Shown here: one piece after another, positions 1-64,000 of the stretch
Position numbering within the stretch: position 1 is the stretch's first letter
How the letters are laid out: the number at the start of each line of letters is the position of its first letter
Origin: Escherichia coli
GTDB lineage: Bacteria > Pseudomonadota > Gammaproteobacteria > Enterobacterales > Enterobacteriaceae
Assembly: GCF_051903065.1 (NCBI RefSeq)
Contig: NZ_CP178438.1
Length of the DNA stretch: 64,000 nt
Reading direction: 5' to 3' (one strand)
The notes under the pieces: generated by a model
What the model saw: only the letters and a program-made list of their open reading frames with translations
Database searches by the model: none
What the model was told of the DNA's origin: nothing
Program-made: the position numbers and the translations under genes

Positions 1-615
1 GATGAGCCGATGGGCGCGCTGGATAAAAAGCTGCGTGACCGGATGCAGCTTGAAGTGGTGGATATTCTGGAGCGCGTCGGTGTGACCTGCGTGATGGTTA
101 CTCACGATCAGGAAGAGGCGATGACCATGGCGGGGCGTATCGCCATTATGAATCGTGGGAAATTTGTCCAGATTGGCGAACCGGAAGAGATCTACGAGCA
201 TCCGACTACCCGCTATAGCGCCGAATTTATTGGCTCGGTTAATGTCTTTGAAGGTGTACTCAAAGAGCGTCAGGAAGATGGTCTGGTGCTTTATTCGCCG
301 GGGCTGGTGCATCCACTGAAAGTCGATGCGGATGCTTCAGTGGTCGATAACGTGCCGGTACACGTAGCGCTGCGTCCGGAAAAAATCATGCTTTGCGAAG
401 AGCCGCCCGCCAATGGTTGTAACTTCGCGGTGGGGGAGGTGATACACATTGCCTATCTCGGCGATCTTTCGGTGTATCACGTTCGTCTGAAAAGTGGGCA
501 GATGATTAGCGCCCAGCTACAAAACGCCCATCGTCATCGTAAAGGGTTACCGACCTGGGGCGACGAAGTGCGTTTGTGCTGGGAAGTGGACAGCTGTGTG
601 GTGCTTACGGTTTAA
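1..615 (+). CDS. potG: Putrescine ABC transporter ATP-binding protein PotG, C-terminal part (5' end lies outside the window)
   Basis: In-frame ORF reaching the window edge; translation matches the PotG C-terminal region; followed by potH and potI. Confidence 0.9.
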   Translation, partial: DEPMGALDKKLRDRMQLEVVDILERVGVTCVMVTHDQEEAMTMAGRIAIMNRGKFVQIGEPEEIYEHPTTRYSAEFIGSVNVFEGVLKERQEDGLVLYSPGLVHPLKVDADASVVDNVPVHVALRPEKIMLCEEPPANGCNFAVGEVIHIAYLGDLSVYHVRLKSGQMISAQLQNAHRHRKGLPTWGDEVRLCWEVDSCVVLTV

Positions 616-624
616 GGAGCAAAG

Positions 625-1578
625 ATGAGTACACTTGAACCTGCTGCCCAGTCGAAACCGCCGGGCGGATTTAAGCTGTGGTTGTCGCAGTTGCAAATGA
701 ACCATGGGCGCAAACTGGTCATTGCGTTGCCGTATATCTGGTTGATCTTGCTGTTTCTGCTGCCATTTCTGATTGTCTTTAAAATAAGCCTGGCAGAGAT
801 GGCGCGCGCTATTCCACCTTATACCGAACTGATGGAGTGGGCTGACGGGCAATTTTCCATCACTCTTAATCTCGGTAATTTTCTGCAACTGACCGACGAT
901 CCGCTCTATTTCGATGCTTATCTCCAGTCGTTACAGGTGGCGGCGATTTCGACATTTTGCTGTTTACTGATCGGCTATCCGCTGGCGTGGGCGGTAGCGC
1001 ACAGTAAGCCTTCGACCCGTAATATCTTATTATTACTGGTAATCCTGCCGTCGTGGACCTCGTTTCTGATTCGTGTCTACGCCTGGATGGGAATATTAAA
1101 AAACAACGGTGTGCTGAATAATTTTCTGCTGTGGCTGGGGGTTATCGATCAACCGCTGACCATTCTTCATACCAATCTGGCAGTTTATATTGGCATTGTT
1201 TACGCCTACGTGCCGTTTATGGTGCTGCCGATTTATACCGCGTTGATTCGTATTGATTATTCGCTGGTGGAAGCAGCGCTGGATCTCGGTGCACGACCGC
1301 TGAAAACGTTCTTTACTGTGATCGTGCCGCTGACTAAAGGTGGGATTATTGCCGGATCGATGCTGGTGTTTATCCCAGCTGTGGGCGAGTTTGTGATCCC
1401 GGAACTGCTCGGTGGCCCGGACAGCATCATGATCGGGCGCGTGCTATGGCAAGAGTTTTTCAATAACCGCGACTGGCCGGTGGCCTCGGCGGTAGCGATC
1501 ATCATGTTGCTGCTGCTAATTGTGCCGATAATGTGGTTCCACAAACACCAGCAAAAAAGCGTGGGAGAACACGGATGA
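625..1578 (+). CDS. potH: Putrescine ABC transporter permease PotH
   Basis: 317-aa multi-TM ORF; RBS-like GGAG upstream; synteny potG-potH-potI. Confidence 0.93.
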   Translation: MSTLEPAAQSKPPGGFKLWLSQLQMNHGRKLVIALPYIWLILLFLLPFLIVFKISLAEMARAIPPYTELMEWADGQFSITLNLGNFLQLTDDPLYFDAYLQSLQVAAISTFCCLLIGYPLAWAVAHSKPSTRNILLLLVILPSWTSFLIRVYAWMGILKNNGVLNNFLLWLGVIDQPLTILHTNLAVYIGIVYAYVPFMVLPIYTALIRIDYSLVEAALDLGARPLKTFFTVIVPLTKGGIIAGSMLVFIPAVGEFVIPELLGGPDSIMIGRVLWQEFFNNRDWPVASAVAIIMLLLLIVPIMWFHKHQQKSVGEHG

Positions 1579-2420
1579 ATAATTTACCGGTAGTTCGTTC
1601 GCCCTGGCGGATTGTGATTTTGCTGCTGGGCTTTACCTTTCTCTACGCGCCAATGCTGATGCTGGTTATCTATTCGTTTAACAGCTCGAAGCTGGTGACG
1701 GTGTGGGCCGGCTGGTCAACGCGCTGGTATGGCGAATTATTGCGCGATGACGCGATGATGAGTGCGGTTGGTTTAAGTCTGACAATTGCGGCCTGTGCGG
1801 CGACGGCGGCGGCGATCCTCGGAACTATTGCGGCGGTGGTGCTGGTGCGCTTTGGCAGGTTTCGCGGATCAAATGGCTTTGCCTTTATGATCACCGCGCC
1901 GCTGGTAATGCCAGATGTCATCACGGGCTTGTCGCTGTTGTTATTATTCGTCGCGCTTGCTCATGCCATTGGCTGGCCTGCGGACCGCGGTATGCTTACC
2001 ATCTGGCTGGCGCATGTCACTTTCTGTACGGCTTATGTGGCAGTCGTTATTTCGTCGCGTCTGCGGGAACTGGATCGCTCGATAGAAGAAGCAGCGATGG
2101 ATCTCGGTGCGACGCCGCTGAAAGTGTTTTTCGTCATTACGCTACCGATGATCATGCCCGCGATCATTTCTGGCTGGTTACTGGCTTTTACTTTGTCGCT
2201 TGATGATCTGGTGATCGCCAGCTTTGTTTCCGGGCCGGGAGCCACCACGTTACCGATGCTGGTCTTTTCCAGCGTGCGGATGGGGGTGAATCCGGAAATC
2301 AACGCCCTGGCAACATTGATCCTCGGCGCGGTCGGAATTGTCGGATTTATCGCCTGGTATCTGATGGCTCGCGCAGAAAAACAGCGGATACGCGACATCC
2401 AGCGTGCAAGACGTGGCTGA
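1575..2420 (+). CDS. potI: Putrescine ABC transporter permease PotI
   Basis: Start placed at internal ATG 1575 (MNNLPVV..., 281 aa), overlapping the potH stop; permease-like hydrophobic sequence. Confidence 0.92.
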   Translation: MNNLPVVRSPWRIVILLLGFTFLYAPMLMLVIYSFNSSKLVTVWAGWSTRWYGELLRDDAMMSAVGLSLTIAACAATAAAILGTIAAVVLVRFGRFRGSNGFAFMITAPLVMPDVITGLSLLLLFVALAHAIGWPADRGMLTIWLAHVTFCTAYVAVVISSRLRELDRSIEEAAMDLGATPLKVFFVITLPMIMPAIISGWLLAFTLSLDDLVIASFVSGPGATTLPMLVFSSVRMGVNPEINALATLILGAVGIVGFIAWYLMARAEKQRIRDIQRARRG

Positions 2421-2479
2421 AGACACTAAAATTTGCCAACCTGGCTACATAATGCCGCGTATGTCGCGGCATTGTTTTC

Positions 2480-2968
2480 ATGGAAGACGAAACGTTGGGA
2501 TTTTTTAAGAAAACATCTTCATCTCATGCTCGCCTGAATGTGCCTGCGCTTGTGCAGGTGGCGGCGCTCGCCATTATTATGATCCGTGGCCTCGACGTGC
2601 TGATGATTTTCAATACGCTGGGCGTGCGCGGTATTGGCGAGTTCATTCATCGCAGCGTACAAACCTGGAGTTTAACGCTGGTCTTTTTAAGCAGTCTGGT
2701 GCTGGTTTTCATTGAGATCTGGTGTGCGTTTTCACTGGTGAAAGGGCGTCGCTGGGCGCGCTGGCTGTATCTGCTGACACAAATCACTGCCGCAAGTTAC
2801 TTGTGGGCGGCTTCGCTGGGGTACGGTTATCCGGAGCTGTTCAGCATTCCCGGTGAATCAAAACGTGAAATCTTCCATAGCCTGATGCTGCAGAAGCTGC
2901 CGGATATGCTCATCCTGATGCTGCTGTTCGTTCCCTCGACCAGTCGGCGGTTCTTCCAGTTGCAATAA
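2480..2968 (+). CDS. ybjO: Inner-membrane protein YbjO
   Basis: 162-aa hydrophobic ORF at the conserved position after potI. Confidence 0.85.
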   Translation: MEDETLGFFKKTSSSHARLNVPALVQVAALAIIMIRGLDVLMIFNTLGVRGIGEFIHRSVQTWSLTLVFLSSLVLVFIEIWCAFSLVKGRRWARWLYLLTQITAASYLWAASLGYGYPELFSIPGESKREIFHSLMLQKLPDMLILMLLFVPSTSRRFFQLQ

Positions 2969-3008
2969 TGTGTATAATCGTCGCCCCTGATGATGTGAAG
3001 GTCAATGT

Positions 3009-4136
3009 ATGCAGTGCGCACTTTACGACGCGGGTCGCTGTCGTTCCTGTCAGTGGATAACGCAGCCGATTCCAGAGCAACTCTCCGCTAAAACCGCCGA
3101 TCTTAAAAATCTGCTCGCCGACTTTCCGGTTGAGGAATGGTGCGCGCCGGTGTCAGGCCCGGAACAAGGGTTTCGTAATAAAGCCAAAATGGTGGTGAGT
3201 GGTAGCGTTGAAAAACCACTGCTCGGTATGCTGCATCGCGACGGCACACCGGAAGACCTTTGTGACTGCCCGCTTTATCCTGCCTCATTTGCGCCCGTTT
3301 TTGCGGCGCTAAAACCGTTTATCGCCCGAGCGGGGTTAACGCCCTACAACGTGGCGCGTAAGCGTGGCGAACTGAAATACATTCTGCTGACTGAAAGCCA
3401 GAGCGATGGCGGCATGATGCTGCGCTTTGTACTGCGTTCTGATACCAAGCTGGCGCAACTGCGTAAGGCGCTGCCGTGGTTACACGAACAACTACCGCAG
3501 CTGAAAGTTATTACCGTCAATATTCAGCCGGTACATATGGCGATTATGGAAGGGGAGACGGAGATCTACCTGACCGAACATCAGGCACTGGCAGAGCGTT
3601 TTAATGACGTACCGCTGTGGATCCGTCCGCAAAGTTTCTTCCAGACTAATCCGGCGGTCGCCAGCCAGCTGTACGCTACCGCGCGCGACTGGGTACGACA
3701 ACTGCCGGTTACACATATGTGGGATCTGTTCTGTGGCGTGGGGGGCTTTGGTTTACACTGCGCGACGCCTGACATGCAGTTAACCGGGATCGAAATTGCG
3801 CCAGAGGCCATTGCCTGTGCAAAGCAGTCAGCCGCTGAACTGGGCTTAACGCGTTTGCAATTTCAGGCGCTGGACTCCACTCAGTTTGCCACCGCTCAGG
3901 GGGAGGTGCCGGAGCTGGTGCTGGTTAACCCGCCGCGCCGCGGCATTGGTAAACCGCTGTGTGATTATCTCTCAACGATGGCACCGCGTTTTATCATCTA
4001 CTCCAGCTGTAACGCCCAAACTATGGCGAAAGATATCCGAGAACTGCCTGGTTATCGCATTGAACGGGTGCAGCTTTTCGATATGTTCCCTCACACCGCG
4101 CATTATGAAGTGTTGACGCTGCTGGTAAAAATTTAA
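3009..4136 (+). CDS. rlmC: 23S rRNA (uracil-C5)-methyltransferase RlmC (RumB)
   Basis: 375-aa ORF with N-terminal Cys cluster ([14 protein letters not shown]) and SAM-methyltransferase motifs ([10 protein letters not shown]). Confidence 0.9.
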
Positions 4137-4190
4137 ATACATCACGGCAGTAAATTTTTCGGCAACAACTATTCACTCAAAATAATAATC

Positions 4191-4226
4191 GTGATCGATC
4201 GATTAATAATAACCGATCGATCACGG
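4191..4226. promoter_or_regulatory. Perfect 12-bp inverted repeat (cgtgatcgatcg / cgatcgatcacg) with 12-bp AT-rich spacer and four GATC sites; candidate operator or rlmC terminator
   Basis: Read directly from the sequence in the rlmC-PTS intergenic region. Confidence 0.4.
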
Positions 4227-4433
4227 TTATATATTGCTCTATTTTTGCAAATCAAATCACAAATAATCAAATAAGATCTTTAATTGAACTGTTTTGATTA
4301 CTACAGTGCACTTACCGAATACATACAGAGGCATTGCTTAGCGAAACACAAAATTTCCTGAGACATTATTAACGTCAGCAGAAGGTTCATGCATTGACAA
4401 CGGAAATGTACGCTTATGGAGGGCGTTCCGACG

Positions 4434-5759
4434 ATGTTTGCCAAATTCATAGATGTTATTCAAACGTTTTTAACTGAACCGGCAATTTTAATTGGTTTGC
4501 TGGTGGGTATTGGTTATGCCCTTGATAAGAAATCGCCAATAAAAATTATTACCGGCATGGTCAGCGCCATGGTGGGATTAATGATGGTGTTATTTGGTGG
4601 TTTCCAGTTTTCCGCAACATTTAAACCGGTAGCAGAAGCCGTAAGTAAAGCCTATGGTGTTCACGGATATTTAATGGATTCCTACGCAATGAAAGCGGCA
4701 ACGCAAATTGCACTGGGGGATAATTTTGGTTATGTCGGGTATGTATTTGTACTGGCGTTTTTTACCAACCTGCTGCTGGTATTATTTGGTCGGTATACTG
4801 GTGCCAAAGGGATATTTTTGACAGGGAATACCGGTGTTTCACATTCTCAGGCGGTATTATGGTTGATTGTCTTTTGGCTGGGTTTTAGCTGGACTACATC
4901 CATTATTATTGCCGGAATATTAACGGGTGTATTCTGGGCGTTCTCCACCACGCTCATTGTTAAGCCCATTGCCAAAGTTACCAAAGATGCCGGTTTTACC
5001 ATTGCTCATAACCAGATGTTGGGATTGTGGTTTTTCTCCAAATTCGCCCATAAATTTGGTGACCCTGAAAAGCACGATGCTGAAAACCTGAAACTTCCCG
5101 GGTGGCTGGCGATTTTTAACCATAACGTAACGGCTATCGCCATTGTGATGACGCTGTTTGTCGGTGGTTTCTTGCTATCAACGGGTATCGATAATGTCCA
5201 GTTAATGGCGAAAGGCAAGCCCTGGTACATCTATATCATCAACCTTGGCTTACAGTTCTCCATGTATATGGTCATTCTGCTGCAGGGTGTGCGCATGATG
5301 GTGGGCGAAATTAACGGTTCGTTTAAAGGCTGGCAAGATCGCTTTATTCCTAACGCTATTCCTGCTGTCGATGTTGCAGCGCTGTTACCTTTTTCACCCA
5401 ATGCCGCAACGTTAGGCTTCGTCTTCTGTACTTTTGGCACCATTTTTTCGATGGGGATATTATTACTGGTTCACAGCCCAATTATGGTATTGCCTGGCTT
5501 TGTACCTCTGTTTTTCTCTGGCGGTCCAATTGGCGTATTAGCAAACCGCATGGGCGGATACCGTTCCGTAATTATCTGTACGTTCTTGCTGGGTATTATT
5601 CAGACCTTCGGTACGGTGTGGGCTATTCCGTTAACCGGGCTTGCTGAAAATGGCGTCGGCTGGACAGGAATATTTGACTGGGCAACCGTATGGCCTGCTA
5701 TTTGTGAAGTTCTGAAATTTATCGCTGCAACATTCCATCTTGGTCCTTACGCGGGTTAA
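4434..5759 (+). CDS. PTS system EIIC component, L-ascorbate (UlaA/SgaT) family
   Basis: Multi-TM ORF with clear similarity to UlaA along its length (e.g. KLPGW, VRMxVGE, PGFxPxFFS motifs); start chosen at MFAKF (ORF track begins 4416). Confidence 0.8.
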   Translation: MFAKFIDVIQTFLTEPAILIGLLVGIGYALDKKSPIKIITGMVSAMVGLMMVLFGGFQFSATFKPVAEAVSKAYGVHGYLMDSYAMKAATQIALGDNFGYVGYVFVLAFFTNLLLVLFGRYTGAKGIFLTGNTGVSHSQAVLWLIVFWLGFSWTTSIIIAGILTGVFWAFSTTLIVKPIAKVTKDAGFTIAHNQMLGLWFFSKFAHKFGDPEKHDAENLKLPGWLAIFNHNVTAIAIVMTLFVGGFLLSTGIDNVQLMAKGKPWYIYIINLGLQFSMYMVILLQGVRMMVGEINGSFKGWQDRFIPNAIPAVDVAALLPFSPNAATLGFVFCTFGTIFSMGILLLVHSPIMVLPGFVPLFFSGGPIGVLANRMGGYRSVIICTFLLGIIQTFGTVWAIPLTGLAENGVGWTGIFDWATVWPAICEVLKFIAATFHLGPYAG

Positions 5760-5780
5760 TTAAATATTAAGGGTTTAAAA

Positions 5781-6101
5781 ATGAAAGATACAATTAATAT
5801 TCTGTTTGTCTGTGGTTACGGTGTAGGCAGTAGCGTTATGTTACAAACGGTCGTTAAAAAAGCGCTGACCAAATATGATTTCAAAGTTGAAATGGAACAT
5901 ACCGCCGCAGGTGAAGTCGGCGGGTTTACCGACTGGGCGGATATTTTTGCTATTTCCAAAAAATTACTCGATGTGGTTAGTCTTGACCCGAAACAAGGGC
6001 AATATTTGATTCCGATAGAGAATATTATGGACGGTGAAACTATTGGTCAGCAAATTTATGAAGTGGTTCAGCAACATTTTCCGCATTTAATTAATCAATA
6101 A
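5781..6101 (+). CDS. PTS system EIIB component (ascorbate/galactitol-type)
   Basis: 106-aa ORF with N-terminal phospho-cysteine loop ILFVCGYGVGSS like UlaB; immediately downstream of the EIIC gene. Confidence 0.8.
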   Translation: MKDTINILFVCGYGVGSSVMLQTVVKKALTKYDFKVEMEHTAAGEVGGFTDWADIFAISKKLLDVVSLDPKQGQYLIPIENIMDGETIGQQIYEVVQQHFPHLINQ

Positions 6102-6112
6102 GGTAGGGCGTA

Positions 6113-7594
6113 ATGAGAGCGATTATTCTACTGTTCGATAGTCTGAATAAACGTTATCTGCCACCTTATGGCGATGCGTTAACCAAAGCGCCTAATTTCC
6201 AACGTCTGGCGGCTCATGCCGCCACCTTTGAAAACAGTTACGTCGGCAGTATGCCGTGTATGCCTGCCCGGCGGGAGTTGCATACCGGGCGATGTAACTT
6301 CCTGCATCGGGAGTGGGGGCCGTTAGAACCGTTTGACGACTCCATGCCGGAGCTGCTTAAAAAGGCGGGGATCTATACCCACCTGATAAGCGATCATTTG
6401 CATTACTGGGAAGATGGCGGCGGGAATTATCATAATCGCTACAGTTCGTGGGAGATTGTGCGCGGACAGGAAGGCGATCACTGGCATGCGAGCGTTGCGC
6501 AACCGCCTATTCCCGAGGTGCTACGGGTGCCGCAAAAGCAGACCGGTGGCGGTGTTTCTGGTCTGTGGCGCCATGACTGGGCAAACCGGGAATATATTCA
6601 GCAGGAAGCGGATTTTCCACAAACCAAAGTGTTTGATGCAGGCTGTACCTTTATCCACAAAAATCACGCGGAAGATAACTGGTTATTGCAGGTCGAAACG
6701 TTTGATCCGCACGAGCCGTTTCACACAACGGAAGAGTATCTTTCCTTGTATGAAGATAACTGGGATGGACCGCATTATGACTGGCCGCGTGGCCGGGTGC
6801 AGGAGAGCGACGAGGCCGTGGAGCACATCCGTTGCCGGTATCGTTCGCTGGTGTCGATGTGCGATCGCAACCTGGGGCGCATTCTCGACCTGATGGATGA
6901 GCACGATCTGTGGCGAGATACCATGCTGATTGTCGGCACTGACCACGGCTTTTTACTCGGTGAGCATGGCTGGTGGGCGAAAAACCAGATGCCTTATTAC
7001 AACGAAGTTGCCAATAATCCGTTGTTTATCTGGGACCCGCGCAGTGGTGTAAAAGGAGAGCGGCGACAGGCACTGGTACAAATGATCGACTGGGCGCCAA
7101 CGTTGTATGACTTTTTTCAACAGCCAGTGCCGCCCGATGTGCAGGGGCAACCGCTGGCGAAAACGGTCAGTCACGATGAACCAGTACGCAGCTCGGCGAT
7201 GTTTGGTGTCTTCAGTGGTCATGTTAACGTAACCGATGGGCGTTTTGTCTATATGCGTGCAGCGCTGCCGGGGCGTGAGGATGATATTGCCAACTACACG
7301 TTGATGTCCTGCAAAATGAACAGCCGCTATCCGGTGGATGAGATGCGGGCTTTATCGCTGGCCCCACCGTTTCGTTTTACCAAAGGGTTACAGGTATTAC
7401 GCATCCCGGCACAGGAAAAATATAAGGGGTTGAATCAGTTTGGTCATTTGCTGTTTGATCTGCAAAACGATCCGCAGCAGCTACATCCGATTCATGATGA
7501 TGTGATTGAGTCCCGGATGATCGCGTTGCTGATTCAGTTGATGAAAGATAATGATGCGCCGCCAGAGCAGTTTCAGCGCCTGGGATTAGCGTAG
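6113..7594 (+). CDS. Cys-type sulfatase-like hydrolase (alkaline phosphatase superfamily), predicted cytoplasmic
   Basis: 493-aa ORF; N-terminal IILLFDSL metal-binding motif and sulfatase signature C-M-P-A-R-R-E-L-H-T-G-R; no signal peptide evident. Confidence 0.75.
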   Translation: MRAIILLFDSLNKRYLPPYGDALTKAPNFQRLAAHAATFENSYVGSMPCMPARRELHTGRCNFLHREWGPLEPFDDSMPELLKKAGIYTHLISDHLHYWEDGGGNYHNRYSSWEIVRGQEGDHWHASVAQPPIPEVLRVPQKQTGGGVSGLWRHDWANREYIQQEADFPQTKVFDAGCTFIHKNHAEDNWLLQVETFDPHEPFHTTEEYLSLYEDNWDGPHYDWPRGRVQESDEAVEHIRCRYRSLVSMCDRNLGRILDLMDEHDLWRDTMLIVGTDHGFLLGEHGWWAKNQMPYYNEVANNPLFIWDPRSGVKGERRQALVQMIDWAPTLYDFFQQPVPPDVQGQPLAKTVSHDEPVRSSAMFGVFSGHVNVTDGRFVYMRAALPGREDDIANYTLMSCKMNSRYPVDEMRALSLAPPFRFTKGLQVLRIPAQEKYKGLNQFGHLLFDLQNDPQQLHPIHDDVIESRMIALLIQLMKDNDAPPEQFQRLGLA

Positions 7595-7603
7595 AGAAGT
7601 GAT

Positions 7604-7637
7604 TTTGCCGGAGTGGGTGTTCGCCCACTCCGGCAAA
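7604..7637. terminator. Bidirectional stem-loop terminator between the sulfatase gene and artJ
   Basis: GC-rich hairpin ttgccggagtggg...cccactccggcaa flanked by T/A runs. Confidence 0.55.
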
Positions 7638-7644
7638 TGAATAA

Positions 7645-8376
7645 TTATTGCGGGAACCACTGATCGCTGATTTTCTGATATGTACCGTCAGCTTTAATTG
7701 CTGCCAGCGCGTTATTCAGTTTTTCCAGCAGAGCTTTGTTATCCGGACGTACAGCGATACCCAGGCCGGTGCCGAAGTATTGCGGATCGGTCACTTTTTC
7801 AGTAGCAACGCCCAGTTGCGGATTGGTTTTCAGCCATTCATTAACCACCGCAGTGTCACCAAATACGCCATCAATACGGCCATTTTTCAGATCGATAAAG
7901 GCATTTTGATAACTGTCATAGGAGACCGTTTTCACTTCCGGGTGCTGATCCTGAATATATTTCTGGTGCGTGGTGCCGTTTTCCATCCCAATACGTTTGC
8001 CTTTCAGATCGGCAAACGTTTTGTAGGTATCTTTTTTGGCAATCACGACGGCTGAGTTTTCATAGTAGGGCGTGGTAAACGATACCTGTTTGCTACGCTC
8101 CGGGGTGATATCCATACCGGAGATTACGGCGTCATATTTTCTGAATTTCAGTGACGGGATCAGGCTGTCGAACGCGTGATTAGTAAAAGTACATTCTGCC
8201 TGCATCTGTTTGCATAACGCTTTTGCCAGGTCGATATCAAAGCCGACGATCTGGTTATTGGCATCCATCGACTCGAACGGCGGATAGGTCGCTGATACGC
8301 CAAAATTGATTTTCTCTGCGGCAGAAGCGCCGAACGCACAGGATGCCAGTAATGCGGCAAGAACTAACTTTTTCAT
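7645..8376 (-). CDS. artJ: Arginine ABC transporter periplasmic binding protein ArtJ
   Basis: 243 aa from MKKLVLAALL (signal peptide); periplasmic binding protein sequence; paralog of artI at 10058-10789. Confidence 0.9.
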   Translation of the reverse strand: MKKLVLAALLASCAFGASAAEKINFGVSATYPPFESMDANNQIVGFDIDLAKALCKQMQAECTFTNHAFDSLIPSLKFRKYDAVISGMDITPERSKQVSFTTPYYENSAVVIAKKDTYKTFADLKGKRIGMENGTTHQKYIQDQHPEVKTVSYDSYQNAFIDLKNGRIDGVFGDTAVVNEWLKTNPQLGVATEKVTDPQYFGTGLGIAVRPDNKALLEKLNNALAAIKADGTYQKISDQWFPQ

Positions 8377-8490
8377 GATGGAACTCCCGTCTGTCAATCT
8401 TATGATTATTGGCCGTGTCTGCGGCATGGGATAACAATGCCATCAAGTGAATTTATATGCAATAAATATGATTAAATAATTTGAATGAAA

Positions 8491-8530
8491 TAAAAAAAGA
8501 CGGACAACTTAGTGAGTTGTCCGTCTTTAT
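8491..8530 (-). terminator. Rho-independent terminator downstream of the artPIQM operon
   Basis: Hairpin agacggacaactt...agttgtccgtct followed by a T-run on the minus strand. Confidence 0.6.
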
Positions 8531-8544
8531 TATAAGAATTTATG

Positions 8545-8640
8545 CACTATGTAGGCCGGATAAGGCGTCCACGCCGCATCCGGCACAGGCACCGTGCTGA
8601 TGTCTGATGCGACGCTGGCGCGTCTTATCAGACCTACAAA
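8545..8640. repeat. REP (repetitive extragenic palindromic) element pair
   Basis: Two inverted copies of the gccggataaggcg...cgcatccggca type sequence typical of E. coli REP/BIME. Confidence 0.75.
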
Positions 8641-8666
8641 ACCCCCGGCGAATGTACGCAGCCACA

Positions 8667-9335
8667 TTAATTCCTTCGCTCAAACGCCAGCGCTTTGCGC
8701 TCGATCAGACGCATCATCAGCGTCAGCAGGCCGTTAACGATCAGGTAAATAATCCCCGCCGCGCCAAATACCATCACATCGTAGGTGCGCCCGTACAACA
8801 ACTGGCTGTAACCCATCACTTCCATCAGCGTAATGGTGTAAGCCAGAGAGGTACTTTTGAACACCAGCACCACTTCGTTGGAATAAGAAGAGAGTGAGCG
8901 TTTAAAGGCATACGGCAGCAGGATCGCCAGCGTATCTTTTTTACTCATTCCCAGAGCGCTACAGGATTGCCATTGACCTTCCGGGATCGCACGAATCGCA
9001 CCGTAAAACAGCTGCGTGGTGTACGCCGCACTGTTCAGCGATAACGCAATCAATGCACATAACCACGGTTCTGACAACAAATGCCACAGTGCCGGATACT
9101 CCTGCAACGTCGGGAACTGGCCCGGCCCGTAGTAAATCAGGAAGATCTGCACCAGCAGCGGCGTACCGGTAAACAGCGTGATATAACCCCGCACCAGCCA
9201 CACCAGCACCGGCGTTTTCAGCGTCAGGATGATGGTAAAAATCAATGCCAGAATCAGTGCCACAATCAGCGAGGCAACGGTTAGCGTCAGGCTGGTGTGC
9301 AGCCCTTTCATCAGTTCGGGTAAATACTCAAACAT
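8667..9335 (-). CDS. artM: Arginine ABC transporter permease ArtM
   Basis: 222-aa permease ORF; operon synteny. Confidence 0.9.
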   Translation of the reverse strand: MFEYLPELMKGLHTSLTLTVASLIVALILALIFTIILTLKTPVLVWLVRGYITLFTGTPLLVQIFLIYYGPGQFPTLQEYPALWHLLSEPWLCALIALSLNSAAYTTQLFYGAIRAIPEGQWQSCSALGMSKKDTLAILLPYAFKRSLSSYSNEVVLVFKSTSLAYTITLMEVMGYSQLLYGRTYDVMVFGAAGIIYLIVNGLLTLMMRLIERKALAFERRN

Positions 9336-10051
9336 TAGCTGGGCCTCCGCTCAAAACGTGTCGCGCGCAGGTCAATGCGTTTGAGAATGTACTGACTGAG
9401 CAGGGTGATCACCAGGTAAATCGCCGCCGCCACAATGTACCAGGTAAATGGTTCCTGGGTACGAGTAGCGATGCTTTTGGTTTGCAGCATTAAATCATTC
9501 ACACTAATCAAACTGACCAGCGCGGTATCTTTCAGCAGCACCAGCCACTGGTTACCGAGGCCAGGCAGCGCATGACGCCACATCTGCGGCATCACCAGAC
9601 GGAAAAAGATAGCCGATTTCGACAGCCCCAGCGCCTGACCGGATTCCCACTGGCCCACCGGTACCGCTTTCAACGCGCCGCGCAGCGTTTGCGAGGCATA
9701 GGCGGCATACAGCAGTGACAGAGCGATGACACCACAAAGGAATGGACTCACGTCGAAGTTCTCAATGTCCATCTGCACCGGGATCTGCACGAACCCAAGA
9801 TTGATAGTGAAGCCATCCGAAAGCGTCAGCAGCAGCTGCGAGGAACCAAAATAGATAAACAGCACCACCAGAATTTCTGGCAGGCCACGCAGAATGGTTA
9901 CCAGCGCTGAACCTGCCCACGCGACAGGACGCCATTTTGCCGACTCCCATACCGCAAAGAACATCGCCAGCGCCAGCCCGACAATCAATGCACAAACGGC
10001 AAGGCCGACGGTCATCCCGGCGGCGCTTGCTAAAGGAAAAAATTCATTCAT
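9335..10051 (-). CDS. artQ: Arginine ABC transporter permease ArtQ
   Basis: 238-aa permease ORF; operon synteny. Confidence 0.9.
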
Positions 10052-10057
10052 CAGGAA

Positions 10058-22473: not shown

Positions 22474-24126
22474 TTACGCGCTCAACAGTTGCTTCATGTC
22501 TTCTTCAACAGTGGTGATAGAACGCAGGCCGAATTTCTCGTTCAGCACCGCCAGCAGATCTGGTGTCAGGAAACCAGGTGCAGTCGGGCCGGTGACGATA
22601 TTTTTCACGCCCAGAGAAAGCAGCGTCAGCAGAATGACAATCGCTTTCTGTTCAAACCAGGAGAGCACCAGCGACAGCGGCAGATCGTTGACACCGCAGC
22701 CCAGTTTTTCTGCCAGCGTAACCGCCAGAATAATTGCTGAGTAAGCATCGTTACACTGACCGGCATCCACCAGACGAGGCAGACCTTCGATATCGCCAAA
22801 CTCAAGTTTGTTAAAGCGATATTTACCACAGGCGAGAGTCAGGATCAGGCAGTCATCCGGCACGCTGGTGGCGAAATCGGTGAAGTAGTGACGTTCGCCG
22901 CGTGCGCCGTCACAGCCACCAAGCAGGAAGATATGACGCAGTTTTTCACGGCTCACCAGATCAATTAGCGTATCCGCTGCGCCAAGCAGCGTCTGGCGGC
23001 CAAAGCCCACGGTGATCAGGTGCGGAATTTCGCTGTATGGGAAGCCTGCCATTTGTTGCGCCTGGGCAATGACCGCAGAGAAATCTTCGCCATCCAGATG
23101 ACGCACGCCAGGCCAGCCAACGATGCTGCGGGTCCAGATACGATCGTCATAAGCGCCTACGGTTGGGTCGATGATGCAGTTCGAGGTCATCACGATGGGG
23201 CCAGGGAAACGAGCGAACTCCACTTGCTGATTCTGCCAGCCGCTGCCGTAGTTACCGACCAGATGCTTGAATTTACGCAGCTCCGGGTAGCCATGCGCAG
23301 GCAGCATTTCGCCGTGGGTGTAGACATTAACGCCCGTGCCTTCGGTCTGTTCCAGCAGGTTGTAGAGATCTTTGAGATCGTGACCGGAAATCAGGATGCA
23401 TTTACCCGCCGTCGCTTTGACGTTGACTTGGGTTGGCGTCGGGTGACCGTATTTACCGGTTTCGCCTGCATCCAGAATGCTCATCACTTTGAAGTTCATC
23501 TGGCCGATTTCCATTGAACACTCAAGAAGCGCGTTCATATCGGCAGGCCAGGTCCCCAGCCACGCCATGATTTTATGATACTGGGCATAAATATCGTTGT
23601 CGTATTGACCGAGAACGTGTGCGTGTTCCATATAGGCCGCCGCACCTTTCAGGCCATACAGGCACAGCAGACGCAGGCCGAGAATGTTTTCGCCAATCGC
23701 CGCTTTATCTTTGTTAGGGGTAAATTCTGCTGCCTGACGTTGCAGTTCGCCGAGATCGTCGCTCACCAGTTGCAGGTCAGCCATCGGGTTATCGACGCGG
23801 GCGTTGGCATCTACAGCCAGGCATTGTGCTTTCAGCGCCTCGCGCAAGGCAATCGCTTCACGAGCGTAGCCGACAATACGCGGAGAATCGAAGTTAACGT
23901 TGGTCAGGGTTGAGAAAAAGGCGCGTGGCGCGAAGCTGTCGACATCGTGGTTGATGATGCCGTATTCACGCGCTTTTACCGCCCAGGCAGAAAGCCCTTG
24001 CAGCGCCGCGATGAGTAAATCCTGAAGGTCAGAGGTTTCCGCCGTTTTACCACACATCCCCTGCGCGTATGAGCAGCCGTTTCCTGCCGGAGTACGGATA
24101 GTTTGTTCACATTGCACACAAAACAT
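22474..24126 (-). CDS. hcp: Hydroxylamine reductase / hybrid-cluster protein Hcp
   Basis: 550 aa from MFCVQCEQT (N-terminal Cys cluster); hcp-hcr operon arrangement. Confidence 0.93.
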
Positions 24127-24269
24127 GATCACACCTTTTAAAGTTATATTTAATATACATGTTTAAGGTTAAGACGCTTAACGCGGGGATAAAAGGGATT
24201 TTTCATGCAACTTTAAGGGAGATTGATTTAGCGCAATTTTGGCGGCAGGGATCTACCGCCAGAGAGGTA

Positions 24270-25169
24270 TTACGCAGAGAAAAAGGCGATGAGGATCGGC
24301 ACTAACAGGCTAAGAATAAAACCGTGAACAATTGCCGCCGGGACCATATCCAGCCCGCCAGTACGTTGAAGAACGGGCAGGGTGAAATCCATCGACGTCG
24401 CACCGCATAAGCCCAGTGCGGTAGAGCGGCTGCGGCGAATCAGCCCAGGGATCAACATAATTGCAATCAGCTCACGGGCCAGATCATTAAAAAACGCCGC
24501 GCTCCCGATTACCGGACCAAAAGATTCGGTCAATAAAATACCGGAAAGAGAATACCAGCCGAAACCAGAGGCCATTGCCAGCGCGGTATTGATGGGTAGA
24601 TCAAGAATAAAGGCGTTAATTAAACCACCAATTAATGAACTGGCAACCACCACCACGGCGACAATCATTCCCCGGCGATTAAGGACAATCTGCTTTAAGG
24701 TCATGCCATTATTGCGCAACTGAATACCGACGAGGAAAAGTAGCAGAATTAAGGTGTATTCACTGGCTTCGGTCGCGTGTTGTAAGAAAGCCAGTCCACT
24801 CAGGCCAATGGCAAAACCAATCACTACTACGCCGCACAGTTTTAGCGACTCAAGCGCCATCGCAATACGCGACGGGAGTTTTTCTTGCTGATGGTGGTTG
24901 CGCCACGGCAGACCGCGCTCCAGCCACATAAGGGCGGCAATATTACACAGTAAAATAACGGTAATACTGACGGCAGAATAATGCAGAATCGCCAACAGGT
25001 TACTGGCGAGGTTATCGAGAAACGCCAGACTGATACCCATAAAAAAGAGAATAAGGTAAACCATCCAGCTTAATAGCTGATTAATAACTCTTAATGCAGC
25101 TTTTTGGCGAAGCGGAATGAGGTAACCCACAATCAGGGGAACCAGAATGATTAACAGCCCAGAAAACAT
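24270..25169 (-). CDS. ybjE: Lysine exporter LysO (YbjE)
   Basis: 299-aa multi-TM ORF. Confidence 0.85.
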   Translation of the reverse strand: MFSGLLIILVPLIVGYLIPLRQKAALRVINQLLSWMVYLILFFMGISLAFLDNLASNLLAILHYSAVSITVILLCNIAALMWLERGLPWRNHHQQEKLPSRIAMALESLKLCGVVVIGFAIGLSGLAFLQHATEASEYTLILLLFLVGIQLRNNGMTLKQIVLNRRGMIVAVVVVASSLIGGLINAFILDLPINTALAMASGFGWYSLSGILLTESFGPVIGSAAFFNDLARELIAIMLIPGLIRRSRSTALGLCGATSMDFTLPVLQRTGGLDMVPAAIVHGFILSLLVPILIAFFSA

Positions 25170-25627
25170 GAAAACCCAGCCCTTGCAAAGAAAGAAGTCG
25201 AAATGCGCGATGACACACTACTGAAAGCGGAAGGACGAGTAAAGTTGCAATTAAAAGGAAATGTTATGCATCAGAGGGGGATTTTTAATTCTATATGAGT
25301 GTTTAGCATTGTTGCGCTCCTTTCATGTGCAATGCCATATAAAGCCACTGGCGCAGGGAGCGCGCAGGGGGCGGCCAGTCGCCGCCGCCCCCTGCCCCCC
25401 CCGGGCTCTGGCGAAAAAAATCGCCGCTGCGCGGTACCTTCAGCTTATCCCCTTCTGCTACCGGGTCGGGCGCGAGGTAACGTCCTGTAAGACGCGCCCT
25501 CAGCCCACATCCATGTGGGCTGCCCCGGCCTTCGGGGAACGCTTCAGCGATTTTGACGCCACCAACACCCGTGCGGTTTGTAACGTCGAAGATAAAACAA
25601 CCAGGGCAGATAAAATGCCAATGCTAA

Positions 25628-26323
25628 TTAATTACGTTTTTCCAGCAGGGTCCGGTAAATCAGACCACCGATAATGCCGCCGACAATTGGCACCACCCAG
25701 AAGAACCACAGTTGTTCTAATGCCCAGCCGCCCTGGAAGATGGCAACCGCGGTGCTGCGCGCCGGGTTAACAGAAGTGTTAGTCACCGGAATACTGATTA
25801 AGTGAATCAGGGTTAAGGCCAGACCAATAGCGATCGGCGCAAAACCTGCCGGAGCGAATTTGTCGGTTGCGCCGTGGATCACCAACAGGAAACCTGCACT
25901 CAATACCAGTTCAACTACCAGCGCGGAAAGCATGGAATAACCGCCTGGTGAATGCTCGCCATAACCGTTAGAAGCAAAACCGCTGGCTGCCGCGTCAAAA
26001 CCCGTTTTACCACTGGCAATTAAATACAGCAGCGCCGCTGCAACAATACCGCCGACAACCTGGGCAATTACGTAGCCAACGACTTCTTTTGCCGGAAAAC
26101 GTCCGCCAGCCCATAAACCAATAGTGACCGCCGGGTTAAAATGACCACCAGAAATATGACCAACAGCGAAGGCCATCGTCAGAACGGTCAAACCGAATGC
26201 CAGCGCCACGCCGGCAAAACCAATGCCTAATTCCGGGAAGCCTGCGGCCAGTACAGCACTACCACAGCCACCAAAAACAAGCCAGAAAGTACCAAAACAT
26301 TCAGCTGCTAATTTTCTGAACAT
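25628..26323 (-). CDS. aqpZ: Aquaporin Z
   Basis: 231 aa from [12 protein letters not shown]; two NPA motifs (HFNPAVT, NPARS). Confidence 0.93.
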
Positions 26324-26748
26324 ATCCACCTCAATTAAAAATTGACCCTGTGAAAAATATGGTCGTTTTATAGGGTCGTCGTAAAAAAGTGACGACGGAA
26401 ATAATGCGCGGCTATTTTAAAAACGAAGGCGAGTCATTCACCAGATAAATAAATCCAGTAAATTTGATTTAGGGCAACAGCGGGTTGCCCCATATAGTCA
26501 TTTGTCTGATTGACAGTGTAGTGCAAGCAAAAGATTTAATCCTTTAGGCGTAATAAAAAATAATTTATCATGCTAATTATTTGATTTTGTTGTTTTTGCA
26601 GACTTATCAGCAAGAGGGAGTATAACGCGATTATTCGCTCATTTTTCAGACATTTGCCATGCTTAAATGTGATGTCATCACGTATTAGCAAGGCCTTTCC
26701 CGTTATACTGCCAGCGTAAAGGATAAGTCACATATTTCTGGAGGGGAT

Positions 26749-28407
26749 ATGATTCTTGAGCGCGTTGAAATTGTGGGTTTTCGCGGTATCAACCGTTTGT
26801 CGTTGATGCTGGAACAAAACAACGTCCTGATTGGGGAGAACGCGTGGGGTAAATCCAGCTTGCTGGACGCCTTAACCCTGCTGCTATCGCCAGAATCAGA
26901 TCTCTACCATTTTGAGCGCGACGATTTCTGGTTCCCGCCGGGAGATATCAACGGGCGAGAACATCATCTGCATATTATTTTGACCTTCCGCGAATCGCTG
27001 CCAGGCCGACATCGGGTTCGCCGTTATCGGCCGCTGGAAGCGTGCTGGACGCCATGCACCGATGGCTATCACCGTATTTTTTATCGTCTGGAAGGGGAGA
27101 GTGCGGAAGACGGCAGCGTGATGACACTGCGCAGTTTTCTCGATAAAGACGGACATCCGATTGATGTTGAGGATATTAACGATCAGGCACGCCATCTGGT
27201 GCGTTTAATGCCGGTGCTGCGCTTGCGTGATGCCCGTTTTATGCGCCGTATTCGTAACGGCACAGTGCCAAATGTCCCCAATGTGGAAGTCACCGCGCGC
27301 CAGCTCGATTTCCTCGCCCGTGAGTTGTCCTCACATCCGCAAAATCTCTCTGATGGACAGATTCGTCAGGGACTTTCCGCAATGGTACAGCTGCTTGAGC
27401 ATTATTTCTCTGAGCAGGGGGCCGGACAGGCGCGATATCGTTTAATGCGGCGGCGAGCCAGCAATGAGCAACGAAGCTGGCGCTATCTGGATATCATCAA
27501 CCGGATGATTGACCGACCTGGAGGGCGCTCGTATCGGGTTATTTTGCTCGGCCTGTTTGCTACTTTATTGCAGGCAAAAGGCACATTGCGACTGGATAAA
27601 GACGCCCGTCCATTGTTGCTGATCGAAGATCCAGAAACCCGTTTACACCCCATTATGCTTTCAGTTGCCTGGCATCTGTTGAATCTTTTGCCTTTACAAC
27701 GTATTGCTACCACCAACTCTGGCGAGCTGCTTTCGTTAACTCCAGTGGAACATGTTTGCCGCCTGGTGCGTGAATCTTCTCGTGTTGCCGCCTGGCGTCT
27801 GGGGCCAAGTGGCTTGAGCACCGAAGACAGCCGCCGCATCTCTTTTCACATTCGTTTTAATCGTCCGTCATCGCTGTTTGCTCGCTGCTGGTTGCTGGTG
27901 GAAGGGGAAACGGAAACCTGGGTTATCAATGAACTGGCGCGTCAGTGCGGACATCATTTTGATGCCGAAGGGATCAAGGTCATTGAGTTTGCCCAGTCCG
28001 GGCTAAAGCCACTGGTTAAATTTGCCCGGCGAATGGGGATTGAATGGCATGTACTGGTCGATGGCGATGAAGCAGGGAAGAAATATGCCGCTACGGTACG
28101 CAGCCTGTTGAATAATGATCGGGAAGCCGAACGAGAACATTTAACGGCGTTACCGGCGCTGGATATGGAACATTTTATGTATCGCCAGGGATTTTCCGAT
28201 GTGTTCCACCGCGTGGCGCAAATCCCGGAAAATGTACCGATGAATCTGCGCAAAATTATCTCGAAAGCGATCCATCGCTCTTCCAAACCCGATCTTGCCA
28301 TTGAAGTGGCAATGGAGGCCGGACGTCGTGGTGTGGACTCCGTACCGACGCTGCTGAAAAAAATGTTCTCACGCGTGCTGTGGCTGGCGCGCGGTCGCGC
28401 GGATTAA
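26749..28407 (+). CDS. ybjD: OLD-family ATPase/Toprim nuclease YbjD
   Basis: 552 aa; N-terminal ATPase P-loop-like GENAWGKSS; C-terminal Toprim-like LLVEGETE. Confidence 0.85.
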   Translation: MILERVEIVGFRGINRLSLMLEQNNVLIGENAWGKSSLLDALTLLLSPESDLYHFERDDFWFPPGDINGREHHLHIILTFRESLPGRHRVRRYRPLEACWTPCTDGYHRIFYRLEGESAEDGSVMTLRSFLDKDGHPIDVEDINDQARHLVRLMPVLRLRDARFMRRIRNGTVPNVPNVEVTARQLDFLARELSSHPQNLSDGQIRQGLSAMVQLLEHYFSEQGAGQARYRLMRRRASNEQRSWRYLDIINRMIDRPGGRSYRVILLGLFATLLQAKGTLRLDKDARPLLLIEDPETRLHPIMLSVAWHLLNLLPLQRIATTNSGELLSLTPVEHVCRLVRESSRVAAWRLGPSGLSTEDSRRISFHIRFNRPSSLFARCWLLVEGETETWVINELARQCGHHFDAEGIKVIEFAQSGLKPLVKFARRMGIEWHVLVDGDEAGKKYAATVRSLLNNDREAEREHLTALPALDMEHFMYRQGFSDVFHRVAQIPENVPMNLRKIISKAIHRSSKPDLAIEVAMEAGRRGVDSVPTLLKKMFSRVLWLARGRAD

Positions 28408-29396
28408 CCGCGAAACATCGTGGCCATTTGTGGCTGAATAGCGTCGAGCATCTCATAGCGCCGACGGTATTCAGCCCGTTTTTTACTGGCGATTTCGGCA
28501 ATCTCTTTTCGTGCTATCTGTGCTGGAAGGCGGTAATGGCGTTCAGCATCACATACGCCGCCAACCGACTCCCAGAAAGCGTTGTAATCGGCATGGATCT
28601 TGCCTTCTTTATCGCGATAACGCAGGCTGCGGTAAATATGCGTTTCATTGCTGACGGCAATAATCTGCTCTACCTGCAAACGTTGGGCAAACAGACAGGC
28701 CGCTTCCATCACGAGGCGTTTGGGAAATAGCCCGTGGCAGGCTTTCGTCGCATTCTGGATTTCCTGATGTGGAATTTCCCATTTTGCGCCTTGCAGTCCG
28801 CCAATAAACATCGTTCTTTTCCCCTGATATTCACACAGGGTAAACGTGATCTCTGCCAGAGGAATACCTTCGCTGTTGCGGAACAGGATTGTGCTGTCAC
28901 CTTCTTTATCCATTGAGATCATCATGGTCAGCTCAAGCGTGAACTGCTCGCCGTTTTTGCCTTCCAGCTTCGCCAGTTGCAGCCCGGGGGTATTCAAATA
29001 TAAGCTGAATTCTTCCGCCGACATACATCCGCGGAGTAACGCATAATGGTAACGTAACGCCTCCAGCAATTGCTTACGGCTAAGATTCGCCGCAAGGTAA
29101 GGGCGATGCAGACGTACAGGCAGTCGCGGCTGGCGCGTTAACAACACATTGAGATTAGGCCAGTGGGAAAGTTCGTTCATCCACTCAACGCTTAAACGCG
29201 GCATAATCAACGAGCGCAGCAAAAATTTCTGGCGAAAACTACGGCGATGCCAGAATTTACCCGGCCGACACTGTCCACGTGCCAGACTAAGAAAAAGTGA
29301 CAGGCTGCTGAGAGATTCAGATGGCGTAAAGGTCCGTTCAGTTAGCTGCGACATATTCATGAAATCAATGGTTATACATGACGTCGATTTCACCAT
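28404..29396 (-). CDS. ybjX: DUF535/VirK-family protein YbjX
   Basis: 330-aa ORF convergent with and overlapping the ybjD stop. Confidence 0.8.
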   Translation of the reverse strand: MVKSTSCITIDFMNMSQLTERTFTPSESLSSLSLFLSLARGQCRPGKFWHRRSFRQKFLLRSLIMPRLSVEWMNELSHWPNLNVLLTRQPRLPVRLHRPYLAANLSRKQLLEALRYHYALLRGCMSAEEFSLYLNTPGLQLAKLEGKNGEQFTLELTMMISMDKEGDSTILFRNSEGIPLAEITFTLCEYQGKRTMFIGGLQGAKWEIPHQEIQNATKACHGLFPKRLVMEAACLFAQRLQVEQIIAVSNETHIYRSLRYRDKEGKIHADYNAFWESVGGVCDAERHYRLPAQIARKEIAEIASKKRAEYRRRYEMLDAIQPQMATMFRG

Positions 29397-29510
29397 TGCG
29401 TATCTTAACCAAACATCAATAGTGTGATTACTAACGTAAATTTTAGGGTTTTGTTGATATTTCGTTGAAGTTAATGACCCGGATTGGCATATGGAGTATT
29501 CAGAATATTT

Positions 29511-30626
29511 ATGAAAAAGCGGAAAACCGTGAAGAAGCGTTACGTTATTGCGCTGGTGATAGTCATCGCCGGGCTGATTACGTTATGGAGAATTCTTAAC
29601 GCACCCTTGCCGACTTATCAGACGCTGATTGTGCGCCCCGGTGATTTACAGCAAAGCGTGCTGGCGACCGGAAAGCTGGACGCGCTGCGTAAGGTTGATG
29701 TGGGCGCGCAGGTCAGCGGTCAGTTGAAAACGCTGTCGGTGGCGATTGGCGATAAAGTAAAAAAAGACCAGCTTTTAGGGGTTATTGATCCTGAACAGGC
29801 TGAAAACCAGATCAAGGAGGTCGAAGCAACGCTGATGGAGCTACGCGCGCAGCGGCAGCAGGCGGAAGCGGAGCTGAAACTGGCGCGGGTGACGTATTCC
29901 CGTCAGCAACGTCTGGCACAAACGCAGGCGGTTTCACAGCAGGATCTCGACACCGCCGCGACGGAGATGGCTGTGAAACAGGCGCAAATTGGCACCATTG
30001 ACGCGCAAATCAAGCGCAATCAGGCTTCTCTCGATACGGCTAAAACCAATCTCGATTACACTCGCATCGTTGCCCCGATGGCCGGGGAAGTCACGCAAAT
30101 CACCACTCTGCAAGGCCAGACGGTGATTGCCGCACAACAAGCACCGAACATTCTGACGCTGGCAGATATGAGCACCATGCTGGTAAAAGCGCAGGTTTCT
30201 GAAGCGGATGTAATCCACCTGAAGCCGGGGCAAAAAGCCTGGTTTACGGTACTTGGCGATCCACTGACGCGCTACGAGGGGCAAATCAAGGATGTACTAC
30301 CGACGCCGGAAAAGGTTAACGACGCTATTTTCTATTACGCCCGTTTTGAAGTCCCCAACCCCAATGGTTTGCTGCGGCTGGATATGACTGCGCAAGTGCA
30401 TATTCAGCTCACCGATGTGAAAAATGTGCTGACGATCCCTCTGTCGGCGTTAGGCGATCCGGTTGGCGATAATCGTTATAAAGTCAAATTGTTGCGTAAT
30501 GGTGAAACACGCGAGCGTGAAGTGACGATTGGCGCACGTAACGATACCGATGTTGAGATTGTCAAAGGGCTGGAAGCGGGCGATGAAGTGGTGATTGGTG
30601 AGGCCAAACCAGGAGCTGCACAATGA
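29511..30626 (+). CDS. macA: Macrolide efflux membrane fusion protein MacA
   Basis: 371 aa from [12 protein letters not shown]; coiled-coil membrane-fusion-protein sequence; stop overlaps macB. Confidence 0.92.
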
Positions 30627-32569
30627 CGCCTTTGCTCGAATTAAAGGATATTCGTCGCAGCTATCCTGCCGGTGATGAGCAGGTTGAGGTGCTGAAGGGC
30701 ATCACCCTCGATATTTATGCCGGTGAGATGGTAGCGATTGTTGGCGCTTCGGGTTCCGGTAAATCGACCCTGATGAATATTCTCGGCTGTCTGGATAAGG
30801 CCACCAGCGGCACCTATCGCGTCGCCGGTCAGGATGTTGCCACACTGGACGCCGATGCGCTGGCGCAACTGCGCCGCGAGCATTTCGGCTTTATTTTCCA
30901 GCGTTACCATTTGCTTTCGCATTTAACCGCCGAGCAGAACGTTGAAGTACCCGCCGTCTATGCTGGTCTTGAGCGGAAACAGCGGCTGCTTCGCGCCCAG
31001 GAGTTGCTGCAACGGCTGGGGCTGGAAGACCGTACAGAGTATTATCCGGCACAGCTTTCGGGCGGTCAGCAACAGCGCGTCAGCATCGCGCGGGCATTGA
31101 TGAACGGCGGTCAGGTAATTCTTGCCGATGAACCAACCGGCGCACTGGACAGCCATTCTGGCGAAGAGGTGATGGCGATCCTGCATCAGCTGCGCGATCG
31201 CGGACATACGGTGATTATCGTCACCCACGATCCGCAGGTCGCTGCTCAGGCCGAGCGGGTGATCGAAATTCGCGACGGCGAAATTGTGCGCAATCCTCCC
31301 GCCATTGAAAAAGTGAATGTTGCTGGCGGGACGGAACCTGTTGTCAACACGGTGTCTGGCTGGCGGCAGTTTGTCAGCGGTTTTAACGAGGCGCTGACGA
31401 TGGCATGGCGGGCGCTGGCAGCGAATAAAATGCGTACTTTACTGACCATGCTGGGGATTATAATCGGTATTGCGTCGGTGGTTTCCATTGTCGTGGTGGG
31501 CGACGCCGCCAAACAAATGGTGTTGGCGGATATTCGTTCTATTGGTACGAATACTATTGATGTCTATCCCGGGAAAGATTTTGGCGATGACGATCCGCAA
31601 TATCAGCAGGCGCTGAAGTACGATGACTTAATCGCCATCCAAAAACAACCGTGGGTCGCTTCAGCCACACCTGCCGTCTCGCAAAACCTGCGCCTGCGTT
31701 ACAACAATGTTGATGTTGCTGCCAGTGCCAATGGCGTGAGCGGCGATTATTTTAATGTCTATGGCATGACCTTCAGTGAAGGAAACACCTTTAACCAGGA
31801 ACAGCTGAACGGTCGTGCGCAGGTCGTGGTTCTCGACAGTAATACTCGCCGCCAGCTTTTCCCCCATAAAGCAGATGTGGTTGGCGAGGTGATTCTGGTC
31901 GGCAATATGCCCGCCAGAGTCATTGGTGTGGCGGAAGAAAAACAGTCGATGTTTGGTAGCAGTAAAGTGCTGCGTGTCTGGCTACCTTACAGCACGATGT
32001 CCGGGCGAGTTATGGGCCAGTCGTGGCTGAACTCCATTACTGTCAGGGTGAAAGAAGGATTTGACAGCGCCGAGGCGGAACAGCAACTCACGCGTTTACT
32101 TTCACTGCGCCACGGTAAGAAGGATTTCTTTACCTGGAACATGGACGGCGTCTTGAAAACCGTTGAAAAGACCACACGTACTTTACAACTGTTTCTGACG
32201 CTGGTGGCGGTGATTTCGCTGGTAGTGGGCGGTATTGGTGTAATGAATATTATGCTGGTGTCAGTGACCGAGCGGACGCGGGAAATTGGCATTCGCATGG
32301 CTGTAGGTGCGCGAGCAAGCGATGTTTTGCAACAGTTCCTGATCGAAGCCGTACTGGTTTGCCTGGTCGGTGGCGCGTTGGGAATAACACTGTCACTGTT
32401 AATTGCTTTCACCTTGCAGCTTTTCTTGCCCGGCTGGGAGATTGGTTTTTCACCGTTGGCACTGCTGCTGGCGTTTCTCTGCTCGACGGTCACCGGGATT
32501 TTATTTGGCTGGTTACCCGCACGAAATGCGGCACGACTGGATCCAGTAGATGCTCTGGCACGAGAATAA
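30623..32569 (+). CDS. macB: Macrolide efflux ABC transporter MacB
   Basis: 648 aa; N-terminal ABC ATPase ([17 protein letters not shown]) fused to C-terminal FtsX-like permease. Confidence 0.92.
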
Positions 32570-32580
32570 TTTTTGAGATA

Positions 32581-32609
32581 AAAATGCCAGCCGATCGGGC
32601 TGGCATTTT
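32581..32609. terminator. Bidirectional terminator between macB and cspD
   Basis: Hairpin aaaatgccagccgatcgggctggcatttt. Confidence 0.55.
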
Positions 32610-32641
32610 GCCTTTAGGATGTACACAATGAGACAGAAGAG

Positions 32642-32866
32642 CTATGCGACTGCCGCTTCTACTTCGACGGGCACAATAACACTGGCGTGATTGCCTTTTG
32701 GCCCCTGGTGGACATCAAACTGAACGGATTGTCCAGCTTTTAGCGTTCTGTAACCATCCATCTGAATGGTGGAATAATGAGCGAAAATATCTTCGCCGCC
32801 GCCTTCAGGGCAGATGAAACCAAACCCTTTGGCATTGTTGAACCACTTAACAGTACCCTTTTCCAT
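32642..32866 (-). CDS. cspD: Cold-shock-domain protein CspD
   Basis: 74 aa from MEKGTVKWFNNAKGFGFI (CSD RNP motifs). Confidence 0.9.
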   Translation of the reverse strand: MEKGTVKWFNNAKGFGFICPEGGGEDIFAHYSTIQMDGYRTLKAGQSVQFDVHQGPKGNHASVIVPVEVEAAVA

Positions 32867-33188
32867 GCTTCGACATCCTTCGCAAATCTTATACAAGTAA
32901 GATGGAATAAACCGGGGTCAGAGAGGGGGCTGTTCAAAACCTCGCCAACTCTAGAAATACAATTTAGAGAATTAGGGCGAGCCGTCAAGCATTTGACAGG
33001 GGACAGGGGGCAGGTATGAATCAAAAATTTGAAGCAGTTAACGCTATTGACAGGAATGTGACAGATGTCGCTGATGCCAACGATAGATGATAGTTATCTA
33101 TCATGTGGAGTAGATTGGTCAGGCAAATAAGCTCTTGTCAGCGGCAGGGCGTTCTGCCGATAACCGTAACCGAAGATGATAACTGACA

Positions 33189-33509
33189 ATGGGTAAAACG
33201 AACGACTGGCTGGACTTTGATCAACTGGCGGAAGAAAAAGTTCGCGACGCGCTAAAACCGCCATCTATGTATAAAGTGATATTAGTCAATGATGATTACA
33301 CTCCGATGGAGTTTGTTATTGACGTGTTACAAAAATTCTTTTCTTATGATGTAGAACGTGCAACGCAATTGATGCTCGCTGTTCACTACCAGGGGAAGGC
33401 CATTTGCGGAGTCTTTACCGCCGAGGTTGCAGAAACCAAAGTGGCGATGGTGAACAAGTACGCGAGGGAGAATGAGCATCCATTGCTGTGTACGCTAGAA
33501 AAAGCCTGA
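33189..33509 (+). CDS. clpS: ClpA adaptor protein ClpS
   Basis: 106-aa ORF matching ClpS; directly upstream of clpA. Confidence 0.93.
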
Positions 33510-33539
33510 ATGCAGGCATAAAAATTGGGGGAGGTGCCT

Positions 33540-35816
33540 ATGCTCAATCAAGAACTGGAACTCAGTTTAAATATGGCTTTCGCCAGAGCGCGCGAGCACC
33601 GTCATGAGTTTATGACCGTCGAGCACTTGTTACTGGCGCTGCTCAGTAACCCATCTGCCCGGGAGGCGCTGGAAGCGTGTTCTGTGGATTTGGTTGCGCT
33701 CCGTCAGGAACTGGAAGCCTTTATTGAACAAACCACACCCGTTCTGCCTGCCAGTGAAGAGGAGCGCGACACACAGCCGACGCTGAGTTTTCAGCGTGTA
33801 CTGCAACGTGCGGTCTTCCATGTCCAGTCCTCCGGTCGCAATGAGGTTACCGGTGCAAACGTTCTGGTCGCTATCTTTAGCGAACAGGAGTCGCAGGCGG
33901 CATATCTGTTGCGTAAACATGAAGTCAGCCGTCTCGATGTGGTGAACTTTATCTCTCATGGCACGCGTAAAGACGAGCCGACACAGTCTTCTGATCCTGG
34001 CAGCCAGCCAAACAGCGAAGAACAAGCTGGTGGGGAGGAACGTATGGAGAATTTCACGACGAACCTGAATCAGCTTGCGCGCGTGGGCGGAATCGACCCA
34101 CTGATTGGTCGTGAGAAGGAGCTGGAGCGTGCTATTCAGGTTCTCTGCCGTCGCCGTAAAAACAACCCGCTGCTGGTGGGGGAATCTGGTGTCGGTAAAA
34201 CCGCGATTGCAGAAGGTCTTGCCTGGCGAATTGTTCAGGGCGATGTGCCGGAAGTGATGGCTGACTGTACGATTTACTCTCTCGATATCGGTTCTCTGTT
34301 AGCGGGCACAAAATATCGCGGCGACTTTGAAAAACGTTTTAAAGCGTTGCTCAAGCAGCTGGAGCAGGACACTAACAGCATCCTGTTTATTGATGAGATC
34401 CACACCATTATCGGTGCGGGTGCAGCGTCTGGTGGTCAGGTCGATGCGGCTAACCTAATCAAACCGTTGCTCTCTAGCGGTAAAATTCGCGTAATTGGTT
34501 CGACAACCTATCAGGAGTTCAGCAACATTTTCGAGAAAGACCGTGCTCTGGCGCGTCGCTTCCAGAAAATTGATATTACTGAACCGTCGATCGAAGAAAC
34601 TGTTCAAATCATCAATGGCCTGAAACCGAAGTATGAAGCGCACCACGACGTGCGTTATACCGCAAAAGCGGTGCGTGCGGCGGTAGAGCTGGCGGTGAAA
34701 TACATTAACGATCGTCATCTGCCGGATAAAGCCATTGATGTTATCGACGAAGCGGGCGCTCGCGCACGTCTGATGCCGGTAAGCAAACGCAAGAAAACCG
34801 TTAATGTGGCGGATATTGAGTCCGTGGTGGCCCGTATTGCACGCATTCCAGAGAAGAGTGTTTCTCAGAGTGACCGCGATACCCTGAAAAACCTCGGCGA
34901 TCGCCTGAAAATGCTGGTCTTCGGTCAGGATAAAGCCATTGAGGCGCTGACTGAAGCCATTAAGATGGCGCGTGCAGGTTTAGGTCACGAACATAAACCG
35001 GTTGGTTCGTTCCTGTTTGCCGGCCCTACCGGGGTCGGGAAAACAGAGGTGACGGTACAGCTTTCGAAAGCGTTGGGCATTGAGCTTCTGCGCTTTGATA
35101 TGTCCGAGTATATGGAACGCCATACCGTCAGCCGTCTGATTGGTGCGCCTCCGGGATACGTTGGTTTTGATCAGGGCGGTTTGCTGACCGATGCGGTAAT
35201 CAAGCATCCACATGCGGTGCTGCTGCTGGACGAAATCGAGAAAGCGCATCCGGACGTGTTCAATATTCTGTTGCAGGTGATGGACAACGGTACGCTGACC
35301 GATAACAACGGACGCAAAGCGGACTTCCGTAACGTGGTGCTGGTGATGACCACCAACGCCGGGGTACGGGAAACTGAGCGCAAATCCATTGGTCTTATCC
35401 ACCAGGATAACAGCACCGATGCGATGGAAGAGATCAAGAAGATCTTTACACCGGAATTCCGTAACCGTCTCGACAACATTATCTGGTTCGATCATCTGTC
35501 AACTGACGTGATCCATCAGGTGGTGGATAAATTCATCGTCGAGTTGCAGGTTCAGCTGGATCAGAAAGGTGTTTCTCTGGAAGTGAGCCAGGAAGCGCGT
35601 AACTGGCTGGCCGAGAAAGGTTACGACCGGGCAATGGGCGCACGTCCGATGGCGCGTGTCATCCAGGACAACCTGAAAAAACCGCTTGCCAACGAACTGC
35701 TGTTTGGTTCGCTGGTGGACGGCGGTCAGGTCACCGTCGCGCTGGATAAAGAGAAAAATGAGCTGACTTACGGATTCCAGAGTGCACAAAAGCACAAGGC
35801 GGAAGCAGCGCATTAA
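33540..35816 (+). CDS. clpA: ATP-dependent Clp protease ATP-binding subunit ClpA
   Basis: 758 aa from [10 protein letters not shown]; two AAA+ modules (GESGVGKT and GPTGVGKT Walker A). Confidence 0.95.
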
Positions 35817-35840
35817 TCTGATTGTTAAGTAGGTTGGTGA

Positions 35841-35876
35841 AGTCCGTAATCTCGAAAGAGGTTACGGACTTTTTAT
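35841..35876 (+). terminator. clpA rho-independent terminator
   Basis: Hairpin agtccgtaatctcgaaagaggttacggact followed by TTTTT. Confidence 0.6.
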
Positions 35877-36028
35877 TTATGGGGTGGAGGAGGTTCAGAC
35901 CCTTTTTTTGATGATGATGGTTAGTTGTTGATAATTAGTGCTGCTGGAAGGTAAGGATAAAAAAGGGTGCTGCAGGAGAATGGGATGGTTTTGCTTTATT
36001 AACAACGGGCTAAACGTGTAGTATTTGA

Positions 36029-36176
36029 ATTCACTGCCGTACAGGCAGCTTAGAAAGCTGTATTCGGCAAATGAAGTGGATGTTGATGGTTCACTGCCGT
36101 ACAGGCAGCTTAGAAATTCACAGGTAACATACTCCACCCGCCCACCATGTTCACTGCCGTACAGACAGATAAAATG
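36029..36176. CRISPR. Orphan type I-F CRISPR array: 3 repeats (28 bp, third degenerate) and 2 spacers (32 bp each); no adjacent cas genes
   Basis: Repeats (G/A)TTCACTGCCGTACAGGCAGCTTAGAAA at 36029-36056 and 36089-36116, degenerate copy at 36149-36176; spacers at 36057-36088 and 36117-36148. Confidence 0.88.
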
Positions 36177-36177
36177 C

Positions 36178-36215
36178 GAAAAAAAAAGCTCGCACTTTCG
36201 TACGAGCTCTTCTTT
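36178..36215 (-). terminator. serW rho-independent terminator
   Basis: Hairpin agctcg...cgagct followed by a T-run on the minus strand. Confidence 0.55.
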
Positions 36216-36219
36216 AAAT

Positions 36220-36307
36220 ATGGCGGTGAGGGGGGGATTCGAACCCCCGATACGTTGCCGTATACACACTTTCCAGGCGTGCTCCTTCAGCCACTCGGAC
36301 ACCTCAC
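36220..36307 (-). tRNA. serW: tRNA-Ser (anticodon GGA)
   Basis: Reverse complement reads GGTGAGGTGTCCGAGTGGCTGAAGGAGCACGCCTGGAAAGTG...GGTTCGAATCCCCCCCTCACCGCCA, with long variable arm and encoded CCA end. Confidence 0.93.
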
Positions 36308-36561
36308 CAAATTGTTTTGCTGCCAAACCTCATGGGTGGCAACGGGGCGCTACTATAGGGAGTTGGAGTAAAACGGTCAAGAAGAATTTTAATGATAATT
36401 ATTGTTTGCTCATACTGTAAACAACTTGTGCAGTATATCTACATCGAGACAAGTTATGGACTTATACTTCCAAAGTACTTCATACATATCACAAAATAAA
36501 AAGGCCGGTTAAACCGACCTTTTACTCGTTCTTTCTCTTCGCCCATCAGGCGGTAAAACAA

Positions 36562-36783
<222 letters not shown>

Positions 36784-37064
36784 ATCCTCTGGGGTATCAC
36801 TACCGTAATTTGAACCGGCAAGATAATGCCGAAGTTCTGTAAATAAGTAAAGATTTGCGCGCTAAATCGCAACAAACAGGTTCGGCACATTACTCCGAAA
36901 ACACACGGCTAAGCCGCACCAAAAGCGCAACGTATAAGGGAGCGGTGAGATAAACGATGGGCGTTACCTGACGCGAAAAATTCCTTATCGGCAGCGGGGT
37001 AATGAGCGTAACCAACTCTGCGACCGCAATTATAACACTCTGGGGAGAAATGTGCCGAAAACAT

Positions 37065-37769
37065 TCATTCTTGTGGTGAAAACAAGCACCGTGGTACCCA
37101 GAAATTATTCGGCAATCGTCCGAGGCGCATTTGATTGAGATAATTAAGGTAATCCCGGCGGGGAATTTCGCAGGCACCAAGCGATGCTGTGTGATCGTTA
37201 AGGACCTGGCAGTCGATAAGCTTACCGCCATGACCGATAAATTCCTCACAGAATACCAGAAGCGCCGTTTTAGACGCATTTTCCATCCGGCTGAACATGG
37301 ACTCGCCACAAAATAGCGTTCCCTGGGCCACGCCGTACATACCGCCGACAAGCACATCTTCACGCCAGACTTCAATGGAGTGGGCATGGCCGAGTTCGTG
37401 AAGGCGATGGTAGGCTTCGACCACGCCACGTGTGATCCAGGTTCCTTCTTCGCGATCGCTGGCACAGCCTTCAATGACCTGACCAAAAGCGTAATTCAGC
37501 GTGACACGATAGGGCGAGCGTTTATGAAATCGCTTCATACTACGGCTGATATGCAGTGATTCTGGCCATAGCACCGCGCGGGGATCGGGCGACCACCAGA
37601 GGATGGGGTCGCCTGGAGAAAACCACGGAAAAATACCACGCTGATAAGCCATGAGCAGCCGTGCAGGGCTAAGATCGCCTCCCAGCGCCAGCAGACCGTT
37701 AGGCTCACGTAATGCGCCTTCCGGGGAAGGGAAGGCTATTGAATGGCGAGAAAGTTGAACCAGGCGCAT
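37065..37769 (-). CDS. aat: Leucyl/phenylalanyl-tRNA-protein transferase
   Basis: 234-aa ORF; conserved position upstream of cydC. Confidence 0.9.
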
Positions 37770-37813
37770 GACTGCAAAACTCCACTACGCAAGTCGGATC
37801 GTTCAATAATAGC

Positions 37814-39535
37814 TTACAAACCCTGCTTGAACTGGTAATAACGCCCCTGTCTGGCAAGCAGTTCTGCATGAGTACCTTGTTCAATAATTTGCCCGTTGTC
37901 CATCACTATTATTTGCTGAAAATGTGAAAGCCCACGCAGCCGATGTGTAACCATTAATAGCGTTTTCTCACGCATCATTTCGGCCAGTAATTCGAGGATC
38001 TGACTTTCAGTCGTGGCATCTAAGCCTTCGGTTGGTTCATCCAGCAATACCAACGGCGCATCGTGCAATAGCGCACGGGCGATAGCCAGACGACGCAGTT
38101 CGCCGCCGGAAAGCTGACGTCCACCTTCTCCCAACCAACTGTTGAGCCCTGTGTCTTCGAGAAGTTTCTCCAGACCAACGCGACGGAGAATTTCAGCTAG
38201 AGTGTCATCTGTAGCGCCAGGTGCGGCGAGTAACAGATTATCACGCAGCGTGGCGCTAAACAGATGCACTCGCTGAGGAACAACGCTGATGGTCTGTCGT
38301 AGAGCCGCTTCATTCAGGCTGGCTATGGGGCTATCGTTAAGCAAAATCTCGCCCTGTTGCGGGTCCCATGCGCGGGTCAGCAGTTGTAACAGTGTTGATT
38401 TGCCGCATCCGGTTCGCCCGAGAATCGCTATATGTTCCCCGGCGTTTACCTGAAGAGAAATCCCTTTAAGTGCCTGTTGAGATTGCTCCGGATAAGTGAA
38501 CTGAACATCCCGTAACGTCAGCGAAACGCGATCGGCAACACGAGTTTGGGTATCAGGAAAGGTGACCTCCGGTTTTTGATCCGTTAAGTCAGAGATACGT
38601 ACGGCAGAGGCAATGACTTGCCCCAGATGCTGAAATGCACCTGTTACTGGTGCCAGTGCTTCAAACGCGGCTAACGCGCAGAAGACAAACAGGGCAATTA
38701 ACGCGCCGGGTTGAGCATTGCCGCCAACGCCGCCAGACGCCATCCACAGCATCAGGATCACCGCTAACGCGCCAATGAGCAGCATTATCGCTTGTGATAA
38801 AGCGGTCAGTTCAGATTGACGGCGTTGCGCTTCCAGCCATTGAATTTCTGTATTCTCTAGTTGCGTGCGATAACGATCGCTGGCACCAAAAATGGTCAGC
38901 TCAGCTTGCCCTTGCAGCCAGGCCGTCAGTTGTTGGCGATACTGCCCGCGAAGATGAGTCAGATTTTTCCCGGTACTTTTTCCCGCACGATAAAACAGCG
39001 GTGGCATCAGGAAAAGCGTCAGTAACATAATGCCGCCCAGCGTAAAGGCGAGGGTGAAATCAAGGAAACTTAACCCGATTGTCACCACCATAATCACCAC
39101 AAAAGCGCCCACCAGCGGCGAGATAACGCGCAGGTAAAGATGATCGAGCGTATCAACATCCGCCACCACGCGGTTGAGCAATTCGCCCTGACGATAGCGC
39201 GCCAGTCCGGCAGGGGAGAGGGGCAGCAATTTGCTGAAGGTGTAAATGCGCAGATGCTGCAACACGCGGAAAGTCGCGTCGTGACTTACCAGACGTTCAA
39301 AATAGCGCCCGGCAGTACGGGTGATTGCTGCGCCACGCACGCCCGCAGCGGGTAGCATATAGTTGAAGCTGTACAGTCCGGCAACCCCCGCAACCGCTGA
39401 GGCCGAGAGGAACCAGCCGGAAAGTGTCAACAGACCGATACTGGCGAGCAGCGTCACAATTGCCAGCACAATACCAAGACTTAACATCCATTTATGACGT
39501 TTATACAGTGCCAGATAGGGTAGCAAAGCGCGCAT
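37814..39535 (-). CDS. cydC: Cysteine/glutathione ABC exporter CydC
   Basis: 573 aa; N-terminal TM domain and C-terminal ABC ATPase (GRTGCGKST, LSGGELRR). Confidence 0.92.
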   Translation of the reverse strand: MRALLPYLALYKRHKWMLSLGIVLAIVTLLASIGLLTLSGWFLSASAVAGVAGLYSFNYMLPAAGVRGAAITRTAGRYFERLVSHDATFRVLQHLRIYTFSKLLPLSPAGLARYRQGELLNRVVADVDTLDHLYLRVISPLVGAFVVIMVVTIGLSFLDFTLAFTLGGIMLLTLFLMPPLFYRAGKSTGKNLTHLRGQYRQQLTAWLQGQAELTIFGASDRYRTQLENTEIQWLEAQRRQSELTALSQAIMLLIGALAVILMLWMASGGVGGNAQPGALIALFVFCALAAFEALAPVTGAFQHLGQVIASAVRISDLTDQKPEVTFPDTQTRVADRVSLTLRDVQFTYPEQSQQALKGISLQVNAGEHIAILGRTGCGKSTLLQLLTRAWDPQQGEILLNDSPIASLNEAALRQTISVVPQRVHLFSATLRDNLLLAAPGATDDTLAEILRRVGLEKLLEDTGLNSWLGEGGRQLSGGELRRLAIARALLHDAPLVLLDEPTEGLDATTESQILELLAEMMREKTLLMVTHRLRGLSHFQQIIVMDNGQIIEQGTHAELLARQGRYYQFKQGL

Positions 39536-41302
39536 TTAAATCTCCTCCTGACGATGGGCCAGTAATGTGGCGAATGGGCCACCAGCCACACTTAATTCCG
39601 CGTAACGTCCTTGCTCAATAATCCGGCCATCCTGCATAACCCAAATGACATCCCAGTCAGCAAGATCTTCTAACTGGTGGGTGACCATTAACGTTGTCTG
39701 GCGCAGAGAAGCGGCATTCAGCGCCTCCATTACGCGCTGTTCACTGTGAGCATCAAGGCTGGCAGCGGGTTCATCCAACAGTAATAGCGAACAGGGATTT
39801 AGTAACGCACGGGCCACCGCCACGCGCTGCGCCTGCCCCACGGAAAGACGGGCAGCCTGGTCGCCAACAGGCGTATCAACGCCTTGTGGCAGGAGCGGTA
39901 GAAACTCGCTGACCCAGGCGTTATCCAGCGCTGCTTGTAATTCTTGTTCGCTGGCATCAGGTCGCGCCAGTAGTACGTTATCCCGCAATGTTGCTGCCGG
40001 TAATTGTGGGTTTTGCCCAACCCAGGAGAGATGTTTACGCCATGATTCCGGTGATAAATCGCGTAATTCTATCCCGTTGATTCGTAATGATCCCTGATAT
40101 GAGAGAAAACCAGAAAGCGCGTTCAGCAGTGAGCTTTTACCTGAACCGCTGCGACCAACCAACACGGCACGTTGGCCTGCTGGCAAAGTAAAGTTCAGCG
40201 GTCCGGCCAGCGTTTTACCTTCCGGCGACGTGATAAACAGATCCTCGGCCTCAATGGTCAGCGGATCGGTTGATGCTAATTCCGTCTCACCGCGCTGCGG
40301 ATGGGCGAGCGGGGTTTCCATAAACGTTTTCAGACTGTCAGCTGCGCCAACAGCCTGGGCTTTAGCATGATAAAACGTACCGAGATCGCGTAATGGCTGG
40401 AAAAACTCTGGCGCAAGGATCAGGGCCAGAAAACCCGCAGCCAGCGTCACGCCAGTATCGTAGTGACCAAAATCCAGCTCGCCGAGATAGGAAAAACCAA
40501 AGTAGACCGCCACCAGAGCAATTGACAGCGAGGTAAAAAATTCGAGAATGCCGGAGGATAAAAACGCCAGTCGTAGCACCTCCATTGTCCGTTGGCGGAA
40601 ATCTTCCGAAGCAGAACGAATACTTTCAATTTCAGCTTCACCACGACCAAAAATACGCAATGTTTCCATGCCGCGCAGGCGATCGAGGAAATGCCCACTT
40701 AAGCGAGCAAGAGCGAGAAAGTTACGTCGGTTAGCATCAGCAGCCCCCATTCCAACCAGCGCCATAAACAACGGAATTAACGGTGCAGTGCCCAGCAGAA
40801 TGAGCGCCGCAGCCCAGTTAGAGGGGAAGATCGCCACCACAATTAGCAGCGGCACCGACACCGCCAGCGCCATTTGCGGCAGGTAGCGTGCATAGTAATC
40901 ATGCATATCGTCAATTTGCTCGAGTACCAGCGTCGCCCAGCTCCCCGCAGGTTTACCCTGAATCCACGCTGGCCCTGCTTGTTGCAGACGGTCGAGAACC
41001 TGACGGCGGATGGCAAAGCGGATATGCTGCCCGGCGTGATAACCCACCCGTTCGCGTAACCAGACCACCCATGCGCGCAGTACAAAGGTCAGAACCAGTA
41101 ACGTAAAGGGAAGCAGCAGGGCTTCACGGGGAATATTCTCCATAATCATATGTTGCAGAATTCGCGCCATGAACCAGGCCTGGGCAATGATCAATATGCC
41201 GCTCACAAAGCCCAGCAGACGAGAAATATTCAGCCAACGTTGGGAGATGACGCTTTGCTGTTTTAACCAGCGGGTTAACTCTTTTTGACGAGATTTATTC
41301 AT
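39536..41302 (-). CDS. cydD: Cysteine/glutathione ABC exporter CydD
   Basis: 588 aa; TM domain plus ABC ATPase (GRSGSGKSS); adjacent to cydC. Confidence 0.92.
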   Translation of the reverse strand: MNKSRQKELTRWLKQQSVISQRWLNISRLLGFVSGILIIAQAWFMARILQHMIMENIPREALLLPFTLLVLTFVLRAWVVWLRERVGYHAGQHIRFAIRRQVLDRLQQAGPAWIQGKPAGSWATLVLEQIDDMHDYYARYLPQMALAVSVPLLIVVAIFPSNWAAALILLGTAPLIPLFMALVGMGAADANRRNFLALARLSGHFLDRLRGMETLRIFGRGEAEIESIRSASEDFRQRTMEVLRLAFLSSGILEFFTSLSIALVAVYFGFSYLGELDFGHYDTGVTLAAGFLALILAPEFFQPLRDLGTFYHAKAQAVGAADSLKTFMETPLAHPQRGETELASTDPLTIEAEDLFITSPEGKTLAGPLNFTLPAGQRAVLVGRSGSGKSSLLNALSGFLSYQGSLRINGIELRDLSPESWRKHLSWVGQNPQLPAATLRDNVLLARPDASEQELQAALDNAWVSEFLPLLPQGVDTPVGDQAARLSVGQAQRVAVARALLNPCSLLLLDEPAASLDAHSEQRVMEALNAASLRQTTLMVTHQLEDLADWDVIWVMQDGRIIEQGRYAELSVAGGPFATLLAHRQEEI

Positions 41303-41367
41303 TGCACGCTTAGCAGGTGAGTTATCAGAATTATTTGCAGAGCAATGTTACAACGGGGAAAAAATAA

Positions 41368-41400
41368 AGGCGACCCATAGTCGCATGGTGTCGCCTTCTT
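41368..41400 (-). terminator. trxB rho-independent terminator
   Basis: Hairpin aaggcgac...gtcgcctt followed by a T-run on the minus strand. Confidence 0.5.
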
Positions 41401-41424
41401 TACTTTTGTTACTGATTTGTAAAA

Positions 41425-42507
<1,083 letters not shown>

Positions 42508-42934
42508 TCAAATTCTCCCGTCATTATCACCTCTGCTACTTAAATTTCCCGCTTTATAAGCCGATTAAATGATGAATAAACGCCCCTGTTAATGAATATC
42601 TGGCATGTTGTACTAAAAATCGATGTTTTGCTTTGACAATCCCCTGGTGTTTTGCGAAAACATTCGAGGAAGAAAAAAAACAGTATTCTTATATGCGCAT
42701 AACCATGCATGTAAATACCATGTTTACCGTGCTAGTGAAATCTACGTATGGCGTGGACAGACGCCATTCGTGATGTCGATAGCTGCCACAAGGCAACGGT
42801 CTTCTCACCGTAGACCCAGGCATTGCGCGCCGTGAATCTTCATGATTTCGGTCTATCGTGACGGGTAGCGACTCTGAACAGTGATGTTTCAGGGTCAGAC
42901 AGGAGTAGGGAAGGAATACAGAGAGACAATAATA

Positions 42935-43429
42935 ATGGTAGATAGCAAGAAGCGCCCTGGCAAAGATCTCGACCGTATCGATCGTAACATTCTTAATGAG
43001 TTGCAAAAGGATGGGCGTATTTCTAACGTCGAGCTTTCTAAACGTGTGGGACTTTCCCCAACGCCGTGCCTTGAGCGTGTGCGTCGGCTGGAAAGACAAG
43101 GGTTTATTCAGGGCTATACGGCGCTGCTTAACCCCCATTATCTGGATGCATCACTTCTGGTATTCGTTGAGATTACTCTGAATCGTGGCGCACCGGATGT
43201 GTTTGAACAATTCAATACCGCTGTACAAAAACTTGAAGAAATTCAGGAGTGTCATTTAGTATCTGGTGATTTCGACTACCTGTTGAAAACACGCGTGCCG
43301 GATATGTCAGCTTACCGTAAGTTGCTGGGGGAAACCCTGCTGCGTCTGCCTGGCGTCAATGACACACGGACATACGTTGTTATGGAAGAAGTCAAGCAGA
43401 GTAATCGTCTGGTTATTAAGACGCGCTAA
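42935..43429 (+). CDS. lrp: Leucine-responsive regulatory protein Lrp
   Basis: 164 aa from MVDSKKRPGKDLDRIDRNILNELQKDGRISNVELSKRVGLSPTPCLERV (AsnC-family HTH). Confidence 0.95.
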   Translation: MVDSKKRPGKDLDRIDRNILNELQKDGRISNVELSKRVGLSPTPCLERVRRLERQGFIQGYTALLNPHYLDASLLVFVEITLNRGAPDVFEQFNTAVQKLEEIQECHLVSGDFDYLLKTRVPDMSAYRKLLGETLLRLPGVNDTRTYVVMEEVKQSNRLVIKTR

Positions 43430-43563
43430 CACGGAACAGGTGCAAAATCGGCGTATTTTGATTACACTCCTGTTAATCCATACAGCAACAGTACTGGGGT
43501 AACCTGGTACTGTTGTCCGTTTTAGCATCGGGCAGGAAAAGCCTGTAACCTGGAGAGCCTTTC

Positions 43564-46500
43564 TTGAGCCAGGAATACACTGAAGACAAAGAAGTCACAT
43601 TGACAAAGTTAAGTAGCGGCCGCCGCCTTCTGGAGGCGTTGCTGATCCTTATTGTCCTGTTTGCCGTCTGGTTGATGGCTGCCTTACTAAGCTTTAACCC
43701 TTCGGACCCCAGCTGGTCGCAAACGGCCTGGCATGAACCTATCCATAATTTAGGTGGGATGCCCGGTGCGTGGTTGGCAGATACGCTGTTCTTTATTTTT
43801 GGCGTGATGGCTTACACCATTCCCGTCATTATTGTCGGCGGTTGTTGGTTTGCCTGGCGTCATCAGTCCAGCGACGAATACATTGATTATTTTGCCGTTT
43901 CGCTACGCATCATTGGCGTTTTGGCGCTCATCCTTACCTCCTGTGGTCTGGCGGCAATCAACGCTGACGATATCTGGTATTTTGCCTCCGGTGGCGTCAT
44001 TGGCAGCTTACTAAGTACTACGCTACAACCACTGCTACACAGTAGCGGGGGAACTATTGCGCTGCTCTGCGTTTGGGCTGCGGGCCTGACGCTGTTCACC
44101 GGTTGGTCATGGGTGACCATTGCTGAAAAACTCGGCGGCTGGATTTTAAACATTCTCACCTTCGCCAGTAATCGTACCCGTCGCGATGATACCTGGGTCG
44201 ATGAAGATGAATATGAAGATGACGAAGAGTATGAAGATGAAAACCACGGCAAACAGCATGAATCACGCCGTGCCCGTATTCTTCGCGGCGCGCTAGCGCG
44301 TCGTAAACGGTTGGCGGAAAAATTCATTAATCCGATGGGGCGGCAAACAGACGCTGCGTTGTTCTCCGGTAAGCGGATGGATGATGACGAAGAGATTACC
44401 TACACTGCACGCGGTGTGGCTGCCGACCCGGACGACGTCCTATTTTCGGGCAATCGTGCAACGCAGCCAGAATATGACGAATACGATCCATTATTAAACG
44501 GTGCGCCAATTACCGAACCTGTCGCTGTAGCAGCTGCTGCTACCACGGCGACACAAAGCTGGGCTGCGCCGGTTGAACCTGTGACTCAGACGCCGCCTGT
44601 TGCCTCTGTTGATGTTCCACCCTCGCAACCTACAGTAGCCTGGCAGCCTGTACCGGGTCCACAAACGGGAGAGCCGGTTATTGCTCCTGCACCGGAAGGT
44701 TACCCACAGCAGTCACAATATGCGCAGCCTGCAGTGCAATATAATGAGCCGCTGCAACAACCAGTACAGCCGCAGCAGCCGTATTATGCACCTGCAGCTG
44801 AACAACCTGCGCAACAACCTTACTACGCTCCTGCGGCGGAACAACCTGTTCAGCAACCGTATTACGCAACTGCGCCGGAACAGCCTGCACAACAGCCGTA
44901 TTATGCCCCTGTGCCAGAACAACCGGTGGCAGGTAACGCCTGGCAAGCCGAAGAGCAGCAATCCACTTTTGCTCCACAGTCTACATACCAGACTGAGCAA
45001 ACTTATCAGCAACCAGCCGCTCAGGAGCCGTTGTACCAACAGCCGCAACCTGTTGAACAGCAGCCTGTTGTGGAGCCTGAACCCGTTGTAGAAGAGACAA
45101 AACCCGCGCGTCCGCCGCTTTACTACTTTGAAGAAGTGGAAGAGAAGCGAGCCCGTGAACGTGAACAACTTGCGGCCTGGTATCAACCGATTCCAGAACC
45201 GGTTAAAGAACCAGAACCGATCAAATCTTCGCTGAAAGCACCTTCTGTTGCAGCAGTACCTCCAGTAGAAGCCGCTGCCGCTGTTTCTCCGCTGGCATCT
45301 GGCGTGAAAAAAGCGACACTGGCGACGGGGGCTGCCGCAACCGTTGCCGCGCCAGTCTTCAGTCTGGCAAATAGCGGTGGACCGCGTCCGCAGGTCAAAG
45401 AGGGGATTGGCCCGCAGTTGCCACGACCGAAACGTATCCGCGTGCCAACTCGTCGTGAATTGGCGTCTTACGGTATTAAGCTGCCCTCACAGCGTGCGGC
45501 GGAAGAAAAAGCCCGTGAAGCCCAGCGCAATCAGTACGATTCTGGCGATCAGTACAACGATGATGAAATCGATGCGATGCAGCAGGATGAACTGGCACGT
45601 CAGTTCGCCCAGACACAGCAGCAACGCTATGGCGAACAGTATCAACATGATGTGCCCGTAAACGCAGAAGATGCAGATGCTGCGGCAGAGGCTGAACTGG
45701 CTCGTCAGTTTGCGCAAACTCAACAACAACGTTATTCCGGCGAACAACCGGCTGGGGCGAATCCGTTCTCGCTGGATGATTTTGAATTTTCACCAATGAA
45801 AGCGTTGCTGGATGATGGTCCACACGAACCGCTGTTTACGCCAATTGTTGAACCTGTACAGCAGCCGCAACAACCGGTTGCGCCACAGCAGCAATATCAG
45901 CAGCCGCAACAGCCGGTTGCGCCGCAGCCGCAGTATCAGCAGCCACAACAGCAGGTTGCGCCGCAGCCACAATATCAGCAGCCGCAACAACCGGTTGCGC
46001 CACAGCAGCAATATCAGCAGCCGCAACAACCGGTTGCGCCGCAGCCGCAGTATCAACAGCCGCAACAACCGGTTGCACCGCAGCCGCAGTATCAGCAGCC
46101 ACAACAGCCAGTTGCGCCACAGCCGCAGGATACCCTGCTTCATCCGCTGTTGATGCGTAATGGCGACAGCCGTCCGTTGCATAAACCGACGACGCCGCTG
46201 CCTTCTCTGGATTTGCTGACACCGCCGCCGAGCGAAGTGGAGCCGGTAGATACCTTTGCGCTTGAACAAATGGCGCGTCTGGTGGAAGCACGTCTGGCTG
46301 ATTTCCGTATTAAAGCCGATGTCGTCAATTACTCTCCGGGGCCGGTTATCACTCGCTTTGAACTTAACCTGGCACCGGGCGTAAAAGCGGCGCGCATTTC
46401 TAACTTGTCACGGGACCTTGCCCGTTCACTTTCGACGGTGGCGGTGCGTGTCGTTGAAGTTATTCCTGGCAAACCCTATGTAGGTCTGGAGTTACCAAAT

Positions 46501-64000: not shown

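Follow-up and report, generated by a model that had tools for sequence, protein, structure and literature searches.

The three genes that separate rlmC from artJ in some Escherichia coli chromosomes may act as an accessory entry module for the resident Ula pathway, encoding a PTS EIIC, a PTS EIIB, and a sulfatase-fold hydrolase. L-ascorbate-2-sulfate is the substrate to which the evidence points, and we place the probability of this reading at about one half. It draws, among other evidence, on the membership of the EIIC in the L-ascorbate family, on the presence of the same trio inside ula operons of other phyla, and on a promoter block that resembles the ula control region.

The cassette and its genomic setting

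The cassette comprises three intact genes on the same strand, located in a window (the whole stretch of E. coli DNA analysed) of 64,000 nt. Upstream, rlmC ends at 4136, and downstream, artJ—on the minus strand—ends at 7645. Position 4137 is the first base of a 279-bp regulatory intergenic region, and no gene starts there. The features of the region are as follows.

4185..4230, no strand: inverted repeat with 21-nt arms, ATAATCGTGATCGATCGATTA and TAACCGATCGATCACGGTTAT, 50 bp past the rlmC stop, with four GATC sites
4241..4306, plus strand: putative promoter/operator block, TTTTTGCAAATCAAATCACAAATAATCA...TGTTTTGATTACTACAG, in which GATT-type repeats recur every 10 bp
4416-5759, plus strand: PTS EIIC, 447 aa, of the L-ascorbate (UlaA/SgaT) family, in a separate orthologous group from UlaA
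5781-6101, plus strand: PTS EIIB, 106 aa, containing ILFVCGYGVGSS, of the PF02302 type and UlaB-like
6113-7594, plus strand: sulfatase-fold hydrolase, 493 aa, predicted to be a cytoplasmic Cys-type (formylglycine) S1 enzyme
7607..7634, no strand: GC-rich hairpin, GCCGGAGTGGG-TGTTCG-CCCACTCCGGC, between the convergent stops of the sulfatase gene and artJ

An earlier note, made from the sequence alone, had described three co-directional genes at this site, as is borne out by the open reading frames and by RefSeq/PGAP, which annotates these three CDS in each of 566 genomes. The K-12 order that it gave is also correct, since in K-12-type genomes artJ comes directly after rlmC, with a spacer of 198 bp or 28 bp and nothing in between. 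Inspection of the open reading frames and neighbouring genes likewise agrees with its statement that EIIA, regulator, and formylglycine maturase genes are lacking, none being found in the cassette or its flanks.

The cassette is chromosomal and single-copy, and is carried by 566 of the 5426 complete E. coli genomes (~10%), O157:H7 included; it is neither universal nor characterised, two points that the earlier note had set out for checking. In Salmonella it occupies the identical site (STM0884 region), whereas in Enterobacter it lies at a different locus, and the three-gene form devoid of EIIA, regulator, and maturase is retained in both genera and in Yokenella. Two old alleles exist in E. coli, both under strong purifying selection, with between-allele dN/dS values of 0.009, 0.03 (EIIB), and 0.049 for the three genes at dS 0.42-0.82. 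All copies but one (565/566) are intact and full length, the exception being broken by IS1, and conservation in the regulatory region exceeds that at synonymous sites. Because dN/dS is low and nearly all copies are uninterrupted, the cassette genes are, on this sequence evidence, functional.

The promoter/operator block is conserved in E. coli, Salmonella, and Yokenella, and also in Enterobacter despite the other locus. It matches elements of the K-12 ulaG-ulaA intergenic region at 13/15 and 12/15 positions. The comparison with that region gives 26 pairs of 15-mers matching at 12 or more of 15 positions, against at most 4.5 per 354 bp for 16 control intergenic regions, and none of 300 Markov shuffles gave 26 pairs, although the region is AT-rich and the likeness is only statistical. 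In a simple pattern scan the similarity did not reach significance. The block is a candidate operator for a UlaR-like repressor of the DeoR type. The upstream inverted repeat, which hardly varies among the two E. coli alleles and Salmonella and is missing from the Enterobacter and Yokenella cassettes, is probably a terminator or insulator of rlmC or a protein-binding site. The hairpin at 7607..7634, which has no T-run and was not flagged in a terminator scan, is probably a bidirectional terminator.

The PTS subunits

The EIIC matches NCBIfam NF009550 with 964 bits (cut-off 583) over residues 1-446 of 447, which places it in the PRK12997 group, in keeping with the UlaA/SgaT-like assignment of the earlier note, and PF03611 (EIIC-GAT) is on record for its orthologues. 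It is not UlaA proper, as its score of 321 bits with the UlaA equivalog NF006919 falls short of the cut-off of 380, and identity reaches 38-40% to UlaA versus 57-69% to the sulfatase-linked EIICs of Firmicutes. The published ascorbate-contact residues of UlaA (PMC6048161) were used as a reference for the pocket. The sulfatase-linked EIIC clade keeps G58, Y87, H194, G286, R288, D314, and F362, and alters five other contacts, all to smaller residues (S59G, H135N, I136A/T/S, Q139A/S, and Q195N). The cassette EIIC itself carries S59G, H135N, I136T, Q139S, and Q195N and retains Y87, H194, R288, D314, and F362. In addition, the clade has acquired two residues: a conserved K/R in hairpin 1 and, at UlaA position 140, a His. 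Judging from these alignments, half of the ascorbate pocket is retained and the other half is shrunk, an arrangement that would fit an ascorbate core with an extra anionic substituent.

The EIIB, described earlier as a small protein with a CGYGVGSS phospho-Cys loop, is indeed a 106-aa product whose phospho-acceptor is Cys11 in VCGYGVGSS (C-G-x-G-x-G-S-S loop). PF02302 is on record for its homologues, and its identification as UlaB itself was rejected, since the UlaB equivalog gives only 43.6 bits against a cut-off of 138. The enzyme II complex of the E. coli cassette is incomplete, with EIIC and EIIB but no encoded cognate EIIA. In Firmicutes the cognate EIIA is UlaC-like (PF00359; top NCBIfam match ascorbate IIA; 29-43% identity), and in two proteins, P0044 and P0082, it is fused to the sulfatase. 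For E. coli, the EIIA is most likely supplied in trans by UlaC; ulaG-ulaC DNA is found in 5425 of the 5426 genomes.

The sulfatase and its maturation

The 493-aa protein matches PF00884 (E 1.5e-28) and SGSH_C, and its signature CMPARRELHTGR occupies residues 49-60 (C49-M-P51-A-R53-R-E-L-H-T58-G59-R60), which upholds the sulfatase signature reported earlier. Its N-terminus, MRAIILLFDSLNKRYLPPYG, has no signal-like extension, and the first beta-strand with the metal-ligand Asp9 starts immediately, as expected if the signal peptide is absent, as had been claimed. Across 75 homologues 111 positions are invariant, among them C49, P51, R53, T58, G59, and R60. D9, H200, D277-H278, and K290 align with canonical sulfatase residues, the AlphaFold model being poor and its loops unreliable near the active site. 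The position of the second N-terminal metal ligand is taken by Ser10, and the sulfate-binding Lys of the K-x-H motif is replaced in D94-H95-L96-H97 (the Lys aligns with D94, or with H95 if shifted by one), while the His is retained.

Among PDB structures, the relatives of this protein are confined to S1 sulfatases and PMH-like enzymes (13-20% identity), and the same two kinds make up all of the best 50 Foldseek matches listed. The closest solved relatives are GlcNAc-6-O-sulfatases in a single-sequence search, and the cytosolic SpAS1/SpAS2 and PMH group in a family-profile search. Membership was rejected for the curated arylsulfatases (PRK13759, 112.5 bits against a cut-off of 481), the choline sulfatases (TIGR03417, 105.7 against 433), and PehA (NF045661, 106.8 against 900). 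The protein accordingly falls, by sequence, in a separate, uncurated subfamily of the sulfatase/PMH type. The earlier note had proposed its grouping with sulfatases or with phosphonate-monoester hydrolases as the test of its function; motif and context side with the sulfatases, but clade membership does not, the protein being roughly equidistant from arylsulfatases, choline sulfatases, and phosphonate-monoester hydrolases. The preference for a sulfatase is therefore one of context and motif.

Maturase genes accompany 23 of the 85 family loci, with FGE (PF03781, 269 bits) adjoining 13 and anSME (TIGR03942, above cut-off) adjoining 10, and they are found also at L098 and L099. The family appears to be a very conserved formylglycine-type one, in which Cys49 would also be matured in E. 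coli, a species that matures Cys-type sulfatases.

Gene neighbourhoods and the link to ula

The order EIIC-EIIB-sulfatase is preserved across Enterobacteria and Firmicutes, where the modules of relatives usually add an EIIA and a DeoR or SorC regulator, and several modules adjoin TauE or paired CHR anion exporters. The gene order, the EIIA fusions, and the maturase and exporter neighbours together support the earlier proposal of a phosphorylating PTS importer that works with an intracellular Cys-type sulfatase on a sulfated, sugar-like substrate.

That substrate, previously left undefined, can now be narrowed: the trio lies inside ula operons at six loci, and therefore ascorbate sulfate is pointed to. 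Catabolic ula genes occur within 10 kb of the trio in 6 of the 20 non-enteric PTS-linked loci, and are absent near it from the other 14 and from every enteric locus. In Neobacillus niacini (L019), one strand carries EIIA-EIIC-EIIB-sulfatase-UlaG-EIIB'-UlaD-UlaE-UlaF, with scores that clearly exceed the NCBIfam cut-offs for UlaG (653 vs 306), UlaD (327 vs 250), UlaE (441 vs 200), and UlaF/AraD (362 vs 257); UlaG reaches 663 bits at another locus (L029). No other catabolic pathway recurs beside the PTS-linked module in the neighbourhoods examined. A neighbour-joining tree groups the PTS-linked sulfatases in a single clade, and both of its branches include ula-linked members.

Sulfatase relatives at 53-59% identity adjoin ABC importers of the sugar or Opp type and GH3 glycosidases, and have no ula genes beside them. 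Only three specificity positions distinguish them from the PTS-linked clade, with no basic residues gained for phosphate binding. Because of these relatives, the sulfated moiety that the family in general recognises is probably one not peculiar to ascorbate.

A proposed route for ascorbate-2-sulfate

The EIIC and EIIB would import an anionic ascorbate derivative, most likely L-ascorbate-2-sulfate, with phosphorylation at C6, the phosphate passing from EI to HPr and then to an EIIA in trans, most likely UlaC. The sulfatase, with Cys49 converted to formylglycine, would then strip the sulfate to yield L-ascorbate-6-phosphate and sulfate; we infer this order of phosphorylation and desulfation. L-ascorbate-6-phosphate could enter UlaG, UlaD, UlaE, and UlaF, encoded elsewhere on the chromosome. 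As the same compound is the inducer of UlaR, it could induce the cassette too, provided that the promoter block is an UlaR operator, with UlaR acting in trans.

Ascorbate-2-sulfate is described in the literature as a routine metabolite in mammalian plasma and urine, and it is a stable vitamin C derivative of animals. The literature searched contains no publication or experiment that ties any member of the family to this compound.

Alternative explanations

With the same mechanism, the substrate could be another sulfated sugar or sugar acid—such as a hexose, hexuronate, lactone, or glycoside that bears sulfate and comes from mucin, glycosaminoglycans, plants, or algae—whose phosphorylated product enters a different central pathway, the ula synteny in some Firmicutes being due to mosaic operons or to a regulator or EIIA in common. 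We regard this as rather unlikely. It would account for the majority of PTS-linked loci, which have no ula genes, and for the non-PTS relatives with a near-identical active site, whose neighbours are ABC importers for sugars, GH3 glycosidases, and LacI, ROK, or PadR regulators. It is also in line with GlcNAc-6-O-sulfatases being the nearest solved relatives in the single-sequence search and with the PTS-sulfatase pairs of other sulfatase subfamilies in gut Firmicutes and a further pair in S. pneumoniae (PMC3283741). However, the EIIC is of the L-ascorbate family, with the core pocket residues of UlaA retained, and ula genes are the sole adjacent catabolic genes, six times and in both clade branches, including within a single operon. 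Moreover, 6-O-sulfated hexoses are excluded, because the PTS would take the primary hydroxyl.

Two further readings concern the enzyme and the cassette as such. A formylglycine phosphoester hydrolase of the PMH type, active on a phosphonate monoester, phosphodiester, or phosphomonoester (ascorbate-2-phosphate or a phosphodiester-linked sugar, for example), appears improbable. PMH enzymes likewise depend on formylglycine, the PehA score approaches that of the arylsulfatase model, the profile search favours SpAS1/SpAS2 and the PMH group, and the canonical sulfate-binding Lys is not kept; but SpAS1 and SpAS2 are deposited as sulfatases, the His of K-x-H is kept, anSME and FGE typically accompany sulfatases, and the exporters beside the module are of the sulfite/sulfate/chromate type, with phosphonate or phosphate-scavenging genes absent nearby. 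It would be futile for a phosphomonoesterase to act on a PTS product, and ascorbate-2-phosphate is not known as a natural metabolite. Most doubtful of all is a silent or decaying remnant, unexpressed or inactive and surviving in some lineages only. The factors missing in comparison with Firmicutes (EIIA, DeoR/SorC regulator, and maturase), the loss of the cassette from ~90% of E. coli genomes, and the IS1 insertion would agree with decay. They are opposed by the purifying selection and intactness of the copies, the conserved regulatory region, the retention of the three-gene form in other enteric genera, and the availability in trans of compatible factors, UlaC and UlaR being universal in E. 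coli, which can also mature Cys-type sulfatases.

Comparison with known systems

The Ula system of E. coli belongs to the same PTS family, and it is tied to the cassette by the UlaC-like EIIA of relatives, by the six loci operon-joined to UlaG/D/E/F, and by a similar promoter block. Unlike the cassette, the canonical ula regulon has no sulfatase gene, while the enteric cassette has neither EIIA nor regulator and its EIIC differs from UlaA by five consistently smaller pocket residues, a new K/R, and a new His.

Mammalian arylsulfatases A and B, which are formylglycine S1 enzymes, reportedly hydrolyse L-ascorbate-2-sulfate, so the chemistry would be feasible for the S1 fold. These lysosomal enzymes of the secreted pathway act on non-phosphorylated ascorbate-2-sulfate, and are distant homologues of the cassette sulfatase (e.g., 1fsu, E 8e-11). 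SpAS1/SpAS2 (PDB 4upi, 4upl) and PMH (2vqr, 2w8s, 4upk) are matched by profile with E 6e-29 to 4e-22, and share the formylglycine CxPxR, the DHG metal site, the PH(x)P His, and a cytosolic location. However, identity is ~18% and the TM-score ~0.6; they have an FDQL metal motif and K-x-H where the cassette sulfatase has FDSL and D-H-L-H, and lack NFLHREWGP and SDHLHYWEDGG, both invariant in its family.

An accessory island of S. pneumoniae combines a cellobiose-type PTS with a putative intracellular sulfatase, a sulfatase-modifying factor, and a TauE-like protein; it contributes to host fitness, and no sulfatase activity was detected with 4-MU-sulfate (PMC3283741). The maturase and TauE-type exporter recall the relatives of the cassette, whereas the Lac/cellobiose PTS family, the ROK regulator, and the lack of a ula link set the island apart. 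A streptococcal PTS of the Man family for unsaturated glycosaminoglycan disaccharides is similar in the uptake of a host-derived acidic carbohydrate (PMC6837340). It differs in PTS family and in substrate class. Import is said to have been demonstrated for non-sulfated disaccharides, and the operon is not known to include a dedicated cytoplasmic sulfatase.

Significance

The sulfatase subfamily combines extraordinary conservation with a range from bacteria to Lokiarchaeota, and has no studied member. It is possible, if somewhat doubtful, that the cassette represents both the first PTS to import a sulfated substrate and the first sulfatase acting naturally on a sugar-acid phosphate, and so a new branch of vitamin C metabolism, in which host L-ascorbate-2-sulfate is salvaged through UlaG/D/E/F. 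Such a branch would extend to EHEC O157:H7, Salmonella, and Enterobacter as well as to many Clostridia of the gut. On this analysis, the cassette probably enables gut bacteria to use sulfated vitamin C.

Structure of the cassette and its insertion site

Three co-directional genes separate rlmC from artJ in the window, as the earlier note had described, all of them intact open reading frames (ORFs) that RefSeq also annotates as coding sequences:

3009-4136, + strand: rlmC, left flank (ORF call in the window)
4416-5759, + strand: EIIC, 447 aa, intact ORF
5781-6101, + strand: EIIB, 106 aa, loop VCGYGVGSS, intact ORF
6113-7594, + strand: sulfatase, 493 aa, intact ORF
ending at 7645, - strand: artJ, right flank

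The translated ORFs contain both the CGYGVGSS loop reported for EIIB and the sulfatase signature of the 493-aa protein, whose N-terminus reads MRAIILLFDSLN and whose residues 49-60 are CMPARRELHTGR. K-12-type genomes do have artJ directly after rlmC, with a shared terminator between them and with or without a REP element. Thus, the ORFs, the RefSeq annotation and these empty sites bear out every factual statement of that note. The EIIC gene is preceded by an AT-rich intergenic region of 279 bp, and a GC-rich hairpin lies between the stop codons of the sulfatase and artJ. GC content is 39-45% in the promoter region, EIIC and EIIB, 50-54% in the sulfatase, and about 52-55% in the flanks.

The empty rlmC-artJ sites that were inspected hold neither an insertion scar nor direct repeats, only the shared terminator (plus the REP element in K-12), and so give no sign of a mobile-element origin. 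The last sense codon of rlmC differs between the two states, the protein ending in VKI* with the cassette (window 4128-4136) and in VKQ* at an empty site (L002 3129-3137), so the presence/absence polymorphism has its left boundary inside the 3' end of rlmC.

Distribution and selection

Mapping across E. coli, as the earlier note had proposed, reveals an accessory cassette at the rlmC-artJ junction of 566 of the 5426 complete genomes, always chromosomal, single-copy and full length; the only interrupted copy among the 566 has an IS1 inside the cassette (genome H53, NZ_CP083585.1 3109996-3113372). This site holds two alleles, one matching the window at 99% identity or more in 410 genomes (O157:H7, O55:H7, O145, and others) and the other about 91% identical in 155. 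The DNA difference of approximately 9% (window 4416-7594 versus L095 2501-5680, a locus with the second allele) is about twice the flank divergence. Between alleles, EIIC, EIIB and the sulfatase have dN/dS values of 0.009, 0.03 and 0.049, respectively, and dS reaches 0.42-0.82 in the cassette genes versus 0.19-0.25 in rlmC and artJ. With such low dN/dS and a dS above that of the flanks, the cassette genes are old and under strong purifying selection, and the divergence of the alleles suggests that the polymorphism is ancient or that recombination imported an allele at a fixed site.

In Salmonella the cassette occupies the rlmC-artJ site too, and the LT2 EIIC gene is STM0884, annotated as 'ulaA'. 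A sigma-54 ChIP study found an intragenic sigma-54 site in this gene (PMC3844500), which is also among the genes altered in virulence-regulator mutants (PMC2639726); a literature search by locus tag returned only the 'ulaA' annotation in LT2 and no functional data. Yokenella has the cassette near rlmC and artJ with additional genes intervening, and Enterobacter has it at a different locus, divergent from an adjoining arylsulfotransferase gene (PF05935; L012 4466-5881, - strand). An arylsulfotransferase gene fragment also lies 3' of the Yokenella cassette (L014 9542-9763, - strand). These neighbours may tie the cassette to aryl- or enol-sulfate chemistry in a second way.

The sulfatase and its family

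The 493-aa protein matches the Pfam Sulfatase domain (E 1.5e-28) as well as SGSH_C, and falls below every curated NCBIfam cut-off, with the arylsulfatase, PehA, and choline-sulfatase models scoring about equally (106-113 bits). Among solved structures, a single-sequence search places GlcNAc-6-O-sulfatases first, as distant matches (E 1e-22), while a search with the family profile ranks the cytosolic arylsulfatases SpAS1/SpAS2 best, followed by GlcNAc-6-sulfatases, choline sulfatases, and phosphonate monoester hydrolases (PMHs). An AlphaFold model of moderate quality (pLDDT 72.8, pTM 0.81), used for fold assignment only because its active-site loops fall below pLDDT 50, matches only S1 sulfatase and PMH folds (TM about 0.55-0.64, 13-20% identity). 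The aligned catalytic residues are D9, C49, R53, H200, D277-H278, and K290. Two deviations are seen: Ser10 replaces the usual second Asp/Gln, and the Lys of the K-x-H motif aligns with D94 in the invariant SDHLHYWEDGG.

Family matches are found in at least 594 species-level genomes, and 111 positions are at least 97% invariant among 75 sulfatase sequences. Identity to the E. coli protein is 87% in Salmonella, 62-68% in Clostridia, Lachnospiraceae, Bacillus, and Olsenella, and 53-59% in Paenibacillus, Actinobacteria, Chloroflexi, Planctomycetes, Rhizobia, and Lokiarchaeota. Genes for formylglycine maturases adjoin some of these loci, namely stand-alone FGE genes (PF03781, 269 bits) at 13 and anSME genes (TIGR03942, over the cut-off) at 10, plus two more metagenomic loci, which supports the predicted conversion of Cys49 to formylglycine. 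Genes for TauE or paired CHR-family anion transporters accompany several of the modules, two of which have anSME in the same gene string. The transporters are candidate exporters of the freed sulfate, and their presence fits a cytoplasmic sulfate release. Such TauE-type genes (with anSME) or paired short CHR-family genes (chromate/sulfate type) are located at L098 6354-7154, L099 12595-14586, and L018 11657-12816, and also at L017 and L021.

Two genomic contexts and the link to ascorbate catabolism

Members of the family with at least 60% identity have EIIC and EIIB directly upstream, usually together with a DeoR/SorC regulator and a UlaC-like EIIA, which in two proteins (P0044 and P0082) follows the sulfatase as a C-terminal fusion. 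A neighbour-joining tree gathers these PTS-linked sulfatases in one clade. The non-PTS relatives, at 53-59% identity, are encoded behind CUT1 sugar-type or Opp-type ABC importers or in the arrangement PadR-sulfatase-MFS-GH3, and none of their loci has PTS or ula (L-ascorbate pathway) genes nearby. Among loci L030-L094, the sulfatase of Lokiarchaeota, Chloroflexi, and Planctomycetes follows sugar or Opp ABC importers or precedes GH3 glycosidases.

Ula catabolic genes lie within 10 kb of the trio in 6 of the 20 non-enteric PTS-linked loci, and both branches of the PTS clade contain ula-linked members. Bacillus sp. SD088 has the trio and UlaR-UlaC-UlaG-UlaD-UlaE-UlaF-PtsI in divergent orientation, and Neobacillus niacini encodes EIIA-EIIC-EIIB-sulfatase-UlaG-EIIB'-UlaD-UlaE-UlaF on one strand, with the four catabolic enzymes well over their NCBIfam cut-offs (e.g., UlaG at 653 versus 306 bits). 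The Clostridium locus L029 combines a UlaR-like regulator, UlaG (663 bits), EIIA, EIIC, EIIB, the sulfatase, UlaF, and UlaE. Ula is the only catabolic pathway to recur next to the module. In Sebaldella, a sulfatase 'inserted' into the ula regulon was already recorded by a 2011 UlaG survey, which made no comment on the function of that gene (PMC3219644).

Cytoplasmic sulfatases of other subfamilies occur in comparable settings in gut Firmicutes: a 454-aa protein with a Man-type PTS and GntR (L098 219-4169), a 444-aa protein with EIIC-GAT, EIIB and SorC (L100 2967-6041), and a 439-aa protein adjoining an ABC importer (L008 12195-13514). PTS-coupled desulfation may be a wider theme. On a Clostridium porci-like contig, the PTS-sulfatase module has Binary_toxB and ADP-ribosyltransferase toxin genes at a distance of about 7 kb (L004 18202-21500).

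The transporter pocket

EIIC matches NCBIfam NF009550 over its full length (964 bits, cut-off 583) and shares 38-40% identity with UlaA, scoring 321 bits against the UlaA equivalog model, under its cut-off of 380; EIIB is UlaB-like, yet also under the model cut-off. When 20 sulfatase-linked EIIC sequences from two phyla were compared with the ascorbate contacts of E. coli UlaA (PMC6048161), the clade proved to retain G58, Y87, H194, G286, R288, D314, and F362, and to replace S59, H135, I136, Q139, and Q195 with the smaller G, N, A/T/S, A/S, and N, respectively. The clade has also acquired a His at UlaA position 140, and a conserved Lys/Arg appears three residues past Y87. Judged from these substitutions, the pocket resembles an ascorbate-type site that has become wider at one side and has obtained residues that might bind an anion.

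Upstream region in enteric bacteria

A 66-bp block upstream of EIIC (4241-4306) is conserved across four enteric genera, the relocated Enterobacter site included, and is near-invariant among Salmonella and the two diverged alleles of E. coli. It contains GATT-type repeats with 10-bp spacing, with 13/15 and 12/15 matches to control elements of the K-12 ulaG-ulaA region, and the Yokenella block has ATGTGATTGGATTTGATC where ula has ATGTGATTGGTTTTGATT. Block and ula region share 26 near-matching 15-mers, versus at most 4.5 per 354 bp in 16 control intergenic regions, and none of 300 shuffles reaches 26. A scan of the whole window with the consensus TGTGATTNNNTTTGATTA (up to three mismatches) gave 5 matches versus 2.3 expected, which is not significant. 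Control of the cassette by the repressor UlaR is plausible on these motif matches. The ulaG-ulaC DNA is present in 5425 of the 5426 E. coli genomes, so that UlaC, UlaR, and the catabolic enzymes would be available in trans.

Just 3' of rlmC lies an inverted repeat (4185-4230) whose arms are 21 nt long and which includes four GATC (Dam) sites. Salmonella and both alleles of E. coli have it in near-invariant form. It may terminate rlmC transcription or be bound by a protein in a methylation-sensitive manner; a role as conserved operator is ruled out by its absence from the Enterobacter and Yokenella cassettes. An RNA leader or riboswitch was likewise discarded, an Rfam search having returned only a sub-threshold sRNA match, and sigma-70 promoter sites were no more numerous than in shuffled sequences.

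Proposed pathway and alternatives

The substrate that we infer is L-ascorbate-2-sulfate, which animals form as a stable vitamin C metabolite and which is routine in plasma and urine metabolomics. EIIC and EIIB would take it up and phosphorylate it at C6, with UlaC serving as EIIA in trans, and the formylglycine sulfatase, presumably matured in E. coli as well, would then convert the product into L-ascorbate-6-phosphate and sulfate. L-ascorbate-6-phosphate, the substrate of UlaG and the known effector of UlaR (PMC5934670), would next act in both capacities.

The main rival to ascorbate sulfate is a different sulfated sugar, which we consider unlikely, yet the most serious of the alternatives. 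In its favour, just three positions (E67/S, an inserted G145, and S368/G) distinguish the PTS clade from its non-PTS relatives, and the substrate of the family as a whole may extend beyond ascorbate sulfate. No phosphate-binding residues special to this clade were identified, and no basic residues are gained, so that the enzyme probably recognises the sulfated moiety irrespective of the distal phosphate.

A PMH-type phosphoester hydrolase in place of a sulfatase is improbable. The earlier note had named grouping with phosphatases or phosphonate-ester hydrolases as grounds for refutation. Homology alone fails to separate the protein from PMHs, the PehA model scoring about as well as the arylsulfatase and choline-sulfatase models, and the preference for a sulfatase comes from genomic context and motif. 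Marginally less credible still is a silent remnant in E. coli, which the dN/dS of 0.009-0.049 makes unlikely.

Significance

All parts of the cassette belong to known families and its genes are already annotated, generically. Searches of a paper library for a functional study of the cassette, the sulfatase subfamily, bacterial use of ascorbate-2-sulfate, or a PTS coupled to a cytoplasmic sulfatase found nothing relevant. The family constitutes a large, unusually well conserved subfamily of cytoplasmic sulfatases without a solved structure or known substrate, and the E. coli cassette offers a natural cytoplasmic Cys-type sulfatase for studying the formylglycine-forming activity of that organism. 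Given its lineage-wise presence and absence, the cassette is also a candidate marker of niche adaptation, for example in cattle-associated EHEC. If the proposed pathway is true, it would provide a function and a purchasable test substrate for an uncharacterised accessory operon of O157:H7, O55:H7, O145, Shigella, Salmonella (STM0884-0886), and gut Firmicutes, and would extend both the PTS and vitamin C catabolism by a sulfated-substrate branch.

Follow-up and report, generated by a model that had tools for sequence, protein, structure and literature searches.

The 64-kb stretch of Escherichia coli DNA that we analyzed, referred to here as the window, is 100% identical to E. coli strain 23CRST027. 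The region of interest has the gene order potGHI-ybjO-rlmC, EIIC, EIIB, and sulfatase, followed by artJ on the opposite strand. A palindromic element lies between rlmC and the EIIC gene. The features of the locus, in window coordinates, are as follows.

3009 to 4136, plus strand: rlmC, upstream of the hairpin on the same strand and the only evident source of plus-strand RNA over it.
4137 to 4178, plus strand: variable segment from the rlmC stop to the hairpin, which differs between E. coli lineages and has little similarity to the Salmonella segment.
4179 to 4189, plus strand: A-rich flank AAAATAATAAT, which reads as a U-rich tail on the minus strand.
4185 to 4230, plus strand: full 17-pair stem-loop, in which ATAAT and the left arm pair with the right arm and GTTAT.
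4190 to 4201, plus strand: left arm CGTGATCGATCG, with GATC starting at 4193 and 4197.
4202 to 4213, plus strand: AT-rich spacer or loop ATTAATAATAAC, in which three inner A-U pairs are possible, giving a 4-nt loop; relatives differ here in sequence and length.
4214 to 4225, plus strand: right arm CGATCGATCACG, with GATC starting at 4215 and 4219.
4226 to 4235, plus strand: U-rich flank GTTATATATT, an interrupted and weak plus-strand U-tract.
4243 to 4308, plus strand: conserved putative promoter/operator block TTTTTGCAAATCAAATCACAAATAATCA...TTTGATTAYTACAGTG, kept in all six genera that have the cassette and lying outside the palindrome.
4416 to 7594, plus strand: cassette encoding a PTS EIIC of the Gat/Asc type, an EIIB, and a sulfatase.

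The cassette and the palindrome co-occur in 566 of 5,426 complete E. coli genomes, every time between rlmC and artJ. The E. coli carriers include O157:H7, O145, and O55:H7, as well as strains with the MS 198-1-type variant, for which “B2” is used here as our own label. Both are also present at the rlmC site in other Escherichia species and in Salmonella, and the cassette was found downstream of rlmC in S. enterica subsp. enterica, arizonae, and diarizonae, in other Escherichia, and in an enteric contig (L009). In K-12, which has no cassette, similarity to the window breaks in the last rlmC codons, and the short rlmC-artJ gap holds REP elements and a different hairpin, rich in GC. In Silvania, Leclercia, and a metagenome-assembled genome (L164), the cassette occupies other contexts, with a divergent arylsulfotransferase gene upstream. 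In Yokenella, a two-component system lies upstream of the cassette on the same strand.

The initial annotation had placed a perfect palindrome within positions 4189 to 4228, about 55 bp past the rlmC stop and about 200 bp before the EIIC start, and had described two overlapping Dam sites in each arm. The palindrome is indeed there: CGTGATCGATCG and CGATCGATCACG form a perfect 12-nt inverted repeat with 12 nt between the arms and four GATC sites in total. Each arm does hold two Dam sites, but these abut (GATCGATC) and do not overlap. Both arms and the spacer fall within the annotated range. The rlmC stop ends at 4136 and the palindrome begins 53 nt farther on, and the right arm is 190 nt from the annotated ATG at 4416 and 208 nt from a likelier start at 4434. 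The annotated EIIC start is probably wrong, judging from an invariant GGAGG at 4418 to 4422 and from the similarity to Silvania, Leclercia, and Yokenella, which starts at residue 7; the likelier ATG at 4434 would give a protein beginning MFAKF.

A repeat search extended the inverted repeat to 21-nt arms (4185 to 4205 and 4210 to 4230) that are 90% complementary and separated by a 4-nt gap. Because GATC is its own reverse complement, any pair of (GATC)2 blocks forms a direct and an inverted repeat at once, and the independent symmetry of the element comes only from the outer CGT/ACG bases and the AT-rich extension. The predicted RNA fold has a free energy of -27.6 kcal/mol (z = -6.4), and none of 200 shuffles was as stable; the predicted folds of the element span -26 to -27.6 kcal/mol, with z from -6.4 to -7.8. 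Folds of the minus strand are also stable, because the GATC repeat permits register shifts. By chance, a window should contain 0.1 perfect inverted repeats with arms of 12 nt or more and a loop no longer than 20 nt, and 8% of dinucleotide shuffles contained one; the real window has seven such loci. Most of the other six are terminator-like, with GC-rich stems. We also noted a perfect 12-bp GC-rich inverted repeat, GCAGGGGGCGGC...GCCGCCCCCTGC, at 25364 to 25395, which lies inside a 137-aa ORF (25261 to 25674) and has no T-tract on either side.

Covariation was assessed in nine distinct Escherichia and Salmonella variants of the element. In this set, pairing holds at 99.3% of pair positions, and both sides have changed in 7 of the 17 pairs. 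None of 500 shuffles reached the observed paired fraction or the covariation score, and one of 500 reached seven double-change pairs, while controls in which one partner was slid by 1 to 3 columns gave 16 to 46% pairing. The same helix was predicted by RNAalifold. S. enterica subsp. enterica and L009 carry TACAATCAATTG-N11-CAATTGGTTGTA, which contains no GATC and keeps the hairpin. Compared with E. coli, 6 of the 12 arm pairs in this version have changed on both sides, all by G:C to A:U transitions, and the core ATCRATYGAT is common to both versions. All Escherichia retain the GATC sites, as do S. arizonae (arm form CATGATCGATCG...CGATCGATCATG) and S. diarizonae, the latter with a single A.C mismatch. 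In E. coli KK05-19 (L041, approximately 310 to 322), one 4-bp GATC unit is gone from the left arm and the element still folds, at -21.6 kcal/mol. With this natural slippage variant, the arms behave as a small microsatellite.

Departures from Watson-Crick pairing are few. Pair 4189/4226 is U.G in the window strain, Escherichia sp. MOD1, and S. arizonae, and C-G, U-A, or A-U in other relatives; E. coli B2 strains have a single G.U pair at pair 2. In all, there are three G.U states when read on the plus strand (4189/4226, pair 2 in B2, and pair 6 in S. enterica) versus one A.C, an asymmetry that fits pairing in plus-strand RNA and that we treat as suggestive only. The loop varies among relatives in both sequence and length (12 or 11 nt). 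The flanks are more constant: the core of the A-rich flank, AATAATAA (4181 to 4188; columns 3 to 10 of alignment A4), and the core of the U-rich flank, TTATATAT (4227 to 4234), are invariant in Escherichia and Salmonella. On the evidence of these alignments, the element is conserved as a structure and not as a sequence, with pairing kept and GATC dispensable.

The block at 4243 to 4308 shows a different pattern. It contains a CRP-like TGCAA-N6-TCACA at 4246 to 4261, of which the half-sites are kept and the N6 is variable, along with AATCAAA/TTTGATT repeats at 4250, 4265, and 4293 and a possible -10 box (TTTAAT) at 4279 to 4284. Conservation of the block in every genus that bears the cassette marks it as a module belonging to the cassette, and it probably serves as the actual promoter and operator of the cassette. 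The palindrome lies immediately upstream of this block, with its center about 46 bp upstream of the CRP-like site; the element falls outside the module that the cassettes share, about 18 nt from its edge. In the alignment of upstream regions, it is present only where rlmC is upstream, and it is absent from Silvania, Leclercia, and Yokenella despite the common promoter block. Fold predictions agree: only in the rlmC context was the promoter block immediately preceded by a strong hairpin, with z of -7 to -8. No hairpin was found upstream of the block in Silvania, Leclercia, or L164, and Yokenella has a separate GC-rich hairpin at the stop of the upstream histidine-kinase gene.

We propose that the element is a selected stem-loop in the 3' flank of rlmC that terminates or protects the transcript and shields the cassette promoter, a reading that we regard as probable, if only just. 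The structure itself, the changes on both sides of its pairs, its position outside the promoter module, and its absence beside a divergent upstream gene are direct observations. From these we infer that it acts in RNA, by terminating or protecting transcripts. An RNA hairpin is the simplest mechanism, since pairing is kept, GATC is dispensable, and the element lies outside the shared promoter. Transcription of rlmC would enter the element, and the hairpin would fold in the RNA. Together with the A-rich and U-rich flanks, it could halt part of this transcription in the manner of a bidirectional factor-independent terminator, and by blocking 3' exonucleases it could fix and stabilize the 3' end of the rlmC mRNA. 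Constitutive transcription of rlmC would then be kept out of the separately regulated cassette promoter, which lies approximately 20 to 100 nt downstream. The four GATC sites would be a by-product of arms built from (GATC)2 and would not be needed for function.

The element resembles intrinsic terminators and 3'-protecting stem-loops in several ways. It is a stable hairpin on the transcribed strand soon after a stop codon (53 nt past that of rlmC), it is A-rich upstream and U-rich downstream, its pairing is compensatory, and it lies between a housekeeping gene and a regulated operon that share a strand. A terminator is also supported by the remaining perfect repeats in the window (12 bp or more), which are similarly placed and terminator-like. 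The differences from intrinsic terminators are a 17-pair stem, which is long for this class and counts against termination, a stem core with only about 58% GC, and an interrupted U-tract (GUUAUAUAUU). The element has T-tract scores of 1.6 (plus strand) and 2.0 (minus strand), versus 3.2 to 4.5 for clear terminators in the window; the tails in S. enterica, TTTATATATT and TTTATTATTTTT, are richer by eye. A terminator consensus scan flagged the element on the minus strand only, owing to its way of extending the plus-strand stem across the T.G pair, and the plus strand has no strong tail regardless. The initial annotation had offered three roles for the palindrome, namely an operator for an unlinked regulator, a methylation-sensitive switch, or simply the rlmC terminator stem. 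The last is the best fit to the conserved pairing and to the position outside the promoter module, but its termination component, given the weak U-tract, is better worded as a possibility.

REP/BIME sequences offer a second comparison. Like them, the element is an imperfect palindrome after a gene, and it occupies the same rlmC-artJ position as the REP in K-12. REP elements are thought to stabilize upstream mRNA. Unlike REP/BIME, which are dispersed, multicopy, and built on a GC-rich consensus, the element differs from them in sequence and is single copy across the 5,426 E. coli genomes. We consider the element most likely to be a new instance of an ordinary kind of element, an RNA hairpin that ends or insulates the rlmC transcript.

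Several more specific identities were tried and rejected. An ancestral rlmC terminator is contradicted by the unrelated post-rlmC sequences in C. koseri, C. amalonaticus, C. freundii, Kluyvera, and K-12, which lack the cassette. For a minus-strand small-RNA terminator, we found no downstream minus-strand promoter and no Rfam support. The best Rfam match, STnc550, scored 19.6 bits against a threshold of 48 and was absent at the Salmonella locus, which argues against a known RNA family. A remnant of the two-component system or of other neighboring sequence was rejected, since the junction segment had no significant similarity to the other contexts. A literature search by locus tag (STM0884 to STM0886) and by topic found no report on this element or on its transcript 3' ends.

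Alternatively, the element may be a neutral quasi-palindrome that a rearrangement left behind at its junction. Its arms would arise by (GATC)n slippage, template switching would copy changes from one arm to the other, and no function would be served. We consider this unlikely, though likelier than the other alternatives. Template-switch mutation can keep palindromes symmetric in the absence of selection, and the arms are tetranucleotide repeats with the natural slippage variant in KK05-19. The rlmC-artJ gap is moreover a hot spot for rearrangement, with REP in K-12, the two-component system in C. koseri and Kluyvera, and that system together with the cassette in Yokenella; the element sits beyond the edge of the shared cassette module, and its terminator features are weak. 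However, the 17-pair stem survived the divergence of Escherichia and Salmonella while the adjacent 40 to 50 nt diverged to little similarity. Copying from arm to arm also leaves the invariant A-rich and U-rich flanks unexplained, and the tolerance of wobble intermediates fits selection on RNA pairing.

The palindrome could also be the place where an unlinked dimeric transcription factor binds, as its operator or activator site, to control the PTS-sulfatase operon. The presence of a perfect dyad close to a promoter, in front of a cassette with no linked regulator, invites this interpretation, as does the core ATCRATYGAT, which both E. coli and S. enterica retain. TCGGCA-16-AATAAT (4159 to 4186), a weak sigma-70-like match, would put the palindrome just past a transcription start, but the -35 of this putative promoter is not conserved in Salmonella. 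The half-sites fare poorly: in S. enterica, 6 of the 12 half-site positions have changed next to a promoter block that is 100% identical. The spacer can be 12 or 11 nt long, and one variant has lost 4 bp. In addition, three genera that share the promoter (Silvania, Leclercia, and Yokenella) lack the element. With neither half-sites nor spacing conserved, we disfavor an operator and rate it as improbable.

BLAST of the 56-bp element against the 5,426 E. coli genomes, which cannot see isolated half-sites of 10 to 12 bp, found no other genomic place; the two places reported per genome are the self-match of the element on both strands. In a pattern scan of metagenomes, the only enteric-like locus among the matches listed was this one, and the other matches were (GATC)n microsatellites and unrelated high-GC contigs. 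With only the same locus given by BLAST and, among the enteric matches listed, by the pattern scan, a repeat family was rejected and a regulon appears unlikely.

The four Dam sites raise the question of a methylation-sensitive switch of the agn43/gtr/opvAB type, in which OxyR or another protein competes with Dam and gives rise to ON and OFF lineages of the cassette. The element resembles the OxyR/Dam switches (agn43, and gtr and opvAB in Salmonella) in its clustered GATC sites, AT-rich region, and dyad symmetry, and it is the sole cluster of four GATC within 40 bp in the window. The words ATCGATCGAT...TAATAATAACC are common to the element and to the OxyR/Dam region of K-12 agn43; 7 of 2,000 shuffles scored as high in this comparison, which was chosen post hoc. 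The 37-mer OxyR consensus (ATAGnTnnnAnCTAT-N7-ATAGnTnnnAnCTAT) is matched at 12 of 20 specified positions, versus 14 of 20 at agn43. This places the element in the top 0.08% of window positions (48 of approximately 64,000 reach 12), in an AT-rich context that inflates such scores.

The geometry does not fit, however. The start-to-start GATC spacings in the element are 4, 18, 22, and 26 bp, with no GATC-N9-GATC, whereas the OxyR/Dam half-sites in gtr have GATC pairs 13 bp apart, at -110/-97 and -46/-33 (PMC2909390), and the agn43 GATC sites at 437 and 450 are likewise 13 bp apart. The best 15-nt half-site in the element matches at 7 of 10 positions, versus 8 of 10 that we computed for agn43 and the 9 to 10 of 10 reported for gtr (PMC2909390). 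The GATC sites retained in Escherichia, S. arizonae, and S. diarizonae are lost in S. enterica subsp. enterica and L009, where the hairpin is kept with zero GATC, and there is no overlap between the element and the conserved promoter. A literature search yielded neither methylome data for the locus nor any report of undermethylation or phase variation there. Thus, the hairpin without GATC in S. enterica subsp. enterica and the mismatch in GATC spacing lead us to consider a methylation switch very unlikely, and an OxyR/Dam switch in particular was rejected on GATC spacing and half-site matches, although the words shared with agn43 are real. A more restricted proposal, which strikes us as a slightly longer shot still, is that in Escherichia and not in S. 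enterica subsp. enterica the hairpin DNA was co-opted as a Dam-sensitive site, possibly for OxyR in view of the words shared with agn43. In lineages like O157:H7 and B2, GATC methylation would then set heritable ON and OFF states of the horizontally acquired cassette for a sulfated-sugar PTS and a sulfatase.

The main value of assigning the palindrome to an RNA hairpin downstream of rlmC is clarity of annotation. Four GATC sites in a palindrome readily suggest epigenetic control or an operator; what the relatives keep is its pairing and not its GATC. Regulatory work on the sulfatase-PTS cassette in O157:H7, B2, and Salmonella is directed instead to the block at 4243 to 4308. If the element does insulate the cassette, it would be an example of an acquired operon shielded from an upstream housekeeping gene.

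Several observations concern the history of the cassette and its surroundings. The nearest relatives of its EIIC outside the enterics are in Firmicutes, at about 70% amino acid identity, which suggests that the cassette was acquired horizontally. In Neobacillus niacini (L018, 47 to 6185), with an EIIC about 69% identical, a PRD regulator, an FGE sulfatase maturase, and an EIIA lie beside EIIC-EIIB-sulfatase. The enteric cassette has no EIIA, regulator, or maturase and so must depend on unlinked genes. In Salmonella Typhimurium LT2, a sigma-54 binding site, CGGCACGATTTTTTCCAT, within the ORF of STM0884, the EIIC ortholog, is listed in a ChIP-chip study (PMC3844500).

The rlmC-artJ gap (4137 to 7640 in the window versus 2147 to 2344 in K-12 L002) is a hot spot of gene content. 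Its occupants are REP elements in K-12 and the cassette in Salmonella and approximately 10% of E. coli genomes; some Citrobacter and Kluyvera have a two-component system there, and C. freundii has other genes. The two-component system consists of an OmpR-type response regulator and a histidine kinase, found between rlmC and artJ in C. koseri (L166, 3761 to 5921) and Kluyvera (L169, 4053 to 6128). Orthologs of both proteins, at 68 to 91% amino acid identity, lie directly upstream of the cassette in Yokenella (L014, 499 to 2690). We speculate that this system may be the cognate regulator of the cassette and that it was lost in E. coli and Salmonella.

Within E. coli, positions 4146 to 4178 of the window differ sharply between lineages (the window type versus the O157 and B2 types), and both flanks are near-identical, a pattern that suggests a recombination boundary. 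In E. coli PT62 (L042), EIIC is annotated in RefSeq as a pseudogene with an internal stop, which suggests that the cassette is decaying in some lineages.

Follow-up and report, generated by a model that had tools for sequence, protein, structure and literature searches.

The G+C-rich block between aqpZ and lysO of an Escherichia coli strain is very probably a copy of the TRIP1/RRS repeat

TRIP1 is a dispersed repeat of E. coli that was first listed by Rudd in 1999, the sole earlier report on TRIP repeats according to the TRIP1 survey of Li et al. 2024 (PMC10888264). As described there, the K-12 copy TRIP1a is 266 bp long and lies between aqpZ and ybjE (lysO), 70 bp downstream of the former and 158 bp upstream of the latter. 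The other sites given are putP (TRIP1b), yohI(dusC)/yohG(mdtQ) (TRIP1c), alx/sstT (TRIP1d) and copA/ybaP (TRIP1e), and TRIP1a was counted 3448 times in the forward and 1255 times in the reverse orientation (PMC10888264). The two long copies were found independently by Pham et al. as 'replication risk sequences', RRS-lysO and RRS-dusC (PMC10287960; PMC11194060); RRS was explicitly equated with Rudd's TRIP1 and placed at lysO and dusC (PMC11194060). In their accessible text, the TRIP1 population survey and the RRS replication and topology work (both 2024) make no reference to each other's results.

In K-12 each RRS is ~650 kb from dif and carries one G-quadruplex (G4) motif, GGGGGTGCAGGGGGCGGCGG, on the lagging-strand template (PMC11194060). 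The motif blocks Pol I, II and IV in vitro (PMC11194060), and single-stranded RRS folds into a G-quadruplex plus hairpins (PMC11194060; PMC13308219). Wherever it is placed in its native orientation, that is, with the G4 strand as the lagging-strand template, RRS gives rise to lagging-strand ssDNA gaps of up to ~2 kb, which are transient, post-replicative and loaded with RecA and SSB (PMC11194060). Viability requires at least one RRS, except where a 200-kb region has been amplified; deletion or inversion of both copies alters genome-wide supercoiling, and engineered inversions give no RecA/SSB peak in vivo (PMC11194060). A 2026 preprint by Kusi-Appauh et al. on single-molecule replication of RRS reports that, in vitro, the reverse orientation leaves ~325-nt gaps at ~66% of encounters, and that folding of the C-rich strand, too, keeps these gaps on the lagging strand (PMC13308219). 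The experimentally demonstrated function of the element is at the DNA level, namely folding of ssDNA at the replication fork (PMC11194060, PMC13308219). Pham et al. cite the pilE G4 of Neisseria gonorrhoeae as the sole other case in which a gap or nick that is strand-specific, tied to replication and biologically meaningful arises from a G-quadruplex. The pilE G4 differs from RRS in that it acts locally, starting pilin antigenic variation, needs an sRNA transcript and is not a dispersed repeat.

A TRIP1/RRS repeat unit downstream of aqpZ

We analysed a 64-kb stretch of E. coli DNA (hereafter, the window), in which the gene order around the locus is hcp-lysO-repeat-aqpZ-ybjD. The lysO-aqpZ intergenic region (25170-25627) is 458 bp long. 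In 100-bp windows its G+C content is 0.64-0.74 across 25300-25550, against 0.36-0.45 on either side, which bears out the initial annotation of a G+C-rich block between two minus-strand genes. The limits proposed then, 25330-25560, located the block properly and were too narrow, as the structured unit spans about 25309-25583. We set the ends of the unit where similarity stops to the dusC copy of 23CRST027, a strain that shares 901 bp at this locus with the window at 100% identity. The features are as follows.

24270-25169, minus strand: lysO (ybjE), L-lysine exporter, the downstream gene
25309-25583, minus strand (the strand is that of the G4 motif, the 'RRS-G4' strand): probable TRIP1a/RRS-lysO repeat unit, 90% identical over 276 bp to the K-12-like copy
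25314-25363, no strand assigned: stem H1, GCGCTCC (25314-25320) with GGAGCGC (25357-25363), family helix 13
25364-25395, no strand assigned: H2, 25364-25375 paired with 25384-25395 in a perfect 12-bp G+C stem, loop of 8 nt
25382-25401, minus strand: G-quadruplex-forming motif GGGGGGGGCAGGGGGCGGCGG, found by regular expression
25410-25561, minus strand: outer closing stem P1 (25540-25561 with 25410-25431), family helices 1, 2 and 9
25468-25499, minus strand: hairpin HP2, GGGCGCG...CGCGCCC, loop ACAGGACGU on the minus strand
25501-25522, minus strand: hairpin HP1, CAGCCCACAUGGAUGUGGGCUG, loop CAUGGAUG on the minus strand
25584-25627, minus strand: allele-specific spacer from the aqpZ stop codon to the repeat, which in alignments replaces the K-12 aqpZ terminator hairpin
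25628-26329, minus strand: aqpZ (aquaporin Z), the upstream gene, as annotated in an identical record

The individual structures noted initially are all present. The 10-bp stem of cagggggcgg (25365-25374) and ccgccccctg (25385-25394) is real and extends to the 12 bp of H2; the second inverted repeat, CAGCCCACAT (25501-25510) with ATGTGGGCTG (25513-25522), is 100% complementary over a 10-bp stem and forms HP1; and the C8 run lies at 25395-25402. The complement of this run is part of the G4 motif, which is also overlapped by the G-rich arm of H2. P1 encloses HP1, HP2 and a mini-hairpin, CCGCTGCGCGG (25424-25434). Folded as RNA, the block reaches -146.3 kcal/mol on the minus strand (z -4.1) and -128.3 kcal/mol on the plus strand (z -3.3), z being taken against dinucleotide shuffles; as DNA, the two strands in the same order give -78.4 (z -4.4) and -73.0 kcal/mol (z -4.5). 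None of 200 dinucleotide-preserving shuffles matched the folding of the real sequence. The block is a discrete, densely structured element, neither an ordinary AT-rich spacer nor a REP element, as had been proposed. That it is a dispersed repeat had been missed; within the 64-kb window we found no further copies.

The repeat is 89.9% identical over 276 bp to the aqpZ-lysO copy of the K-12-like strain EV36, and shares the aqpZ-lysO location of TRIP1a/RRS-lysO in K-12. Since the identity is ~90%, the flanking genes are the same, the published location of TRIP1a agrees, RRS is TRIP1 and the G4 motif is present, we are highly confident that the block is the lysO-proximal copy of TRIP1/RRS (TRIP1a = RRS-lysO). 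It is an orthologue of the K-12 element, and is already known rather than new. An identity with Box C or RSA was considered and dropped on the TRIP1/RRS match.

The window and K-12 copies have the same hairpins, and their G4 motifs are the same save for a T-to-G change and one extra G in the window. The motif therefore reads GGGGGGGGCAGGGGGCGGCGG in the window and GGGGGTGCAGGGGGCGGCGG in K-12 (21 against 20 nt), with a G-run of G8 instead of G5-T-G. Judged by its letters, the window variant would still offer a G4 motif on a single strand, the minus strand, as is expected of an RRS. The HP2 loop is 1 nt shorter in the window than in K-12, a 1-nt deletion relative to the family loop CA(N)GGA(N)G. 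Two further differences, the loss of the adjacent aqpZ terminator and the inversion of the window copy with respect both to its neighbouring genes and to replication, are considered below.

The initial annotation allowed that the block might be only the aqpZ terminator followed by the lysO (ybjE) promoter. Its position, after the stop codon of aqpZ and before the start codon of lysO, would suit this reading, G+C-rich hairpins could impede RNA polymerase or exonucleases, and a constitutive ybjE promoter predicted by genomic SELEX, TTGACG-19-TGTAAT (PMC3946193), falls in the right end of the K-12 repeat. However, a scan of 25000-25800 for a G+C hairpin followed by a U-tract found no intrinsic terminator on either strand, and a search of the intergenic region for -35/-10 hexamers with 16-18 nt spacing and facing lysO found no promoter-like site. 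The TTGACG...TGTAAC of the window (25553-25584) has a 20-nt spacer and points away from lysO. In K-12 the genuine aqpZ terminator hairpin, AAGGCCTGGCGTAATGTCAGGCCTTTTTTT, adjoins the stop codon and does not belong to the repeat; in our alignments the window allele lacks it. Moreover, the sequence of the block occurs at the unrelated loci putP, dusC, alx and copA and at many in other genera, which contradicts the terminator-plus-promoter reading and leaves it a very slim chance. To judge from these alignments and scans, transcripts of aqpZ probably continue into the repeat, in the sense of the G4 strand.

Orientation and alleles of the repeat in natural E. coli

Relative to aqpZ and lysO, the repeat has opposite strands in the window and in EV36: the G4 of the window copy is on the minus strand, which is the coding strand of both genes. 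Over the 64 kb, the plus strand has a GC skew of +0.039, 15 Chi sites against 4 and 6 KOPS against 1. By these three measures the plus strand is of the leading type, and therefore the G4 strand of the window copy is the predicted leading-strand template. By this reading of the sequence the window allele is a natural 'inverted RRS', and differs from the 'native' K-12 state, where the lagging-strand template carries the G4. This K-12 orientation is not a defining trait of the RRS/TRIP1 sequence family.

We compared the locus with 5426 complete E. coli genomes. Part of the repeat and the adjoining spacer (25330-25627) had megablast matches in 5425 of them, at a median of 3 and a range of 1-8 places per genome. 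A 901-bp query across the locus showed the window orientation at lysO in 1281 of the 5426 (24%), O157:H7 strains included; the rest were mostly in the K-12 orientation, with a few records that matched the query in part. At the dusC locus 3314 genomes (61%) were K-12-like and ~38% were inverted, O157:H7 again among the latter. Strain 23CRST027 likewise has its dusC copy in the orientation opposite to that of K-12, so that this strain carries a natural double inversion. The hairpin module of the window copy is closer to the dusC copy of 23CRST027 than to the lysO copy of K-12, a likeness that points to gene conversion between the copies.

Deletion alleles are also found. Short forms that lack the two central hairpins (for example, that of strain 536) make up ~7% of sampled lysO records, the ST131 lysO allele is in the K orientation with an 80-bp deletion of the same two hairpins, and the copy downstream of putP is a short form without the central ~125 bp. 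In all these natural E. coli deletion alleles (TRIP1b putP, 536 lysO and ST131 lysO) the G-tract/H2 segment is kept. An empty aqpZ-lysO site was seen in none of 60 sampled records.

If the window copy behaves as RRS does in K-12, the weaker 'RRS-C' strand (the plus strand) would be the lagging-strand template in the window strain, and rarer and smaller gaps would therefore be expected: gap triggering is predicted to be less frequent, and gap size smaller, than in the native orientation. By analogy with the engineered K-12 inversions, gap triggering in the window strain may even be weak or nil. Engineered inversions nevertheless still supply whatever orientation-independent function keeps K-12 viable.

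Against the RRS gap model at this locus, natural inverted alleles are common (~24% at lysO, ~38% at dusC), and a double inversion exists. Engineered inversion of both RRS alters global supercoiling in K-12. Inverted copies are nevertheless carried by roughly one natural E. coli in three or four, O157:H7 among them. We found no discussion of natural orientation variants in the accessible text of the RRS replication and topology papers; such strains provide a ready-made test of how much orientation matters.

A multicopy family in Enterobacteriaceae

When one genome for each species was scanned with an exact pattern, 101 loci were found in 11 genera (Citrobacter, Escherichia, Klebsiella, Enterobacter, Leclercia, Lelliottia, Silvania, Trabulsiella, Pseudocitrobacter, Huaxiibacter and Raoultella), often with several copies in a single genome. 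A Citrobacter youngae genome had 8 pattern matches at six loci, and one Klebsiella chromosome had blastn matches at 13 places. Tail-to-tail inverted pairs of the repeat occur in Citrobacter and Enterobacter, and tandem partial copies in Leclercia.

The neighbouring genes at 72 loci were convergent in 37 cases, divergent in 3 and co-directional in the remainder, where the two orientations of the repeat were equally frequent (16 and 16); these co-directional loci thus show no orientation bias of the repeat relative to its neighbours. Nor was there any preference of the G4 strand with respect to local GC skew, a rough and noisy proxy for replication direction, among 51 Enterobacteriaceae loci outside E. 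coli (25 leading-type, 26 lagging-type; Chi counts 67 and 76). A multicopy, modular family with no evident orientation rule tempers the claim of RRS as conserved Ter-flanking pairs; for Klebsiella, Citrobacter, Leclercia and relatives the statement on copy number and orientation refers to the sampled genomes. In the accessible part of the TRIP1/RRS literature we found neither this multicopy family in Enterobacteriaceae, nor the strong covariation and the conserved CANGGANG loops described below. For the RRS field the secondary points are natural orientation polymorphism, an orientation-random multicopy family in other genera and invariant CsrA-type loops.

The family resembles REP/BIME, ERIC/IRU and pneumococcal BOX in being dispersed, extragenic, enriched at gene 3' ends, rich in hairpins, modular or mosaic, and present in both orientations. 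It differs from them in that there is no sequence relation, in that TRIP1 is longer (~270 bp) with far fewer copies in E. coli, and in that an effect on replication has been shown experimentally for TRIP1. We know of no RAYT-like mobilising enzyme for TRIP1/RRS.

An alternative is that these modular intergenic repeats are in the main selfish, or tolerated as neutral, and are spread or exchanged by recombination into gene 3' ends like REP/BIME, ERIC and BOX. The gaps seen in K-12 would in that case be a by-product of extreme foldability rather than a function for which the window copy was selected. The variable copy number in E. coli, Klebsiella and C. youngae speaks for it, as do the frequency of convergent sites (37/72, against 3/72 divergent), the two orientations at one and the same locus, the mosaic of paired, tandem, long and short forms, and the lack of a replication-orientation bias at the 51 loci. 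At alx-sstT, moreover, the 'empty' allele carries a different repeat in place of TRIP1, so that two repeats alternate there. However, virtually every complete E. coli genome has the repeat at lysO and at dusC (0/60 sampled records empty at aqpZ-lysO), and there is clear purifying and compensatory selection on loops and stems. According to Pham et al., a clean deletion of both copies was not achieved and deletion changed global supercoiling. Hallmarks of mobility were also missing: we found no convincing terminal inverted repeats of the transposon type beyond TTNTTGCGCT/AGCGCAANAA at the ends of the K-12 allele, no associated transposase and no match in the phage collection, and no target-site duplication could be defined without a true empty site at aqpZ-lysO or alx-sstT. 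Plasmid matches were mostly mis-labelled or multi-megabase chromosomal records, and the true ones that we checked lie among ordinary metabolic and transport genes. We regard a primarily selfish or neutral repeat as an unlikely account.

Covariation and the GGA loops

We aligned 73 non-redundant long-form copies for structure. The consensus fold has 60 pairs, 27 of which show compensatory changes; 98.8% of the paired cells can pair, against 39-45% when partners are slid by 1-3 columns, and the covariation score is 0.345, against 0.04-0.08 in the slid controls. The initial annotation had named compensatory covariation across species as a check on its structured element, and these figures bear the structure out. 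Compensatory changes are seen in 7 of 9 pairs of H2 (family helices 11 and 12) and 5 of 6 pairs of the HP1 stem (family helix 6). H1 is swapped whole by subfamily, being GCGCTCC/GGAGCGC in Escherichia and Klebsiella and CGTTCAC/GTGAACG in Citrobacter and Leclercia. A four-G-tract pattern is found at the G4 site in 69 of the 73 copies, and on the complementary strand in 1.

In these copies the two hairpins enclosed by P1 are well kept too. On the G4 strand, CA.GGA.G loops are present in 72/73 copies for each of HP1 and HP2; the A and the GGA of the loop are invariant, whereas its two N positions vary freely, and the spacing from GGA to GGA is 27-28 nt in 72/73 copies. The G4 model leaves these near-invariant CANGGANG loops, and the covariation of hairpins away from the G4, unexplained.

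The covariation fits folding of RNA and of ssDNA equally well. The energy of the consensus fold favours the GGA strand over the other (-78.2 against -58.8 kcal/mol), and in pairs predicted on both strands G-U wobbles (17 pairs, 26 cells) outnumber A-C ones (5 pairs, 10 cells). This test leans towards the G4/GGA strand, and is not decisive because the predicted fold of each strand recruits its own wobble pairs.

GGA in a hairpin loop, within A/UCANGGANGU/A, is the consensus of the CsrA site, and two such sites at a suitable distance can be bridged by one CsrA dimer; consensus and bridging range reportedly go back to Dubey 2005, Schubert 2007 and Mercante 2009. We take the CANGGANG loop to be the CsrA/RsmE recognition consensus. 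Similarly, HP2 of K-12, UACAGGGAUGU, equals the SELEX consensus for CsrA, (R)UACARGGAUGU, and HP2 of the window, CAGGACG, to the CsrB repeat CAGGA(U/C/A)G. On this comparison 72/73 copies for each loop would carry a candidate CsrA site, the two sites being 27-28 nt apart and so at bridging distance. CsrB, CsrC, RsmZ and CsrA target hairpins resemble the repeat in having a loop GGA within an extended CANGGANG and a spacing that one CsrA dimer could bridge. TRIP1 differs from these RNAs in having two sites only, no dedicated promoter or terminator and a random orientation to genes, and the likeness comes from sequence.

The initial annotation had also suggested a small structured RNA. We searched the window and 24 other loci against Rfam at a permissive E-value, and no family reached its gathering score. 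The best match in the window was TwoAYGGAY (RF01731) at 25403-25567 on the minus strand, with 32.1 bits (E 0.0087) against the gathering score of 43, so that the repeat is not a member of that family at this score. The K-12-like copy scored 30.6 and other copies in E. coli and Enterobacter 30.6-37.2 bits, all below the threshold, and four Klebsiella and Citrobacter copies had no match at E<0.1. A match to CsrC at 8.6 bits merely reflects a GC hairpin and was rejected.

TwoAYGGAY (Weinberg 2010; clan CsrB/RsmB) has been proposed as a CsrA-binding RNA (PMC4333381). It resembles TRIP1 in having a pair of neighbouring hairpins, their loops of the A(Y)GGA(Y) type (ACAUGGAUGU), within a long P1 stem, which in TRIP1 is present and covarying. 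It is likewise multicopy in a gamma-proteobacterial genome, that of Psychromonas ingrahamii in the seed alignment, which is not an enterobacterium; and the match to TRIP1 is always on the GGA strand. As to the loops, AUGGAU of HP1 fits the AYGGAY rule. For HP2, which reads CAGGAC in the window and CA[G/U/A/C]GGA[C/U] in the family, usually CAGGGAC/U, the rule holds only in copies with U or C before GGA. TwoAYGGAY is A+U-rich whereas TRIP1 is G+C-rich, and TRIP1 has additional modules (H1, H2/G4 and the mini-hairpin). We found no evidence of common descent of the two.

It is possible, judging from sequence, that the element has a role as RNA. In such a case the whole element or its central module would act through its two CANGGANG-loop hairpins and outer stem as a dual site for one CsrA dimer, like TwoAYGGAY or a miniature CsrB/CsrC. 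In the window strain the module would lie in the 3' UTR of aqpZ or the leader of lysO, because the GGA sense is that of aqpZ and lysO and the K-12 terminator is missing, and it might either titrate CsrA or render the mRNAs on both sides responsive to it. An RNA function could coexist with that at the DNA level. This reading draws on the sub-threshold TwoAYGGAY hits, on the GGA strand in every copy with a match, and on the proposed binding of CsrA by that family (PMC4333381). The CA.GGA.G loops, the more stable fold of the GGA strand and its excess of G-U over A-C wobbles agree with it. So does the identity of HP2 with the SELEX consensus (K-12) and the CsrB repeat (window). On the other hand, orientation to neighbouring genes is unbiased (16 and 16, with 37 convergent), every Rfam score is below the gathering threshold, and no promoter or terminator in the scan delimits a transcript. 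Natural E. coli alleles have repeatedly lost the hairpin module, always with the G-tract segment retained, and folding of ssDNA would account for the covariation just as well. Neither ybjE nor dusC carries a flag in the supplement tables of CsrA CLIP-seq and integrated data for E. coli, taken without peak coordinates (PMC5694010). We consider the RNA reading doubtful, less probable than a selfish repeat.

A broader version is that the selected function is independent of orientation and works through recognition of the GGA hairpins, either by CsrA on transcripts or by another protein on folded ssDNA, the gaps of K-12 being one consequence rather than the core. It is suggested by the covarying hairpins with CANGGANG loops, which lie on the strand of the G4 in a TwoAYGGAY-like architecture and are the best conserved single-stranded features of the family (at least 11 genera, ~70 copies). 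The natural inversions, with double-inverted lineages in the strain type of the window and in O157:H7, and the lack of a replication-orientation bias in other genera also suggest it; we hold it only tentatively, at about one chance in five. The invariant CANGGANG loops, as seen in the alignment, would point to a specific binding partner, which the G4 model does not predict.

Natural variants of the E. coli copies

The two central hairpins with GGA loops of the TRIP1/RRS repeat (HP1 and HP2) have been deleted in three independent natural alleles, which differ in their breakpoints.

Natural alleles lacking the two GGA hairpins (coordinates of each comparison locus)
L110:321-640, deletion allele of strain 536
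L111:321-734, deletion allele of ST131
L003:2377-2700, deletion allele of the putP copy

Because all three retain the segment comprising the H2 stem and the G-tract, they suggest that what E. coli cannot dispense with in this repeat is its G-tract part.

The second long copy, TRIP1c or RRS-dusC, was analysed in strain 23CRST027, which is identical to the window across the lysO locus. This copy, located in the dusC-mdtQ spacer (L116:3560-3835), is inverted relative to K-12, and its G4 strand (the strand with the G-quadruplex motif) is the strand opposite to dusC; the genotype is therefore a natural double inversion, at lysO and at dusC. O157:H7 strains likewise belong to the inverted class at both loci. 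In the hairpin module (25403-25567, compared with L116:3580-3740), the lysO copy of the window resembles the dusC copy of 23CRST027 more than it does the K-12 lysO copy; its H1 loop is unlike either. The pattern looks like gene conversion (concerted evolution) between the lysO and dusC copies.

The aqpZ 3' end and the alx-sstT site

The intrinsic terminator hairpin of aqpZ in K-12 (AAGGCCTGGCGTAATGTCAGGCCTTTTTTT) is missing from the window allele (25584-25627), where the aqpZ stop codon is followed only by a weak GGCA...TGCC hairpin and then a U-rich stretch. The constitutive 'ybjE promoter' of K-12, TTGACG-19-TGTAAT, is a genomic SELEX prediction (PMC3946193) and lies within the right end of the repeat. 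Its counterpart in the window (25553-25584), TTGACG-20-TGTAAC, points towards the aqpZ 3' end and not towards lysO.

Of 5426 complete E. coli genomes, 1669 have TRIP1d, the copy in the alx-sstT spacer. Spacers without it, including that of K-12, contain a different G-rich repeat (CCCTCTCCC...GGGAGAGGG...GGGGTGAGGG) rather than an empty site (L112:900-1300 versus L113:205-604). This other repeat may be Box C. Leclercia copies have a near-identical GAGGGAGAGGGCTGGGGTGAGGGG motif abutting their left end.

Paired copies and stray matches

Tail-to-tail inverted pairs of copies are frequent (Citrobacter sp. Res13, L060-L065; L033:2064-2316). The partners are about 70% identical, and between them lies an AT-rich spacer, itself conserved and roughly 90 bp long, from which the G4/GGA-sense strands of both run outward. 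In Leclercia adecarboxylata NCTC13032 (L098:10000-10470) the right-hand part of the element is partially repeated in tandem, as three copies spaced about 190-200 bp apart. An RRS-like copy in Lelliottia sp. V86_10 is adjoined by an inverted partner element that has diverged (L039:873-964, minus strand); this partner also has the hairpin loops CAUGGAUG and CAGGGAUG, and scores 40.2 bits against Rfam AaHKsRNA22 (Aggregatibacter sRNA 22), just exceeding the gathering score of 39.8.

E. coli- or Klebsiella-type RRS were also found in assemblies labelled Pseudobutyrivibrio, Bacillus, Ensifer, Sporobacter MAG and 'Proteobacteria' MAG.

RRS in assemblies under non-enterobacterial or broad labels
L018, L078, L103, L042, L021

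The contigs bearing them are mostly very short and of low coverage, and these occurrences look like enterobacterial contamination. In Trabulsiella guamensis (L108:2696-2906), a C4 antisense RNA match (58 bits, over threshold) and sub-threshold isrK and c4-a1b1 matches are found at a distance of about 2 kb from a copy resembling RRS; these probably mark a P1/P7-type prophage remnant with no relation to the repeat.

Follow-up and report, generated by a model that had tools for sequence, protein, structure and literature searches.

YbjD of Escherichia coli, a solitary and vertically inherited OLD-family ATPase-Toprim protein with GajA-like sequence and a conserved nuclease site

Nucleases of the OLD family are now seen almost wholly as anti-phage effectors, and few genes of this family, ybjD among them, are core genes of the best-studied bacterium. 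We asked what function this gene may serve, using a stretch of 64,000 nucleotides of E. coli contig NZ_CP178438.1 (the window). The gene is already known: it is E. coli ybjD (b0876), which was the OLD family query of Schiltz 2019 (PMC6755086) and whose product was tested experimentally by Atahualpa et al. 2026 (PMC13261556), with oldB as the proposed name. Both papers describe the OLD architecture, a gene that stands alone with aqpZ on one side and the convergent ybjX on the other, and an assignment to Class 1; a literature search under b0876 and DUF2813 returned nothing beyond the ybjD papers cited here. The initial annotation of the window called the cellular role poorly defined, which is partly outdated by the plaque assays and the name given in PMC13261556. 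Our main reading, to which we give a probability of roughly 0.55, is that YbjD is a solitary, fixed OLD nuclease with a conserved, nuclease-dependent cellular function, for which the ATPase is the probable switch.

The protein belongs to a cluster 100% identical to E. coli YbjD, it is annotated as ybjD in RefSeq, and its region matches E. coli chromosomes at 100% identity; it is a real gene and a chance open reading frame is excluded. A Shine-Dalgarno sequence (GGAGG) is located at 26740-26744. Pfam assigned residues 1-375 to DUF2813 (2e-160) and residues 376-440 to OLD-like_TOPRIM (PF20469, 3.8e-16), with further P-loop/ABC/SMC N-terminal matches in residues 1-60 (AAA_15, AAA_21, AAA_29, SMC_N). 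These matches agree with the N-terminal ATPase and C-terminal Toprim that the initial annotation had recognised in the reading frame, and the identity of the gene together with this architecture is practically certain. The positions of the features are collected in Table 1.

Table 1. Positions of ybjD, its functional parts and adjacent features in the window.
Feature	Position	Strand	Description or basis
Candidate -10 box TATACT of a ybjD promoter (GCTATACT in most genera)	26704..26709	+	upstream alignment
ybjD (oldB) CDS	26749..28407	+	552 aa, ATG start; OLD-family ATPase-Toprim nuclease
Walker A / P-loop G29-E-N-A-W-G-K35-S36	26833..26856	+	motif and conservation in 48 relatives
ATPase insertion, residues ~61-280 (beta-rich lobe and helical region)	26929..27588	+	conservation, predicted model
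ATPase C-lobe: Walker B L290-LIED294, PE296xxLH300P, Q317, H-loop T322-N323-S324	27616..27720	+	conservation counts
Toprim nuclease and C-terminal helical region, residues 376-552	27874..28404	+	proposed catalytic set
Proposed catalytic E385/E389	27901-27915	+	
Proposed catalytic D438/D440	28060-28068	+	
Proposed catalytic D472/E474	28162-28170	+	
Proposed catalytic S512-K513-P514	28282-28290	+	
TTAA stop-stop overlap of ybjD and ybjX	28404..28407	.	read from sequence; RefSeq coordinates agree
ybjX (VirK/DUF535), convergent	ORF 28404..29396; feature 28404..29360	-	Pfam DUF535 3e-102

To explore how ybjD has been inherited, we compared its locus across genomes. ybjD belongs to the E. coli core genome, occurring in 5424 of 5426 complete genomes, and it is syntenic and vertically inherited in Enterobacterales. 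The best 80 species-representative loci all belong to this order, their identities follow the phylogeny in declining from 99% to 66%, and the gene order lysO-(aqpZ)-ybjD-(ybjX)-macA is conserved across it. The identity of YbjD correlates with that of LysO (rho 0.88), MacA (0.80) and AqpZ (0.75). In addition, the gene is under purifying selection at the level of housekeeping genes: omega is 0.015-0.03, a value reliable for close comparisons only because dS is saturated beyond Citrobacter, and dN is equal to or below that of aqpZ, macA and lysO. Relatives in Vibrionales, Alteromonadales and Aeromonadales lie among housekeeping genes as well; the seven contexts of relatives with 30-53% identity were housekeeping in every case, and none had a helicase called next to the gene. 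No helicase, reverse transcriptase or other conserved partner was found in the 80 Enterobacterales loci and the seven distant contexts, in keeping with the earlier description of a single gene in a conserved chromosomal context without a helicase partner (the neighbours here being lysO and aqpZ on one side and ybjX, macA and macB on the other). The usual hallmarks of defence genes, namely a patchy spread, location in a defence island or mobile element and horizontal transfer, are not displayed by ybjD.

A P2-like prophage had also been noted in the window, and one end of such a Peduovirus prophage (int, C, cox, B) is indeed located at about 60,044-64,000. P2 carries the founding old gene of the family, so ybjD could be regarded as a captured phage old gene related to this prophage. 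The prophage, however, lies 32 kb from ybjD and is missing in NZ_CP083585.1, whose locus is identical in other respects, and a tblastn search of 50,697 phage records revealed only a 2-kb fragment of 91% identity without phage features. The profile match of YbjD to P2 Old is partial, and ybjD is syntenic across a whole bacterial order. Phage capture is effectively refuted by these results and retains next to no probability, and no link between the prophage and ybjD can be demonstrated; in the nearest genome with the same insertion, the old/tin hotspot is filled by other genes. Matches in the plasmid database with at least 40% identity fall in records of 0.6-5.4 Mb, which we read as chromosomes or chromids, and one further match is a 74-kb E. 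coli record in which ybjX is also present. Matches on genuine plasmids are partial, show 25-30% identity and belong to other OLD types.

The overall fold of YbjD resembles that of solved OLD proteins, as claimed in the initial annotation for P2 Old and GajA. A sequence search of the PDB with the single protein was weak (7e-5), and family profile and fold searches were needed. In the profile comparison YbjD aligned end to end with true GajA (E 1e-35), and the match with P2 Old (E 6.7e-13) covered the region from Walker B to the DxD core only; the identity between YbjD and P2 Old was given as 18% by Schiltz 2019 (PMC6755086). The fold search aligned 164 residues to the C-terminal region of the Class 2 protein 6nk8. 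The comparison of OLD classes that had been suggested earlier gives a divided answer: YbjD is Class 1 by gene context, being solitary and without a conserved helicase, reverse transcriptase or nuclease partner, while its sequence and its C-terminal architecture are GajA-like (Class 2-like). We consider the GajA-like placement likely. The structural hallmarks of Ts OLD and P2 Old in Class 1 (no C-terminal helical domain or Insert-3 helix, and a catalytic Arg/Lys some 7 residues past the metal-B Glu) are not shared by YbjD, as judged from the alignments and the predicted model. The similarity to GajA extends over the full length and includes the C-terminal helical region with the catalytic Lys, but the UvrD/PcrA/Rep-like GajB that defines the Class 2 context is absent beside ybjD and its relatives; as a positive control for Gabija detection, a plasmid pair was recognised (GajA 3e-261, GajB 1e-286). 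Class 3 would bring an adjacent reverse transcriptase and a retron ncRNA, and neither a reverse transcriptase neighbour nor an Rfam match was found. The AriA/AriB of PARIS (Class 4) are separate genes, whereas both domains of YbjD reside in one reading frame. On the best PADLOC GajA model YbjD reached 267 bits, compared with 866 bits for a true member, and the 'GajA' label reflects model clustering.

Compared with Gabija GajA (B. cereus 8SM3/8U7I; Burkholderia pseudomallei OLD 6NK8), YbjD lacks GajB, belongs to the chromosomal core rather than to islands or plasmids, and has about 55 fewer residues between DxE and SKP. It differs from P2 Old and Ts OLD (6P74) in having its catalytic basic residue about 40 rather than 7 residues after the metal-B Glu, and its lineage, unlike that of P2 Old, is not phage-borne.

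Analysis of the residues in 48 relatives (28-54% identity) revealed that both domains of the OLD family are represented in YbjD, an ABC-type ATPase at the N-terminus that carries Walker A and Walker B, and a Toprim that carries ExxxE, DxD, a further acidic pair and a Lys/Arg as catalytic residue. The alignment of Toprim catalytic residues proposed in the initial annotation confirmed their conservation, since none of the 48 relatives deviates at E385, E389, D438, D440, D472, E474 or K513, and the Toprim core is the region of YbjD with the highest conservation and the lowest dN. The positions +5 to +8 from the metal-B Glu hold no conserved basic residue (K+R in at most 15 of 48), and the invariant K513 lies a median of 40 residues downstream of that Glu; K513 is a putative active-site residue placed from alignment and spacing, not from measured distances. 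The model of YbjD displays a helix (458-464) before beta4 and four helices at the C-terminus.

In the ATPase, G29 and E30 of Walker A are invariant, and at position 35 the lysine is retained in 43 of the relatives and replaced by R in 4 and by S in 1. The insertion that follows is the least conserved region (mean column identity 0.32, highest dN); the model shows helices at 180-277 and low-confidence loops at 167-178 and 224-242, and this helical part is probably a dimerisation domain by analogy with Ts OLD (PMC7049728) and GajA. In the C-lobe, E293 is found in 44 and H300 in 47 of the 48 relatives, and position 294 is D in 27, E in 15 and N in 4. The H-loop position 323 is N in 34, H in 7 and Y in 4, with Asn in place of His in YbjD. 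We rejected this Asn as a novel feature, because Schiltz 2020 noted it, the H-to-N exchange being common among Class 1 OLDs, and because most relatives share it. Across the 48 relatives the catalytic positions of the ATPase vary more than those of the nuclease.

From these data we propose that YbjD is an ABC-type ATPase, with an inserted and probably dimerising helical domain, fused to a two-metal Toprim nuclease. Metal A would be held by E385, D438 and D440 and metal B by E389, D472 and E474, and the transition state would be stabilised by K513, in the manner of K562 in Burkholderia OLD. The nuclease activity, the substrate and the effect of ATP are inferred by analogy with characterised OLD proteins, and no biochemical data on YbjD were found in the literature searched. 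The ATPase, with its H-loop Asn, would probably act mainly as a nucleotide-binding switch that restrains YbjD. The variation of Walker A, Walker B and H-loop positions across the family speaks for ATP as a switch, and the idea is consistent with the higher toxicity of the K35A mutant (PMC13261556) and with the inhibition of GajA by ATP; we regard the chances of this part of the proposal as even.

The published phenotypes of YbjD come from PMC13261556. Deletion of ybjD, which is non-essential (Keio deletion), left susceptibility to 68 BASEL phages unchanged; induction of YbjD lowered the plaquing of Bas18 and Bas20 and reduced the plaque size of Bas64-68. Thus the plaque assays that the initial annotation had called for gave a weak inhibition of a few BASEL phages on over-expression, and no phage phenotype on deletion. 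The effect was independent of the Toprim acidic residues, persisted in the delta-Toprim form (residues 1-377) and in K35A, and was lost in delta-ATPase. P2 Old killed a recBC(ts) strain and YbjD did not. The retention of the phenotype without Toprim, together with an ATPase fold that is nearest to SMC, Rad50, RecF, PtuA and AriA in the fold search, would suit a protein whose Toprim is vestigial and that acts through its ATPase only, for instance by clamping DNA or as a sensor recruiting another effector. Against this stand the seven invariant catalytic residues, the conservation and low dN of the Toprim core, the greater variation of the ATPase positions and the finding that no split or truncated form is dominant in the family, and we consider a vestigial Toprim improbable.

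The same phenotypes bear on the possibility that YbjD is a nuclease dedicated to anti-phage defence that works on its own, a classical protein of Class 1 like P2 Old or Vibrio cholerae OLD and an old fixed immune gene, which on sensing infection would cut nucleic acid of the phage or the host. Every bacterial OLD protein with a characterised function takes part in phage defence or in conflict between phages, so that priors favour defence, and a location in the core genome is compatible with it. The fold and the best PADLOC matches of YbjD are also to defence proteins, and the plaque effects of induced YbjD fit such a role. The unchanged susceptibility of the deletion strain does not, and the effect of over-expression dispenses with Toprim although the Toprim residues are the most conserved of the family. 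Toxicity is RecBC-independent, in contrast to P2 Old (PMC13261556), and a gene that is core, syntenic, vertical, constrained, outside defence islands and not carried by phages or genuine plasmids is atypical for defence. The same pattern led to a non-defence assignment of Cran1 of Sulfolobales (PMC12796447), which is likewise an OLD gene with order-wide conservation and vertical inheritance and whose phenotype needs the ATPase but not the nuclease; Cran1, however, is archaeal, essential and cell-cycle regulated, whereas ybjD is non-essential and is not known to be linked to the cell cycle, and the parallel is one of evolutionary pattern and domain dependence. V. cholerae OLD (Class 1, PMC12392090), likened here by description, is also a solitary bacterial OLD and RecBCD-independent; a dedicated inhibitor of phage origin acts against it. 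Its defence requires conserved ATP-binding residues, as cited in PMC13261556, whereas the YbjD phenotype reported there tolerates K35A and loss of Toprim. We therefore regard the dedicated defence nuclease as unlikely, though not negligible, and the narrower statement that the primary role of YbjD is something other than classical phage defence as a toss-up.

The selected function of YbjD, in our main reading, would be nuclease-dependent and cellular: surveillance, repair or processing of nucleic acids, or an innate barrier that is constitutive and acts at a low level. The weak anti-phage effect of over-expression, which does not depend on Toprim, is probably something other than the selected function. 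The reported phenotypes are all anti-phage, observed on over-expression and Toprim-independent, and they neither support nor identify a nuclease-dependent role. For temperature stress in Salmonella, Schiltz 2020 cites Khatiwara 2012, and ybjD (STM0939) is a candidate for the gene meant.

A more specific and tentative version, to which we give distinctly less than even chances, is that YbjD/DUF2813 is a domesticated, GajA-derived OLD nuclease that lost its helicase, became fixed in the ancestor of Enterobacterales and related gammaproteobacterial orders and performs nuclease-dependent housekeeping on host nucleic acid. Its tasks may include RNA processing or decay, or the repair of a specific DNA lesion under stress. 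If this is true, YbjD would be the bacterial counterpart of archaeal Cran1 and the anti-phage effect of over-expression would be incidental. The ybjD lineage fits the anti-phage view of OLD nucleases poorly because of its order-wide vertical inheritance, housekeeping constraint and invariant nuclease site, and a cellular substrate for the conserved nuclease would make it an example of a domesticated immune-type module and take one gene off the E. coli y-ome. Unless more evidence is obtained, neither defence-annotation pipelines nor readers should take ybjD for a remnant of Gabija or for a defence gene of the P2-Old type. To the publications on this gene our analysis adds the statistics on core-gene status and vertical inheritance, the finding that ybjX is dispensable across genera, the resemblance of the C-terminal architecture to GajA and the contrast between invariant Toprim residues and variable ATPase motifs.

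The overlap of the ybjD stop with the convergent VirK-like ybjX, also pointed out in the initial annotation, amounts to 4 nt shared by the two coding sequences, the convergent gene being labelled 'VirK/YbjX family protein' in RefSeq. The two genes could form a functional module in which the overlap reflects coupled function or essential mutual antisense control: they abut within 31 nt in 48 of the 56 loci that carry both, and ybjD-ybjX appears as a convergent excludon in an RNA-seq list (PMC12288877). Among the 78 Enterobacterales loci with enough downstream sequence, however, ybjX is convergent downstream of ybjD in 56 and missing in 22, and the genera without ybjX and with an intact ybjD include Klebsiella, Raoultella, Pectobacterium, Brenneria and Mangrovibacter. 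When E. coli is compared with Citrobacter, the dN of ybjX is about sixfold that of ybjD (0.344 vs 0.056), with identities of 57% for YbjX and 91% for YbjD, the co-divergence of the two proteins is weak (rho 0.45), and distant DUF2813 genes have neighbours unrelated to those of E. coli ybjD. Judged from its absence in these loci and its roughly six times faster evolution, ybjX is not an obligate partner of ybjD, and a functional module is very improbable. Where the two genes coexist, antisense interference may modulate their expression.

Around ybjD, a generic sigma-70 promoter scan gave nothing above the shuffled expectation, including at the candidate -10 box, and a scan for a terminator between the convergent genes found none. 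SOS regulation was rejected, as neither CTG-N10-CAG nor CTGT-N8-ACAG (up to one mismatch) occurs in the 419-bp aqpZ-ybjD intergenic region, and positions 25000-30000 had no Rfam match at E <=0.1. When the upstream regions from 12 genera were aligned, the candidate -10 box was the sole strongly conserved block.

By megablast the window belongs to the E. coli chromosome; several genomes match its aqpZ-ybjD-ybjX segment at 100% identity and annotate it as 'ybjD: ATP-dependent endonuclease' and 'ybjX: VirK/YbjX family protein'. The 552-aa reading frame described for ybjD was borne out exactly, including its ATG start, and Pfam comparison placed DUF2813 in residues 1-375 (2e-160), the OLD-like Toprim domain PF20469 in residues 376-440 (4e-16) and P-loop, ABC and SMC-type matches in residues 1-60. 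The convergent downstream frame, reported as VirK-like, encodes a DUF535/VirK protein (3e-102), and the stop codons of the two genes interlock as had been claimed. The initial annotation was accurate and its interpretation of ybjD is supported, for a gene that is already described.

Features of the window and of the comparison loci (L-numbers), each in its own coordinates
Feature	Position	Strand	Details
ybjD	26749-28407	+
Ribosome-binding site	26740-26744		GGAGG, upstream of ybjD
Candidate -10-like box GCTATACT	26704-26709		gTTATACT in E. coli, ~40 nt before the ybjD ATG; also at aligned positions in L005-L080
TTAA common to both CDSs	28404-28407		ybjD/ybjX overlap
PTS EIIC-GAT permease and sulfatase	4416-7594	+	accessory, lower-GC; between rlmC-like methyltransferase and artJ
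Pentapeptide-repeat ORF	12892-14694	+	intact, 600 aa, between ybjP and ybjQ; low-GC stretch (33-39%)
P2-like (Peduovirus) prophage, left end	60044-64000		beside pflA; integrase, C, Cox, B, DUF5405 genes
Kluyvera ybjD-ybjX interval (L042, L043, L047)	~9660-10800		~1.1 kb between the genes; tight convergent abutment lost
Gabija comparator locus (L093)	1-10705		NZ_CP081743.1, E. coli IncF/IncN multi-replicon plasmid; complete, GajA 607 aa and GajB 631 aa; adjoins umuDC, integrase and DUF6602 gene
Giant DUF2813-family gene (L090)	6001-9567

YbjD (b0876) was the KEGG query defining the OLD family, with E. coli put in Class 1, the solitary genes (Schiltz 2019, PMC6755086). A 2026 micropublication devoted to ybjD, whose authors propose the name oldB, aligned the protein with characterised OLDs, noted the aqpZ/ybjX context and showed expression of the gene (PMC13261556). 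In that work the Keio ybjD deletion left susceptibility to 68 BASEL phages unchanged, and with mild arabinose induction of YbjD, Bas18 and Bas20 plaqued less well and Bas64-68 formed smaller plaques. These over-expression effects needed the ATPase domain but neither the Toprim domain nor the acidic residues within it; K35A YbjD kept the phenotype with higher toxicity, and YbjD lacked the killing of a recBC(ts) host that P2 Old shows. The ybjD-ybjX pair is also listed among convergent transcript overlaps (ExcludonFinder, PMC12288877), so that the checks proposed in the initial annotation have largely been done by others.

Of 5426 complete E. coli genomes, 5424 carry the ybjD locus, each in a single copy, and the Salmonella and Citrobacter proteins share ~90% identity with YbjD. 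Scanning a single genome for each species gave at least 496 relatives, of which the best 80, the ones examined, are all from Enterobacterales. Among these 80 loci YbjD identity falls with phylogenetic distance, from 97-99% in Escherichia to ~91% in Citrobacter, ~85% in Klebsiella and Enterobacter, ~80% in Buttiauxella and Cedecea, 75% in Mangrovibacter and 66-68% in Serratia, Pectobacterium and Brenneria. It co-varies with the identity of LysO (rho 0.88), MacA (0.80) and AqpZ (0.75), and the gene order lysO-(aqpZ)-ybjD-(ybjX)-macA is kept across Enterobacterales loci. Omega for ybjD (Nei-Gojobori) was 0.015 vs E. albertii and 0.029 vs Citrobacter; dN to Citrobacter was 0.056 for the whole gene, 0.033 for the Toprim and C-terminus and 0.077 for the ATPase insertion (61-280), with values of 0.055 for aqpZ, 0.075 for macA and 0.076 for lysO.

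A tblastn search of 50,697 phage records revealed no YbjD-type gene except one 2-kb fragment, which looks like host DNA. Plasmid-database matches of at least 40% identity lay on records of 0.6-5.4 Mb (Proteus 56%; Vibrio, Salinivibrio and Photobacterium 40-43%), which we read as chromosomes or chromids, with the exception of a 74-kb E. coli record carrying a ybjD-type match and ybjX; the remaining matches on plasmid-sized records were partial, 25-30% identical, and to other OLD types. The wider lineage comprises 335 clusters at the 50% identity level (E 1e-30 or better), with Vibrio, Motilimonas and Anaerobiospirillum among its named members, and all seven contexts sampled for relatives of 30-53% identity were housekeeping neighbourhoods, for example between ribH-nusB-thiL-pgpA and dxs-ispA-xseB or between cysS and nrdBA. 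No helicase was called beside the relative in these seven contexts, in which some contigs are short and some neighbours have no Pfam record. The main rival reading, a dedicated defence role for YbjD, would accommodate the plaque phenotypes seen on induction; against it, the distribution, synteny, selection and mobility pattern of ybjD is that of a core gene under vertical inheritance and differs from that of a typical defence gene. This evidence for core, vertical inheritance is an addition to the published work, and Yang et al. reasoned likewise in assigning a non-defence role to the archaeal Cran1 (PMC12796447).

We also observed giant DUF2813-family proteins of 1046-1867 aa (P0149, P0162, P0165, P0175 and P0196; that of Anaerobiospirillum has 1187 aa), with a big ATPase insertion and, past the Toprim domain, C-terminal extensions of several hundred to ~1,100 aa, in which no Pfam match was found.

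The convergent ybjX, a PhoP-regulated gene, closely abuts ybjD in 56 of the 78 loci with sufficient downstream sequence (gap of at most 31 nt in 48 of these 56) and is absent beside an intact ybjD in the other 22, the genera without it including Klebsiella, Raoultella, Superficieibacter, Pectobacterium, Brenneria and Mangrovibacter. The YbjX proteins of E. coli and Citrobacter share only ~57% identity (dN 0.344). Consequently, ybjX is not an obligate partner of ybjD and the overlap does not define a system; where both genes exist, antisense interference via the overlap may occur. We found no terminator between the two genes, no LexA-like box upstream of ybjD and no Rfam elements around it. Alignment of the upstream regions of 12 genera revealed one well-conserved block, GCTATACT, in an otherwise divergent intergenic region, a candidate resembling a sigma-S-type -10 element. 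A cathelicidin-derived peptide raised ybjD mRNA in UPEC UTI89 along with arn and mar/evg genes (1.31 for ybjD in the published expression table; PMC6737244); the ybjD signal could be antisense read-through if the library was unstranded.

YbjD is a Class 1 OLD by context, and its sequence and architecture bring it nearer to Class 2. For the family profile A1 (48 sequences, 28-54% identity), alignment with the GajA of an IncF plasmid from E. coli ran end to end (E 1.4e-35, 530 columns), D472-x-E474 facing 'DFE' and S512-K513-P514 facing 'SKP', although GajA has ~55 extra residues between these motifs; with P2 Old the alignment was limited to the Walker B-DxD core (E 6.7e-13, 190 columns). The comparator was checked as a true Gabija in PADLOC (GajA 3e-261; GajB 1e-286, two bases downstream). 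The best PADLOC models for YbjD were all labelled GajA (7e-80, 8e-41, 7e-38 and further), and the alignment of the Old model (2e-24) ends at residue 473. YbjD reaches only 267 bits on its best GajA model vs 700-870 bits for true members of these models, which indicates a separate lineage.

The classes are structurally distinguished by an Insert-3 helix and by a helical domain at the C-terminus, both missing from Ts OLD (Schiltz 2020, PMC7049728). According to the same work, the catalytic Arg/Lys follows the metal-B Glu by 7 residues in the Class 1 proteins Ts OLD (E480, R487) and P2 Old (E543, K550) and by 54 residues, placing it in the helical domain, in the Class 2 Bp OLD (E508, K562). In the YbjD family the putative catalytic K513 follows E474 by a median of 40 residues, and no conserved basic residue occurs at +5 to +8 after E474 (at most 15 of 48 relatives). 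In the YbjD model a predicted helix (458-464) separates alpha3 from beta4 and four C-terminal helices follow, and we infer that K513 lies at the active site. This GajA-like placement, which the published work on this solitary OLD does not contain, agrees with the nesting of Class 2 within Class 1 diversity (Cran1 paper, PMC12796447) and may explain why DefenseFinder places Class 1 OLDs in just 0.45% of genomes (PMC12392090) despite ybjD being core to a heavily sequenced order.

The Toprim catalytic residues, on whose conservation the initial annotation had staked its reading, are clearly conserved, being invariant across the 48 relatives, whose invariant columns are concentrated in the Toprim domain (E385, G386, E387, E389, D438, G439, D440, D472, E474 and K513-P514). 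Mean conservation is highest in the Toprim core (0.72), followed by the ATPase N-lobe (0.55) and the insertion (0.32), and the ATPase catalytic positions are more variable than those of the Toprim: Walker A Lys (K 43, R 4, S 1), Walker B Asp (D 27, E 15, N 4) and H-loop residue (N 34, H 7, Y 4). The most tightly conserved part of the protein is yet irrelevant to the only phenotypes seen (PMC13261556), and this tension is most simply read as selection for a YbjD function other than the over-expression phenotype. Our data add to the published work a nuclease site under strong selection for a function not yet observed. Most likely, YbjD has a conserved cellular, nuclease-dependent function, which may double as low-level innate surveillance; that it is a domesticated housekeeping OLD nuclease is a tentative proposal, to which we give a probability of roughly 0.35. 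An old gene conditionally essential under temperature stress in a Salmonella transposon screen, as cited by Schiltz 2020, hints at a phage-independent phenotype for a putative ybjD equivalent, and YbjD protein was detected in Salmonella proteomics.

With the domain organisation, catalytic motif set, solitary core-gene status and GajA-like architecture established, YbjD would act as a two-metal Toprim nuclease, in which E385, D438 and D440 may bind metal A and E389, D472 and E474 metal B, with K513 as possible general acid or transition-state stabiliser. The helical insertion would mediate oligomer formation. Nucleotide binding by the ABC ATPase may restrain YbjD, as suggested by the hyper-toxicity of K35A (PMC13261556), the ATP inhibition of GajA in the literature and the H-loop Asn; in Ts OLD the H-loop change H310A loses hydrolysis (Schiltz 2020).

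Elsewhere in the window, the remark on a P2-like prophage was confirmed: between ~60,044 and the end of the window, identity to int-C-cox-B regions of Peduovirus is 94-98%. Genome NZ_CP083585.1, identical in other respects, is without this prophage beside pflA, and its pentapeptide-repeat region is a partial pseudogene per PGAP; in the window this segment is probably a horizontally acquired insertion. The gene order around the PTS permease and sulfatase presumably differs from K-12. In NZ_CM144242.1, the nearest genome with this prophage insertion, the old/tin hotspot holds DUF3850 and hypothetical genes and lacks an annotated old gene, and a second P2-like prophage adjoins dmsA.

Follow-up and report, generated by a model that had tools for sequence, protein, structure and literature searches.

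Orphan type I-F CRISPR arrays in the clpA-serW/infA region of Escherichia coli have been described before, reportedly under the name CRISPR4 by Díez-Villaseñor and Almendros and under the name CRISPR3 by Touchon and Rocha. The array examined here is one of these known orphan type I-F "anti-cas" or "anti-CRISPR" arrays, known in kind and largely in detail. Touchon and Rocha (2010) found that CRISPR3 spacers match only Cas1, Cas3, and Csy2 of the array's own subtype, in genomes lacking those genes, proposed that the array keeps out elements that bring a functional system with them, and argued that spacer conservation and phylogeny favour selection (PMC2886076). Subsequent work by Almendros, Guzmán, García-Martínez, and Mojica (Nat Microbiol 1:16081; Almendros 2016), as summarised in a review from the Mojica laboratory (PMC8616872), showed constitutive expression of native orphan arrays, their interference with plasmids that carry all of the I-F cas genes, and the primed acquisition of additional spacers that they set off. 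The statement in the first-pass annotation that arrays at this locus carry spacers against I-F cas genes is correct and corresponds to a published observation (PMC2886076; Almendros 2016 as reported in PMC8616872).

Within the 64-kb stretch of E. coli DNA that we analysed (the window), the array occupies positions 36029-36176 on the plus strand and consists of three 28-bp type I-F repeats around two 32-nt spacers, with repeat start-to-start distances of 60 and 60 bp and an exact 28/32-nt periodicity. Repeat 1 (R1; 36029-36056, +; ATTCACTGCCGTACAGGCAGCTTAGAAA) carries one substitution, G1A, relative to the 28-bp I-F consensus used to define membership, GTTCACTGCCGTA(C/T)AGGCAGCTTAGAAA, and this substitution in the first repeat is present in only a handful of genomes. 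Repeat 2 (R2; 36089-36116, +; GTTCACTGCCGTACAGGCAGCTTAGAAA) equals the consensus and is identical to repeats in the arrays of strains LF82 and Rb-50. The terminal repeat 3 (R3; 36149-36176, +; GTTCACTGCCGTACAGACAGATAAAATG) is degenerate, with six mismatches; its first 20 nt are repeat-like except for G17A, and its last 8 nt have diverged. Between the repeats lie spacer 1 (S1; 36057-36088, +; GCTGTATTCGGCAAATGAAGTGGATGTTGATG) and spacer 2 (S2; 36117-36148, +; TTCACAGGTAACATACTCCACCCGCCCACCAT), both directed against cas1f. With the Rfam family CRISPR-DR4 (RF01317; gathering score, 35 bits), R1 scored 47.0 bits (E = 5e-9) and R2 50.1 bits (E = 5e-10), while R3 reached 20 bits, under threshold, and a fuzzy scan allowing up to 8 mismatches returned no further repeat copies in the 64-kb window. 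The initial placement of the repeats and of two 32-bp spacers was accurate to the base; its description of two canonical repeats plus a degenerate third holds for the third repeat but not for both of the others, since R1 carries G1A and only R2 is strictly canonical.

The hairpin CUGCC-GUACA-GGCAG of R1 and R2, at repeat positions 6-20, folds at -8.6 kcal/mol and is the predicted 5-bp Cas6f/Csy4 stem-loop. R3 folds at only -1.4 kcal/mol, no better than shuffled sequence; G17A opens its C9-G17 pair. By position, the S1 crRNA is predicted to take its 5' handle, CUUAGAAA, from R1 (36029-36056, +) and its 3' hairpin from R2 (36089-36116, +), which would also furnish the S2 crRNA with a 5' handle. 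The locus shows the consensus repeat, the 32-nt spacers at 60-bp spacing, the stem-loop (in R1 and R2), and the A/T-rich leader of a type I-F array. The interval from clpA to infA is free of cas ORFs, and because the adjacent I-F cas operon is missing, the array is classed as an orphan.

The surrounding region is E. coli core chromosome, with the gene order macAB-cspD-clpS-clpA, array, serW-infA-aat-cydCD, and the window is 99.988% identical to strain ECNB21-M121 over 42.2 kb. The upstream core gene clpA (33540-35816, +; an ORF with RefSeq annotation mapped from ECNB21-M121) has its own intrinsic terminator (35839-35872, +), an inverted repeat forming a 15-pair terminator-like hairpin followed by a T-run, which implies that transcription of the array has to start at a promoter of its own. 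Between this terminator and R1 lies the A/T-rich CRISPR leader (35873-36028, +), recognised by its similarity to the clpA-R1 regions of LF82, Rb-50, and K-12; across the 212 nt from clpA to R1, identity is 97.2% with K-12, 91.5% with the cas-positive LF82, and 86.4% with Rb-50. The leader contains a sigma-70-like site (TTGATG-16-GATAAT; 35908-35935), a weak candidate, since three such sites were found against 1.0 expected. Downstream, R3 is separated from serW by a 44-nt gap (36177-36220, assigned to neither strand) that alignment with LF82 resolves into a junction and the serW terminator hairpin, at which a terminator scan called no plus-strand terminator. The gene serW itself, encoding tRNA-Ser(GGA), occupies 36221-36308 on the minus strand (ARAGORN; Rfam tRNA, 53.8 bits) and is followed by the downstream core gene infA (36562-36780, -; an ORF with RefSeq annotation mapped from ECNB21-M121). 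These coordinates bear out the flanks originally named, clpA on one side and serW/infA on the other.

Several annotations at this site call for comment. The ORFs at 36025-36420 (+) and 35895-36326 (-) run through CRISPR repeats and the tRNA gene and were treated as spurious. In several genomes, RefSeq places a 132-aa "hypothetical protein," WP_012602745.1, across the orphan array (for example, at 418-816 of the 118UI locus); the equivalent window ORFs, which also overlap serW, are almost certainly spurious. A different annotation is found in ECONIH4 (locus positions 488-708) and IAI39 (488-710), where an element of about 178 bp labelled "RtT sRNA" lies between the terminal repeat and serW; it duplicates the serW terminator and is absent from the window.

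Comparison with complete I-F loci shows what the window shares with them and what it lacks. In LF82 and Rb-50, the site reads clpA, leader, array, and cas1f-cas3f-csy1-csy2-csy3-cas6f, and in LF82 serW, a second array, and infA come after cas6f. The arrays of both strains are oriented as that of the window, with the leader on the clpA side, transcription toward cas1f, and a degenerate last repeat beside cas1f. Site, leader, repeat, and protospacer-adjacent motif (PAM) are common to the window and the complete loci of LF82, NU14, and Rb-50; the window differs in being without the 8.3-kb cas1f-cas6f block and without the second array between serW and infA. Its array holds two spacers targeting cas1f, whereas the arrays of complete loci hold 9-22 spacers targeting plasmids. 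From about 36181, within the serW terminator, the window is again homologous to the LF82 sequence that lies downstream of cas6f, and the entire cas1f-cas6f block is therefore absent between R3 and that point. No cas remnants were found between R3 and serW in the alignment with LF82, and a stretch of about 10 nt at the junction, ATAAAATGCG, is not matched in that strain. In Rb-50 (locus positions 20451-24032), yehD-type fimbrial genes follow the I-F cas operon in place of serW and the second array, an arrangement that points to a putative rearrangement or insertion downstream of cas6f.

The nearest relatives of the window array are other orphans. In common with orphan CRISPR4 arrays, it has the clpA-serW/infA location, a 28-bp I-F repeat, a conserved leader, and a degenerate last repeat; like them, it lacks cas genes, and its spacers match I-F cas genes beside a CC/GG PAM. 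It is of the same kind as these arrays and differs in its rarer S1-S2 pair and its G1A first repeat. In the mini-array of K-12 MG1655, S2 and the degenerate terminal repeat with its G17A change are identical to those of the window, and the leader is 97.2% identical; the window array differs from it by one extra leader-proximal unit, R1 plus S1.

Orphan status was also considered at the genome level. There are no cas genes at the clpA-infA locus or elsewhere in the 64-kb window, and the three closest complete genomes (ECNB21-M121, 23CRST027, and 23CRST031) were used as proxies for the rest of the chromosome. Because a single 28-nt repeat falls below the megablast E-value limit, which hides other I-F arrays, the proxies were queried with a chimera in which LF82 cas1f and csy3, two of the six cas genes, were appended to window positions 35000-37200. 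The window segment alone matched 3, 2, and 2 places in ECNB21-M121, 23CRST027, and 23CRST031, respectively, and the chimera still matched 3, 2, and 2; the unchanged counts mean that no E. coli-type cas1f or csy3 is present anywhere in the three proxy genomes, in a test that would miss divergent I-F operons (below about 85% identity). Together with the absence of any cas ORF in the 44 nt between R3 and serW, this result supports the initial designation of the locus as an orphan I-F array without cas genes between clpA and serW.

Whether the two spacers match I-F cas genes had been left open by the first-pass annotation, and the answer is that both match cas1f beside a CC PAM. In searches with each of the two spacers across 5,426 complete E. 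coli genomes, every significant match besides copies of the array was in cas1f. S1 matches the cas1f of Rb-50 at 32/32 positions (E = 1e-7 against 28 Gb), the LF82/NU14-type allele at 31/32 (mismatch at position 10), and a third allele, from CFSAN064035, at 29/32 (mismatches at positions 10, 13, and 28). All of these mismatches are outside the seed, which is intact against all three allele classes examined. S2 matches cas1f of LF82 at 30/32 (mismatches at positions 4 and 6) and that of Rb-50 at 29/32 (positions 4, 6, and 10); the mismatch at position 4 falls in the seed and was found against every cas1f allele examined. Judging from the counts in each identity band, a perfect S1 target apparently occurs in a single sequenced genome, Rb-50. 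None of the three allele classes sampled matches S2 perfectly, and the identity bands leave no room for such an allele. The earlier alternative that the spacers would have no protospacer anywhere can be set aside.

The S1 protospacer is nt 276-307 of cas1f on the sense strand and the S2 protospacer nt 98-129 on the antisense strand, so that the two lie 147 bp apart on opposite strands of the gene. CC precedes both protospacers on the spacer-identical strand; read on the target strand, this is 5'-protospacer-GG-3' at the leader-proximal end. PAM and orientation are thus those described for E. coli I-F by Almendros (2012), together with an active system (PMC3506596). The third PAM position is C for S1 and T for S2, in agreement with the reported exclusion of G at this position from natural E. 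coli I-F protospacers (PMC3506596). The array combines the clpA-serW/infA site with two spacers that match cas1f next to a 5' CC, as expected of a CRISPR4 anti-cas array.

A search of the spacers against cas operons, plasmids, phages, and the P2-like prophage, proposed when the array was first noticed, yielded a match in cas1f only. No match of S1 or S2 beyond chance was found in 50,697 phage records or, among 72,556 plasmid records, in true plasmids (distant mode, E up to 10 in both cases), the chance matches being 18-28 nt long. Two E. coli records filed as plasmids (0.73 and 4.9 Mb) do match the spacers and are read as probable chromosomal copies of the array itself. Within the 64-kb window, the part of the P2-like prophage that it contains among the rest, the spacers match only themselves at up to 3 mismatches, and the remaining E. 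coli matches (25/29 in a glycosyltransferase gene, E = 2) are taken as chance. No plasmid-borne cas1f with S1 or S2 protospacers was present in the 72,556-record plasmid collection, and the presumed invading vehicle was not observed there.

The left end of the prophage (60153-64000) abuts pflA and encodes, by PHROGs assignment, an integrase (60153-61148, -), a C-type repressor (61242-61601, -), a Cox-like regulator (61628-62014, +), a replication-initiation-like protein, and a DksA-like zinc-finger protein. ECNB21-M121 has pflB where the window has the prophage, and collinearity between the two stops at window position 60065. At about 5255-5826, ECNB21-M121 has an IS1A that splits a PTS IIC gene; the window is without IS1A, and its PTS IIC ORF (4416-5759) is intact at 447 aa. 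Self-matches in blastn also revealed diverged internal tandem repeats in ftsK (45859-46128), which are 89-92% identical at offsets that are multiples of 39 bp.

Across the complete E. coli genomes, the target is far rarer than one of the spacers directed against it. The gene cas1f occurs in 241 of the 5,426 genomes, always on the chromosome (201 of LF82 type and 40 at about 96% identity), and S2 or its 1-nt variant, the form found in O157 and IAI39, occurs in about 2,320 (about 43%). The K-12 array has the structure R-S2-Rdeg, REL606 and many other strains also carry S2, and S2 is the widespread ancestral spacer of the locus. R3 of the window is the terminal repeat of K-12, with G17A; O157 and IAI39 keep G17. 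Arrays with the S1-S2 pair are rare, numbering about 39 of the 5,426 genomes at no less than 98.6% identity. Elsewhere, S1 is found in the 118UI array, Sa-S1-Sc, whose other two spacers match cas3f, and in IAI39 a spacer against cas3f precedes S2; the cas3f protospacers of both strains carry CC in the Rb-50 allele.

Taken with the published work, these observations favour, with a probability of roughly 0.8, a model in which the array is dormant until a cognate I-F operon enters and then turns that operon against itself. A promoter in the leader would drive a short pre-crRNA, as published work suggests and as the weak sigma-70-like site would allow, and the transcript would probably end at the hairpin of the serW terminator, if, as may be the case, this hairpin also works on the plus strand. 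Without Cas6f and the Csy complex, this transcript would be inert. Should a mobile element or recombination bring in an E. coli-type I-F operon, the incoming Cas6f would cut the resident transcript at the R1 and R2 hairpins, the Csy complex would load anti-cas1f crRNA, notably that of S1, and Cas2/3 would degrade the incoming DNA starting at cas1f, with primed adaptation adding further spacers. Under the combined effect of cas1f-directed degradation and primed adaptation, the model holds, the I-F system could not establish itself.

The two spacers are unlikely to contribute equally to such a response. S1 has the R1 handle, the R2 hairpin, and a perfect seed against three allele classes, and on these sequence features it is predicted to be a fully competent guide. 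S2 is predicted to be impaired, both by the seed mismatch at position 4 and by the opening of the R3 hairpin through G17A, and it would for these reasons act mainly as a primer, at best. The most conserved spacer of the locus may be poorly functional in this lineage.

The arrangement of the protospacers bears on where S1 came from. In I-F priming, new spacers directed at the non-target strand are concentrated near the protospacer that did the priming, in the 5' direction of this strand (PMC4117759). The non-target strand of S2 is the cas1f antisense strand, whose 5' direction leads to higher gene coordinates, and S1 targets this antisense strand 147 bp from the S2 protospacer in the 5' direction (the PAM side). 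S1 is leader-proximal and hence the newer spacer. This geometry fits the capture of S1 by S2-primed adaptation from an Rb-50-type allele, putatively when an I-F operon once entered the cell and failed to establish itself. A K-12-type cell whose sole spacer was S2, decayed and mismatched in its seed, would have received an Rb-50-type operon, S2 would have primed the acquisition of S1, and the operon would have been destroyed, leaving a natural record of anti-cas immunity. We offer this history tentatively, considering it possible but somewhat doubtful. If true, the S1-S2 lineage was left with a refreshed, competent guide, and every invasion that fails in nature would give an orphan array the chance to be renewed. 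The presence of S1 in another array context, that of 118UI, means that S1 has more than one history and that priming from S2 to S1 is one of several possibilities; S1 may instead have been lost in K-12, or the arrays may have recombined.

The principal rival to present anti-cas function is that the array is an inert fossil, the view of Díez-Villaseñor (2010) as cited in PMC2886076. Self-targeting spacers against the cell's own cas1f would have selected for deletion of cas1f-cas6f, and the mini-array would be a neutral scar. The array does sit exactly at the cas-proximal array position, with the cas block cleanly missing from R3 to the serW terminator, and both R3 (G17A) and S2 (positions 4 and 6 against extant alleles) appear to be decaying, R1 being substituted as well (G1A). 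A neutral scar is nevertheless hard to reconcile with the fact that about 43% of complete genomes, from various lineages, retain S2 or the 1-nt variant, given that short arrays are easily lost, and with an S1 whose seed and PAM are intact against all cas1f alleles examined. Conservation and phylogeny were likewise held to favour selection (PMC2886076), and orphan arrays experimentally blocked I-F cas plasmids, as the review reports (PMC8616872). We therefore regard the purely inert state as unlikely, noting that fossil origin and present anti-cas function are not mutually exclusive.

Far less probable still is that the array serves a foreign effector, such as an I-F system carried on a phage or plasmid or an I-F3 CRISPR-associated transposon, or acts as a host-regulatory small RNA. 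The array has its own leader, and CRISPR-associated transposons are reported to co-opt host arrays (PMC11300857); the spacers, however, match nothing in the window, in phages, or in true plasmids, their only non-cas matches in E. coli are the chance ones in the glycosyltransferase gene, and no foreign effector is seen in the 64-kb window. Finally, the notion of a chance or other non-CRISPR tandem repeat, suggested by the presence of only three copies, one of them degenerate, is ruled out by two copies above the CRISPR-DR4 gathering score, the exact periodicity, the repeat identity with LF82 and Rb-50, and the PAM-flanked protospacers of both spacers in cas1f.

In sum, anti-cas function being the preferred reading, this locus is a textbook case of a CRISPR array acting, now or formerly, against its own cognate cas genes. 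Such an anti-cas array helps to account for the absence of the I-F system from about 95% of E. coli genomes, alongside the presence of an anti-cas1f spacer in about 43%. To this picture the present instance adds small details: a rare S1-S2 pair whose arrangement fits natural primed adaptation, and an array in which S2 and the terminal repeat appear to be decaying while S1 would remain competent.

Follow-up and report, generated by a model that had tools for sequence, protein, structure and literature searches.

Two 39-bp tandem-repeat arrays in the FtsK linker of Escherichia coli correspond to known strain-typing loci and vary by whole units between lineages

The window analysed here, a 64,000-nucleotide stretch of Escherichia coli DNA (contig NZ_CP178438.1), carries ftsK, encoding the DNA translocase FtsK, on the plus strand at 43564..47670, where the ORF listing gives 1368 aa plus stop. 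A megablast search showed that this gene is 100% identical over all 4107 bp to ftsK as annotated in strain 23CRST027, whose RefSeq coding sequence agrees with the window ORF in coordinates and length. Across complete E. coli genomes, megablast identity in ftsK was at least 95% in all but one of 5426 matching records. The window and 23CRST027 also showed differences elsewhere: the latter carries a 14.2-kb island absent from the window, and the window's prophage end is absent from 23CRST027.

Four Pfam domains were detected in the protein, each far above its gathering cut-off: FtsK_4TM (PF13491, aa 20–191), FtsK_alpha (PF17854, aa 879–979), the FtsK_SpoIIIE motor (PF01580, aa 987–1200), and FtsK_gamma (PF09397, aa 1303–1363). 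The 4TM, alpha, P-loop motor, and gamma (KOPS/XerD) domains that define an FtsK/SpoIIIE translocase are therefore all present, and the protein matched the E. coli FtsK crystal chain 2ius with an E-value of 0. The ftsK gene of K-12 MG1655 is 3990 bp long and encodes 1329 aa. Alignment of the two proteins opened only two gaps, adding 26 aa (block 1) and 13 aa (block 2) to the window protein, and outside these gaps only six substitutions were found. Residue numbering taken from K-12 FtsK shifts by 26, and then by 39, residues in strains like the window's.

Both gaps fall in arrays of in-frame 39-bp units, of which the window carries 4 + 7 and K-12 carries 2 + 6. Block 1 (44773..44928, plus strand, aa 404–455) comprises four units that in codon register read QQPYYAP(A/V)(A/P)EQP(A/V), and corresponds to allele 4 of the MLVA locus ms06; Tandem Repeats Finder reported it at 44779..44924 with a period of 39, 3.7 copies, 76% matches, and a score of 145. 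Block 2 (45853..46128, plus strand, aa 764–855) comprises seven units followed by a closing Q codon and corresponds to ms07 allele 7, or CVN001 allele 6. Its units follow the pattern (PV/QY)QQPQQ(P/Q)VAPQ(P/Q), the first beginning with PV and the next six reading QYQQPQQ(P/Q)VAPQ(P/Q), and Tandem Repeats Finder placed it at 45859..46128 (period 39, 6.9 copies, 89% matches, score 414). Between the two lies a non-repetitive stretch of linker (44929..45852, plus strand, aa 456–763) in which Tandem Repeats Finder found no array and whose protein sequence was identical to that of K-12 in the alignment. An earlier note, made from the sequence alone, had described two in-frame 39-bp arrays of about 4 and 7 copies in the FtsK linker and a protein longer than that of K-12; the repeat finder and the codon register bear out the arrays, and the lengths of 1368 and 1329 aa bear out the comparison. 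The interval given in that note, 44779..46128, spans both arrays together with the 924 bp of non-repetitive linker.

The 39-bp periodicity is far beyond chance. At a lag of 39 nt, 87 of 117 positions matched in block 1 and 204 of 234 in block 2, whereas in 300 codon-shuffled copies of ftsK the best 117-nt window averaged 46.4 matches (sd 2.6) and reached a maximum of 58. Units of block 2 are more alike (89%) than those of block 1, among which mean pairwise DNA identity was 76%. The arrays also differ in composition, block 2 being 49% Q and 28% P (77% P+Q) and block 1 being 25% P, 23% Q, and 21% A. In both, codon differences between units were mainly synonymous, with 35 synonymous versus 14 non-synonymous differences in block 1 and 52 versus 10 in block 2.

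Six further ORFs overlie the arrays in other frames. Over block 1 these run at 44678..44977 (minus strand, 99 aa), 44713..45186 (minus strand, 157 aa), and 44681..45091 (plus strand, off-frame, 136 aa); over block 2 they run at 45790..46269 (minus strand, 159 aa), 45836..46291 (minus strand, 151 aa), and 45812..46153 (plus strand, off-frame, 113 aa). Six ORFs of 99–159 aa might suggest genuine overlapping genes, but the translations of all six are periodic and merely give the repeat as read in other frames, neither the CAG/CCG-rich units nor their complement include a stop codon, and the ORF lengths would change with each copy-number allele. RefSeq annotation of the strain with the 100% identical ftsK, moreover, lists ftsK alone at the arrays and none of the six. 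We consider it extremely improbable that these are real genes; they arise from repeat units that lack stops, as had been claimed for the opposite-strand ORFs, and gene callers should disregard such long off-frame ORFs.

Strain-typing schemes already use both arrays as markers. The ms06 primers match the window exactly at 44663–44682 and 45022–45041 and bracket block 1, defining a plus-strand amplicon of 379 bp (44663..45041), which is allele 4; the corresponding K-12 amplicon is 301 bp, allele 2. The published locus has a 39-bp unit and alleles 2, 3, and 4 with sizes of 301–379 bp (PMC8215070 Table 1). Block 2 is bracketed by exact matches to the ms07 primers at 45599–45618 and 46205–46224, giving an amplicon of 626 bp (45599..46224, plus strand) in the window and 587 bp in K-12, within the published size range of 392–821 bp, or 1 to 12 units of 39 bp (PMC8215070 Table 1). 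The same array is amplified by the CVN001 primers of a generic E. coli MLVA scheme, published with the formula (size-250)/39 (PMC8143711). These match exactly at 45746–45764 and 46210–46229, with none expected by chance, and the resulting amplicon of 484 bp (45746..46229, plus strand) yields 6.0, or allele 6, by the formula; the 445 bp of K-12 yield 5.0, or allele 5.

We then determined how copy number is distributed across E. coli. Whole-gene megablast matches often broke at the arrays, and array lengths were therefore read with flank-only BLAST queries (350 bp on each side), the two pieces being joined across the array. The samples, 60 records for block 1 and 59 readable records for block 2 out of 5426 RefSeq complete genomes, were drawn at even steps down the BLAST ranking; they are neither random nor corrected for phylogeny. 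Block 1 alleles of 2, 3, and 4 units were found in 19, 17, and 23 records, respectively, with a 63-bp variant in the remaining one. For block 2, 6 units (n = 23) and 7 units (n = 26) predominated, alongside single records with 4, 5, 8, and 11 units and two with 9; 4/59 records carried a 24-bp internal deletion. Strains thus differ by whole units (2–4 in block 1 and 4–11 in block 2), as is characteristic of a variable-number tandem repeat, and copy number is not identical across E. coli alleles but varies among them, as the earlier note had expected. The two major block 2 classes are alleles 5 and 6 in CVN001 numbering, and their frequencies agree with those published, in which alleles range from 4 to 8 with modes at 5 and 6 (about 40% each as read from the table). 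The protein database search recovered E. coli FtsK lengths of 1368, 1381, 1394, 1407, 1420, and 1433 aa, each 13 aa longer than the one before; this homologue search, run with full-length FtsK, returned only E. coli and Shigella alleles, and extra repeats raise the score.

The window's 4 and 7 units are the commonest class of each array in the sampled genomes, and the 1329-aa FtsK of K-12 is a short variant and not the species norm. The earlier description of the repeats as expanded is therefore accurate relative to K-12 and does not hold for the species as sampled. One might still ask whether the extra units are an assembly artefact in one sequence, given that short reads can yield a wrong assembly of tandem repeats of ~270 bp. 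This possibility is negligible and was rejected: ftsK is identical (100%, 4107 bp) in an independent complete genome, the same array lengths recur in 23/60 (block 1) and 26/59 (block 2) sampled complete genomes, and PCR sizing in typing studies gives the same alleles (ms06 379 bp, CVN001 allele 6). The concern about an artefact that accompanied the original observation is settled by the same recurrence. The arrays nonetheless need care in short-read assemblies.

Comparison of individual alleles revealed how the arrays have changed. We fetched eight further ftsK alleles and cut their arrays into units. The order of block 1 units is A-B-C-D in the window, A-E in K-12 (E being D with one base changed), and A-B-F in strains B, E143, and 2014C-3307. 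Unit F consists exactly of the first 17 nt of C and the last 22 nt of E, a chimeric structure that must have arisen when a 4-unit allele lost sequence through an out-of-register deletion. In strain H22, a deletion of 57 bp begins outside the array and takes out unit A along with the PVQPQQ codons ahead of it. Within block 2, a run of five units (195 bp) is perfectly duplicated in strain E143 (11 units), whereas UM146-type alleles carry one truncated unit and strain 2014C-3307 displays an O-P-O unit pattern. Every allele examined was in frame and annotated as a full-length FtsK of 1329–1407 aa.

Units B and C, which are absent in K-12, are only ~76% identical in DNA to their neighbours. Since about a quarter of positions differ, these units are old and cannot be a recent duplication in the window's strain. 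Elsewhere in Escherichia, block 1 has 4 units in L011 (titled E. coli SCPM-O-B-8794) and 5 in E. whittamii. Judging from these unit sequences and counts, the short K-12 form of block 1 is most simply explained as a contraction; for this array the direction implied by "expanded" is probably the reverse of the true one, as the old, diverged units and the chimeric C/E unit both suggest.

Copy number is fixed within clones and differs between lineages, which marks the arrays as slow minisatellites. Of the 60 genomes nearest to the window in their flanking sequence, 54 had 7 units in block 2, including every O157:H7 (roughly 35) and O55:H7 genome in this set; the other six had 6 units (n = 3), 4 units (n = 1), or 8 units (n = 2, O145-type). 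Likewise, a Swedish study found CVN001 to be monomorphic in the ST131 clone (PMC5217547). This clonal constancy indicates that the arrays change on the timescale of lineages and not of culture. The earlier note had called the repeats replication-slippage hotspots: changes of the slippage type are indeed seen among the alleles, but the word hotspot overstates the rate for arrays that are constant within clones. The underlying observation is thus confirmed, and its first interpretation is partly supported. Neither frame-shifting nor high within-clone variability, by which a contingency locus is recognized, was found. A phase-variation switch was considered and rejected because a 39-bp unit is divisible by three and copy number holds steady within clones.

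Next, we examined the arrays beyond E. coli. One genome per species was scanned with a degenerate DNA pattern for the 10-residue repeat peptide; the exact peptide was required, and the resulting counts are lower bounds. Matches spaced by 39 bp occurred in E. coli, Salmonella arizonae, and four Citrobacter genomes, including C. sedlakii and C. amalonaticus. Single pattern matches were obtained in E. whittamii and another Escherichia species, along with single chance matches in unrelated bacteria, and the representative genome of S. enterica gave no match to the exact-peptide pattern. All enterobacterial block 2 units, about 4 to 8 in number, sit at the same place between shared flanking peptides, GPHEPLFTP on the upstream side and one containing L(L/I) on the downstream side. 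The position of block 2 and nearly the same peptide are accordingly conserved in Escherichia, Salmonella, and Citrobacter. Block 1, with its PYYAP units, was seen in the same scan only in Escherichia (2 to 5 units) and was absent from the FtsK of Salmonella and Citrobacter. A 39-bp array in Salmonella ftsK, described as a "variable PQ repeat region", serves as the typing locus STTR7/SENTR2 (PMC2430564). Its position in ftsK, its 39-bp unit, and the peptide shared with S. arizonae and Citrobacter identify it as the orthologue of block 2.

In the protein, the two arrays are flanked by the membrane domain of FtsK on one side and its alpha domain on the other, and they fall outside any Pfam domain. 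Searches of Pfam and of structures returned no domain and no solved FtsK structure for aa 192–856, and the aligned part of the E. coli crystal construct of FtsK begins at aa 857, just past block 2. The E. coli FtsK linker has been described as long (about 650 aa), unstructured, and dispensable for motor activity in vitro (PMC5345879, PMC2680272, PMC3870252). We favour the view, with a probability of roughly 0.88, that the arrays are two coding minisatellites (ms06 and ms07/CVN001) in the FtsK linker that undergo slow, slippage-type change and act as a flexible spacer. Each unit of 39 bp corresponds to 13 codons, such that gain or loss of whole units keeps the reading frame. Copy number changes when units pair out of register, either by replication slippage or by unequal homologous recombination; the traces of such mispairing are chimeric units, duplications of several units at once, and now and then a deletion between short direct repeats in or beside the array. 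The rate of change is low, with alleles fixed within clones and differing between lineages. The P/Q-rich, low-complexity units are most likely disordered and would form a flexible spacer in the ~650-aa tether that runs from the septal anchor (aa 20–191) to the hexameric motor (aa 879 onward), in which gain or loss of 13–65 aa may be tolerated and near-neutral.

The conservation of the block 2 peptide in three genera, combined with the mainly synonymous differences between units, indicates that the peptide is under purifying selection. Such selection on a repeat peptide would not obviously be required of a purely passive spacer. It bears on a rival view in which copy number is functionally tuned: the 13-aa units would serve as multivalent binding sites for divisome or DNA-associated partners, or would set the reach of the motor, and selection would keep different unit numbers in different lineages, within the narrow ranges of 2–4 and 6–7. 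In favour of tuning, synonymous differences between units outnumber non-synonymous ones, the block 2 peptide and its position are retained in Escherichia, Salmonella, and Citrobacter, and the distribution is narrow (mostly 6–7 units in block 2 and 2–4 in block 1). If true, it would explain both why the peptide is conserved despite synonymous divergence and why block 2 is conserved across genera. Yet this essential gene tolerates 4 to 11 block 2 units in our sample and 1 to 12 as reported, block 1 is missing altogether from Salmonella and Citrobacter FtsK, and the repeat units have no Pfam domain and no known structure or partner. In the one recorded allele swap, moreover, S. Enteritidis ftsK alleles two repeats apart were exchanged and survival in egg white, the single condition assayed, was unchanged (PMC6137255). 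Tuned copy number is therefore an unlikely account, and we retain the reading of slowly changing minisatellites in a flexible spacer.

Comparison with described repeat systems places the arrays in familiar company. Block 1 is the same as ms06 of the Gorgé et al. panel in primers, unit, alleles, and sizes, with no difference. Block 2 is the same as ms07 and as CVN001 of the generic MLVA of Lindstedt et al. 2007 in both primer pairs and in unit; CVN001 numbering runs one below the count of all block 2 units. Typing of E. coli, Shigella, and Salmonella has routinely used both arrays since about 2007–2008, and the literature describes the FtsK linker as a variable P/Q-rich region, which makes the present finding an ordinary one. 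STTR7/SENTR2 resembles block 2 in position and peptide, but belongs to a different genus and has other copy numbers (9.3 in S. Enteritidis). A further parallel is the 45-bp repeat of tolA (SENTR1), a disordered P/Q- or P/A-rich repeat linker that varies in copy number. Like the FtsK arrays, the tolA repeat consists of in-frame, low-complexity units that are polymorphic between strains and belong to a tether joining a membrane anchor to a functional domain, although the protein is different and the sequence unrelated.

Among the ftsK alleles fetched, the longest was that of E. coli E143 (locus L002), in which block 2, the second of the two 39-bp arrays in the FtsK linker, comprises 11 units and the protein reaches 1407 aa. 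This 11-unit allele arose when a run of five successive units, 195 bp in all, was perfectly duplicated. In Salmonella Typhimurium, a 195-bp in-frame deletion in ftsK has been reported independently (PMC8627665). Together, the duplication in E143 and the deletion in Salmonella Typhimurium suggest that five-unit steps recur.

A degenerate DNA pattern for the 10-aa block 2 peptide, run on one genome per species, also matched single sites in unrelated bacteria (loci L010, L012-L016, L020 and L024), namely Streptomyces, Bifidobacterium, Demequina and several metagenome bins. These single matches are probably P/Q-rich stretches that arose by chance.

The FtsK linker contains further repeats. Just upstream of block 2, one 14-aa peptide is present twice, at window positions 45589-45630 (aa 676-689) and 45694-45735 (aa 711-724). 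With a spacing of 35 residues, the two copies form a dispersed repeat, which was absent from the TRF output and which alignment showed to be kept in K-12 (MG1655). In addition to the two arrays, a third short in-frame repeat lies at 44200-44241, has a period of 18 bp (and 6 bp) with GATGAA-type units (TRF score 63), and encodes a 14-residue acidic run; alignment with K-12 revealed an identical copy there.

Outside ftsK, a P2-like prophage has its left end in window 60066-64000, adjoining pflA. Its integrase ORF (60153..61148, minus strand) is followed by genes for an HTH regulator, a Cox family protein and replication protein B, as annotated in matching genomes. At least 80% of window 59800-64000 was matched in 382 of 5426 complete E. 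coli genomes. This prophage end is missing from strain 23CRST027.

Despite carrying an ftsK identical to that of the window, 23CRST027 harbors an island of 14.2 kb that separates yljB/cspD from clpS and spans positions 18883-32000 of L027 and 1-1104 of L028, two sequence pieces of that strain. A 22-bp direct repeat borders the island on both sides, and the window has the empty site, with the 22-mer present as one copy (33083-33104). The genes of the island encode an integrase, an Icd-like protein, a DUF927 protein and an HNH endonuclease, together with a major capsid protein, an HK97 protease, a portal protein, a head-tail connector and the small and large terminase subunits. Judged by gene content, the island looks like a capsid-forming phage satellite.
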